Below, piece by piece: positions 1 to 64,000 of a stretch of DNA of 64,000 bases. Positions within the stretch are counted from its first letter, which is position 1; each line of letters opens with the position of its first letter. The notes under the pieces are model-generated. The model worked only from the letters and a program-made list of their open reading frames with translations, made no database searches and was not told where the DNA came from. Origin of the DNA: Marsupella aquatica (Eukaryota; Plantae; Marchantiophyta); NCBI GenBank assembly GCA_973895155.1, contig OZ316898.1:5319079-5383078 (forward strand), in the 5' to 3' direction. Position numbers and translations under genes: made by a program.

Positions 1-2397
1 GGCAATCTGTCTTCTCTGGCAACATTACAGATGAATGACTGTAACCAGCTTAGAAGTCTGCCCGATTCCTTTGGGCGCCTCACGTCTTTGACGAGCTTCG
101 TAATCGGAAGGTGCGAAATGCTAGATACGGTGCCGAAAACGTTCGGAGATCTCAAGGCTCTTACAAAATTAGTGATAACGAGGGCCAAACGCCTGAAGGC
201 CCTACCCGAAAGCTTTGGCAACTTATCTGCTCTCACATATTTGCGTCTCGAAGGTTGTGAGATTCTTGGAAGTCTGCCTGCGAGCTTTGGCAACTTATCT
301 GCTCTCACATATTTGCGTCTCGAAGGTTGTGAGATTCTTGGAAGTCTGCCTGCGAGCTTTGGTATGCTCTCGTCTTTGGAAGAACTTGGCTTGGTTTGGG
401 TGAACCGGCTAGATACGGTGCCGGAAACGTTCGGAGATCTCAAGGCTCTTAGAATTTTAGAGATAACGGACGCTAAACGCCTGAACTCCCTACCCGAAAG
501 CTTTGGCAACTTATCTGCTCTCACATATTTGCGTCTCGTTTGTTGTGAGATTCTTGAAAGTCTGCCTGCGAGCTTTGGTATGCTCTCGTCTTTGGAATCA
601 CTTGAGTTGCATTGGGTGGAGCGGCTAGATACGGTGCCAGAAACGTTAGGAGATCTCAAGGCTCTTAAAAGATTAGTGATACAGGGGGCTAAGCGCCTGA
701 AGTCCCTACCCGAAAGCTTTGGCAACTTATCTGCTCTCACACATTTTTCTCTCGAAGATTGTGAGATTCTTGAAAGTCTGCCTGCGAGCTTTGGTATGCT
801 CTCGTCTTTGGAAGAACTTGAGCTGCGTGAGCTGGAGCGGCTAGATACGGTGCCAGAAACGTTGGGAGATCTCAAGGCTCTTAAAAGATTAGTGATAGAG
901 GAGGCTAAGCGCCTGAAGTCCCTACCCGAAAGCTTTGGCAACTTATCTGCTCTCACATATTTGCGTGTCGACGGTTGTGAGAATCTTGATACGGTGCCGG
1001 AAACGTTCGGAGATCTCAAGGCTCTTAAAAATTTAGAGATAACGAAGGCTAAACGCCTGAAGTCCCTACCCGAAAGCTTTGGCAACTTATCTGCTCTCAC
1101 ATATTTGTGGCTCGAAGGTTGTAAGATTCTTGAAAGTCTGCCTGCGAGCTTTGGTCTGCTCTCGTCTTTGGAAGAACTTAAGTTGCATTGGGTGGAGCGG
1201 CTAGATACGGTGCCGGAATCGCTTGGAGATCTCAAGGCCCTTATAAGTTTAGAGATAACGGAGGCTAAGTGCCTGAAGGCCTTACCCGAAAGCTTTGGCA
1301 ACTTATCTGCTCTCACATACTTGCGTCTCCAAGGTTGTGACAGTCTTAAAATATTGCCGACGAGTTTCGGGAATCTCTCTTCGTTAGTAAGACTAGAACT
1401 CGATTCCTGGGACCAGGTGCTGCTGGAGAATTGGGGTCATCTCAAGGCTCTGAAAACATTCGTACTCTGGTGCGAATATCAGGAGGTGCTACCCGACAGT
1501 TTGGGGACCCTCTCTTCACTGACAACGTTTGAGATCAAGGGGGGAAGGTTGCGGACCCTCCCGAGAACCATAGGACAGCTTCACTCACTGACGACACTGA
1601 AGATTGTGGGGAGCAGCCTAAGCAGTATACCCGACGAACTCCGTAACCTGTCATCTCTAGAAATTCTGTTGCTTAAATCTTGTAACAGGATAGAGACCCT
1701 TCCGGACGGGTTATGGCGCATTTCCTCGTTGAGACTAGTAATACTTGATGATTGCCCAAAATTGAAGAATCTACCAGATAGTCAGGGAGATGACTCTGCA
1801 CCTCGTGAAGACAGAAGTATCGAGACAAGGAGAACAGAACGGGGGCGGTCCTCCCACAACGCTTCTGCGTACGCGGGGAGGATTTGCCTATTTGTGGCTG
1901 GCTGTCCATTCCTCAGTGATCGGGAACTGCGAAGATTGGGCTGGATTGAGTTTCAACGCGGAATAATTGATCATCTTATATTTAGAAAGGGTCTTGAGGT
2001 TTACACTAATGAGTGTTGGGGGGGAACGTGGTACCAGAGACAAGGGCCTCTCTTAGATCAGTACATTAAGTGGTACCAGAGACAACTGCTTTTTAGAATG
2101 GTACCCATTGTGCCTCTAAAGCCGCGCAACGAAGTTCGAACTCTCCTAACGAAGGTCGTGGAAAAAACAAAGCAGAAATCAGCGGAAATCGTTATTTTGT
2201 TTGTTTGTTTTGGTTTTTGGTTGGCCTTGAAACGGAAAGCTCACCCATCCACACAGGATGGACGATTGACTCAGGAGCATGCACCTCTGTACGGTAACCC
2301 ACAAGGGGGGGTCCATACCCAGGACCAGGAGGTAGAGAGGATTGGACCAGGTATGGACCATGAGGGAGAGAGGGTTGGACCAGAGCCCAAAGCATAG
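1..2397 (+). CDS. NLR copy 1, LRR/C-terminal part (5' part lies outside the window); paralog of the hydrolase-NLR at 7429-14521
   Basis: Frame is open from base 1 (GNLSSLATLQM...). It contains 24-aa plant-type LRRs (LxxLPxSFGxLxxLxxLxL). Nucleotides 1 onward align with 11681 onward. The last ~65 codons read into a SINE, so the true 3' end may be spliced. Confidence 0.85.
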   Translation, partial: GNLSSLATLQMNDCNQLRSLPDSFGRLTSLTSFVIGRCEMLDTVPKTFGDLKALTKLVITRAKRLKALPESFGNLSALTYLRLEGCEILGSLPASFGNLSALTYLRLEGCEILGSLPASFGMLSSLEELGLVWVNRLDTVPETFGDLKALRILEITDAKRLNSLPESFGNLSALTYLRLVCCEILESLPASFGMLSSLESLELHWVERLDTVPETLGDLKALKRLVIQGAKRLKSLPESFGNLSALTHFSLEDCEILESLPASFGMLSSLEELELRELERLDTVPETLGDLKALKRLVIEEAKRLKSLPESFGNLSALTYLRVDGCENLDTVPETFGDLKALKNLEITKAKRLKSLPESFGNLSALTYLWLEGCKILESLPASFGLLSSLEELKLHWVERLDTVPESLGDLKALISLEITEAKCLKALPESFGNLSALTYLRLQGCDSLKILPTSFGNLSSLVRLELDSWDQVLLENWGHLKALKTFVLWCEYQEVLPDSLGTLSSLTTFEIKGGRLRTLPRTIGQLHSLTTLKIVGSSLSSIPDELRNLSSLEILLLKSCNRIETLPDGLWRISSLRLVILDDCPKLKNLPDSQGDDSAPREDRSIETRRTERGRSSHNASAYAGRICLFVAGCPFLSDRELRRLGWIEFQRGIIDHLIFRKGLEVYTNECWGGTWYQRQGPLLDQYIKWYQRQLLFRMVPIVPLKPRNEVRTLLTKVVEKTKQKSAEIVILFVCFGFWLALKRKAHPSTQDGRLTQEHAPLYGNPQGGVHTQDQEVERIGPGMDHEGERVGPEPKA
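121..1344 (+). repeat. LRR-encoding tandem repeat (72-nt LRR, 216-nt triplet) in NLR copy 1
   Basis: The CT(A/T)GATACGGTG anchor occurs at 121, 409, 625, 841, 985 and 1201, giving spacings of 288/216/216/144/216. Confidence 0.95.
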
Positions 2398-2739
2398 ACT
2401 GTTGACTCCGGAGCATGCACCTCTGTATGGTAGCCCACAAGGGAGGTCCATACCCAGGACCAGGAGGGAGAGAAGGTTGGACGAGAGCCCATGCACCTCT
2501 GTATGGTAGCCCACAAGGGAGGTCCATACCGAGGACCAGCAGGGAGAGAGGGTTGGACGAGAGCCCAAAGCGGATCAGCCAGGCTGAGGTGAAACCAGAG
2601 AAACCAGTACTCCCACCACTATACCCGGCCCACACACACACTCACCCTCCACAACCCTTGCACGTGAAGGGGGGATTGAACTTGGGACCTCTAGATACTA
2701 GGTTCATCCCCTGGCCAACTGACCACAACCAGATGGTTC
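2192..2739 (-). mobile_element. tRNA-derived SINE, copy A (internal ~75-bp units amplified)
   Basis: The minus-strand head reads GAACCATCTGGTTGTGGTCAGTTGG...GGTCCCAAGTTCAATCCCCC, with A-box-like and B-box-like motifs. It has an A-rich (AAAC)n tail. Homologs lie at ~14474, ~23311, ~31621 and ~62041. Confidence 0.7.
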
Positions 2740-4069
2740 ACAATTTGGGTCTTGTGTAACCATATGTTCGGCTTTCTATCTGACTAACAAAGCGCAATCA
2801 GATGCTACTCCCTATGTTTTGACACTGGGCCTATTGTCTAGAGTGAAGCCACATATTGTCTAGACTGGAGCCTCATATTGTCTAGACTGGAGCCTCTAGA
2901 CCAAGGCGCTTGAATTGAGGATGCAGACAAAAAACAGTAATGGGGACAAAGATGAAGATGAAATAACATGTAATCCTTGTTTCTCTTAGGTGTTTTTCTC
3001 CTCGTCTCTTTTGAACGGGTAATCAGGCTAGTCAGTATAGGGAACAGATTGGAAACTGGTCATGTGTGTTGACTTCAACTAGCATGAACAAAGGTAGCTA
3101 AACACCACCGTTCCAGTGTGCAGTGCCTGCTGTTAATAGTACTCTAGCTCATTCCATGATGGGTATTGTGGTCATCAAGCAATTCTAGTTACAAGCTCCT
3201 GGGCAGCTAACCAAGAGAGCCCAGCTCAAAGTTTCTTCAATTTTGAAAGGAATGCTTTTATAAGGCGTCTGTCATGAGAGCACCATTTTTTAGAAAGCTG
3301 CAGAATTAGTAATATTTTGTTTCTATTTGGTCATAAACTGGCATCTCTCTCCCCATAGCTCAATGAACATTACTATTGTCATATAGAGGTTACATAAACT
3401 AGAAAGAGAAAGTCTCCTCAGTGGTTTCAGGACAAGCAATGGCGGTGTTGAGTTTGAACATTACAGGCTGCAACGCTCTCCACACAACTTGAAAACACTC
3501 TCTCGTGCATCGAGCATCACAGATTCTTTTTCATATCACACATCTTTCAAGGAAGATTCATTGGCAGGATGCTTCACATACAGAAAAAATTTTACAAGAC
3601 AGAATAATGCCTACAAATGTAGAATGGTGCCTCCACTCTATTATGAAGGTATGAAGGTGACGGACTCCGACTGCTGTGGAGAGAGCACCAGTCGCAGTGG
3701 TGACTATAAACGAAGGTTTGCAAAGATTCCTCCAGCATTGTGATTAACTGCAGTACCAGCTGTGCGAGACCAATGGGTTGAAACAGATCTCTGTTTGAGT
3801 CTCTTTCCTTTGGGAGTGCTGGAATAACATTCAGGCTGCTTATGTTTGGCTCCAAATTTCTCAAAATCTGTCGTGGGCCTTATGGAGGATGGGACTAGCT
3901 TTGCCGGGCGTCACTCTGCTAAATCTCCCAGCCTGTATTCTACTCCAGCAAAGTCTCAGCCTTTCAGAAGTATCCACCCCAAAAGAACTCAAGCTCCGTT
4001 CTGGTACCCAAGTCCCACTTTCATAAGCTTGAGCCTCAGATCAAAATTTTGATGGTGGAAACATGGTCC

Positions 4070-4660
4070 TCATGGACAAATCTCAGTCTCGGAAACGAGG
4101 AGGCAAAGCACAGACGAGTAGCTCAGCATTGGATACTGAAACGAATTCAGAAAATGAGCATACTGGGCCAACGCCGTTTCTCGATTTGGAACTTCATCAG
4201 ATAGAAAATCGTACGGAGTAACTTTGCCGGTGTCAACTAGAGGAAACCACTTGTAACCAGGTCTTTCAGGTAGTGAAACCGTCACAGGCAAATAAAGGGA
4301 ATTGAAGGCAACATAATGTTCCTTAATGTGAGAGTCAACCTGCGTGTCTAGACAGGGATGTTAGCTCGAGAAACGATTTGAAATGAATTGCAGATAAACG
4401 AAACGACACCCGTATAGGTCAATAGGTTATTTGTTTTGAACCTGCCGATATGGACGACTGTGGCCTTCTCCTCATTTGCAAGATTACAAAGCATTAACAC
4501 CATTTACAAAATTTTGACAGATCCTAAACGTCAGATGAGCGAAATGTCATAGGGAGAGCAATACTGGTGAAACAGCTACAAATCTACCCTAAATCTCCGA
4601 CCAGTCAGGCGCCGTTCCGCAGTCGGGAATTCTCCTAGCCTTAGTGCTTCACATTGACTG
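4070..4660 (-). pseudogene. Duplicated, decayed 3' end (last two exons) of isoamylase ISA1
   Basis: The last exon (4070-4339) is nearly identical to 16270-16539. The penultimate-exon copy lacks ~28 nt (AGGTTTGGTGTCAC...CTCTAGA) relative to 16820-16850. Homology stops at ~4832 versus ~17054, and no upstream exons are present. Confidence 0.88.
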
Positions 4661-5721
4661 GAAAATCATTCCGCCAGTACAGTTTTTTCATTGTGGACGG
4701 GACAGTAGTAAGCAGAAGAAACAACATGAAAACTAGACCAACCTTTTTACATCTATCTTGTCAGCAGTTTTGTTTTAAATTGCTTCTCATTATGAGAAGA
4801 TCACGTTTCAAATTATATTCTAATTCTAAGTGATTTGTGGCCAAAATTTGCTAGATTCCACGTCTCTTAAAAGTAATTTTGCCACAGGCTAAAATTGCTA
4901 GATTTTCTATCTTTCCATAGTCACTTTTCCGCCTAGCACAGACCCCACCAGCCAAAATATGTCGTCATCTTTAAATGTAGTCAGAAATGTAACTGAATTA
5001 CATAATGAATGTTCGTAGCGTGCTCTCCTTCACACAAGGGGTCATTGGCCACACTCACGAAAAAACAAAGACATTAAAAATTAGGCCGGTCAGGCGGCTG
5101 TCATATATATTCAAGAAGAATTCAATCCAATTGAGTTGTTGTAATGACCACTGATGTCCAGAGCATTGCTGATAATTTGTCCAATAGAACACAGCACGAC
5201 ACCAAACTTGACAAAGTGATCGAATGACGTCGTTAATGGCTGCCAGAAGCTCAAGAATGGATAGACCGATCGCTTTGACGTCGAATTACAATTCCTATTG
5301 AAGAAGTGAGGACCTTTAAAATTTCTGAGTAGTATGCACAGAAGCAAGAAGATCGGAAGTTTTTGTGAGCACGCACATTATAGCCAAATGGATATTAGGA
5401 CAGTAGGCGAAGTGTAGATGTGTAGCATTTTATGGTGACGGTAGCGAGCTGGGTGTTTTTTAAAACAATCGAGCCGTCCACCTCCAAGACATTTTCGTAT
5501 GAGAAACGAGTCGCAACGTGTTGGCAAAACGTTCTTTCACAATGTTTTCAGTGTGGGGCCCTGACTTTTCTAAAGTGTGGGCCATTTCAGGGTGGCGTGA
5601 CGAGCTACGAACGACCTGGGAGGTGCACAAAGCTCCGTCACACCACGCGGAAGATGCCCAGAAGATTCTGGCTTGCTTGCTACTTATTATACAATGGAAA
5701 AAAACATTTTGAAGTACACTT

Positions 5722-5877
5722 TAGATGGTTTTCATCCAGCACTTCGTCGGACGGAGCTTTGTGCACACTACTGTGTTGAATTTCAGTCTCTGCCCTCCGG
5801 TTATATGACTGTAGATGGTTCTTATCCAGGACTTCGTCGGACGGAGTCACTACAGTGTTTTATTTCAGTCTGTGCCC
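5722..5877 (+). repeat. ~90-bp direct duplication upstream of the NLR
   Basis: TAGATGGTT..ATCCAG(C/G)ACTTCGTCGGACGGAG...TTTCAGTCT(C/G)TGCCCT occurs twice. Confidence 0.7.
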
Positions 5878-7428
5878 TTTGTTTGAATGAACCGAGCTGT
5901 GTTTTGTGCATTTGTGTGAACTAGAGGAGTTCATGAATAGGGCGGGCGCCGTTGGTAGCCAGGGCTAATTTTTTATTTGCTCCACATTCCGACTCAGGTT
6001 CCTCGTCCTCGAGGAAGAAGAGCAGAGCAGAGCAGAAGAGAGCAGCTTGTTTTCTTCTGGGAACTTCTACAATGTTTCAGTCGTGCTTGGCAATCGGGGA
6101 GGAGGGATTTTTTGGCAGACGTGTTTTGCTTCAGTTGATTTCATCATACACGTACACGAACGGTGTGAAGCCTTCGGGACTGGGTGTGCAAGTTGCAAAG
6201 CATTTCGGTCGATTCTTCCTTTGAAGAGCTAATCCCCAGAGAGTCCTTGGACTTGAGCCTGGTCTTCGGTCACTCTGGAACAGTTTGTGCTGCGGAAACT
6301 CGTCGTAGGAAAGGTCTTCCACCTTACCGGCTTTCCTCGTGCACATCGTCGTGCATGCTATGTGAGTTTAGGGATTAAGGTTGACCCGCGCTTCAATGTT
6401 TACACATCTGCTGCCGATCTCTCGTGGTGACTGACATGATTTCTTCAATGGTCGATTTCCTTGGTTAACTTGTTCCCCATATCCGCGCTCTTTTCTCTTG
6501 GTTGAGCAAGGTGAGCAGGAGAGGAGGGGAGGGAAGTCTAGCAACCATTGGTTACGTTGCTCGAATGTATTTCAATTGCCCCTTGCTTCCGGGGTGGGAG
6601 GGATCTTTTGATCGATGAGCTGTTAATTCTCCATTCCATTAGGCACTAATTTCTGAATTGCTGTTTGAATTCCCTGCAGGTTGCAGTCCGAGTTTATTTG
6701 ACTGCTGCTCAGACGCAGTCCAGCACCAAGGGCGGCCAAGGTGAATACACTAGAAGCCCATGTGGGCGGATGTAATTCACCTTGGTATCCCATAGTCGGA
6801 TCCTGTAGCTGATGGCTCCGTCCTTCCCCAAAGGTATGTTGTTCAGGGGCTCCAACTTGAAGCAACAGCAGAATTCTGCATTGGTCGCTCATCTACAGAA
6901 TCTTCACAAGCACTAAGAGATTCAAAATAGATGGTTGTCATGTATTCCGAAGTTAAAGGGTTATCTCAAAGTAATCTTCAATTGAATGTACTGCTGGACC
7001 TGCTTCCTGTTTGTTTTACTTTTGGGGACTCTTACGGCCTGTAGAGCATGTCGATAAATCTTTCAGGGCTCCCTCACGGTTGATGATGTAGGCACAGTGA
7101 CAGTCTACAGGGATTGGTTGGAATTGAAGTGCACAATGCTACTGGGATTCCTTCTGTGAACCTCTTCTTTGTGTGCCTCTTGAGAACAAAACCTTGTGCG
7201 TTGAAGAATGTCCCAAGCACTGGTTTGTTTGACTGCCGTGCCATTTTTGTTGCTGACCATTCCGTGGATTGTTAAAAAGTGGCAGGTTTTATTAGTCGGC
7301 TAGGTCCATTTCGGTCTTCCTGGGAGAGACCGACATCCCGGAGCTTCCTGCAAGGTTTTGTAGTGTTTCTGCCGTTGTGATTCACTTGGACCTAAGAGAT
7401 ACTTCACGATCTTCTGAAATCTCGAGCA

Positions 7429-10400
7429 ATGTCGACCTTACATGTGGGTTCTGGCTCCTCTTCAGACGCTCCATTCGCATGTGGATCTCGAAGTCCTCGT
7501 AAGGTAGTCTCAGTCCAGACCACGAGAGTGATATCGCCCGCTGTTGGCGTGGTAGACCACCTGCAGTGACGTTTCCGGCAATGAGCAAACTTGGCCGCAA
7601 AATTTGTATAAAATCACAATGATTTTCATGACTTGTTGACAGTAATTTTGCTGTTGGGATACAGATTATTTTGGTGCATATGTAATTGCACGTACTGATG
7701 TTGCTCTTTGCTTTTCTTAGGTGAATGAATCTGTCTACAAATTCGACAGGCCGCAAGACACTCCTACTTTGCAAATTCTGTTTTTTCATGGACTCCAATT
7801 TGATGATTCTTTGGAAACTCATGTCCGTAATTGGGAAAGTAGAGACAGGTCTCTCATCTGGCCTGAAAAGTGGTTGGTTGAAGATTTTCCCACTGCCGAT
7901 ATCCTGTACATTTCCTATGATGGATTGGTAAAAAAAGGATCCCACTTGAATGAAAGTCTGGGGATGTACATTATTGCCGAAAATTTGATGTCTGACCTAA
8001 TTCAAGCGGGTGTTGGTCAAATTTGGAACTGTCCGGTCATAATGGTTGGGCATTGCTTTGGTGGTATGGTCATCAAAGAGCTATGTTTGCACGCTCATAA
8101 AGCGCGGAGCGATCCCACCAAACGCAAAATGTTTCTTGACAATGTGAGAGGAATATTTAATTACAGTACTCCTCATCATGGGAGTGACATTTTCGAGAGA
8201 GTTGGAGATATGAAACACCCTTTGTGGTCATACTTTCGAGTTTTGAGCACAGAAGGAGCACGACTTAATCACGAGTTCGATCATTTGTGCAAATTACATG
8301 GATGGATAATCCGTGGTATTGGAGCTGGTCTCCGTGTTCCATCGGTACACATACTTTCATCCCCAGCTTTGTCTACGCTCACTGGCTATTTTTCTGTAGA
8401 CTGAGTAAAATTGTGTGAACGTCAACTCAATGAAGAGCATCTTGAAACTGTGCTGACATAGTGTGTATTCCGTAAGTGGGCGGCACCGTGAGTCAGAGTT
8501 TTTGAAAATGCTTATATCCTCTTTAGTCTAATGCGGGTTAGGCATATAATCTTGTACAATAGAGTTGTGTGTAGTCATCGACCTTTTTCAAAGATAAGCA
8601 GAATTACCTGTTCCATTTATTTGCTTTTTCATCTAGATTGTTACTATCTTAACAAGCTTTTTGTCAAGGATTTTATTCTGCAAGAAGCCATGTAACTTAG
8701 GGATATAATGGAGCGTACTCCTGGTGTGTAGGGCCGGTTCAAAGGTCTGCTTCTAGTCAAGGAGTCATCTGCAAGAGGAGGGGAGTCTTTCAGTGTGAGG
8801 GAAGCCGACCACTTTGCGATTTGCAAACCAGAAAGTAAAACTTCAAGTGGCTACTATGAGCTCAAGGAACTCCTTCGCAGCATTCACAGTAGCATTCGAA
8901 AGGTAATTTGTTTCTTCCTACTTTGAGGTCACATGATCAGCCTGCTTTGGTTGGATCGTAATAATTTTTATTATAACTGTTTGTGCATAATGTTACCAAA
9001 GCTTTACAGGCGGTGTAGCAAGCTCTGTCTAAACGCGGCTACGTATCCATCGATTCCTGCGAGAGCACTTATTGCGGATGGATGGTACTTGCGGTGTATA
9101 TCCTACGTGAAGATTCAGTCTCTAGTGTCCAATAACCCCTCGTTGCCTGAGTTTATCTGTGGAAACCTCCTGGTTTTGCATAAAAGACAGCATACAGTTA
9201 GGACACAGTCATTGCGATACCATTGCAAATCATGTGAAATAGGTACGACCATCAGCAATGACTTATGTCTCGAACGGTAAGACAACGAGTACTGGACGTC
9301 CTAAGCATTCCCAGATAGGACTCAGTCCGGTCGATTTGATTGATAGAGGAGATAGGACCCGAGGATCATCCCTAGCGGTCGCAGACTGGAACCAAGCGAC
9401 AAGAAACCTGTGTCACTCAATGCACTCGGCGTCATTCCATCGACTGTGATATATGCCTGATCAGCCTCAGTATAAAGTCTGCATACACTGTCAATCGCTG
9501 GAAAAAACTGGGAAACGACAGCATCGATCTAAATTGACAAATAAAATTAGGAGATGACTGAGCGGAAGATAGTGCTAGAGTAGTTGAGCATGCCAGCGAC
9601 TAGATTACAACCATGGAAACTCGGCAAAGCTATTGCCATCCTGATAAATATCTCACAAATGTGGTCATTTTAGGAGCAGTTCCCTGCACGTGCTGGGATC
9701 GATGTGGTCATTCTCTTCTTTAAATTAGCGACTGTGGAGATTCAATAAGTATCCTCACTTCAATTTCCCATTGTCTGATGTTGATATATCGGTTTCATCT
9801 TTGCAGGCAACGAGGCTTATTCATGGACTCCCGACTTATCCTACCGATTTGGAAAGGCGTTGGCACGAGGTTCAAGTAAAGCTAGCACAAGCGCCAGTAG
9901 TAGGCATCGTTGGCATGGGCGGAATCGGGAAAACAACTATTGCTAAGGAACTATACAACAACATCTCTAGAAATTTTGAATATGCGTGTTTTACTGAAAC
10001 TGTCACAGGCATCCAGAAGCACGAGGTAGAGAAGCAGATACTCGGAAATTTTCATCGCCGTGGGACTAGGGTCGAGAAAAATCAGATTGAGTGGTCTGAC
10101 CTGGAGAAGACAAAGACACTGATCGTCTTGGATGGTGTGGATCATAAACAAATCATACCTTTGCCCGATTTGGATTTCTTTGGGGAAGGGAGCCGTTTGA
10201 TCATTACAAGTCGTGATCAAGGCGTTTTGGATGTTTTTGCAAACCGTGTCATTTACGACGTTGAGTTTCTCATCGACGACGAGGCAAAGAAGCTCTTCTG
10301 CCGGCATACATTTGGGGAAGACGGAATTCCAGACCATCTCTTACAGGCAAATCATCACTTGAATGAAAATGTGGAGGGAGTGGTAAAGAAATGCGGCGGG

Positions 10401-13400
10401 CTACCATTGACGTTGGAAGTAACGGGGTGCTATCTCAGACGTCACATGACTAACGCTAATGTGTGGAAGCAGACAATAGAGAAGCTAGGAAAGGCGCAAT
10501 CTGTTAATGGGCTTCGGGATGACAGAGTGTGGTCTTCCTTGAAAGTGAGCTATGATGGTCTTGATAGTGACCTACAAGGCATGTTCGTCGAAGCCGGGAC
10601 GTATTTCTTTGGGCAACGTGTACAGCAAGCCCTCGCAGCTTGGAGCACTGCTTATGGAAATTCAGATGCAGCCTGGGCTATCTTGCTCAGTACATCCATG
10701 GTGAAGGAAATAGACAGGAGGAAACTGTGGAATTGGCCCGATGACAAGATTGAGCCATGGGACGACGGCAAGGTGATATGGGTGCACGAGCACCTGCGTG
10801 ATCTGGCCAATAATCTCTCGACGGGGGCGACAGTATCGATGTGTGTGGGAGGGGGTTGCGCAGAAGTGGATCTTCTCAATGTTGTAAGTACAAACCAGAG
10901 ACTTCGTGACAAAATAGAGCCGGTTTTATTAATGAGCAATTGAAAGCAATGAATGTCAACATTTTGGAGAGTACACTCAGCTGCATTATATTTTCATCTC
11001 GACAATTGTTTCTTTTACAAGATTCAAGGACCTTTTGCGCTTTGGTAGTTTAGAACGGAAATTCAGTGGTTTTATCCGTGCTTACTTATGGCGCAGAATC
11101 CAGTTACATGACAATTGATACTCCTCCGTTTTCACTCAGTAGTTGTATTTTTCGGAAAACGCTTATTTGTGATTTCACGTGTCATCAGGTGAAATCCGAG
11201 ACAAAACACTTGCGGATAGTAGGCGGTTTGGCTATGCTAGGACCAACGAAGATTCGGTTAGAAATGCTGGATAAGCTGGAAGAATTGAAATATTTGGAGC
11301 TGCATTATGTTCCGCCTGAAGGGCTGAGCACGAACCTTCCAAAGAAGCTTTCCTTACTGATATGGAAATATCATTATGAAGGGGATTCCCTGCCGATCAG
11401 TCTGAAGGGAATGAACAATTTGGCTGTACTAGAACTCTCAGGGTGCACAATTTCGGAGGAATCTATTGACACATTGGGAACATTAACCAACCTGCGGACT
11501 CTATCGCTTCAGTATATGAAAGGACTTCACCGTCTCCCAGAGAATTTGGATCGTCTGTCCCAGTTGAATCGGTTGGAATTATCGGGACTGGAAACATTGC
11601 CGCATTCGATTGGTCACCTCCGGGCCCTGGAACATTTGGTGTTAGACTGTCGCAACTTTAAGTATTTGCCGGATTCTTTTGGCAATCTGTCTTCTCTGGC
11701 AACATTACAGATGAATCACTGTAACCGGCTTAGAAGTCTGCCCGACTCCTTTGGGCGACTCACGTCTTTGACAACCTTCCAAATCCAAATGTGCGAAATG
11801 CTAGATAAGGTGCCGGAAACGTTCGGAGCTCTCAAGGCTCTTAAAACATTCTGGATAACGAAGGCTAAGCGCCTGAAGGCCCTACCCGAAAGCCTTGGCA
11901 ACTTATCTGCTCTCACATATTTGTCTCTCGTAGGTTGTGAGATTCTTGAAAGTCTGCCTGCGAGCTTTGGTATGCCCTCTTCTTTGGAAGAACTTGAGTT
12001 GCGTGAGCTCGAGCGGCTAGATACGGTGCCGAAAACGTTTGGAGACCTCAAGGCACTTAAAAGATTAGTGATAGCGGATGCTAAGCGCCTGAAGTCCCTA
12101 CCCGAAAGCTTTGGCAACTTACCTGCTCTCACAGATTTGCATCTCGAAGGTTGTGAGATTCTTGAAAGTCTGCCTGCGAGCTTTGGCATGCTCTCTTCTT
12201 TGGAAGAACTTGAGTTGCGTGAGCTGGAGCGGCTAGATACGGTGCCGAAAACGTTTGGAGACCTCAAGGCACTTAAAAGATTAGTGATAGCGGATGCTAA
12301 GCGCCTGAAGTCCCTACCCGAAAGCTTTGGCAACTTACCTGCTCTCACAGATTTGCATCTCGAAGGTTGTGAGATTCTTGAAAGTCTGCCTGCGAGCTTT
12401 GGCATGCTCTCTTCTTTGGAAGAACTTGAGTTGCGTAAGCTGGAGCGGCTAGATACGGTGCCGAAAACGTTTGGAGACCTCAAGGCACTTAAAAGATTAG
12501 TGATAGCGGATGCTAAGCGCCTGAAGTCCCTACCCGAAAGCTTTGGCAACTTATATGCTCTCACAGATTTGCGTCTCAAACATTGTGAGAGTCTTGAAAG
12601 TCTGCCTGCGAGCTTTGGCATGCTTTCTTCTTTGGAAGAACTTGAGTTGCGTGAGCTGGAGCGGCTAGATACGGTGCCGAAAACGTTTGGAGACGTCAAG
12701 GCACTTAAAAGATTAGTGATAGCGGGGGCTAAGCGCCTGAAGTCCCTACCCGAAAGCTTTGGCAACTTATATGCTCTCACAGATTTGCGTCTCGAACGTT
12801 GTGAGAGTCTTGAAAGTCTGCCTGCGAGCTTTGGCATGCTCTCTTCTTTGGAAGAACTTGAGTTGCATCAGCTGGAGCGGATAGATGCGGTGCCGAAAAC
12901 GTTTGGAGACCTCAAGGCGCTTAAAAGATTAGTGATAGCGGAGGCTAAGCGCCTGAAGTCCCTACCCGAAAGCTTTGGCAACTTATATGCTCTCACAGAT
13001 TTGTGGCTCAGACGTTGTGAGAGTCTTGAAAGTCTGCCTGCGAGCTTTGGCATGCTCTCGTCTTTGGAAGAACTTGTTTTGGGTTGGGTGGAGCGGCTAG
13101 ATACGGTGCCGAAAACGTTTGGAGACCTCAAGGCACTTAAAAGATTAGTGATAGCGGAGGCTAAGCGCCTGAAGTCCCTACCCGAAAGCTTTGGCAACTT
13201 ATATGCTCTCACAGATTTGCGTCTCATACGTTGTGAGAGTCTTGAAAGTCTGCCTGCGAGCTTTGGCATGCTCTCTTCTTTGGAAGAACTTGAGTTGCGT
13301 GAGCTGGAGCGGCTAGATACGGTGCCGAAAACGTTTGGAGACCTCAAGGCACTTAAAAGATTAGTGATAGCGGATGCTAAGCGCCTGAAGTCCCTACCCG

Positions 13401-14521
13401 AAAGCTTTGGCAACTTATATGCTCTCATAGATTTGCGTCTCGAACGTTGTGAGAGTCTTGAAAGTCTGCCTGCGAGCTTTGGCATGCTCTCGTCTTTGGA
13501 AGAACTTGTTTTGGGTGCGGTGGAGCGGCTAGATACGGTGCCGGAAACGTTCGGAGATCTCAAGGCTCTTACAAAAGTAGACATAATGAGGGCCACACGC
13601 CTGAAGGCCCTACCCGAAAGCTTTGGCAACTTATCTGCTCTCAAATACTTGTGTCTCCATGGTTGTGACAGTCTTAAAAAATTGCCGACGAGTTTCGGGA
13701 ATCTCTCTTCGTTAGTAGAATTAAAGCTCAATTCCTGTGACCAGCTGCTGCTGGAGACTTTGGGTCATCTCAAGGCTCTGAAAACATTAGAATTACTTTG
13801 GTGCAATTACCAGGAGGTGCTACCCGACAGTTTGGGGACCCTCTCTTCACTGACAACGTTTGAGATGAGGGGGGAAAGGTTGCAGACCCTCCCGAGAACC
13901 ATAGGACTGCTTCACTCACTGACGACACTGAGGATTGTGGGGAGCAGCCTAAGCAGTATACCCGAAGAACTCGGTAACCTGTCATCTCTAGCTATTCTGT
14001 TGCTTCAATCTTGTCACAGGATAGAGACCCTTCCGGACGGGTTAGGGCGCATTTCCTCGCTGAGACGAGTAATACTCAATGATTGCCCGAAATTGAAGAA
14101 TGTACCAGATAGTTGGGGAGAGGACTTAGCGCCTCGTGAAGACAGAAGTATCGAGACAAGGAGAACAGAACGGGGGCAGTGCTCCCAGAACGCTTGTGCG
14201 TACCCGGAGAGGATTCGGCTATTTGTGGCTCGCTGTCCATTCCTCAGTGATCGGGAACTGCGAAGATTGGGCTGGATTGAGTTTAATCCCGGAAGTTCCG
14301 ATCATCTTCTATCTGCAAACGGTGTTCACGGTTACTCTATTATGTATCGGGGAAGGTGGTACCAGAGACAAGGGCCTCTCTCAGATCATAACGTGCCTCT
14401 AAAGCCGCGCAACGAAGTTCGAACTCTCCTAACGAAGGTCGTGGAAAAAACAAAGCAGAAATCAGCGGAAATCTTTATTTTGTTTGTTTGTTTGTTTGTT
14501 TTGGTTTTTGGTTGGCCTTGA
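7429..14521 (+). CDS. alpha/beta-hydrolase-NB-ARC-LRR immune receptor (HNL-type NLR), ~1760 aa; predicted exons 7429-7503, 7721-8344, 8732-8902, 9807-10883, 11189-14521
   Basis: All predicted introns are GT-AG and phase 0. Hydrolase motifs: FFHGL, GHCFGG, STPHHGS, DHFAICKP (SERAC1/SesB-like). NB-ARC motifs: GMGGIGKTT, LIVLDGVD, GSRLIITSRD, GGLPL, VHEHLRD. A long LRR array follows. The first exon is the least certain. Confidence 0.9.
11801..13672 (+). repeat. Eight full 216-nt LRR-triplet units plus a partial ninth
   Basis: The anchor recurs every 216 nt from 11801 to 13529. Units are nearly identical at the nucleotide level. Confidence 0.95.
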
Positions 14522-14810
14522 AACGGAAAGCTCACCCATCCACACAGGATGGACGATTGACTCAGGAGCATGCACCTCTGTATGGTAGCCCACAAGGGAG
14601 GTCCATACCCAGGACCAGGAGGGAGAGAGGGTTCGACGAGAGCCCAAAGCGGTTCAGCCAGGGCTGAGGAGAAACCAGTACTCCCACCACTATACCCGGC
14701 TCACACACACACTCACCCTCCACAACCCTTGCACGTGAAGGGGGGATTGAACTTGGGACCTCTAGATACTAGGTTCATCCCCTGGCCAACTGACCACAGC
14801 CAGATGGTTC
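14474..14810 (-). mobile_element. tRNA-derived SINE, copy B (co-duplicated with the NLR)
   Basis: Same head, body and (AAAC)n tail as copy A, without the internal amplification. Confidence 0.7.
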
Positions 14811-16269
14811 ACAATTTGGGTCTTGTGTAACAATATGATCTGCTTTCTATCTGACTCACAAAGCACAATCAGATGCTACTCCCTATGTTTAGACACTGGG
14901 CCTATTGTCTAGAGTGAAGCCGCATATTGTCTAGACTGGAGCCTCTAGACCAAGGGGCTTGAATTGAGGATGCAGATAAAAAACAATAATGGGGGCAAAG
15001 ATGAAGATGAAATAACATGTAATCCTTCTTTCAGTTAGGTGTTTTTCTCATCTCTTTTGAATGGGTAATCAGGCGGAACAGATTGAAACTGGTCATGTGT
15101 GTGGGCTTAAACTAGCATGAACAAAGGTAGCTAAACACCAGCGTTCCAGTGCGCAGTGCCTGCTGTTAATAGTACAGTAGGTCATTCCAGTGTGCAGTGC
15201 CTGCTGTTAATAGTACTCTAGGTCATTCCATGATGGGTATTATGGTCATCAAGCAATTATAGTTTCAAGCTCCTCACTGGGCATCTAACCAAGAGAGCCA
15301 AGCTCGAAGTTTCTTCAATTTTGAAACGTCCTGTTCATAGTTCTCTAGGTCATTCCATGATGGGTATATGGTCATCAAGCAATTATAGTTACAAGCTCCT
15401 GGGCAGCTAACCAAGAGAGCCAAGCTCGAAGTTTCTTCAATTTTGAAACGAATGCGTTTATATAACGTTTGTCATGGGAGCACCGTTTTGTAGAAAGCTG
15501 CAGAATTAGTACTAATTTGTTTCTATTTGGTCATAAAATGGCATCTCTCTCCCAATAGCTCAATGAACATTACTGTTGTCATATAAAGGTTACACAAACT
15601 AGAAGAGAAAGTCTCCTCAGTGGTTTCAGGACAAGCAATGGCAGTGTTGAGTTTGAAGATTACAGGTTGCAACGCTCTCCACACAGCTTGAAAACACTCT
15701 CTCATGCATCGAGCATCACAGATTCTTTTTCATACCACACATCTTTTAAGAAAGATTCATTGGCAGGATGCTTAACATACAGCAAGAAGTTTACAAGACA
15801 GAATAATGCCTACAAATGTAGAATAGTGCCTCCTCTCTATTGTGAAGGTATGAAGGTGACGGACTCCAACTGCTGTGGAGAGACCACCAGTCGCAGCCGT
15901 GACTATAAACGAAGGTTTGCAAAGTTTCCTCCAGCATTGTGATTAATTGCAGTACCAGCTGTGCGAGACCAACGGGTTGAAACAGATCTCTGTTTGAGTC
16001 TCTTTCCTTTGGGAGTGCTGGAATAACATTCAGGCTGCTTATGTTTGGCTCCAAATTTCTCAAAAATTGCCGTTGGCCTTATGGAGGATGGGACTAGCTT
16101 TATCGGGCGTCACTCTGCTAAATCTCCCAGCCTGTATTCTACTCCAGCAAAGTCTCAGCCTTTCAGAAGTATCCACCCCCAAAAGAACTCAAGCTCCGTT
16201 CTAGTACCCAAGTCCCACTTTCATAAGCTTTAGCCTCAGATCAAAATTCTGATGGTGGAAACATGCTCC

Positions 16270-19200
16270 TCATGGACAAATCTCAGTCTCGGAAACGAGG
16301 AGGAAAAGCACAGACGAGTAGCTCAGCATTGGATACTGAAACGAATTCAGAAAATGAGCATACTGGGCCAAAGCCGTTTCTCGATTTGGAACTTCATCAG
16401 ATAGAAAATCGTATGGAGTAACTTTGCTGGTGTCAACTAGAGGAAACCACTTGTAACCAGGTCTTTCAGGTAGTGAAACTGTCACAGGCAAATGGCTGGC
16501 ATTGAAGGCAACATAAAGTTCCTTACTTTGAGAGTCAACCTGCGTGTAAGACAGGGATGTTAGCTCAAGAAACGATTTGAAATGAATTGCAGATAAACGA
16601 AACGCTACCCTATAGGTGAATAGGTTGTTTGCTTGGACACGCACTCAGCTGCAGATATGGACGACGGAAAACTTCTCCTCTTTTGTGAGAGATTACAGAG
16701 CATTCGGTAACACCACTTCAAAAATGTCGAGAGATTCTGAACTCCAAATGAGCGAAATGTCATAGGGAGAGCAATACCAGTGACAAAGCTACAAATCTAC
16801 TTGTCTCCGACCAGTCAGGCAGGTTTGGTGTCACGCCGTGCCACTCTAGACGTTCCGCAGTCGGGAATTCTCCTAGCCTTAGTGCTTCACATTGGCTGGA
16901 AAATCATTCCGTCAGTACAGTTTTTTCACTGTGGACGGGACAGTAGTAAGCAGAAGAAACAACTTGAAAACTAGACTAAGTTTCTGCATCCATCTCGTTT
17001 AAATTGCTTCCTATTATGAGAAGATAACGTTCAGATTATACTCGAATTCTAAGTCATCCCTCAGAAACACTCATTCCTCTTTTGCATATTATCCGAAACT
17101 GTTCTCGAGAGCAAGTAAACGGAAATTCCTTAAGAAGAGAGGTAAGATATTCAGCTCTGCACCTTCTAAAGTTAATTAGAAGCCGGGAAAATCTGTAGAA
17201 GCCTTGGGGATCTTGACTCTTTTTGTCCCACTGAAAATAATTTATCTGAAAAGCACAAAAGCATGGTCATCTCTCGACTTACTAACAACTCAATGCTGGG
17301 TCTCTGATGAGATGCCCGTACCACGTCATCCAAACCAAACTGAAGCAATCAGGACAAACGATCTAATTTGGTCTGTTTGACACAACTTGAGGATGCTTTT
17401 CTCCACATGCAACCAATCTCAATTCGCCTTCAGGGGTACGTGTTGTCAATCTGCTTACATCGTTGTCATGACAGTACGTGTTGTTGTTCCCTCCTTTCGT
17501 ATGTCCATACTCATCGCCCATAGTTAGCATTGGCACTCCCTGCAGATCATAGAACAACCATTCCAAAATTAAACAAAGCTTGGGAATAATAGGAACCGAG
17601 GCATTTATAACTGTTTTCTTTGGCTAATTCCTTACCTGAGAAACCATTAGTGTTAACATAAAATTCCGGAGCTGTCTTTGTCTCAGCCGCTGCACTGGCA
17701 AGCTCTGGGTATATCCTTCCTGATAACCACATCCCAGATATTTGTCAGTTCGTAAGTGCTAAGGATGCCATCGAAGGTACAGGTCCGTCTTGACAAAACC
17801 AACATTCTCTTGAATCATAGTTAACATGTCTTGCGGCTTATCAATGCGCTCATAAGCCCTTGACTTCGACCTTGCACAAAGATATGTTTCCTGAAGTTTC
17901 CTGAAAATCACGTCTTCCGTCCTGGCTAAAGTGCTTTAAGAAAAGTGTTCATGAGAGCAAGCGAACTTGGTCAGTCCAAAACGCACACTCTCAGTAAAGA
18001 CAAGTAGATGGATTTGAGTACACAGATTACCTCCCCGCAATTCCAGCTATTGTTGTGGCTTTCACCATCATTATTGCCCTCTCCGTTGGCTTCATTGTGT
18101 TTCTCATTGTAAGACACCAAATCTGCCAACGTGAAGCCATCATGGGCTGTTACAAAATTGATGCTATGCCAGGGTTTCCTGCCACTTTCCTGCATGTGCG
18201 TCCAAGGCCATTGCTTCAGGATTTGCTTACTGCTGCTTAACAATGAACTAAATCTCGCAACAGCTTGCGCACCACACAGTGACATTGAATACCTGTAAGA
18301 CATTTCTAAAATCTAGCAAATCACAATTGAATTGAGGAATCCATAAAATGTCTGTACCTGATACAACTGTGGAGAGCCACATAGACATCCTGCAAATGAA
18401 CCGACCATCCCATTCGTGCCTTTTATGAACTGTCGTACTGTATCGCGAAACTGCAGGATCAAATAACCACAGCTGGAATGTCAAACAATTTACAACCCAG
18501 TACCGTCTCCTTGAATACCACGAGATTATCTCAGCAATAGTGACATGAATCTGAAAAAGACAAAACTATTCCATCTCCTGTGCCTTGGTTTATACCGCCC
18601 GAATCGTAAGAAGGTTTAAGGTCATAGATATGTACAGGGATAAGGCCCTGCTGTTTGTGATCTAGTGTACCTGTCCATTCCATTCAGACCAGACCCCCCA
18701 GTGTGGAAAACTGCCGACTTGGTACAGACCGCCTGTGTCCCACGCTTCCGCTATCAACTGCCAAAATACATCAAGGCTTGTGTCGGGTCAGGCAGGTATA
18801 GAAGTAGACCAGGCGAGGTATCGCGCCAGGCTAATCTGCCATTCAAACATCAGTACTTAGGAGATCAGAAATCTCCTTTAAACTGCACCTTTGTTTTTAA
18901 GTTGTAAAGGAAAGTTCTGGGAGGAGTGTACCTTTACTCCACGGAGAACTGGATCATTGCTCATCATGTCAATCAAGGGCGGTTCATTCAGTGGAGTTCC
19001 CGTTGTCACTGTGTCCCATTCACGCCCCTCAGTGGTGCCGTAGACATTTTCTTTGTCCCAAAGACTGCCACACAGCGGATCCTCATAATGAAACCCGGTT
19101 ACTTGGTATCAAATCTCTTCAAGTCTCCCTGTCCTTTAGTACATAAAGGACTATCAAAACTTGTTTTAAGAACTTAAGTGAACTACTGTTGCATTAGGTT

Positions 19201-22200
19201 CGGCAACCTGCCAGGGAAAATGAAATACCAACAATCACCTAAGAGCCCTGGCATTCCATAGCAACATACCTGCTTGCTCGAGTCAATATTGAAGCAAGGT
19301 CAAAGCGAAATCCGTCCACGTGCATCTCAAGCACCCAATATCTGTTCCAGTCTCATTCCAATTAGACAATTGTTTGCAATTCAAACGGCACCTGTACGGT
19401 CAATGGACGCCAAATGTGTACCTGAGACAGTCAATGATGAACCTTCGGACAATTGGGTGGTTACAGTTGAAAGTATTTCCACAGCCCGAATAGTTGTAGA
19501 ACTCACCCTGCCATACAACCGTAGGCTGTTAGTCCTTCTTGGACCTTAGTTGAAGCAACTACATCAATACTCCAAACCACTCTAAACAAAGGCTCTAAAT
19601 CTCTTTGTTTATGAGCTAGAAACAAGGGATACAGCAATCTTAATTCGCACGAACAGTGCTTTTCACGCCAAGACATGAGTATCTCTTATGGAAACCATTG
19701 CTGCACAATATGAACAATGTGCCTTATCAACCTGACGTAGAAACCTGTCAACAGTTCAAGTGGACTTAATCTTACCTTTGGAGCTATCATGTAGTAGACC
19801 TGGTTATCCAATCCTCTAAATGAGAGAGTTGGGCCCATCTCATTTCCTTCTGCAGTGTGGTTGAAAACAACATCCATCAAAACCTGAAGATCATAGCTCC
19901 CACAAACCAACATTCTTTGGGGCGTCAGGAAAATGAATCTTGTCGCACCTACCGTCTGCAAAATAAGATTTCCTCAGCATATATCGAATCCTTCCATCGC
20001 AAAAACAAAACTCCTACAATTTTTTTCATTTATTTAGTTCTTTATGGAACTGACCAAGAAAAGAAAGCACTCATCCCTCCAATCTCTGCACTGTTAAAGT
20101 AGTACCTCCATTCCAAGTTTGTGTGCCTCTCTGACTAACGTCTTAAATTCCTTGATTGCATCTCGACCACAGTTTGAAGCTCCAGCAGCAGCATATCGTG
20201 ACATTGGAGAAAAAAAGTTGATAGTAGAGTAACCCCAAAAGTTCATCCTGGTGTAATCCAGAAGAATATTAGCAAAGAAAAGACCCTGAGATTGCTGGGA
20301 TTCAATGTCGGACGATGATCAGAAATACTACACGTGGAAACTTTGGATAACAGCATTCAACCGCCCAGCAATTGTTGCTGGTGCAGAGCAACTGTCAAGT
20401 AGACAATTAAGATATGTTCTGCCATACTGGAGGAGGATCCAAAGCTCTAGGCGTGCACAGTTGCATTAAAAGACGGACATGAACTCTGACCCTAGATAAC
20501 TCCCATCAACTCAGGAGAGGTTGCGCTTACTTGTGGTCTTGCATGACAGGATTGTACGCATAATACTCCAGTTCATTAAACTCGTGGATTGGCATAAGCT
20601 CAATGCAGTTGATTCCTAACTCCTGCGAATGAAATATCAGAAATTAGAAGGAGAACTACATTTGAGTACTCATGGCAGAAAACGAAAAACTAGAACAGAT
20701 AAACTGTAATCAGATTTAGAATAACAGTTTACCTTCAGATGCACAAGCTTTTCTACCAGGCCGAGGTATGTTCCTGGATGAGTGACCTCACTGGATGAGT
20801 GCCGCGTGAACCCTCGCACATGCATTTCATATATGATAAGATCTTGTTGCTTAAGTCGTGGAGGAGAGTCTCCCTCCCAGTCAAACTGCCATTGCAGCAG
20901 CTGAATGTAATTGCTAGTCCCAGAAGAGAGAATGCAAAGATAGCACCTCAGTGCAGCTCTGTTCCACAAAACTAGTTCTATGATCAATCATCTTCACCAT
21001 AGCAATAGATCTTTGGAAATAATGAGCAATATCAAACTAATATAAGACTGCCCTGGTGTGTACCTCATCGTCGATATTTGGCACCATGCCTGCCATTTGT
21101 GGCCAACAATTCCCACCAGAGCCCAATGATCCATACTCGTGGCGGCTTATCACTGCCTTGAATGTCACAAGACAAGGGACATCAACAACCAATATGAAAA
21201 CTGCTTTGGAAACTAAGGATTGAACATAATCGTTTAAATAAGGAAATACTGGAGATATGAAAAGTCACCTTCGCATAGGGATCAACAAGTATGCTCCTTG
21301 GATTATAGCAGCATCCTTCTTCCAGAGAATAACGCCCATCCACTCGGTAGCCATACAGCAAGTTGGGGGCAATGTCAGGCAAGAAGACATGCCACACGTC
21401 TCCAGTCCTGTTAAAATTTGGATGGAGATGAATCTCTGCGGTGACATGTCCCTGCCAATTGCAATACTCGGATTTACACTCTAGCCGTCAATGCATCAAA
21501 ATCATGCTTTAACAATTTCACAAGGCCTTTTGATGAATCCTCTGATGGTGAATTTCTTGCACTAGTCTCCTCTCAACAAGGCTGTGGTCTCTCACAAATT
21601 GCCTCAGGTGGATTACAATCGCCTTTATTCGAAATTAACCAGTCCAAAGGAGATTTCGCAGATGAGAAAGTCGTAAAGACCAGACAACGAATTTGCTCAA
21701 AGTCGAACCCAATCAACTGCCGTGGTTTCCAATTTTCGATTCTGCAGTCTCCAGGAAGAAAAATGAAGAAAACAAAGGGAAGCAAAATGAGAACAGCAGA
21801 CAATCAAATCAAAGAAAGAATCAGACGACATATGATTTAACGGAATGGCGAGGGCACCAACCTTCTGCAAATCTGCTTCGGTGAAGAGGCAAATGGACAC
21901 AGCTGAAGCGCCGCTAGAATGGACCGAAAAATTGACTCCACCGTCCATGGCCGAGGGGCCGAAAGGCAGAGGTCGTCCTCTGAGAGGCTTACCACACAGA
22001 CGACGGGCCTGCTGCCCTGATTCGCTCTTCACGCCATGCTTTCTCTCCAGATTTGCATTGTCCGAGCTGACCCCAGTGAGACTACAAACCGTCCTATGCA
22101 GCAGGGAATTTCCGCACCCAATTCTCATCAAACTTGCTCCTAGGTCTCCACATTGCTTATTGACACGATGAAAGAGCTCCCTTGACAGCACACGTGGGAC

Positions 22201-22383
22201 CAATTTGCTCCCTCTTTGGTTATGGTCTGAGAAGGTGAAGGCCACTTGCCGGGGGGCCAAATGGCGGAGGAGCACCACTGGCTTGGGAGAGCAAGGATTC
22301 CGATAGCCACAGAATGGAGCAGACAGAGAACACGAGGAGCCAGTGGGGCTCAGTACCGGGAGGGCAGCAGGAACAATCATCAT
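16270..22383 (-). CDS. ISA1: Isoamylase 1 (GH13 starch debranching enzyme, plastid), 18 exons
   Basis: Exons encode, in order: [158 protein letters not shown]...YPMLSYSS. The N-terminus resembles a transit peptide. Confidence 0.93.
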
Positions 22384-22438
22384 TGTGCCTGCCCCTGACT
22401 CTCTGTGTGTCTGCTTCCCTCCCTCTTTCTCTCAGTCT

Positions 22439-22622
22439 TGATCCCGGAACTTAATTCAAGCCCGCCTGCTCTCTCGCATTTGATGTTGCGACCTAGCACT
22501 ATTCCCTCTCAATTTTAATTCCGTTTCCCTCTCTCATGATCCCGGAGCTTAATTCAAGCCCGCCTGCTTGCTCCTTGCATTCGATGCGGCGACCTAGAGC
22601 TTATCCCTCTCAATTTGAATTC
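22439..22622. repeat. ~98-bp tandem duplication in the ISA1 5' leader
   Basis: GATCCCGGA(A/G)CTTAATTCAAGCCCGCCTGCT...CCCTCTCAATTT occurs at ~22440 and ~22538. Confidence 0.75.
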
Positions 22623-23310
22623 AACCCAAGCTCTACCGTAATCTACTCAACCGGCTCCTCCTCCGCAATCGGAAACAGGTCATTTCAGAGCCGACATCAA
22701 TTTCCTTCTCTCTGAACTTCACTTCCACTGTTATTTGTCAATTCAGTTCCAACCTCCAATGACACTTCCTTTCTCCTGTGTTTTCCCACCTCAGCATCAG
22801 CATTCATTCACCTGCGCAATGGAATGGCTCATTCTCTCTCTCTCTCTTTCCGACGTCATTCGAGCTCCTACATAATTCTCCTCTCGTCCTCGGAATCGTC
22901 ATTCTCGCTCCCCCTCGTCACCCTGACGTCGATCATTTCGGTCACATTGAGCACAATGGCGCTGCCATGAGATCTCTCTCCCCTCCAACTCCTCTAATTT
23001 CCCTCTCAATGGTATCGAATTTGTTCCGAAAACCAACCACTTCTCTCGGAAGACTGGGCCCACAAAATACAAACGCAGAAAAGAGAGGAGGACCACAGAG
23101 AACGCGAAAAGTGGACTTCCATTGTTCGATGTTCAAATGCAGAGCGATGAAACGCTAAATTCGTCGTTCGGTTTCGTTGTTTCTCTCTGGAACAACAGAA
23201 TGCCACTCCTCCGTTCGTTTGGTGGAATCAACGGATGGATGGACAGCACCCACGTAAAACGGACGGAGGAGAAAAGCCTTACCTATTTGCCTTCATGATT
23301 TTTCTCTTTG

Positions 23311-23593
23311 TATTTTTTAATTTTTTTTTGAACGGAAATGGGGAGTAATACAATTAGACTCCCCCATCACAATGTGGCAGTTTTTTTGTAGGGAACCAGA
23401 CCAGGGTGAGCCCCAGGGATCCTACAAGACCCGCACCAGGAAGAAGAGAGGATTAAATCAGGGTCACAAAGTGGTCGACCAGGGTCCGAGCAGATAATCA
23501 GAACTCCAATCCACTACCCACTAAACTCATCCCACCCACACACATTGGACCTGGGACCTCTCAGTTCCAGGCAAATCCCTTAGCAAACTGACT
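23311..23593 (-). mobile_element. Diverged SINE, copy C
   Basis: T-run tail followed by TTGAACGGAAA. The head remnant (CTGGGACCTCT...CCCTTAGCAAACTGAC) matches copy A. Confidence 0.55.
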
Positions 23594-24119
23594 CTTTGTA
23601 GTTTTCACTGCATTCATGGAGAAAATGAGCACGCAAGATTTCAATGCATTCATGGAGAAAATGAGCACGCAAGATTTCAATGGGCTCACTGGTAAACTTC
23701 TCCTTTGTCTCACTAAAAGTAGTAAAAATAAAAAATTCATTAGATCTAGGTTAGGGTCCTGTTAACGTACATGAATAAAAAACCATGACTTATACATGTA
23801 AATTATTAAATTATTGATAGTGCCAAATAAAACATATCATACTCATGTTGCAAAGTTATATTAAAGGCTATATTATAGACAATAATAGTCCCTCTAAACT
23901 TGAGCTGAAGCTCTTGTTTTCCAGGACATTATGGCTCACACTACAATGTAACCAGGTCCATGACCAAACCTACATGACCACAATAAAGTGTACAATAGGC
24001 TGCACATTACATTCTGGACCTTTTTGAACAATATGATTCAGCAATATGTTTTGGGGGCCCATCACTTCAACCAAACTAAAGTTCAAACAATAATTATATA
24101 GATCTAGCCCTATGTTTGT

Positions 24120-24500
24120 GCGTTGCACAAAAGATGTCGAGGTGAAGAAAAGATGTCAACGTGAAAAAACTGTCGATGAGAAAAAGATGTCGAGGTGAGG
24201 AAATTGAAGAGAGAAAAGATGACAATGTGAAAAAAAGATGCAAAGACAATGAAACAATGTTGAGGGTGAGGGAAAGATGTTGTGACCCTATATGGAACAC
24301 GTTCAAATGCAGGCAAACTCATTCCATATGCGTTGCAAAACAGATATTGTTGCGTAAAAAATGTCATTGCGTAAAAGATGATGTTATGCAAAGGATGTCA
24401 TGGAGAAACAATGTCAATCATTATGTAAAAGAAATTCTTCCATAAAAAATGTTGCGTTTGGGTACCATTGCATACAAATGTCATTACGCAAAAGATGAAA
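24120..24500. repeat. Degenerate short AAAAGATGTC/TTGCGTAAAA repeats, probably a TE remnant
   Basis: Recurring 17-20-bp motifs. No coding signature. Confidence 0.45.
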
Positions 24501-26018
24501 TTTAGTAGATAATAAATTTCCGGGGAATAGATTACAATGCACAAAGTGAAAAAATATATAGTTAGCCTTAAAAGAGTGGAGAGAATTAAAATTATTAATA
24601 TTTATTTTAAATACACATATAATATAAAAAATGGGGCAGAAATATACAAATTTATTCCACTTTTTTCCACTTCCCTTTTTTTCCCTACCTTTTAATTCTT
24701 CTCCACTTCTTCAAATTTTGTCCCTTTTTTGCTCTATCTGCCCTCTCCCCCGTTTTTCCCCTGCTGGCCAATTTCTTGTTACCCTCCCTCTCATCTTTGC
24801 ATAGTGCTTTATCGTCATCTTTACTCTAATTTCCCCTTGTGTCTTTTCCTCTACCTTTTTAACTGTTCTCTACTTACTCAATTTTTGTCCTTTTTTCTCT
24901 ATATTCCCCCTCCCCCCTTTTTTCCCTCCGGGCCAATTTATGTTTACCCTCCCCCTCATCTTAGTTTGCATAGTGCTGCATTATTATAATAATTGCACCC
25001 TAGTATTCCCCATGGGACAGCAAAAACGGACAATTTGGTATCACCCATAACTATTGTACTTTCTAGTACAATTGTCATTGTTTTTATTTGCACACAAACA
25101 TAAATGTATCCCAATGTGATTAGGTGTATCTTGGACATAGTACCCTGCCATCTTTGTCATTGTTTTTATTTGCACACAAACATAAATGTATCCCAATGTG
25201 ATTAGTCTTGGACACAGGACCCTTTCATCTGAGATAGGAATCATATGTTAGACAATAAGATTTGGTTGAATCTAATGCTTGCAGAGTGGTAGGAAAAGTT
25301 GAGGCAAACCATGTCAAATCTTTGGTGTATCAGGGCTTTGACCTTCCTTTCAAGAGAGGAAGGTGTGCACGCAACCTGCAGAGGGCTAAGTAGCTCTCTT
25401 TTTCACGACCAACGCTGATGGAAAAACTTCAGAAAGATCAATGGCCAGGGATGATTCCAGTCAAGAGTGTATTTCATAAGCGGACGAAGGTTGAAATCTG
25501 GTGGGATTCTGTATTATAGTTGTACATATTAAAATTATTATTGTGTTCACATCAAAATTTGGCCACATTAGTGACCAAAGAATTTAGCCAGGTTTGTGAC
25601 CAAAGAGTTTTAACATGCAGAGTATGACCAAAGAGAGGTTCTCCAAAAATACCAGAAAAAAATGTTTTTGGTGAGAGTGAAGGGTGATAACCTGTTTGAG
25701 CCAGAAATGGAAGTTACAACGGACAGAGAGGTTCTCAGTGTGCTATGAGTGTGATTTAGATGGTGAGATCCATGGTAACATGTTGTGCAAATGAGATGAT
25801 GGAGGGGCCTACACTGCAAACAGTCTAGACTAAGCTATGCCCATGAGTGTAACAAAACTCCCCGTGATTAGCTACTTGGACTTAAGGAGGGACAAAAAGG
25901 AGTTTCACCATCTATTTCATGTCCATGCAGTTCATACGGGCTCTAAAGCTATCTCACCATATATTTGGTCATTCAATTGGCCAACTCAACTAGTGAAAGT
26001 GTAAAAGGAGGTATATGA

Positions 26019-26927
26019 TTGATGGGCCCTCTGGTGTAACTTTATGACCTGATGGCCCCCTACAAATTTCTTTTACCTAATAGGCCCCTTGCTACACTTT
26101 TATGTCAGTTGTTATTCTAGCAGTCACTCTAACCAATTTTTTCTTTATGCAATGACCAACTGCACAGTCGAACCTCGCACCCAACCTTGCACGGTCAAAC
26201 AGAAAGGTCAAATGACATGATTAGGGGAACCGCAGAATTGCGGCTGCCGCTACCCAAACTACAAAGTGAAGACAATATGGATTATGTCTTTGAATTTGAA
26301 CCGTGGACGGTACACGAACTGCAAAGTGAAGACAATATGAATTATGTCTTTAGATTTGAATTTTTGTATCATGGAGTAGTCATAGGGCTTACTTTCAAGT
26401 GCTCTATACAGGGTTTTCTCAATGGTTTTGAACTATGACTATCAGCTTGGAGGACATGTGTGATTGTTATGATCCTGGTACTTCCACTAACACTCTTTTT
26501 GTCACTGGCCAGCCATTGAACACTCGTTTCCATCACTAGGCACTTCAATCAACAACCTGTCAGTAGGTATTGACAAAACCCAAGCATCAAGCATCAACAA
26601 ATGCCCAAGCATCGACAGAACCCGAGCGCTTCCCTCCCACAAGACAAAGAATCGAAGAGCGACAATTGTCAGGTAGCGGCGACAACCCTAAACCCCTCAC
26701 AACACACAAATACATAATGCAATATGTCTTCATGGCTAAACCCGCCCCACCCTATTTAGAAGCCTATTGTGGTCAACTACACAGTTTGGCACCTCACAAG
26801 AACAATGAGTACGGCTCATTAAGAGGGCGTCTATTAGGGAAAAAATGTTTTGTAGGGGCCTATATTAGGTAAAAAAAGTTTCATAGGGGCCCATCAGATA
26901 AGAAAGTTTGACTAGAGGGCCCATCAA
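26019..26927. mobile_element. Non-autonomous TIR element with ~85-bp terminal inverted repeats (MULE/foldback-like)
   Basis: TTGATGGGCCCTCT...CTGATGG..CCCTA...TTTTACCTAATAGGCCCCT at the left end is mirrored at 26843-26927. No clear TSD. Confidence 0.6.
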
Positions 26928-27757
26928 GCATAATTATACATCAATTATCAGTCACTTTTATCAGTCTACCTGATATTAGCTGCCACCTCATCTCAAAGAG
27001 GTCACCAAGTTACGGTGCGAGAAAAAAATTGAAAAAAAATTTGAATTTTTTCCCTCAAATAAACTCTTCACCCCCACCTCAGTTTTTGCAAAGGGGGGGC
27101 AGTCCATTCAAAGTCGGAGTGGTACACTCCTACTGTATCAACCACTTTGCAACAATGGAGGTACCAGGAGGAAAAAGGGGTGCATAGAAACTTAACTTCA
27201 CTTTCCATCCCCCCCTCCGTTTTGGCAACGGGGGTGAAGCATGGGACTTTTTCTTACCCCCTTTGCAGGAGCCAGTGTAGGGGGCCATAGAGGGGGCGAA
27301 TAGAATGCTACCCTAACCCATCTCCTCAAGTGGGTTTTATGGGCTGCCACCCTCAAAGGCAGGCAGCCCCATAGGGTAACAGGATATGACAAACTTATGC
27401 TTACTTATGTGGCCTGGCTATGATGGATGGCCTTTCTTTAGTGCGGGTTCCCTTTGTGGGATGGCTCCTCTGGCTTCAGCTCCTATTTCCTGCCAATCCG
27501 TCTTTTTTGCAATGTTTGTTACATCTTATTCAAGCAGAATAAGCATCAAGTTTAAAACTTCAAAATATATAACTCACAAGTCTAATCTAAGCCATAGAGT
27601 CTAAGCAATAAATTCTTTTGTCCAGATTGGCAAACCTACCTAGATTCAAAGTGTGGCAAAAAGGGGTCAGTGAGATCTATCCAAATTCAAAGTGTTATAA
27701 GGGGTCAATTTAATAATTGGTTTTGTCCGTCTGGTTGAGTGATTAGGTAATTAGCTG

Positions 27758-28081
27758 CTCGGGGGGTCACTTCCATGGAAGTGGCACATCACATGCGACG
27801 AAGTATAGGCCCATTTAAATAGGTGTGGCGGAAGACTTCCAAAGTTTGGTGGAAGAACACATAGGGCATGTTTTATTGACTAATCAACTTTAAAGAACAC
27901 ATAGGCCTATTTAATTATAAAAAATACTTTCTTTAAAGTTTTTAGGGGTTTTTTAGTAAAATTGACAAATTTTAAATTAAAAAAGGGTTTTCAAAAAAAT
28001 GTTTTTCACTTATAAGTTAGGGGGGTCAAACCCTAAAATGTCGCACACGATGTATGGCCCTCCATGTAGTGACCCCCTGAG
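27758..28081. mobile_element. 324-bp MITE with ~45-bp imperfect TIRs and 8-bp TSD
   Basis: TIR CTC(G/A)GGGGGTCACT..CATGGA. Flanks are ATTAGCTG (27750-27757) and ATTAGTTG (28082-28089). The interior is AT-rich. Confidence 0.75.
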
Positions 28082-30449
28082 ATTAGTTGTGCTAGTGGCT
28101 AGTAAGATTTCACTTTCTCTATTGCGATTTTTGTGACAATATTATCATGCCCACCTTCTGAAATTCTCAGATTAGGCCCACTGTATTGGTAAGTAAAGGG
28201 ATTATTTCAAGGCAAAAAGAAAAGGGGTCGAATATACAATTGCTACAAAGTCCTCTCAGAGTTTGGAATGAGCTTAAACCATTTGGAATAATTTGTGGTC
28301 AACTAATGATCCTCCAAAGAGGGTCCATTATTATAATGGTTTATACTAGGTTACTGATAGGCTCATTAATTGTCACAAGTTTGGTACCAAGTTTTGTTAA
28401 AAAGGAGTCTCAGCATAAAAAACCATATAGATTTAGGCCGACCCAAAGTAACTTGAGGTAAGGACTTGGTGACAATTTGCCAAACCAAAATTCACAGTGA
28501 AGGTCACGAGTTAGTAGACAATAAATATGATCATATCAGTTGGGGCCAGGTCAGAGCTTGGTGAGAATTTGCCAAACCGAAGGTCATGGCTGTGAAGAAG
28601 TCAAAGAAGACCATCCCCAGAACACAGACAATCACAATCATGTTAACTTGCAAGTAAGTCTTGAAAATTGGCTGGTTATTATCGGTTTTGGCACAACAAA
28701 TCTTCAGAACTGTCCTTAATTAGGCACTTCATTTGTCCTTTCCTTTCCCTAGAGTCCCTCGACAAGTAAAAATGTACCAGTTAAACTTTGTTCCAGCCTA
28801 TTTTATGCAATACCTATGCCAAAAGGTCTTCCGGACTGGGTAAATATACAAGCTTCCAGAAAGTTGTCTGTGGTGACTCCGAATCTTCATTATACTTCAA
28901 GGATGTTTTGGGAATAAATTGGGGATATATAAATCGAAGTACCAGAGACGATGGTTCTTCCCAGGCAGCTGTAATACATAGAGAATTCCATTATTTGGAA
29001 TTTTTAACTGGGAATAAACCAAGTATACACAAACTTGGGACAAAGTCCTCACAAATCTGGGAAGGGAGAAATGTCGTGACTAACTTGTACACCTGTCCCA
29101 CCAATGCCAACTTCAACCCAGTTGGGTTTTCACATTTTGAAAGATTGTGGGCGGTGTTCCTGTGAGCCACTTCAAAAACTGAAATAAGCAGGTGTTTTCA
29201 TCCGAAGTTCCAATCATTTTGTATATTGGTTGGATAACGACCCTAAATCAATCGTCCATCCATCTAGACCTTCTTATTGAACACAACTGCAGATCTTGTC
29301 CTGGATTTAGGAAGCGAATAGCCAACCACCTTCTCACAAGCTATAGAACCCCCGAGGAATCCCCTATCGTTTGGGGGAGATGGTCAATACTTTTTAGTGT
29401 CTTGGTTTAAACTGACATCTATCAAGTTGTCCTGGACGATAACAGGTATTGTGTCAAACACTTAGCGGAGTCTCAAGATTGGTTGCTGTCCACCAGAAGT
29501 CTCGTCATAATGAACGATGAAATGATAAGCCTTGTCAGAAACCATTGCAATCTTTCCTCCAACAGGTTCGAGTCCACTCAAGGACAACCGATAAAAAAAT
29601 CTCTCCAAACAGATTCCAACTACAGACCTTCCCATGACTTGGAATGATGGACTACCCTTTCTCCCGGGGTCCTCACTTCTTTTTTTCTGACCCATCACGC
29701 GCGAATAAGTATAGGGTTTTTTTATTGAGTTTAGTGAAATACTTTTAAATTTTTGTTGAAGAACATTAGGGTTATTTTAATCCAATTTTGAGAATTATAA
29801 GAATCATAGGGTTTTTTAAAATCAAATATGGGAATATTCTTGGAATATTCCATTAAGTTAGGGGCAAAACAATTCCTAGAAAAAACTTTATTGACTTAAC
29901 TTTTAGGGTGTTTATTCCCCCAAAACTTCGAGTGTGATATGAGACACCCCTTGGATTGAGGCCCCCGAGCCCTTTCTCTGCTATGCACATATTTTTTCCC
30001 CATCCATTTGTCTTGCAAAGGCCCCCAATTCAATCAACCTCATGCCAATAAAAGCTTTTGTCCTTCACCAATTTTAATGCATCACTAGTAGTAAAACTTG
30101 TTGTGGGCGTATAATTTGTGATTATATTAACTATCATGGTTTTATTTATATTTACCTATTTATTTTCTTCTTTTGTCTTACAAACACTTGGACTTTGAAA
30201 TTTCATTTTACCGCTATATATGCAACCCTAGCCACTAGAAAAGTTATCCTCATGCATGCCACCTTTTTGAAAACCCTAGCTTATAACCTAAACACATGCA
30301 TTCTCCATCTTCTAAAGTATTCTCTCAAACATTTCCATTCTGAAAACTTTGCAAACAACTCTCTTTGCAAAACATTTTTTGAACCTATCGGGAAGGAATT
30401 TTTGAACCTCTTGTGAATCAAATTACATCGGTAATTGTGATACAAATGG

Positions 30450-30830
30450 GTTCTCAAATTTGCGACCAAACTAGCTTCGGTACTTTGCGACTCAGTTTTT
30501 CACAACAATTTCCGAAGATAATAGGTTCACAAGACACCTGTGATCAGATTAGTATTGCTAAATTATGAACCAAAATGTATCCAAATACGGTCGCGATGGT
30601 CGTGGACTCACAAAGTCATTGCGAGACAACTAGTATCTAAACTTGTTGCGAAGTCAATAACATCCAAAATGAATTGCGATGTATTTAGCTTCGCAACATG
30701 ATTTTGCAACAATGAGAGCATGGGATATTGTGATGCGTGTTTCATCACAAAATATCTGAAGGCGCTAACATCGCAAGACCTTCCCGACGTTGAAAAACAC
30801 CTTTACAAAAGGGGCCAATATGTAGTAGTG
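30450..30830. mobile_element. Possible CACTA element end remnant
   Basis: Clustered TTGCGA/TCGCAA subterminal-like motifs end in TGTAGTAGTG. CACTAGTAGTAAAA occurs at ~30084. The TSD does not match. Confidence 0.3.
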
Positions 30831-31334
30831 ATTTCCCGTTGAAAAGACGGGATTAATGCTCTCTTCCAATGCAACACTGGTGTATGCTGGTCTGGATTGG
30901 AAAACCCGTGTAAATAAAATAGTGTCCATTTTTATGTAGAAAACCAAAAAGAAAGAGAAGCCACTAGAAATAACAGGGTAGATAGATTTACTACCACCGG
31001 GCAGTATTGGGAGCACATAGTCAGTGCCTCCTGCTCCAATCAATTTGAAACACAAATGGAATCTAGAGGTAGTTTGACAGATTTTCTCTGTAGAGAGGTG
31101 GCTGACACCCATATATTGCAGAAAACCCTGGTTCATGACCATCAGCTCCTCTAGCCGTGAGAACGCCTATAAACTACACTCTTTACAATTATTTAGTATC
31201 ACACACTCCAATTACTGTGAGGTTATATTCAAGGTAAGTGACAGTAATTAGGGCATGTGACACTAATATGGTTGTCTTCCTCCACCTACCACTGTGGTGG
31301 TTGTTTTCTCTGCTGTTGCAATTACTATATCACA

Positions 31335-31520
31335 AATGAAGGCCATCTCAATCCTTCAGCAATATGCTACAATTATAGTACCATGGATGAAGGGTGTCTC
31401 TATCCTCAAACAATATGCTGCAATTACAGTACCATGGATGAAGGTGTCTCAATCCTCGAGAGCTATATGCTGTGAGTACTGTACCTCGGACAAAGGGGTC
31501 TATATCCTCAAGCAATATAA
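31335..31520. repeat. ~51-bp minisatellite, ~3.5 copies
   Basis: ATGAAGG..TCTC(A/T)ATCCT..A.CAATATGCT.CAATTA.AGTACCATGG is repeated. Confidence 0.75.
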
Positions 31521-31620
31521 GGTTTTGTTCATAGCTCCCGAGTGCAACAATTCTCGTCTTCATATGAATTTTTTGTTTCTGATTTTTTCCCCAGTTTATG
31601 AAGCCTTGGGCCATAAACGC

Positions 31621-31970
31621 CAAATCAATGACTTGGGTCAGTTGGCCAGGGGAGAGCCTACAACCTAGGTTCAACCCCCCCTCCACACCCCTATAAATGC
31701 CAAACCAAGTGACTTGGGTCAGTTGGCAAGGGAGAGCCTACAACCCAAAGGTCCCAGGTATGTGTGGGGTGTAGTGTTGAGAGTCCTGGTTTTTCCTCAG
31801 TCCCTACCGTAGTTGGTCCACTTTTGGGCCCTAGGTCAACCCTCTCTCGTTTCTGGGTTGGGTCCCTGGGTATCGTTCCCTTGTGGCTACCCTATATAAA
31901 ATCGCATGCTCCAGAGAAGAACTTCTATCCTCTGTTGGATGGGTTTGCTTTTGGCTGCCATGACAAAAAG
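31621..31970 (+). mobile_element. SINE, copy D, with duplicated tRNA-like head
   Basis: TGACTTGGGTCAGTTGGC(C/A)AGGG occurs twice, along with GGTTCAACCCCC. The 3' motif ATCCTCTGTTGGATGGG is shared with the other copies. Confidence 0.65.
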
Positions 31971-32522
31971 TTTAGGGAACGTCTCAGTCAACCCAGAAGG
32001 ATCACATTAGTAGTAACCCATAACTCACAAGTTAACCACTAGGGTGTCTCAAATCTAAGGCGCCACAGAAAGATCTGCAACTCAAAAGTGTGAGTTATGA
32101 ACGCTAGTCACAAGTGGTTGCACTGCTCAAAAGTGTGAGTGTGACCAGAGCCAAAACCCAAAGAGTTGAAATGCTCTATTGGGAACTTTTGATTTTTGAG
32201 CGAGATTTTGAGACACCATGAATGAAGGGTGGACAGGCAATGGTAGACTTGTGACAAGAGGGCACTCTAAATGAATGTTCTACCAACAAACCTATTCCTA
32301 GGAACCTGGGTCTGCCCTGGAACCTGAGACCCGCTACTGGGAGTGAGAGTGGAAACCCCCCACTCCCAGGTTTTGGACTTTAGTGATCCAAACTCCCATC
32401 AGCAATGCACTGGACAAATGAAGTATTATATGTGTAAACAACTGACATTTGAGCATTTGCAGATGGACTATGGGTACAGTTGCTTTTGGTCATTGCTTTA
32501 CGTCAAAGCAAACCCACTATGA

Positions 32523-32885
32523 TGTTTGGTATTGTTCTTAGTCTTGTGACTCATGAGCTAACCATAGTTAGGCTGCTAATCACAGTTAGGCTAACTCAGG
32601 TTAAGACTTAGCTAATGTTAGCGGTAGTGCTGTTGTGTATATAGCCAGGGCTGGTGCCAGCCCATGGTGGGACTAAGGCTCATTGTTACGGAGCTAGTTG
32701 AGAGATAGGGAGAGCTTGTGCTGTGGATGCTTGGTATGGTCGGTCGGCCTAGAGTGCAGTAAAGCTCTTGTGTGTTCCCGTGGACGTAGCCTCATGTGGA
32801 GGTGAACCACGTATCTCTCTGAGTCGACTCTTGTACGTTGGATGATTCATGGGCTTGCCGTTGCGATTGTCGTCTATGCTCAACA
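32523..32885 (+). mobile_element. Solo LTR (363 bp), copia-like
   Basis: Termini are TGTT...AACA, flanked by a perfect 5-bp TSD TATGA (32518-32522 and 32886-32890). It contains a TATA-like TATATAG and the CCCGTGGACGTAG...GTGAACCACGTA motif typical of plant copia LTRs. Confidence 0.85.
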
Positions 32886-34218
32886 TATGATGGAAAGTTT
32901 TGTTGCAAAGTCCGGATCCAATTATGGACACCCCCTATAGTAGTGCTTTGGGTACTGTGCAACAATTCATAATTCTATTTTTTTGCGCAACAGACTTAAA
33001 TAATATGCTCTGGTGTGGGAACATAACTTTGGCATTCTATTGTGTTTTTTGATTTTTCCTTTGTAGTTTCTATGCTTTCACACTAATTTGCAGTCTTGGG
33101 CAATTTCTAAAAATCTTAGAAAATATAATGCACATTTATAGTGAGTTAGGATTCCACTTGCATTGCACATTGAAATTTCTTAAAGTAGTAGTAGCAAACC
33201 ACTCTCCCACGACACCTCACACCTATTCAACGTTGTTGAGGGGGTTCCATTTACCTCCTACCACACCAGCCGAGGGGTAACCTAGAAGTGTGTAGCAAGC
33301 AAAATTCTCTTGTATTCAAGATGAGCTTCTCTACTAGCAAATCAAAGACTCTTTCACTCTTTGTCAACCAAAAATGAACCAGTCGCACTCTCTCCATGCT
33401 GATTGATGGTATATATCAACCAGGTCACAAATGGTTACTCACTCACAACCCAAATTACCCCTAAATTTTGGAATAATTTTGAGTACCTCTCATCTCATCA
33501 TAACTTCCTTTTTTCTCACTAAAGTCAAAATCGAGGGAATGATTTAAAGGAAAATCGAGAGAATGATTAAAAGGGCCTTTCTTGTCTTATCTTGTCGCTA
33601 AAGGTCAATTGCAAGTGTTATTTACTAGGGTATTATAAGGGTGGCCAGCCAATTATATACTGTAATTGAACCAAGGAGTTGAAGCCCTGCCGAGCGATGC
33701 GACCAGGTTAGGTAAGGGCGCCCAAACCAAGAAGTCCAGCCCACGGCCCACCCTACCCTAACCCGGCAAAATTTCCACCCGGGTTGTACTTACTGTATGC
33801 TTACCGGGTCCCTAGCTAGGCCGCTTTACCTAACTGAGGTTTCTTTATGAGCATACCGTACATAACTGCCGGCTCCTCATTACCTCTCTCCAATCATTGT
33901 GACACTGAATCGACGGTGCCCCTAGCTACGGCGCCTAAGGCTGTTTTGAATGCCCGCAGACAAATACAAATCAATTTATAGAGCACGAGAGAAGCTCCAT
34001 ACTTGTTCACAACGTACCGCAAATTGAAATTGTCTTGTTTCTGGCATACTTAGGCGAGGTTGCGAGAACCAGAAGCAGGTAAACCCACTTCGTTCGTTCT
34101 AAGCCCGCAGACAGGGCATAAATTGATTGACAATATACAGGAATTTACCAGACTTGTTCACAGCACACCGCAATCCAAAGAATCAGGTTTGCTGGATAGC
34201 CGAGATTGTGAACAAAGC

Positions 34219-34853
34219 CAACTAACCAGACTTGGTGTGTTGAAAGTCTCCAGACAGGAAGTCAGAGATTGGTTTGGAATACGCATGAGTAGGATATGAC
34301 TTGTTTACGACTTTCAGAATCCAATTGTCACCTGATTTCGAGACAGGTCAGGTTTCCAGGAAGAGAAGCCCGGTCTGTTGGAGTAGGGCGTCTCAAAGAT
34401 AGACTGTTGCATTCCCGATGGACACCCGGTACTTCTGTGACACGGGTTGCCCAAATCAGGTGGTCGGCCCACTGAGTTTGTTACTGCAAATTTCTTACCG
34501 GTTTTTGTAATGATCCGGACTTACACTATGTCCGTCACGGACTGACTTAATTCAGGTTCAAGGCAAGGTTCAACCCCCGTTTTTGGAGGACCCAATTTGC
34601 GTTCTGGTGTTCATTTTCGGGAAGCGACCTGAGGCATCCGGGTGACCAGAAGGAGCCCAAAAAACTATAGGGTTGAGACCCCTAGTGTAATGAGGTTACG
34701 AATGGAACCAGCTCAACAGGCTAGGTGTGTTGGGAGTCTCCAGACAGGCCACAGTTGGTTTGGAGTAAGCATGAGTAGGGTCTAACCTGTTTACATCTTC
34801 CACAATCCAGCTTTAACTTGTTTCGGGACAGGTCAGGTTGCCGGGACGAGAAC
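34219..34853. repeat. ~150-bp dispersed direct repeat pair (34219-34368, 34708-34853)
   Basis: GGTGTGTTG..AGTCTCCAGACAGG...TTGGTTTGGA...GCATGAGTAGG...GACAGGTCAGGTT occurs twice. Confidence 0.7.
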
Positions 34854-36229
34854 CATGACACTGTCCGCCGTTGATGCGCCGTCGGCCTGCGGTGCACAGT
34901 ACCGGTAAAGTCCCACCATCTTCATCTGGAGTCGCTATTTTTGGCCGTTCCGTTCGCCATTACACTCCTTCATTATTATGCAGTCCCTTCCAGCGACGGT
35001 TTTCTCGAGTAGAAGGGTAGAGTAGAGAGAACAGTAGAGCAGAAGAGTAGAGTAGAATATAGAGTAGAGTAGAGAGTAGAGTCGCGATGTTGGTCGACTA
35101 GTGACTCTCGCGCGTTTTGTTTTTTCGGCTTTTCGTCGTCCCTCGTCGTCGTCCTCTTCCTCTTCCTCGTCTTGGTTCTTTTCGTCCGCCTCTCTCTGTC
35201 TGCTGCTCATCCGCCTCTGCTTGTCCGGTCTAGTCTTTCTTCTTCAGTTTGCGCCCTTCCGGCTCCAAAGCAATTCTTCGGCTTTTTGCCAGCCATCGTC
35301 TGAACTCTGAGGTGCGATTGAATATTGAATATTGCTGTTGGCTTCCCCGACCTTTCTGACCTTCTTCATGCCTAATAAGAAGACGTTTTCGCTTCGGCAA
35401 GCAAGCAAGTACGCAAAGCGAGCCAGCCCAATGTGAGCAGCAGCAGCTGATGCTGCGTTTATGGAGACTATCATGGATATGGTAGCCTTGCGGCTGCTGA
35501 TGAACAGTGCCGTGGATGACGACTTCCTGCTTCTTCTCCTCCTCCTACTACTACTCCTCCTGGTCGCCCGCAGCCCTGCCTTGATTGCTGCCTTTCTTCC
35601 CTGCCCTCCGCCCGAGTCCCGACCTTGCACATGGGGGGCAGGTGGTGTGGTTGTAGACTGAGATGATGATGAGCCAGCCAAAGTATGTATGGAACAAGCA
35701 AGCAAGTACTGTAATAAGCAAGCAACAACAACCAAGCGAGGGAGAGTGAGCGAATCGGAACCTTGGAAAACCAGAAAGCCACCGGGAGCTGCGTGCTCTC
35801 ACAGCCACGGGTACTGCTGGAGCAATTAACCGCAGCCGCGTCTCTCTGACGGAGCCTCAGCGCAGTTTAGCGCCACGGGGCGAAAAAGAGGAGTGAGAAT
35901 TGTTGCCCTCTTCCTATCTCCCTCCGGAACTCCTTCGACACTCAATATTTGCATCTATCTTGGAGCAGATTTGGGATTTGCGCTCCGTTCCTTTCCCATT
36001 CAGCGTTTTTCTTCATCATCTTACCGTCACCTTCTTGCTTACAGTGGTCAGTATTACTGAAGAGAAACTAAGTTGTCCTGTTCGTCGTCCTTGTGCTTTT
36101 CTGCGAAGCTGCTCCTCCCTTCTTTTTCTTCTTCTCTTTCTTCTGCTGTCGCGGAGGGTTTCCGTACCGCGCAGTCGTCTCTCGACCGTCACCCTATGGA
36201 GCGTTCTTCTGTCCCGTCGAACAGGCTGC

Positions 36230-36592
36230 ATGGGGTTCCAGTGCTGCTGGCTTGCCTGGCTGAAGAAGATCAGGTACGCGCTGCTACTTCTCCAATTGGA
36301 CTTCATCCTCTCCATGGATGTGGAGCCGAGAGCCCGCGGAAGTTTGCAGGCGCCTTTCCTCTATCCAGCCTTCTTGTTCCAGCCCCTTATGACCTCCTTC
36401 TGCTATCCCGGTGAGAACCACCATTTCCGGAAGAAAACCACCGCCCTAGACAACCGATCTATCCGTCGCTGTACTAGCACGCTGATCCCGAAATTCTCAG
36501 GCTTTTCGATGCCTGTGATCACGGGATTGGGATCCATCTTTGGAGACTCTCGCCCTAGTTTCCTAATGACGATCCTGCCCAATCGTCGATGA
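36230..36592 (+). promoter_or_regulatory. Candidate upstream ORF (120 aa, MGFQCCWLAWLKKIRYALLLLQLDFILSMD...) in the PHD gene leader
   Basis: ATG-initiated ORF ending 131 nt before the main ATG. It lies in a GC/CT-rich leader-like region. Confidence 0.35.
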
Positions 36593-36723
36593 TCTTTGTT
36601 CATTATCATTGCTCATAGAGAGATAGAGGTAGAGCAAGTGAGATGAAGGAGACATTTAGCATTTTTGGAATTATTCGAGCGTGAGCTGCATTTGGGAGAA
36701 GGCAAGCACACTACGGGACCTGG

Positions 36724-39700
36724 ATGGCGAACCAGAAGGAGAGGACCCTCGAGGAACTCCTACGGAAAACGAAGAAGTTGACTGACTTTAGAGTATGTCA
36801 TCTCATACCCAGTTTGTTGCTTGGGTTGGGGTTGCTTGCGAAGCGTGTTTGTTTAGAACTGAACGACAAACAGACAGCAGCATCCTGTCCCTTACTTTCC
36901 TGTGGCCCTCAGCTTCATTCGTCTTTAAATCTCAACGCCAGTTAGAATTTCTGTGGCTGGTGTTATTGTGTGCTTGATGACTGAACTGCCGAAGCTGCAT
37001 TTCCCAAAATTCGCATTTTCCGTTACTTGCATCCCTGTGATGGCCGCGTTGGGACAGCTCTTTGACCAATCACCTATAAGGCTAATTAGCTGCAAATGGC
37101 CATTCCCTTATCCATTTCGTTATCCTTGCACCTCGGCACTATTCACGTTATGCATTCATTGGGAGACAGAAATTGTTGCACTCCACACTTAGACACTTAG
37201 TGTTGTTCCCTTTGATCTGTTGAGTGGCTATCAGGATGCAGGTGCAATTGCTTCATATATGTTGCATTAGTGAAGCATTTTGATATTGGATGATTTTTAA
37301 ACTGAAGATCACGGGCCAGTGCTCAGGTTGGTCATCAGAGAGTAACCACATCCAAAGATTTCGTCTATGAAGACATTAGCTGACAGAGAAAACTCACTCA
37401 TCAACTGCTTCTGCACACCCCGCCCTTAGTCACCATTCACGCCTATTGGTTACATTTTTGCACAACATATTCATCTCGGTGTCTTGGATTTTGGTGGAGT
37501 TGCCCTAATCTTGTTGAGGTGGGGTGCTCTTCTCTTTCTAATTTCTTTACGCTGTTTTTTGTGACATTAGCCGTCATGTGTTCTGGAGGGGAAGGCAAGA
37601 ATGCGTGGGCCTGGTGTTAAGGACGAAGAGCGCTCTGATTATACTTCAAACCGCGAGGTAATATTGGAAGACTTGAAGTCATCAAAGTTCTAACAATGGT
37701 AGCAGTTGTACCTTCCTTTGCCGTTCCCGTTGTAAATATATATTTGATGTGCGCAGCTGGTGTGTGATGGACGCACTCCTGTGGATCATTCCAGCTAATC
37801 TTGTCGACATTTTGAAACATGGCCTGCTTTGCTGACCTGTGTTTTTAAGAGTAGTGGCATTATCCTGCTGTCATCCTTCTGTTGTCTCTCTTTCGACTTA
37901 ATTACGTTCCAGTCTCTTAAAATCTGTCTTTTTTTCGTGACAGGTTGTTTGTGACATCTGTGGAAGCCAAGGCCAACAAACTGATCTTAAAATCTGCAGT
38001 ACATGTGAGCTCTTGGCTTTGTTTGATAGCTTGCAGCGTATGCTGGACTTATTCGGTTCAAGCATTTGCTGGCATACCCGGTTGTCGTGAGTCACAACTG
38101 ACATATATTTAGAATCTCATCTATCTTTTCATGGAATTTCTGGCTGAGAAAGAATTTGCAGTTTTAATCGATTAGTTCCAAACCTGTACATATTTCCTTG
38201 ATCTATGATATATGTCTACTTATGAAGCGGTTCTTCTTGTGGACAGGTGGTCGCGGATTCCACACTTCTTGTTTAGGACTGCCGATAAATGTACGTTTAT
38301 ACATTTGGGCAAGTGTCAGTTTTGGAGCAGCAATATGTGAAACTTGTTCTGGTTGAAAATGAAAGAGGCTATCTGGCATTTGGTCTGGAGGTCGCATCAG
38401 ATGATTTTCTTACCCACTTGCATCTCCCTTTGACAGAGGGCCCATTTGTTTCTGCTTTGTTGCTCTACAGGAATCCGTGGGTGTAGACTGGCTTTGCTCT
38501 GAATGCCAAGGTACGAACAGCGGCCCTCATCAAGCAAGTGAAGCGTACATTGATTCGTCTTGCGGTATTCGGGGTGAAAATGCAATGAGATGCACTGTGG
38601 ACTCAAAAGCGGAAAGACAAGATGAGCAGTTAAAGGATGAGGCATTGTCTGGTTCACGACTCACTTCATGCCTTGGGAGCAAACCTGTAGCTAGAGTAGA
38701 AGGAGCTGTAGAGAAGACACTGGAACAACCAGACGGAGTGCTGGATGCGATGGAAAGTTCAAGTCATTCGGAGCTGGAAGAGTTTAGGAAAAGCGAGCTA
38801 GGAAGTGGGGAAACCAGTGAGCAATCACCGACTCCCGAGAAAGTGCGGCGTAGCAAGAGAGGAAGACCTTACAAGCCTGTCGGAGGGTTACACCCTAATA
38901 AGCGTAGAAGTGTTGATGGTATTAGTAGACAGACTGATAAGGGCCAACAGGGAAGATCCAGACTGGTAGTTGATGAAGAAGATGAACTCGGAGCCAAAAT
39001 AGAAAAGTTTAGGGTTATTAGCAGCATTGATGAGAAAAGTGTGAGGAAAGGTCCTCCAGACTTCGGGCAGGCTTTGAAATCGGATGAGGAAGATGGTAGT
39101 ACGCGCACAATGTCTACTGTTGAAGCGCAGGAGGAGCAGACAAGTCCCCCTAGGAAAAATTCGGAAGTTACTTTGAGATTGGAATCTCCTCGTTTTGCAG
39201 CGGAAGGGAGGAAGTTAGAGGAAGGCTACAAGATCATAGGGGTGTCTCCTCGGGGAAGTGTAGATGGTAAATCTCCAGGAGCATTTATCCACGATACAGG
39301 TCAAGGAAACACCAATGTCGAGGGCACTGTGCTTAAGGTGGAGCACGATGGTCTTGAAGGGTTGCCGGGGGGAAATCTTCCACCGAATGATTGTCAAACG
39401 CATGCTCAAGGATGTGAGGGTGGACATTCTGTTCAGGTAGAAAGTCAACATACTCTCCCTGAAGATAAATTGGGAAGAAAGCTTGCTGACAAGCCACGGC
39501 AAGGGCAGGTGAAAGCAGAATGCTTCGGAGTAACGGAAAGTCCTGCATCTCGCGAGGTCGTCAGTGACAAAGGTGGTAGTAAGTCTGCCTGTGGGTCATC
39601 AGACACAAATTTTGGAATTAAGATGGCGGAAAAAGTTCATCCAGCGTCTCCAAGACTGGAAACTTCTGGAAGCTTGTTAACTCCGCTGGATGCGTCCAAT

Positions 39701-42700
39701 GATGTACATATTGTAAATGATGGTGGCCTCTTCGACAGCATGAGTGTGGAGAGTAAGAAAGTTTGCAACAAGGTATCGGAGGATGAGCTTAAAACTATTG
39801 AATCATCGAAATCAGAGGAGGGTGACAAAGAGTTGAGAAAGCTGGTTTCGCATGTTAAGGGTGTTGGAACGGAAGAGGACTTTGAGCTTGTCGGCAAGGC
39901 TATTCCCAAAGTACATGAGGCTGTTCTGGCACTGCATCCAAAAGTATCGGCTCGTGATGCTTCAGGACAGAAGAAACCGAAGATAACCATTCCAAGTGAT
40001 CTTGAAGGCCAGGGCAAAGTGGAAACTACAGGTAAGGTGTCTCTTATACAAACGATATTTTGAAAGTCCTCAAATGGCTTTATGATCACAGGCAAGCTCA
40101 TAGTGTAATGTAACCGACAAATTTTCCATTCACAATCAGGTTGAGTTGCGCTTAATTAACGCATCCTATCAACTTTATTTAAGAGGTTCTCTGATAATTC
40201 AGTCGAGAATACAATGTTTTACTAGTTCGTCGAGTTCCACAGGTTCTGATTGACCTTTCTACCTTCCCGGTCATCTCCACTGGGCTTTCTTCCTAGAAGA
40301 TTTGATAAGAGTTTGTTCGTACCGTTGGGCTGGTCGGGGGTCTGCCCTGCCAGCTATTCCGAATTCTGGGAGCTACATTCTTGTCCTGTGGAGTTGCGCT
40401 GTGTAAGAATCATACTGTTGCAGACATCTGTCTGTGGTCGTATGTGGTCAAATATCCATGTAACCATGAAGGTTACCGGATGGAAACTGCGAACCTGCCT
40501 CTTCTGGAGCTATAATTGTGGAAAATTATGGACGCACGGTACAACCTGCTATGCATGTGCCAAAGAAATGCAAACCATGAAAAGTACCTGTGGCAAGCGT
40601 ACCAGAAGGAAAATGAATCTCTTCCAGTTACCTCCTATCAGGGTTGGACAGAAGGGTGGCTGTTTCGAGGACGGATTAAGTTCCTGCTGTCAGAAATGGG
40701 CATGCAGTCATCATTTTTTACATTTTCGAAGGTTAATGGGTAAGAAAGACTCAGTCCTGATCTTACTGAGTTCTCGACAGGGAAAGGAGAAACGGGAGAT
40801 ACAGTCATTCCTGCTGCGGTGAAGGCTACGGCAACTCCTGGCCTAGTTCAGTCTGGCAGAAATCCAGTTGAATCTACTGAGAGGGTGTGCAAAAGAGATC
40901 TACCTGGTGGGACGAGTAGCAGTCCAGAAGTGGTAGGAAAAAGTACGAGAGGCTTACAAAGTGCATCCTTGGAAGACGAGGATGATGTGAGCGTTTCAAC
41001 CCTCAATTTTCATGGTTTTGTTACTTTCTTAGAAGACATCCCTGCAGTTTTGATTGTCTACGCAGGTGATTGTTATGTGGACCCTAATACCACAAGGATT
41101 CTCGTATGTCTTCCTTTGCAACGTTGTTTTCGAATTTGTTATTTTGTCGATTGTTACAGAGGCAGGGTTGCTGTCCCATTTCTCCAGGCATCTTCGAATG
41201 GAAAGCACCGTGTTGATTCTACCATGACAATGTTGCATTATCATGTTTGCGCATTTCAGGTCAAAGTCTGTGATATATGTGGAGATGCGGGCTATGAGGA
41301 GTGCCTTACTATTTGTAGCGTGTGCAATGAGGGAGCAGAACACATGTGTGTATTTCAGACTATCCGGATATGCTCGGCAAGGTTTCGTGTTGGCTACATT
41401 TGTGAGACCGCCTTGTAGTAATCGAGAAGTCTTAAGCCTATCAAATTCAACGTTTTCCAGATGAGTTTGATTATTATACAAATCAATAATTTAATGTGTT
41501 TTTGTCTGCCTGCTGACTATTTGTCCGTAAAACAGCTACTGCATGCAGGCCCTCCTCCACGCTGTACCAGAAGATTGGTTGTGTGAGACATGTAAGTTCA
41601 AAGAAAAGAATGTAAATGGGAAGAAGGTGGAGGATCTCCCACTTAATCAAGTCCCTTCGAAGGCAGCCTATACGAGTCCCAGGAAAGCACAAATTATCAA
41701 AGGCAATACGCGTTCCAGACTATCTGCTCTCCTTGACAAGGGTAAAGGGAGTTTTTCGCAGAAAGTCGTTACAAAGAATCCTTCTACAAACCAGCTTCCA
41801 ACCAAAAGACCAGCAGATGATGCCCAATCTGCTCCTTCTCTGAAGAGACAGGTACGGGAGAGCATGGGAACACCGTCAACGGGGACAAATGCTTTTACAC
41901 CAAGGGGGTTGACCCGGGAAAATTCTGTGAAGGCTCCAGATTCCGGAAAAGTGAAATTTTTATCTCCCAGTGCCTTGGCATCTAATCCAGCTGCAGGTGG
42001 AAGTCGAAGTTTTTCCAAGTCTTCGAGTTTTGCAGGACTCCCATCTCAGTCCCTCAGACCAGGAATGAACCAATTGTCACAGATAACTAGCAAGAATAAG
42101 TATGCTTCAAACAGCATTGCATTAGGCGATTCACTGATATCTGGGGCTTCGCCTGCAACAAAACAATCTCCTCCAGCACCAAGGCCGCCGTCATTTAATG
42201 CCACGGCTCCTACTTTATCTAGGGGTGCAGGATCACTGAAGTCTAATGAGTCTCTACCAGCGTTTCTATTACCCTCGAGATCGGGATCTTCTGCCTTTGC
42301 CAAGGGAAGTAAGGAGGGAAACTCCGAAGGTAACGGATTGCACCCCATTGGCAGGGATACAAATTCCATGTCGGCTGGGGGAGGAAGTGCAAGAGGGTGG
42401 GGTGCGTCCTCTTCTGGAAAACTTACAACCAAATGGATTGACACTCCAAGACCTTCGACACAGTCAACATGTGTTGGAAGACAAGTATCCGGCAAGGTTG
42501 ATGCTGCGACCAGTTTACAGTCACTTGACAATAACGTAATGCCGGGACGACCTCTCGTCGTTCAAAACCGGTCACAGACAGTGGATGCTACAAAAGGTTT
42601 GAACAACATGACTAGGTGGCCATCTTTGGGGCGTCTCTCAAGTCAGCAAGCCTCTAGAGATGAAGCTCAACGCAACTCGGAGGTTCAACCTCTGAAAGGT

Positions 42701-45700
42701 TCTCGGCAACCTCCCAAAGTTATTGACTCCGTTGATCGAGGAACGCTGAGAGTTGGATCTCTCATGGATTTGCCGACGAGTCTCAACAAACTAGTATCAG
42801 GAGCCTCTCCGGAGTTTGACCTTGGGCGAAAAGGCGATCAACAAATACAAGATGTTCCTAAAACACAAAAACTGAATTCTTCAGGTATGAGTTCTTAGCC
42901 ATTGTTTCGTCATACTTGTCTCATGTAGCAGTATTGCGGACATATTACCATGATTGGTTTACTCATCTGTACATGGTGGCTGTTTCAGGCACAGTTGTTG
43001 TAAATGGCCAGAAAAGCACTTTAGGATCCCCGGACAGTAGTGAGTTACCCGCTGGTGAGGACGGGAAAAGGCCATCCAAAGCATCGGGATTGGGCTCCCC
43101 GACAAAGCAGACAGTGGTAGATGCGACTTCTAAGGACTTACCAGTTTTTGGAAAGGGTTTAAAAAGGAGAGACAATTCTGAGATGGGTCGGCCATCATCA
43201 ACAGCCGTGGCTCCAGCGACGAGCAGAAGATGCTATACGTGCAAAGATATAGGTCATTCGGCGCAGGATTGCGGTACTAGAAGCACAGGAACCCTCAGCC
43301 TGCCAGATCTCTGTGCCACCAGCAGTAAGGGCCACGGTGCAATCAGCATTCCAAAGGAGGGTCTGGGAGCTTTAAGCTCCAGTCTCTTGGAACAAAGACC
43401 ATCTGATAGTACCCCTCTTGGGGTGCCAAAATCTGCAGCCAAATCCGCCACGCACCACGACTCTGCATCTCCAGTCCTAGATACTGAATGTAAGGGTTCT
43501 GTTCCTGTCTCGGACATAGCTACAGTTAACCAGCAACGACAGAGTAAGGAGGCTGAAACCGGGATGGTCGGAAAGGTATCCAAATACTTCATAGAGGACA
43601 AGAGCAAGCAAATAGCGACTTCCCTTTCCCTCAACCAGCGTGGGTCAGTTCCCAGACTATGTGGCCAGAGTGGGCCACTCGCAGCTGTTGCGCCAAATGG
43701 AGATTTGCAATCAGTATCAGTAGGCAAATCAACTGAAGCATTTGACCTGGAGACTTCTGTTCGCACATATGTTCCACCTCCAGCTCCCATTTCTATTAGC
43801 CATGGGAGTCGACCTGAGGGTTTTTCTTCTGGAGATTTGGTGGCTTCGGGAACATCGACCGAATCCCAAAGATCTGATACCATCGCTGAAACAATCCAGG
43901 GAGGCTCACCGAGGCTGTCCAGCGAGAAAGAGCACGTTGCTATTAGACAAACGAATATGCCGGGAGGCTTAGTGACTCATGTGCTCCCGCTGCCCCCGCC
44001 CCCACCCCTTCCCCCGCCACCGCCACTACCGCTATCCCTTGGGAGGGGATGGGGCGAAAATCGTCCTTTGGAACCACCAGTTGCTACACCAATGATGAGG
44101 CAGATGAAAAGTCCAGTGACCTGGGGACCGCTTGCATCTCCTCGACCTTTTCTTGGAGTTGACAGGGTTGTGAACCAAGACACCTGGGGAAAACGTTTTG
44201 GAAGTGTTGTGGTGCCAGCAATTGGAGCGTCCGCTTCTTGGAATCCTGGTCCTAAAGCAGTACCAGAATCACAATGCTTATGGAGGTATATACGACGTTA
44301 GCTATTTTTCTCTGGAGTTTTCTCTTCATCATTTAGTTGATCAAGAATGTCTCTTTCCATCTGGAGCCAAACGTTACGAATTTATCAGTGCGGTCTTGGG
44401 AATATGTGCCAGTCCCTTTCTATTCACACCTTTGACATTATTATTCATTGGCTTGGTTGATCTTTGCTTTTGTGGTGTCGTGGAATTTGTAGCTGTATAT
44501 AGCTTGGATGGATACATTCAGTTTTTTATTTTAACTTTCGTCCCATCCGACGTGTGGAAACAGAGGAGGTTTTGAAGTTATATCAGCAGCAGCAGTTCCG
44601 GCTTTTTATGACGGCATACAAGCCTATTCCTCAACCTTTGCTGCACCACAAGTAAAAGCAGTCACAAAAACATTGCCACACAGATTGCAGCTAGAAGAAG
44701 TACGGCGTATGTTCAATGCTGATGCCTGGCCGAAGCAATTTCAGCATAGATCTCCAACTGATAAAGAAATTGCACTCTATTTCTTTCCAGCGAGTGAAAG
44801 GTATTGACCGGAGCATTTTCGTCATATGGTTGCCGTGACGGAGGACTTGACTCTTGCAATACGTTTAGCAAAGGCCTTAGAACAGCATTCCTTGGTCAGC
44901 AGTATCTGTCGTATGGTATTCACACTGGAATGGTGATGGGCAGCCTACTACTGTATTCTTTAAAGCAGAAATGAATATAGTGGGATTCGATGTCGAATTG
45001 GAAACAAGCTTTTCTGAATGTTGCAAACTGACCGTATAAAATTGTGGATGCAATATCTCCAGCTGTGTAGGAGGGTACATGATGTTGTTAGAGCATATGA
45101 AGAGCCATGACCTCGTCTTGATGGGTCAGGTTGAGGGTGCTGAGTTACTTATCTTCCCCTCCCACTTGTTACCAGTTGACACTCACCGTAAGTTTACTTC
45201 TAATATTTTCCTGCTTAAAAGATTTTCCTGGAATATTTTGAGCCTGAACTACTAGTAACGCCCTGGCTTAATTCTTATTTTCTAGATAATTTTAAATTTG
45301 ATTCTCGAAAATAGTTTTTGCACGCGTTGTGTTTTGACAAGCAATTGTTTGGTTGGGTACAATCTTTTCAGGTCAAGAGTCCTTTTTTGTCTTTAATTTT
45401 TGTGGCTGTTCCGTTAGTTCATTGACGTATTGGAGGCATGCATGCAGAGTGGAAGAGTAAAATGTTTCTCTGGGGAGTCTACCGGGCCAAACGGTCTAAT
45501 GCAGTTTTCAAACCAGTGCCTCCTGAGTCTGCGCAAACGTTAGTTCAGGTTATTGATTCGGCCATAAAAGTTGCAGCTAACAGTGAACCTGGGAAGGTGG
45601 TCCGGCCTGGAATCCTAGTCATCAGCTCTAGTGGTGATGCAGGGGAGGCTGACATGGAAATTGACATGGTTGGTGATAAAGAGATTTCCATCCCACCTTG

Positions 45701-48700
45701 CAATCCGACTCAAAAAGCATTTTGCGACCACCCACCTCCTATCAGACTTCCAGCTCCACCTGCTTTCAGTACTCCTCCACTGCCACATGAGCCACCTCCT
45801 GTCCAACCCCCTCCTCCTGACCTGATAGCACCATGTGTGCCAGAAGTGGAAGCAGCCCAAGTCATCGGCTTAACTGGAATTACATCCGAGGAACGTGGCT
45901 TGGTCGATTTGGACCTGCCGCCAGGTTTCGGACCTGGGCCTCTAAAACGAGTGCCTCCTCTGAGTCAACCTCCAGATGTCAACAGTATTCCAAGTGGGCT
46001 TCTTGAGTCGAAGGATATTTCGCATGCTCCTCCAGGATTTGAGAGACCCGGGGAAGCAGTTTCGACATTGCCGACACAGGTGAGTCTAACTTATTCTTCA
46101 TAGTGGAAAACACGTATTAGTAGTTGTGGTATTGGCTGACGTGAAGTCCAAGTACCAAGCGCTTTTCTTCTCATTCAGGTATCTCAATTAGCAAGGAATC
46201 GTGTTCTGAATACCCATCCAGCCATGATCAAGGCATGGGTATCCTATTGATTTCAGGCATCCGATACGCGAGGTCATTTTGACCCTTTTTGTTGGCATTT
46301 TTCTAACGTATTGAAGTGTTCATGGTCAAATTTGGAAAAGTGGCTGATCAAGCTTCTTTAGAAATTGAGACAAATGAATAACCGTTTAAGCTCCAGAGGG
46401 TCTTTAGCAGGAAAAACGCAGGAGAGCCTAGAAGGGCATCCATCTCTAAGGGAACTACTTAGTTTGACTGATCACGATTGATGATCACAGGACAATTAAG
46501 AAAGAAGCGAATGATTTTTCCATCTCGTTCTAGAATAAAGAACAATAAGGGCAGAGCTAGAGCATCTAGCTTAAGAAATGTCTTCAAGGGATGGTGTTGA
46601 AGCAAAGAGTTTAGGGTCTCCTAAATCGACGAGGTAGAATAGCATGTCATAAGCAACGCTGGACGGTGCTATAGAGTAGACTTTTGCTTTGTCATTTGTA
46701 CTTTCTATATACTGGAGTATTTTTGTTCTCTGCTTTCTTGTTGTTGTCCCAGGGTGGATCTCAAGCTATTAAGTCATGGTACATATTGCAGGTACACGCC
46801 GAGGATACTGCCGGAAGTACTACCGATGTTGACAATTCTGAGCTAACAGGTAATCAGCTTACACTGAAAAGAGGGAACAATACTGCAGAACGTTCCTGGC
46901 ATTCGATGAGTTCCCGGCGAACGTCCCCGTTTCCGCATCCTAGTCCAAGTCCTAGAGACTTGCGAGATGATTTAGCTGGTACATTCTTGCTTTCAACTTC
47001 GAGGCGTTCTCACTCTAGTTCCAAGTCCCCAACAAGGCGCAGAGATAGAATGAACGATCATGGTGGTGGCAGGACTAGCTTCAATGGAAGAGAAAGTGGA
47101 AGAGGCAGGGACAGTAGAAGAGAAAGTGGAACAGGTAGGGAAACTGGAAAAGAAATCGGACCAGCTAGTGGAAGAGACAGAGAAAGGGGAAGAGACAGCG
47201 AAAGAGGAAGAGACAGAGACAGAGGAGACAGCGAAAGAGGAGGAGACAGAGACAGGGGAGACAGCGAAAGAGGAAGAGACAGAGACAGAGGAGACAGCGA
47301 AAGAGGAGGAGACAGAGACAGGGGAGACAGCGAAAGAGGACGAGATAAGGAGAGTGGAGGAGACAGGGGAAGAGGAAGAGGAAGAGACAGGGAAAGTGGA
47401 AGAGGAAGAGACAGGGAAAGTGGAAGAGTCCAAGAGACGGGACGAGACAGAGAAAGGGAAAGGGAAAGAGACAGGGAGCTCGATAGAGAAAGCGGACGTG
47501 AGAAATATAAGGAAAGAGACAGAGAGCTCGATAGAGAAACCGGACGGGAGAAAGATAAAGAAAGAGACAGAGAGCTCGAAAGAGAAACCGGACGGGAGAA
47601 AGAAAAGGAAAGGAGAAGGGAAAGATGGCATCACAGGGAACGAGAGAAAGGCAGGGAAGAGGACAGGTCTCTTGGTAGAGATCGGGGAAAAGAACGGGAT
47701 TACAGACCTGAAAGTCGAGGTAGAGGAAGAGAGCGAAAATACCAGCGTCGTACCCAATCTCCTTCACGATCTTGGTCACGTTCACGCTCATTCTCAAGGG
47801 CAAGGCTTGAATCACTCTCGGTTTCTCCTCCTAAAAGGCGCAGCTCGGGTAAGAGTCATTCAATGCATCGATCCAGATCATATTCAGATTCCCCTGAATC
47901 GATTCACGGGAGTTTATGGAAAAAACCGCTATCTTCAGATGGACCGAGCGCAAGCAGGGAACATTCTCAAGACGGATCTAGCTCTGGAAGGAGGGTCACT
48001 TCTCGTCTTGACCGTCTTGATGATATTGACAAGGATGGAAAACTCACCCCGAGAGATCCCTCTGATGGGGAAGCATCTCATAAATCTAGACTGTCAGTGT
48101 TTTCTAGAGAAGGATCTATCAGAACTCAAGACTTGGTCAGGAGACAGGGCGTTTCGGAGGCGAACGAGACGTTAGGAACTTTGTCTTCCATTCCCTTTTT
48201 GGGCATAAAGGAACATGAAGCTGAAACAGAGACACTGGATCGTGGCAAGGAGAAAACCAGTGTAGGGAGTGCCCCGTTCTACCATAGGTTCCTACCGGGA
48301 GACACAGATGATGTGCAGATGTTCGAGAGTGATGCGGGAGATCATGAGGCTGAACGGTCCCTTTTCCCTAACATTCGGCCTTGTCCTGGCGGATTAAAAG
48401 AACCACGATCGGACACCGTACCGACCTCTGGGCCATGGGACTCTGACAAAGCGATAGAAAAGTCTGGTTATGAATTTTTCCCAGTCAAAGCAGGCAATGT
48501 TGGAGATTTGAGGAAACCTTTCACAAATCCCAATTTAGAGCTGGGCCTAGGGGACAGGGACGGAATAAACATGCAAGCGCCGGAGCCACAACCCTTCTTT
48601 GTTCATCTTGTTGATACGGCAGTGGCAAGTCCAGAACCTGCTCACAGATGCACTGATTCGCTTGGGCCACCTGATATGACTGTAGAATTTCCCTTGGTGA

Positions 48701-48858
48701 CAGGTAAAAAAGAGGAACCTGTCGAGGCGGAAGTAGGTTCTTTAAATCTCTCCCTGGCGGTTCCTCAGTATAGGAAAGAAGGGAATGCATGGGTCAAAAT
48801 TGAAGATGCACACGCTATGCTTGGTGATGAGGATGTTAACTTTGCATTAACTCTTTGA
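36724..48858 (+). CDS. AIPP2/PAIPP2-like PHD-SPOC chromatin/RNA-processing protein (2 PHD fingers, CCHC knuckle, SPOC-like domain, RD/RE/RS-rich tail), ~12 exons
   Basis: Predicted exons: 36724-36792, 37944-38004, 38247-38290, 38471-40031, 40781-40986, 41260-41345, 41536-42885, 42989-44285, 44564-44800, 45063-45187, 45448-46079, 46792-48858. PHD1: CDICG..ICSTCGRGFHTSC..WLCSEC. PHD2: VKVCDICGDAGYEE..CSVCNEGAEH.YCM..DWLCETC. Knuckle: CYTCKDIGHSAQDC. SPOC-like: W.GGFEV..DGIQAY..WP.QF..IALYFF..ELLIFPS..FLWGVY. Confidence 0.85.
47170..47620 (+). repeat. Coding purine-rich repeats (33-bp DSERG(R/G)DRDRG units; 48-bp RDREL(D/E)RE(S/T)GREK.KE units)
   Basis: Visible in both the DNA and the translation. 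Confidence 0.85.
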
Positions 48859-51800
48859 AGCTTGAAGGTCAAAGGTATGTAATATAAGGTGAAAGGTACA
48901 TCAAAGGTATGTAAGAATTTTGTAACCAAATTAGTCGCAGAGGTAGGCCTATTATTGCTGTCATCTAGCCAGCTTGCAGTTCCATTGGATTTGAGCTCAC
49001 ACACTTAGATTTTATCAATTCCTTTTTAGAGAAATTGTTCGGGTAGAAAATGATCAGATAACATAGCAGCTGAACAAGAACTTGTCAGTGGTGTTTGTAG
49101 CTGACTCTAAGTCTTGGAAGACTGTTTGTAGCTGATTCCGGCAAAGTCTTGGAAGTCTACTGTTTTGGGAAGTGCAACCTGCAATTGTGATATAGTAACT
49201 GACCAAATTCCAGCATTGTATACGGAAGGTAGTTGGTCAAACCATGGTACCATACATTGTCATTTCAATTCCAGATCTATGGAGTCACTTTACTTTTGAA
49301 AGGATAATTTCTTTCACCAGCATAATCTGGTGATAAACTGCGTCATTGTTTAGCTTAACATGATTCTGCTGTTGAAATGATCATGGTCCAAAATCACAGC
49401 GCAGTAGTTGCATAGTTTCTTTGTCAAATGATGAGGTGACACCAAGCTGGTGTGATGCAGTTGGGATGATTTCTTAATTCACTTCTCCCAGAGCCCATTT
49501 TGGAAGAGATCTCAATAACTTAGTATCCCCTCACTCTGGTGTCAGCAAACGTGGACCGTCCGTCCTCAACTAAGAATGTCCAGTGGTAAACCTCAGTTTA
49601 CAAATAAGTCCAACATCAACCATTGCCAACCCTGGTTGACGGCTTCGGTTGTGTCTGCCTAACTGTCCACTGCCCTGCCCTACTACTACTACTACTTACT
49701 TCAACTCTTTCTTTGGGCAAATTGCTTCTTCCAGGGTTCTGGTTTGACATTGGCTTGTCACCTCTACTGGCAGTTGGAAGTTGCTCATGGGTGTGAAGTG
49801 ACCTGCCCAACTCTTTCAAAGTGGGCAGTGATTGGCTGTGCTAATGTCGTAGCATTTAACACAATTTTTGGAGTCTGTTGGAACTCTAGCTTCTGTTTGC
49901 GATTTAATAGTAAGACCTCAGTGGATGCAAGATTCAGGTTTTTCTTTAAGGTAGAGTGGTCAAGATGTGCTAGTATCCAGACTACTAACGTCCTTTCATT
50001 CATATGAAGATCGAAACTTTGAAACTGTCATGGCTTATATGAAGGTTGCAACTCTTCCCTAACCAATCAGAGCACACAACTTAAATTAATTTTACTTTAT
50101 TAAGGGATTGGCACGACCATTATTGGACTTCGATAGCCTTTGCTATGCTCATGAACAATGCTAAATATTACAGTTTAGGCTAAGGAAAAGCAAAGACAAA
50201 TCCTGACTCCAAAAAGTCAAGATAAACAGTGCCCTGTTTATCATTGCAAAGCTATATGCCGCAACCAAGTTACATTTTCTAAAATTTGGTTTTTTTCATG
50301 AGACAAACTTTTAATGTCATTTCCCTAAATAAAACAGCCCTACAATTAGTTTCATCTCCACTTAGCTCAAAAATAAATTAGACATTTCTTTTCTTATAAT
50401 TCTACCCCTTTAAAAATCAACAATTCCATATGTGACAAAAGCCGAGCAATGTTTGAAATGTTTTCTAAGACAATAGAAGCAATTTGCTACAATTTTCTCT
50501 AGGTGTCTTAACATAGTCCTCTTATAAATCTTTGATGGGGAATTGAACCCCAAACTGCAAGTTGCAGTCTTCCAAGTAGAGAACCCCCGCTCCCCCCTAA
50601 CCTACCCACTAACCCTAAACCTTGCCCACCATCCCAATGCCCCAGCCATTTCAAAGACACAAAAGACAAAATTTGAAATGGAATAAATACTTTACAAATT
50701 CCTGTGCAATGACTCACTTTTCACCTTGCTAAGAGATTTTCTAAAGGATATCCTCTCCTTCCTCCTCTCACTAGTTTGGCCCCTGTCCACATACACAGCA
50801 ATTGGAACTATTTTCTCAGGGTTAGAGGACAATAGTATCAGCTCTCCACTATCTTTCACCCTTCTGTTTTGCTTTCCTCATTCCTGCAAGAGTCTGTTCA
50901 TCCAGAAATTAAGTAACCATTCCAGATAATCATTCTTAGGGATCCTATAGGAGTGTCTTGGTATGCTACAAGACAAAGTAGAAAGTTATGTTCCAGGATG
51001 AGTATGCTATAATTGCAAAACTTACAAATAGATGTTAGAAATTTGAGTTTAGTAATATTGTTTTCTTGATTTGTGACCAAAAGGTAGATCTGTTTTTTGG
51101 TTTAAATTTAAAATTTGCGTTTTTGAAATTTGACCTTGTGATCCATTAGGGTGGTTTTTGGCGTTGAGTCACTGTTTTGGGCGCGTGTGGCCCTCGGCTT
51201 GGTTTGTTGTCTGCCTCCCTGGTCTTCGCCGCGGTGGCTTTTCTAATGAACGCAAAAAGTAGATCTGTATATTGTAGGGATCTTGATTGTAGAATTAAAT
51301 GACTCTCAAATAAATTAGACAACTTGAACAAATCTTACTGGCCATATCACCCTTTGGCACCAAGGTTGGGCAATGTCAAGTTTTCAAAATCACTTCCCAC
51401 AGCCCTTCCACTCTCCTTTTTCAAGTTGAGTGTTATCCTGAAATGACGAACGGCTGAGATTGGCTCCACATTTTTTGGAGATCAAAGGGAAGCCTTCAGA
51501 CACCTGAGGTTGAGGGTTAATGGTTTACTCCCCTAAATCCTCAACCCTGAACCCGGAAACTCTCAACCTTGAACCCTCAACTCGCAATTCCCATGAAACT
51601 CTCAAGTAACCCTGAACCAGGATGACCCAAATCCCCACCTGAACACAAACTGTCCACTCACAACCCTCAAAACCCAAACCACCAGGGCACTCTCCATGGA
51701 ATGAGTGCCCAACAATTATATTTGATAGGGCTTTCCTCATTAAATTTTTGTATAGCCATTGGGGATATCGTTCTCCTGCAATCAATCTGGTAATGAGACA

Positions 51801-53789
51801 ATTGCAATCAGATCTTGAGACAATTGAAGAGTCGTAACTGTGGATGTATTCTCTCACACGACCACCGAATCTTAGTTTTTCTTATTTTGGGTTAAGTTTT
51901 CTCTGAGTGATGCAGATAGCTTTGGCTATTGAGAATCTCTCAGGCCATCATCGTGCAGTAGATCTGTTTCTTTACCTCACCTCAATTGGATCAGCGGTAC
52001 AACTGTTTTGAGAAAACTGTTGTGAGATGGGACCCCCTGTCGAATCGCAGCTTGAATTTGGGATAGCGCAGTTCGGCTCACTTCGCTGGGCTCAGTTCAG
52101 CTGAATTCCAAGTGATGGATCAAGGTTTGTGCGAGAAAATTCGAGGGATAGATGCGGTCAAACCGTGTCCCTTCTCAAGATTCCTCCTCCTCGCCACCAA
52201 GATCTCTACTGAATCCATGGAGATTCCCGGTGGTTATCCCAAATCCTGGGCTGTCGCAAGCTAACAGTGCTGGTAGAATTCACAATCTGCTGAGGATTAC
52301 TCGTCGTAGCTCATTATTTAATGTTGCTGAAATTAGGAGCTGGTACCGAGCTATGTGTAGCTGCATGCTGACGAATCCAGTGATTCCTATTTAGGTTCGT
52401 GTTACAACTTTTACACGGCCTCTCGCGACGTCCTTTGAGCAGAGAATTCGTAGTCAGGCCCTAGCTATACTTGATGTTCTTCTGCGTTTCAACCGTAAAT
52501 TGTTGGGCAACAATACTTCTCAACTCTTAGTGCCCAAGGAAGCGGGAGAGAATCTCTTTGGCAGTGCGGGATACATTTTCGTCTCCCCATCCTGCTTCAA
52601 GTCTTGTTCAATTCTTGGGTGACGTCTCTTGCTGCCTGCAATTATGTGCATTTGCCTTTTTTTTCCAGACATGTAAAACTTTAAAAGGATATCTCCGCTT
52701 ATGAGCTTCTTGCCCATCACAATCTAGATCAATTTTGTTTCCACTTGCTTCAAGTTGTTGTTCTGAGGAAATTGTCGAGCCTGCCCAATTTGCTACTTAC
52801 ACTGTCTGGATATCATTTGTTCACAAGTTCTTCGTTGAAGAAATGTCGTCAATTTTTCGTTTGGTCTGCAGGACAATTCGGTTGGAAAGGGTTCTTTCTT
52901 GGAGGGCGATGAACAAGAGCACTTTCGCCAACGTTTTTCAGAGGGTAACGTGCAGATATGACGGTCGTTGCTTTGAGCTTTGGAAGGATACCTTTTACTC
53001 GCAAAACTTGGAGTGTTGATTCTCAAGTTTGGTTGGCAAAGCTGGGATAATTCTTGAAAGAGTACAGCAATTCTTATTACTTATTTCAGGGCGAAGTGAT
53101 CCTGGAGAAGTATTGCTACTGCTATCCTTATAAGAGTTCCTCCAACTGTTACGTCAAACTGAGATTCCTCTGCCCGGGCAAGGCTTTCCCAACAGAGCCT
53201 TCGCTTAGTGAATTTTCTTGCCTTACTCCAAGGGGAACGAAAGATGAGACTTGAAATTTGAGGGCTCTGCAAGATTGCACTACTTTGACTGATCTGAAAG
53301 TTTGTCAAGCAGGTAAGATCATATTTCTCACAACGGTACCGTTAAGCTCTCTATTCCCGGCGCGGGAACGGAGGATGGAAATTTTGGATATGGACCGCTT
53401 TTGGCAACACTCCACAGCCAGGTATGATATATTTTGTATGCATGTCATTTTGTTGGATCACGATGTGACCAAACATCCTTGAATACATTCTCAACAAAGA
53501 CGTTTGATTTGCAGAGTTCATTCTTCATGTTCCGGTTTGGTTGGTATTGGCAGCAGCCCTTGTTCTTGTACAAGGCCTCCAGGTAATGAGACTGAAGAGC
53601 GATTAGAACGTTGTGCGTACCACTTTTAATCAAAAACTCTTGTTCCAGCACCATGGTGTGATATTTCTATTCGCATGAATTTCCTGCTATGAGGCTTATG
53701 TGATGAAGACTTGACTTGAACTTCAAGTTTGATTCTTTGTTCATCTCCAAGGAAGCACAGGGAAGGTGGGTTGTGGGGCGGGGGGGGGG

Positions 53790-53997
53790 GGGAGGGGGGC
53801 GCTGTCACATTCGTGTCATATGTGTCTGTCGACGGATTTTATAAGAGCCAATTTAGATATTGCTGGATAAGCTTTATTTCTGAATTGTAGGGAGAGGGAG
53901 GGGGGCGCTTTCGCATTCATGTCATTTGTGTCTAATCACAATGGATTCTCTAGAGCCAATCTAACGATGCTGGCTAGGCTTTATTTCTGAATTATAG
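53790..53997. repeat. ~110-bp tandem duplication preceded by a long G-run
   Basis: GGAGGGGG(G)CGCT...AGAGCCAAT...GCTTTATTTCTGAATT occurs twice. Confidence 0.65.
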
Positions 53998-54617
53998 TCT
54001 CCTTATAAAACCTGAGATTATGGTTTGTGTATTGCATAGACAGGACAGTGTAGGGAACGTACAAATGTACACCTGCGAAGGTGCCCTAAGATTCTATCCT
54101 ATACACAAACCAAGGATAACATGTGACTGCTTGCAGAAGTTGTTTTGGTGCCAATTCGACTGGCTCTTGACTCTGACCTTTCTATGGTTACAGTGAAACA
54201 CCGGAGTATGAAGGAGCTAATTCATATTTGAGCTACCTGGATATGCCTTTCACAATTATTTCAGTTTCTATTCTAAGATCATTGCATTCTTGACAGATAG
54301 CCGTTACTCTCAGTTGAAAAGGAGTCAGATAACTTCTGCAAGTTATCTGTACCAAAGATCACAGCAGAGCAAGGGAGACAAGAAAACGCATCTTTGGACG
54401 GAGGTAGGAATGCACCCTAGAACTCCATAGACTTATGGGTCTGCTCTCTACTTCTGGACATGCATTGTAGAAGATCATTGGGAAACATAGTCCTCAAGGA
54501 ATAAGTACAAGTTCACTGCATCTCGTGGAATCTCCTGGATTTTATCCTGGTACCAGATCTGATCGTGGGTTGTAGTGCTGACAGAGGAAGGCCAGAGCAC
54601 CTGAGTTCAATCGTAAG

Positions 54618-57600
54618 ATGACAAGGAAAGCACTTTGGGTGGATGGATGGTCAACTCCAGCATGGGTTAAGCCAAGGGAGAATTTGATAACTCACTGCAG
54701 ATTTCATTCTCATGTTAGTTATTCCACGAGAGAGCGGTCTCAAGTCACTGCAAAAGGGAATGGCAGTAGGCATTTGCGTGATGCTAGTACCACTAGTGAA
54801 ACAATTGCTGTTTTAAAAGATCGTCTCCAGCGAGGCATCACTATAGACTCGTACACATATGTCGAAATTTTGCAAATATGCTTGCAACAGAAAGACCTTT
54901 CGGCAGCCAAGCAAATTCATGATTGCATCATCGAGAGTGGAATGGATAAGAATCCATATGTGGCAGTCACGCTCTTGAATGTGTATATCAAATGCGGAGG
55001 ATTGTTAGATGCACGTCGAGTTTTTGATCAACTTGAGAAGAAGAGTGTTATTACCTGGAGCGCGATGATAGCAGGATATGCTAATAGTGATTGTACTGAA
55101 TCTGTACCGGAACTTTTTAATCAAATGCTCCAAGAAGGCGTGCAGCCAAATGAGATCACATATCTGAGCATCCTGAAAGGATGTGCCAGCCCATTAGCTC
55201 TAACTTGCGGAAGAGAAATTCATGAGCGTATTCGACATGCCGGCTTTGAATCAGACGTGCGTATAGGCACTGCCCTCCTACTGATGTACGCAAAATGTGG
55301 GTGCATCACTGAGGCAAGGATAGTTTTTGAAAAGTTGACCAATCGAAATCTCATTACATGGAATATTATGATTGGAGCATATGCAGAGCGTGGTGATGGT
55401 GTGGAAGCATATCGACTGTTTCTACAAATGAGACGTGAAGGCTTTGAACCAGATGCATTTACTTATGCTAGTATTCTCAATGCATCAGCAAGTGAGGGGG
55501 CTTTGGAATGGGTGAAGGAAGTTCATAGCCATGCTAGCAAAGCGGGACTGGAATCAGATTTGCGTGTGGGCATTGCACTAGTTCACAGGTATGCACAGAG
55601 CGGCAGTATAGATGACGCCCGACTGGTTTTTGACAGAATGAGGAAACGCGATGTAGTCACATGGAATGTAATGATCGGTGCACTTGCACAACATGGATGT
55701 GGGCATGAAGCATATCGATTGTTTCTGCAAATGAGACGTGAAGGCTCCGAGCCAAATGCAATCACTTATGTGAGCATCCTGAATACATCTGCAAGTGCGG
55801 GTTCTTTGGAGTGGGTGAAGGAGGTTCATGGGCATGCTAGCAAAGCGGGACTGGATTCAGATTTGCGGGTAGGCAATGCACTGGTTCATATGTATGCAGA
55901 GAGTGGGAGTATAGATGACGCCCGATTTGTTTTTGACAGAATGGGGAAACGCAATGTAGTCACATGGACTGCAATGATCGGTGGACTTGCACAACGTGGG
56001 TGTGGGCATGAAGCATATCGACTATTTCTACAAATGAGACGTGAAGGCTTCGAGCCAAATGCAATCACTTATGTGAGCATCCTGAATGCATCTGCAAGTG
56101 AGGGGGCTTTGGCATGGGTGAAGGAAGTTCATGGGCATGCTAGACAAGCAGGACTGGATTCAGATTTGCGTGTAGGCAGTGCACTAGTTCACATGTATGC
56201 AGAGAGTGGCAGTATAGCGGACGCCCGGCTCGTTTTTGACAGAATGGGGAAACGCGATGTAGTCACATGGAATGTAATGATCGGTGCACTTGCACAACAT
56301 GGATGTGGGCATGAAGCATATCGACTGTTTCTCCAAATGCGACGTGAAGGCTTCGAGCCGAATGCAATCACTTATCTGAGCATTCTGAATGCATCTGCAA
56401 GTGCGGGTTCTTTGGCGTGGGTGAAGGCGGTTCATGATCATGCTAGCAAAGCAGGACTGCTGGAGTCAGATTTGCGCGTAGGCAATGCGCTGGTTCACAT
56501 GTATGCAGAGAGTGGCAGTATAGATGACGCACGACTTATTTTTGACAGAATGGGGAAACGCGATGTGGTCACATGGAATGTAATGATCGGTGCACTTGCA
56601 CAACATGGATGTGGGCATGAAGCATATCGACTGTTTCTGCAAATGAGACATGAAGGCTTCGAGCCAAATGCAATCACTTATGTGAGCATCCTGGATGCAT
56701 CTGCAAGTGCGGGTTCTTTGGAATGGGTGAAGGAGGTTCATGGGCATGCTAGCAAAGCGGGACTGGATTCAGATTTGCGTGTAGGCAATGCACTGGTCCA
56801 CATGTATGCAGAGAGTGGCAGTATAGATGACGCCCGACTTATTTTTGACAGAATGGGGAAACGCGATGTAGTCACATGGAATGTAATGATCGGTGCACTT
56901 GCACAACATGGATGTGGGCATGAAGCATATCGATTGTTTCTGCAAATGAGACGTGAAGGCTTCGAGCCAAATGCAATCACTTATGTGAGCATCCTGAATG
57001 CATCTGCAAGTGCGGGTTCTTTGGAGTGGGTGAAGGAGGTTCATGGGCATGCTAGCAAAGCAGGACTGGATTCAGATTTGCGTGTAGGCAGTTCACTGGT
57101 TCACTTGTATGCGGAGAGTGGCAGTATTGATGATGCCCGACTTACTTTTAACAGAATGGGGAAACGCGATGTAGTAACATGGACAGTAATGATCGGTGGA
57201 CTTGCACAACATGGATGTGGGAATGAAGCCCTGGAGCTGTTTAGAAAAATGACCTTGGAAGGTGTGAAGCCGGACGTGTATTCATTCGTGGCAGTGTTGT
57301 CAGCATGTTCTCACGGAGGCCTTGTTGATGACGGCCGTAGAGTCTTTTCAGCTATGACGCAGGATTATGGCATCGAGCCTCACATTGTGCATTATAATTG
57401 CATGGTGGATCTTCTTGGGCGGGCTGGACACTTGGAGGAAGCAAAACTCTTCATTAGTGACATGCCAGTTGAACCAGATGCAGTTACTTGGAAAGCCTTC
57501 CTTGGGGCTTGTAGAACTTACGGTAATGTGCAGTTGGGCGAACTTGCCGCTGAAGAGATTCTGAAGTTTCAACCCAATGATGCCTCTACGTATGTGCTCC

Positions 57601-58094
57601 TCTCCAACATCTATGCTGGAGCTGGTAAGTGGGAGAAGATGTCATTGGTGCGCACCATGATGCAAGACAGAGGTATTCGGAAGGAGCCAGGGCGTAGCTG
57701 GATTGAAGTTGATAAGAAGATCCATAAATTTGTTGTAGGGGACAGATCTCACCCCGAAGCGAGGGCGATATATACGGAGCTCAATAAATTGATTGAAAAA
57801 CTGAAGGCTGAAGGCTACGTTCCGGATACCCGACTTGTGTTGCACGACATCAATGAGAAGGAGAAAGAACTAGCGCTTTGCTCTCATAGTGAGAAGTTGG
57901 CTATTGCTTACGGACTTATGCACATACCTCGGGGAAAACCAATTCGTGTTTGGAAAAACCTTCGGGTGTGTTCAGATTGCCATACTGCAACCAAGTTTAT
58001 CTCTAAGGTGACTGGACGCAAGGTTATAGCCAGGGATGCCATTCGCTTTCACCATTTTAAAGATGGCATATGTTCTTGTGGAGATTACTGGTGA
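54618..58094 (+). CDS. PLS-class PPR protein with E1-E2-DYW deaminase domain (organellar C-to-U RNA editing factor)
   Basis: About 26 P/L/S motifs, the PG box PGRSWIEV, HSEKLA, CSDC and a terminal DYW. The coding ORF has no introns. Confidence 0.97.
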   Translation: MTRKALWVDGWSTPAWVKPRENLITHCRFHSHVSYSTRERSQVTAKGNGSRHLRDASTTSETIAVLKDRLQRGITIDSYTYVEILQICLQQKDLSAAKQIHDCIIESGMDKNPYVAVTLLNVYIKCGGLLDARRVFDQLEKKSVITWSAMIAGYANSDCTESVPELFNQMLQEGVQPNEITYLSILKGCASPLALTCGREIHERIRHAGFESDVRIGTALLLMYAKCGCITEARIVFEKLTNRNLITWNIMIGAYAERGDGVEAYRLFLQMRREGFEPDAFTYASILNASASEGALEWVKEVHSHASKAGLESDLRVGIALVHRYAQSGSIDDARLVFDRMRKRDVVTWNVMIGALAQHGCGHEAYRLFLQMRREGSEPNAITYVSILNTSASAGSLEWVKEVHGHASKAGLDSDLRVGNALVHMYAESGSIDDARFVFDRMGKRNVVTWTAMIGGLAQRGCGHEAYRLFLQMRREGFEPNAITYVSILNASASEGALAWVKEVHGHARQAGLDSDLRVGSALVHMYAESGSIADARLVFDRMGKRDVVTWNVMIGALAQHGCGHEAYRLFLQMRREGFEPNAITYLSILNASASAGSLAWVKAVHDHASKAGLLESDLRVGNALVHMYAESGSIDDARLIFDRMGKRDVVTWNVMIGALAQHGCGHEAYRLFLQMRHEGFEPNAITYVSILDASASAGSLEWVKEVHGHASKAGLDSDLRVGNALVHMYAESGSIDDARLIFDRMGKRDVVTWNVMIGALAQHGCGHEAYRLFLQMRREGFEPNAITYVSILNASASAGSLEWVKEVHGHASKAGLDSDLRVGSSLVHLYAESGSIDDARLTFNRMGKRDVVTWTVMIGGLAQHGCGNEALELFRKMTLEGVKPDVYSFVAVLSACSHGGLVDDGRRVFSAMTQDYGIEPHIVHYNCMVDLLGRAGHLEEAKLFISDMPVEPDAVTWKAFLGACRTYGNVQLGELAAEEILKFQPNDASTYVLLSNIYAGAGKWEKMSLVRTMMQDRGIRKEPGRSWIEVDKKIHKFVVGDRSHPEARAIYTELNKLIEKLKAEGYVPDTRLVLHDINEKEKELALCSHSEKLAIAYGLMHIPRGKPIRVWKNLRVCSDCHTATKFISKVTGRKVIARDAIRFHHFKDGICSCGDYW
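55554..57200 (+). repeat. Near-identical 303-nt S-P-L triplet repeats (5 full plus a partial)
   Basis: The TCAGATTTGCG anchor occurs at 55554, 55857, 56160, 56466, 56769 and 57072. One unit carries an extra Leu codon. Confidence 0.93.
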
Positions 58095-58879
58095 CCACAT
58101 TGAAAATTGTGTTCGAAAGTGCCTCGGAAGCAAATAAAGAACAATTTTAACTCCTGCATTCTGTCAGTTTTGCGAAGTTTATGAAGCGCAAATTTGAGAG
58201 GGGATACATGAGGAGAGAGCTGGCCCCTTTTAGCTACTGTCTACTCCCTAAATCCTCAAGAGTGACTAAGTAACCTTCTTCTCCCTTACAATCTGGGTGG
58301 GCAGTGTACAGCACTTCTTTTCCACATAGATCTCCTTCAATGTACCGTGAATTCTGGTGAGCTTGGACGATGACAACCATAACTGCTACCAAGCTCTTTG
58401 CATTAAGTTGGCTTCGAGCTTCTCTCTGCTGGGGCTATCGGTATAGGACTTTTGGAAGATCTAGAGCTGATACTTGTTGCTTGGGAGTTCTCAGGACGGC
58501 ATCCAAGCTATTGGGTAAATGGGACAATGACTGGGATCGCTGGACCGCAACTGTTCTGGACGAGCACTTGTTGGAATGGTCTTGGATGAATATGCAGCTT
58601 CTCAAAGTATGTTCGTGATGTCAGGAAATCCATGCGAGTTGAGCAAAACGAGTTTGTTATGCGTAAGTTGTCTCTGATATACAAAGGAAAACATGAGGGA
58701 GGGCTTTACGTCAGTAGCGGACAAGATCTTGTACATATCTACATATCTCATTAAAAATGGACCTTATAAATAATATGACCCGTCTGGGCTTCCATTCTTA
58801 GGTTCACTCATACATACCACTGATATTGAGGATTATATCTCATTAAAAATGGACCGTATAAGTATATGGTCTACTAGCC

Positions 58880-59230
58880 GATTTGCGTGTAGGCAATGCG
58901 CTGGTTCACAGTGTGGCAGTATAGATGACGCCCGACTTATTTTTGACAGAATGGGAAAAAGCGATGTAGTCACATGGAATGTAATGATCGGTGCACTTGC
59001 ACAACATGGATGTGGGCATGAAGCATATCGACTGTTTCTCCAAATGAGAAGGCTTCGAGCCAAATGCAATCACTTATGTGAGCAGCATCCTGAATGAATC
59101 TGCAAGTGCGGGTTCTTTGGAGTGGGTGAAGGAGGTTCATGGGCATGCTAGCAAAGCGGGACTGGATTCAGATTTGCGTGTAGGCACTGCACTGGTTCAC
59201 TTGTATGCGGAGAGTGGCAGTATTGATGAC
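58880..59230 (+). pseudogene. Decayed PPR triplet fragment derived from the adjacent gene
   Basis: Nearly identical to the 303-nt units, but has frameshifting deletions (GTTCACA^GTGTGGC, ATGAGA^AGGC) and a 3-nt insertion. Confidence 0.9.
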
Positions 59231-59477
59231 GCTTCACTGGAATACTACTTTCAACAGCACACAACAAATCTTTACTCACTACTCCACTACTTCAATCCAG
59301 ATCTGCAAACAAAATTTTGGTTAAGAAACTTCCTCAAGTCTATGCGGAGAGTGGCAGTATTGATGACGCTTCACTGGAATACTACTTTCAACAGCACACA
59401 ACAATTCTTTACTCACTACTCCACTACTTCAATCCAGATCTGCAAACAAAATTTTGGTTAAGAAACTTCCTCAAGTC
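59204..59477. repeat. 137-bp tandem duplication spanning the junction of the PPR fragment
   Basis: 59204-59340 matches 59341-59477 with one visible mismatch. Confidence 0.92.
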
Positions 59478-60600
59478 GTCAAAAGCCGAGTGCAGTGTTT
59501 CTTGTAGACTCCTGACACGCTTCATTATTTCATATTACAGAATTGGCATGATCAGGGTCCTTGACCAAGAAACAGCTCAATTTAAATGTGCAAAATGATA
59601 TCAGACGCCCCCATTTTTCACAAGGCCTGGTCTATCTGATGGCCTGTCTGTCATCAATTCCAAACTCATGTAAGAGATTCTGTTATTTCTCTGGAATTGT
59701 ACAAAATGAGGCCAAGATATGTACTACGTAAACGAGTGCACTCCCAATGGACTTGGTCAGCCCAACCAGGCCTCACTTCAGATTTTTGCCTGGCAGACTT
59801 TCAGGCTTGCTGTATTTCTGCAAAACATTCCCAACAAAAATTTAGGTTATAAGCTCTCTTCTGAAGCACTGAAGTATGAAACAGAAAACAGTATAGGACT
59901 TATATCACTGAGAGGGTTTACCAAAAAATTGCCATTCCCGAAAATCAGAACAAAAAAAAGTAAGTAGAGTTGGCAGGGTGTGGAACTCTGACATTGACTC
60001 AAAACAGCTTGGGTGCTGATGGGAATCAGACGGAGACAATGGCAAATTTACTTATAGGGTATTCGGATGACTCCTCCGATGACTTAACTAAGCCTGTTTG
60101 TCAGACGGTGACTCTTCTTTCCAGACTAATTAACAATACGTAAGCCAGGTGGTCCAGGCTAGAGACCATACCAGGAGGTTTCCTCTCCTTACCACTGTGA
60201 TTGACTGAAATCCAATCACTGATAGACGTGATTCCAAAACCCAGTTCGCGGAACCCTAGAAAATCATATATGTCTAAATAGCAACCAGAAAAAGGGAGAA
60301 AGAACTGACACAATTCAAGGCATCACCCGACATGGAAAAAAATTCACTGATTACTTCTGGAGAGCGGAGACGAAAAGTGTCGACCAATTCCAAACCAATT
60401 ATGGAAGCTCAATTTCAAGACTGCAAATTGAGATGGGGACAAGTGACTACGGATGTCCGGAAACATGAAAACCAACAAACCGAGTACCATTGCCAGATGA
60501 TGCACGAGACGGTAAAACCTTTCAACGTCGTCTCCAAAAGGATCGCAATTCACAGCAAGGTCAAAGATTGGAACTGGAAACGAGAAAGAGAAAACCACAC

Positions 60601-60696
60601 CTCCCACAACAATGAGAGCGCCGCGGTTGTCACGAACACTGCCCCGACCATGACGACGGGGCCCGTAGCGAGACTCCATCTGGTGGAGATCACCAT
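60601..60696 (-). CDS. Putative exon 1 of a small single-pass membrane protein (MVISTRWSLATGPVVMVGAVFVTTAALSLLWE|GT)
   Basis: Good start context (GGCAATGG), a hydrophobic stretch and a phase-0 GT donor. It is the best-conserved part of the inverted repeat. A possible exon 2 lies at 59559-59530 (DPDHANSVI*). Confidence 0.4.
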
Positions 60697-60963
60697 TGCC
60701 GCTTCCTGCGTGAGGCGATCGCACTGAAGTAGAGCTTTGCCCGATTTCAATCTCTGCTGCGCGAAATCGAACAGAATTGCATCCACACCAAAAGCTCAGA
60801 AACGCATTCTCTCGAGTCGCGACTCGATACGAATTGGTCATTTCCTTCCCGTCCATCTGGGTTCCATGGAAGCCCCCCAAAAGTTATTTACACACCCCCA
60901 CCCGCACAAACCTCCCCCCCTCACCACTATTAGTGTTAAACATCTATCTAAGAAAGGATTTAA

Positions 60964-61050
60964 AGTTAAGATAAAGGCCTATGGCTAGAGTTAAGATAAA
61001 GGCCTATGGTCTAGAGTTAGGATAAAGGCCCATGGTCTAGAGTTAAAGGC
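60964..61050. repeat. 25-26-bp tandem repeat (AGTTAAGATAAAGGCCTATGG(T)CTAG), ~3.4 copies
   Basis: Seen directly in the sequence. Confidence 0.85.
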
Positions 61051-62040
61051 CACTAGCCATGTAAAAGGGGAGGTGTCCAACACTTCGCCCTTTTTCACAT
61101 CCCTCTGCTCTCTTGTGCCCCTTTGCTCCATAATTTTAAGAAAAGGACACTATTAATGGTGAAACCTGGTGAATCAAGGTTTTGTCATGGCTAGTGGCGG
61201 TTTAAGGTAAAGGGCCGATGGTCTGCCGCTAACCTCACTGAATGATGAACTGACTATCAAGGCCCACCCACATGGAAGAGCATGCTGGAGAGCTACTTAC
61301 CTTCAGGAAGGGTTAGTATTGATCTAAACTCTCCATCAAGCAAACCGTTTTGCCTCTGGAACATCGAGCAGGTGACTCAACTAGGGGTGGGAGGAGATAC
61401 ATGGCCAACTGTAGGATCAAGAAACTCTTGGACCGGAGGACAGAGCAGGATGATTGGATTCCTGAAGAGGAGATTAAGCGATGATCAAGTCATGAAGTTG
61501 AATTGGCATTGGCGAAAATTTAGTACTCACAAGTGAAAGAAAATTTGGGGGGGATGGTCAGTCCGACAGGTGAGGTTTTTCCCTTTGACAATTGTTGAAT
61601 CATGGGTTTTGTACAAATGGTAGGGCTAGCCACTGGGGCCTTTGCGATGGTGTTTGCGCTAGGTAAACTCAATAGATATCATTGACAAGATTTCAAAATG
61701 GTAACTTTGGATTACCCAATTGTCTGTAGTTGTCAATTTAGTTTTCTATTTTTTTTATCATTTTACTATATTTTCATGCCTCCCATCGAACACAAAAAGT
61801 TGTGTTTGCTTCTTATTGAGAACATGAGTGTTCCTTTTTAGGAATGAACCTGTTGCTGTGACTCAACTTGGTGCTAGAGATTTTAGAAGAATATCCCCAA
61901 GGGGTCCATAATATCTAATTTTCCTAGATTAGTTTATGATCCCTAGATCTCTTCCTAGATTTAAGGATAACCCTAACATTCTGGCTACTAGGCACTAAAA
62001 TGGCTAATACAAGACAAAAAGCCTGGTGAAGGCTTTTCAT

Positions 62041-62521
62041 TGGCATGGTTTTGTTTTTTTGCCTTGAAAAAAGTAGCAGACCCATCCAACAGAGGATACA
62101 TGTTCTGCTTTGGAATATACACCAGTGTAGAGTAGCCCACAAGGGGGAACAATAACCAGGGATTCTACAAGGGCCCATACCAGGAGGGTTGGGCCAGGGC
62201 ACCCAAAGCAGTCATCCAGGGGCCTAGGAGAGACCAGTACACCCCACCCACAGAGAAATTGAGGAGATACTAGTAAGGTCCCCATAAATGAGATACAACC
62301 AAGGCCATAAAATTGTTTTATGGCCAGGACTTACCATAAATGAGATATGGCCAAGGAAGTACAGGCTACCTGAATACAAAACCCATAAGAATCTTAGTCT
62401 AAATAGGTTTCTACCCATAACATTTTGCTTCGTGGGGACCCCCCCATTGTACTCCCACCAGTACAGCCCACCCACATAGCCTCATACCCAAGGGATGGAG
62501 GGGGATATTGAACCAGGGATT
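62041..62521 (-). mobile_element. SINE, copy E (interrupted, head truncated)
   Basis: T-rich tail, CCCATCCAACAGAGGAT, TAGCCCACAAGGG and GGGGGATATTGAACC all match copy A. Confidence 0.6.
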
Positions 62522-62693
62522 CAATAGCGAATTTTCGCCACCGGAAAAAGGCCGTTAATTACGTTCCCTTCGCATTTGTGTGCCTTTTGGTGTTTTGGTG
62601 TGGAGGCAATTCAGTTCAATTGCACGCAGCAGAGGCTGAAATCGGGCAAAGCTCTATCTACTCCAGTGCGATCGTCTCACGCAGGAAGCGGCA

Positions 62694-62790
62694 ATGGTGA
62701 TCTCCACCAGATGGAGTCTCGCTACGGGCCCCGTCCTCATGGTCGGGGCAGTGTTCGCGACAACCAAAGGCGCTCTCATTGTTGTGGGAG
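62694..62790 (+). pseudogene. Frameshifted inverted copy of the small-protein exon 1
   Basis: 97 nt to the donor versus 96 nt in the other arm (ACAACCAAAGGCG vs ACAACCGCGGCG). The duplicated segment ends before the candidate exon 2. Confidence 0.4.
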
Positions 62791-63815
62791 GTATGTTTTT
62801 CGCTTTCTCGTTTGGTTTTCCTGTTCGCTTCTCTGACCTTTCTGTGATTTTTCATCCTTTTGGAGACGGCGTTGAAAGGTTTTACCGTCTCGTGCATCAT
62901 CTGGCAGTGGTACTCGGTTTGTTAGTTTTCATGTTTCCGGATATCCGTCAGTCACTCGTCCCGATCTCAATTTGCATTCTTGAAATCGAGCTTCCATAAT
63001 TGATGTGGAATTGATCGACGCTTTTCGTCTCCGCTCCTCTCTCAGAAGTAATTGGTGAATTTTTTTCCGTGTTGGGTGATGCTTTGAATTGTGTCAGTTC
63101 CTGCTCCCTTTTCCTGGTTGCTATTTAGATACATATGGTTTTCTAGTGTTCAGTGAACTGGATTTTGGAATCTCGTCTATCAGTAGTTGGATGTCTGTCT
63201 ATCGCAGTGGTATAGAGAGGAATCCTCGAGGTCTGATCCCAGGCCTGGACCACCTCGATTACGGACCGTTAATTCTCTTGGAAGAAGAATCACCTTTTGA
63301 CAAACAGGCTTAGTCAAGCCTTTGGAGGAGTCATCCGAATGGCCCATAAGCAAACTTTGCCTTTGTCTCCGTCTGCTCCCCATTAGCACCGATGCTGTTT
63401 TGAGTCCCTATCAGAGTTCCGCAATCTGCCAACGCTACTTGCTTTTAATGTTCTGACTGTTTGGAACAGTAATTTTTTGGGTAAACTTTCTCAGTGATAC
63501 ATGTCCTATACTGTTTTCTGTTTCATACTTTCAATTCTCCAGAAGAGTCCATTTCATCTGACATTTTTGGGGGATGTCTTGCAGAAACACGGCAAGCCTG
63601 AAAGTCAGCCACGCAAAAGTCCAAAATGAGGCCTGGTTGGGCTGGCCCCGGCCATTGTTTTTACGTAGTACATATCATTGCCTCATATTGGACAATTCCA
63701 GAGAAGTAATGGAATCTCCTACATGAGTTTTGGACTTGATCACAGACAGGAAATTAATTATCCCGTCGCCGACGAGAGACAGATAGCCTCTCAGAAATCG
63801 GAGAGAGAGAGAGAG

Positions 63816-63947
63816 ATGAGCTATCTACTCCCAACCGTGAACTCGAAGGAGGACGTGGACGAGCTGATCTTCAATTGTATTGACAAAGTGCTCGTTCTGC
63901 GATTCGGCCGGGCCACAGACGCCGTGTGTCTGCAGCAGGATGATATT
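63816..63947 (+). CDS. TXNL4B: Exon 1 of Dim1-family thioredoxin-like spliceosomal protein (TXNL4B/Dim2-like); continues beyond the window
   Basis: MSYLLPTVNSKEDVDELIFNCIDKVLVLRFGRATDAVCLQQDDI followed by a GTGAGT donor. VLVLRFG and VCLQxDDI are characteristic of the family. Confidence 0.88.
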
Positions 63948-64000
63948 GTGAGTACCCGAATTCTGTACACCCTGTATTGCCATGTCCCGTTCTTTCCATC

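Follow-up and report, generated by a model that had tools for sequence, protein, structure and literature searches.

In the liverwort Marsupella aquatica, a gene for a leucine-rich repeat (LRR) receptor carries a run of repeat units that share an almost invariant framework, and the question raised by this locus is how such a run arose and what diversified it. The window considered here is the whole 64,000-nt stretch of DNA that was analysed (OZ316898.1, positions 5,319,079–5,383,078). By using TRF, a tandem array with a period of 216 nt was located at 11800–13679 (8.7 copies, 93% matches, zero indels), in frame within the ORF 11066–14521 (LRR exon: 11189–14521), bearing out the position, period and frame that a preliminary description had given for 216-nt LRR triplets (11801–13672); every motif string quoted there was also found in the array. 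The unit of 72 amino acids consists of three 24-residue LRRs, designated types A, B and C. Eight near-identical units had been counted in that description; the near-identity was confirmed, whereas the number was corrected to seven, since units 0 and 8 at the edges have diverged:

11801..12016, + strand: edge unit 0, diverged, 23–34 nt differences from the core units
12017..13528, + strand: seven homogenised core units (7 × 216 nt = 21 LRRs), pairwise 1–20 nt differences
13529..13744, + strand: edge unit 8, diverged, 54–60 nt differences from the core units, its modules matching terminal modules of the paralogue

The core units showed pairwise nucleotide identities of 91–99.5% (mean 95%) and amino-acid identities of 83–99% (mean 90%) over 504 residues, and 26 columns told them apart; the closest pair, units 1 and 2, differed by 1 nt at the hypervariable codon C11. 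As had been claimed, the identity of the framework extends to synonymous sites, only 3 codons varying synonymously among the seven units. Neither TRF, which gave 216 nt only, nor the distance matrix of the units revealed a two-unit super-repeat or a longer period.

The gene carrying the array was modelled exon by exon, with searches run for each exon separately:

7721..8344, + strand: exon 1 (approximate), N-terminal alpha/beta-hydrolase domain, from tblastn with Calypogeia, Marchantia and Riccia hydrolase-NLRs
8711..8908, + strand: exon 2 (approximate), last part of the hydrolase domain with the linker, from colinear tblastn with the same homologues
9771..10883, + strand: NB-ARC exon (PF00931), upstream boundary approximate, GTAAGT donor at 10884
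10884..11188, + strand: predicted phase-0 intron of 305 nt (GTAAGT...CAG) between the NB-ARC and LRR exons
11189..14521, + strand: LRR exon through the stop codon, about 37 LRRs and a C-terminal tail, open frame

Pfam detected the NB-ARC domain (PF00931, E = 2.4e-28, 99.5 bits versus a cut-off of 23.5), whose ORF translation shows the P-loop, Walker B and GLPL motifs, and matched the LRR exon to LRR_14 at E = 1e-97; the intron at 10884–11188 is the sole consensus donor/acceptor pair that joins the two frames. For the hydrolase exons at 7721–8344 and 8711–8908, alignment with the N-terminal regions of six colinear liverwort NLRs gave 36–46% identity (E as low as 1e-53), and three of the six (P0017, P0080 and P0059) carry PF05057; no Pfam family was detected on the exon-1 hydrolase ORF alone, and the domain was assigned through homology. 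Its nucleophile-elbow motif reads G-H-C-F-G, with Cys in place of the usual Ser. The closest protein matches came from Calypogeia fissa, of which P0002 (1698 aa) is colinear with the gene (residues 296–639 with the NB-ARC exon at 56% identity, residues 649–1664 with the LRR exon at 44%), and all exons are open, including the 1110 codons of the LRR exon. With an NB-ARC domain and C-terminal LRRs connected by a predicted exon join, the gene belongs to the plant NB-ARC-LRR receptors, and the hydrolase domain that homology places upstream of NB-ARC assigns it to the bryophyte Hyd-NLR (HNL) subclass, a class described in PMC11218826. As predicted from sequence, it is an intact four-exon hydrolase-NB-ARC-LRR receptor that sits among tandemly clustered paralogues with identities of about 90%, and it would presumably function in immunity. 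A DYW-type PPR gene is also present in the window and speaks against a marchantiid origin of the DNA, as RNA editing is not known from marchantiids.

Among the core units, 14 codons vary in amino acid, 8 of which lie in the xxLxLxx motif, with 7 of these 8 at LRR positions 8, 10 and 11; the other 6 are A1 (L/V), B2 (P/Y), B14 (I/S), C12 (L/V), C15 (L/I) and C17 (T/A). When minimal nucleotide changes were counted, 19 of 30 fell within the 27 of 216 nt that make up the 9 face codons, those of positions 8, 10 and 11 (Fisher p = 9e-14), and all 6 codons with at least three amino-acid states were at one of these positions. The earlier statement that only xxLxLxx positions change was thus right about the concentration on this face and wrong about its exclusiveness, while an even spread of substitutions, which its authors had named as grounds for rejecting their reading, was looked for and is contradicted by these counts. 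Selection was assessed by counting methods only, which rest on just 3 synonymous events: pN/pS was 4.2 at positions 8, 10 and 11 versus 0.88 in codons outside xxLxLxx, and the 9 face codons had 16 amino-acid-change events where the synonymous rate would give 1.2 (Poisson p = 3e-13), whereas the remaining 63 codons had 7 replacements versus 8.3 expected, close to the neutral rate. The substitutions in the core comprised 14 transitions and 16 transversions, a mixed spectrum that is not biased towards any single base. An AlphaFold model (pLDDT 84.7) predicted a regular 24-residue solenoid with a beta-strand at LRR positions 6–10, so that positions 8 and 10 fall within the strand and position 11 immediately follows it. 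Foldseek matches to this structure were LRR solenoids only (SHOC2, Leptospira LRR proteins, FLS2 and TLRs), giving no specific functional lead.

The array could be compared with a tandem paralogue at the upstream end of the window:

1..2250, + strand: upstream tandem paralogue, 3' part of its LRR exon, same A/B/C cassette

The paralogue has about 5 units, versus seven core units here. One of its LRRs is present as an exact duplicate (B module at 217 and 289), and another, module 937, is a B/C hybrid. In unit 8 of the array, the A module was nearest to paralogue module 145, the first A module, and the B module to paralogue module 1297. The duplicated segment extends downstream, 2490–4610 matching 14569–16820 at 88–92%. 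Within-core pS (0.025–0.03) was below both the dS between gene and paralogue (0.06–0.13) and the divergence of the non-coding flank (8–12%), indicating that amplification of the array is younger than the gene duplication; paralogue comparisons across the LRR region gave dN/dS of about 1 or higher. Judged from these sequences, the different unit number, the duplicated LRR and the hybrid LRR point to in-register recombination, and the suggestion of repeat shuffling in the preliminary description is upheld in so far as such paralogue differences are what this process would give. One four-gamete incompatibility was observed within the array, involving the E at A11, carried by units 5 and 6, and the variant C module, carried by units 5 and 7; this is weak evidence for within-array recombination, as a hypervariable site could have mutated twice. 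Regarding other alleles, a large protein search with the LRR exon returned nothing above 44% identity, an exact 39-nt framework pattern had no match in JGI metagenome contigs, and the NB-ARC exon, used for protein-guided scanning of metagenomes, had none either. Copy-number differences between individuals, and the quick diversification suggested in the preliminary description, are therefore putative, and the array may have formed in one burst of duplication or may still be exchanging sequence.

Homogenised arrays were also found in other liverwort Hyd-NLRs. That of M. polymorpha (AP031354.1:30749969–30758221) consists of 17 units of 69 nt, in which all 17 variable columns fall in 8 codons and 14 of the 17 at positions 8 and 10–13 (p = 6e-11), and that of C. 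fissa of 13.3 copies of 144 nt. For M. polymorpha, a Nei-Gojobori partition (pN/pS near 1 at hypervariable codons) was dropped and column counts were used, because multi-base codon differences inflate the path-averaged synonymous count. A stretch resembling the high internal conservation (HIC) repeats of fungal NLRs was present in 36 of the 120 best protein matches. The Hyd-NLRs of M. polymorpha (P0026) and C. fissa (P0002) are like the present gene in domain order and colinearity, and in bearing homogenised arrays of LRRs whose hypervariable patches coincide with the beta-strand or follow it; their unit size differs (one LRR in Marchantia, two in Calypogeia, three here), indicating that the amplifications were independent. 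Three liverwort Hyd-NLRs with different unit sizes look like a recurrent mode of evolution rather than a one-off; a published description of homogenised Hyd-NLR arrays was not found in the literature searched. M. polymorpha is a transformable model of which 133 accessions have been collected (PMC11906373), so that its array locus lends itself to tests for unstable repeats and altered specificity.

The best overall explanation is, in our judgement, probably germline in-register amplification combined with diversifying selection on the ligand-binding face of the Hyd-NLR sensor. A three-LRR cassette of 216 nt, of which the paralogue would have about one or two copies, would have been amplified in register to seven copies by germline unequal recombination or replication slippage between repeats, and homogenisation of the units by the same recombination or slippage is probably ongoing. 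The near-identity of framework codons, including synonymous sites, would be due to this amplification and probable homogenisation, and the edge units 0 and 8 would have diverged because they escape exchange. In the B and C repeats, replacements have built up at positions 8 and 10 of the beta-strand, which face the solvent, and at the neighbouring position 11, outpacing neutral change by far, an excess that diversifying selection on the ligand-binding surface, presumably by pathogen ligands, would yield. Each unit would then be a framework with its own short face word, and new receptor surfaces may arise as the units change in number and order and the face words change too. In the core, the A repeat hardly varies at its face (a deficit short of significance, hypergeometric P about 0.1), which is not what uniform diversifying selection predicts and counts against this explanation.

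Alternatively, the face words could be old, short-tract gene conversion having carried them over from other paralogues of the cluster into a framework that is homogenised, in which case the excess at face codons would reflect family-level diversity and not mutation and selection inside the array. The C-module variant of units 5 and 7 does look tract-like (four linked changes with a linked synonymous TCG), the W-V pair at C11-C12 recurs in three C modules of the paralogue, and the A module of unit 8 is similar to the one that comes first in the latter; however, except for the common C word of module 793, the one visible paralogue has no core B/C face word, the C module of unit 5 has 8–11 differences from paralogue C modules versus 7 from core C modules, and the single difference between units 1 and 2, at hypervariable C11, looks like a new point mutation, so that we consider both the gene conversion and its account of the excess rather unlikely. 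Neutral decay, i.e. a recent amplification in a redundant or dying copy with unconstrained face positions, would agree with the near-neutral rate of codons outside positions 8, 10 and 11 (7 versus 8.3 expected) and with the dN/dS of about 1 or higher among paralogues, but relaxation alone is insufficient for face-codon replacements at about 13 times the neutral expectation, and a gene whose exons are all open and colinear with the C. fissa homologue and whose NB-ARC domain retains the P-loop, Walker B and GLPL is very improbably a decaying one.

Repeats of this kind can also mislead assembly, tandem repeats being a known source of error (PMC6868369), and units 1 and 2 are just 1 nt apart; nevertheless, a wrong array length or unit order is highly improbable for an array of only 1.9 kb, much below long-read length, which has 26 distinguishing columns and an open frame and has like arrays in independent assemblies of other liverworts. 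Least probable of all is a programmed or somatic process by which the haploid gametophyte would rearrange or hypermutate the array into clonal receptor variants. It is suggested by analogy, on the one hand with the lamprey VLRs and on the other with somatic recombination as hypothesised for the LRR exons of brown algae (PMC3341825), and the near-total limitation of the M. polymorpha changes to a few codons leaves room for targeted mutation; against it, one unit, searched in six frames on both strands of the window, revealed no orphan LRR donor cassette beyond the two genes, the mixed spectrum is unlike that of a deaminase or a diversity-generating retroelement, and germline recombination with selection is sufficient and has precedent. 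As the germline ORF is complete and donor cassettes are absent from the window outside the two genes, the remark that diversification occurs 'possibly somatically' is unsupported. A broader form, in which liverwort Hyd-NLR arrays are actively diversified by high-rate in-register recombination or codon-targeted mutation, possibly in the haploid gametophyte, is given as slim a chance as an assembly error; it remains compatible with a frozen framework and face codons differing at up to three bases, a pattern stronger in M. polymorpha, and, if true, clonal lineages would differ in their receptor surfaces.

Germline amplification with selection on the face, the preferred explanation, has parallels in several known systems. 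In fungal NLRs, repeats count as HIC from 85% amino-acid identity upwards, over 100 aa or more (PMC4986451); the present array has a mean of 90% over 504 aa, and the HIC feature of positive selection at few interaction-surface positions is matched by a pN/pS of 4.2 and 16 versus 1.2 replacements, as obtained by counting methods on a predicted strand. The likeness to fungal HIC repeats proposed earlier is therefore sustained by both the operational criterion and the excess of replacements at the predicted face. Fungal HIC NLRs (Podospora HET-E, HET-D, HET-R, NWD family) share with the gene an NLR architecture, highly internally conserved repeats, positive selection at few surface positions and, putatively here, change of repeat number with shuffling within and between paralogues (PMC4986451, PMC2873952, PMC13449251). 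Their repeats are WD40, ANK or TPR, LRRs being absent from fungal NLRs, whereas those here are LRRs; moreover, repeat instability and polymorphism are shown experimentally and in populations for fungi, whereas here we infer them. HIC NLRs, including the LRR type, were reported in plants in a 2026 survey (PMC13449251).

Combinatorial LRR cassettes in recognition molecules are likewise known from the lamprey VLRs and hypothesised as exon shuffling for brown-alga ROCO LRR genes (PMC6868369, PMC3341825). Those systems draw on donor cassettes or place each repeat in its own exon, with somatic assembly proven or proposed, whereas the array here occupies part of one exon of a gene that is complete, and the window has no donor cassettes for it. 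Unlike the incomplete germline gene flanked by LRR donors of a VLR-like system, this locus has a complete ORF, and LRR matches were inside two genes only.

The flax M and L NLRs contain LRR blocks duplicated in register, the number of which differs between alleles. The same is the case for Arabidopsis RPP5, for which PMC13449251 cites Noel et al. 1999. In both RPP5 and flax M/L the blocks are older and far less homogeneous than the seven core units.

According to PMC7468133, tomato Cf-2/Cf-5 (Hcr2) genes have near-identical tandem LRRs with copy-number variation through intragenic recombination, and their variable LRR block sets specificity (citing Dixon et al. 1996, 1998). Tandem 24-residue LRRs that are nearly identical in nucleotides, in numbers differing between homologues, are common to these genes and ours. 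Cf proteins are extracellular RLPs of a flowering plant with a unit of one or two LRRs, whereas the liverwort array has a three-LRR cassette in an NLR; lacking the extracellular receptor-like architecture of Hcr2, its protein is a cytoplasmic-type hydrolase-NB-ARC-LRR. The array gene would work like Cf-2/Cf-5, yet stands outside that family. The novelty implied for this type of array does not hold, given the precedents in Cf-2/Cf-5/Hcr2 (PMC7468133) and plant HIC NLRs (PMC13449251): the pattern is real but already known in kind from tomato, fungal and other plant receptors, and current concepts of NLR evolution are left unchanged by it. The array provides a quantified liverwort Hyd-NLR example of a sensor surface built as in Cf-2/Cf-5 and HET-E-type receptors.

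Tandem Repeats Finder detected one indel-free array at 11800–13679 (period 216 nt, 8.7 copies, 93% matches), which lies in frame within a 1151-codon ORF on the + strand (11066–14521). When cut in register from 11801, its 72-aa unit consists of three 24-aa LRRs of the form LxxLxxLxLxxCxxLxxLPxxFGx, designated A, B and C. The core units 1–7 (12017–13528) differed pairwise by 1–20 of 216 nt, with mean identities of 95% at the nucleotide level and 90% at the amino-acid level, whereas the edge units 0 and 8 differed from the core by 23–34 and 54–60 nt, respectively. The preliminary description, of which every quoted motif string was present in the array, had counted eight near-identical units; the homogenised array is real, but it comprises seven such units between two diverged edges. 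A homogeneous core with diverged edges is the layout that would be expected from unequal exchange, in which edge units are least involved. The array, for which polymorphism in unit number and order is predicted, is known from one assembly of one individual; searches retrieved no second individual or near relative. It is only 1.9 kb long, and its units are mutually distinguishable.

Across units 1–7, variation was confined to 17 codons, of which 3 changed only synonymously and 14 changed the amino acid. Numbering each LRR from its first Leu, 8 of the 14 were located at the xxLxLxx positions (5, 6, 8, 10 and 11), seven of these at positions 8, 10 or 11, and the remaining six were A1, B2, B14, C12, C15 and C17, so that the claim of change confined to the xxLxLxx face was too strong. 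Its concentration at positions 8, 10 and 11 is nevertheless extreme: these 27 nt hold 19 of the 30 minimal nucleotide changes (Fisher p = 9e-14), far from an even spread, and all codons with at least three amino-acid states are found there. Units 1 and 2 differ solely by 1 nt, in the hypervariable codon C11. For the core units, Nei-Gojobori pN/pS was 4.2 (pN 0.30) at positions 8, 10 and 11, against 0.88 (pN 0.021, pS 0.025) for codons outside xxLxLxx. With a neutral expectation scaled from just three synonymous events, the nine face codons had 16 amino-acid changes versus 1.2 expected (Poisson p = 3e-13) and the other 63 codons had 7 versus 8.3, showing that face codons evolve far above the neutral rate and that, as the rest are close to neutral, the uniform framework reflects youth or homogenisation and not visible constraint. 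The original observation is real and has strong statistical support, but two of its details were overstated.

An AlphaFold2 model of the residues encoded by 11609–13840, computed from single-sequence input (mean pLDDT 84.7, pTM 0.72), formed a regular solenoid in which every 24 residues contribute a five-residue strand and a short helix, and its Foldseek matches were LRR solenoids only. The strand spans LRR positions 6–10, where the core leucines (7 and 9) interleave with positions 8 and 10; position 11 comes immediately after the strand. By established LRR geometry, the side chains at positions 8, 10 and 11 are predicted to line the concave face.

The gene around the array was delineated from the LRR-bearing ORF (Pfam LRR_14, E 1e-97) and the following upstream feature.
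9771–10943: NB-ARC ORF (Pfam PF00931, E 2.4e-28)
Liverwort NLRs retrieved by the LRR exon were colinear with four blocks (7721–8344, 8711–8908, 9807–10850 and 11177–14278). The exons were searched one by one, not as a joined protein, and the top protein match was a 1698-aa Calypogeia fissa protein, whose identity was highest over the NB-ARC (56%), followed by the LRR (44%) and the N-terminal hydrolase portion (38%); no Marsupella aquatica protein was among the matches in the protein database search with the LRR exon. Because the PF05057 esterase family was found in 3 of 6 aligned homologues, the gene is assigned to the Hyd-NLR class of hydrolase-NB-ARC-LRR receptors, which has been described for bryophytes (PMC11218826). 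A single predicted consensus intron of phase 0 separates the NB-ARC and LRR frames (GTAAGT at 10884, CAG at 11188), placing the LRR exon at 11189–14521. In the ORF translation of the hydrolase exon (7721–8404, + strand), the nucleophile elbow reads G-H-C-F-G, with Cys in place of the Ser usual in alpha/beta-hydrolases.

An upstream paralogue enters the window part-way through its LRR exon (1–2250). It has the same flanking modules and A/B/C grammar, and its array has only ~5 units, more diverged than the core units. One of its B modules is duplicated exactly (modules 217 and 289), its module at 937 is a B/C hybrid, and its A faces are highly variable; such differences are the products expected from in-register recombination between repeats, while the case for exchange inside the array itself is thin. 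The paralogue unit nearest to the core units is 649–864 (9% nucleotide difference), and the A module of unit 8 is nearest to the paralogue's first A module, not its last. The duplicated segment extends past both genes, at least 2 kb downstream (2490–4610 versus 14569–16820, 88–92% identity); a 76-nt direct repeat lies within it at 2414–2567, and the NLR cluster has a repeat period of ~12 kb. As pS within the core (~0.025–0.03) is below dS between gene and paralogue (0.06–0.13), the core amplification or last homogenisation is several-fold younger than the gene duplication.

Somatic recombination has been proposed for LRR cassettes in brown algae (PMC3341825), and somatic change had also been suggested for the present array. 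This is very improbable here: the germline NLR gene is complete, a six-frame search of the window with one unit gave LRR matches only inside the two NLR genes, leaving no donor cassettes in the window, and the core substitution spectrum is mixed (14 transitions, 16 transversions), with no single-base bias seen. The somatic part of the preliminary interpretation is thus unsupported; the remainder was right in outline.

A second homogenised repeat array of the window belongs to an RNA-editing-type protein.
54618–58094, + strand: DYW-type PLS pentatricopeptide-repeat (PPR) ORF, intronless, 1158 aa, ending in the DYW motif
55404–57229, + strand: PPR repeat array, six near-identical 303-nt (101-aa) units, ~90% identity
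The 101-aa units are presumably P-L-S triplets. Marchantiids are not known to have RNA editing, and this DYW-type gene, together with the top match to C. fissa, points to a liverwort outside the marchantiids.

Among the best 120 protein matches, a sample skewed to repetitive LRRs, 36 contained a segment of 100 aa or more whose identity to the segment one period away was 85% or higher, and these included flowering plants, conifers, mosses and liverworts. Two further liverwort Hyd-NLR loci were examined at the nucleotide level. The Marchantia polymorpha gene, whose source name is 'protein SERAC1', has 18 copies of 69 nt (5746–7003 of locus L001, AP031354.1:30749969-30758221). In 17 units, all 17 variable nucleotide columns were confined to 8 codons, with 14 of the columns at positions 8 and 10–13 (p = 6e-11), and zero framework codons varied, synonymous changes included; this array is more extreme than that of Marsupella aquatica, and its host is a tractable model. 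The array of the C. fissa gene comprises 13.3 copies of 144 nt, with variation likewise at and just after the strands. Because a unit consists of one LRR in M. polymorpha, two in C. fissa and three in Marsupella aquatica, the three liverwort arrays are independent amplifications. Two C. fissa hydrolase-NLRs (P0056 and P0080) each gave two alignments to the NB-ARC exon (residues ~290–600 and 900–1220), and so carry two NB-ARC domains per protein.

No description of homogenised LRR arrays in Hyd-NLRs was found in the literature cited here, and the new element is the case itself, a liverwort Hyd-NLR with a cassette of three LRRs, together with its quantification; the wider novelty implied earlier was overstated. 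In tomato, the LRR-coding repeats of Cf-2 are tandem and nearly identical, and the Hcr2 family evolved by intragenic recombination altering LRR number (PMC7468133). In fungi, NLRs whose WD40, ANK or TPR repeats are highly conserved undergo concerted evolution and repeat shuffling, with positive selection at few surface positions (PMC4986451, PMC2873952), and a 2026 survey covering LRRs concluded that HIC NLRs occur in plants, animals and bacteria too (PMC13449251). Given these precedents, and with the array reaching the 85% identity over 100 aa used for HIC repeats of fungal NLRs (PMC4986451), the fungal analogy is sound and the phenomenon is of a known kind.
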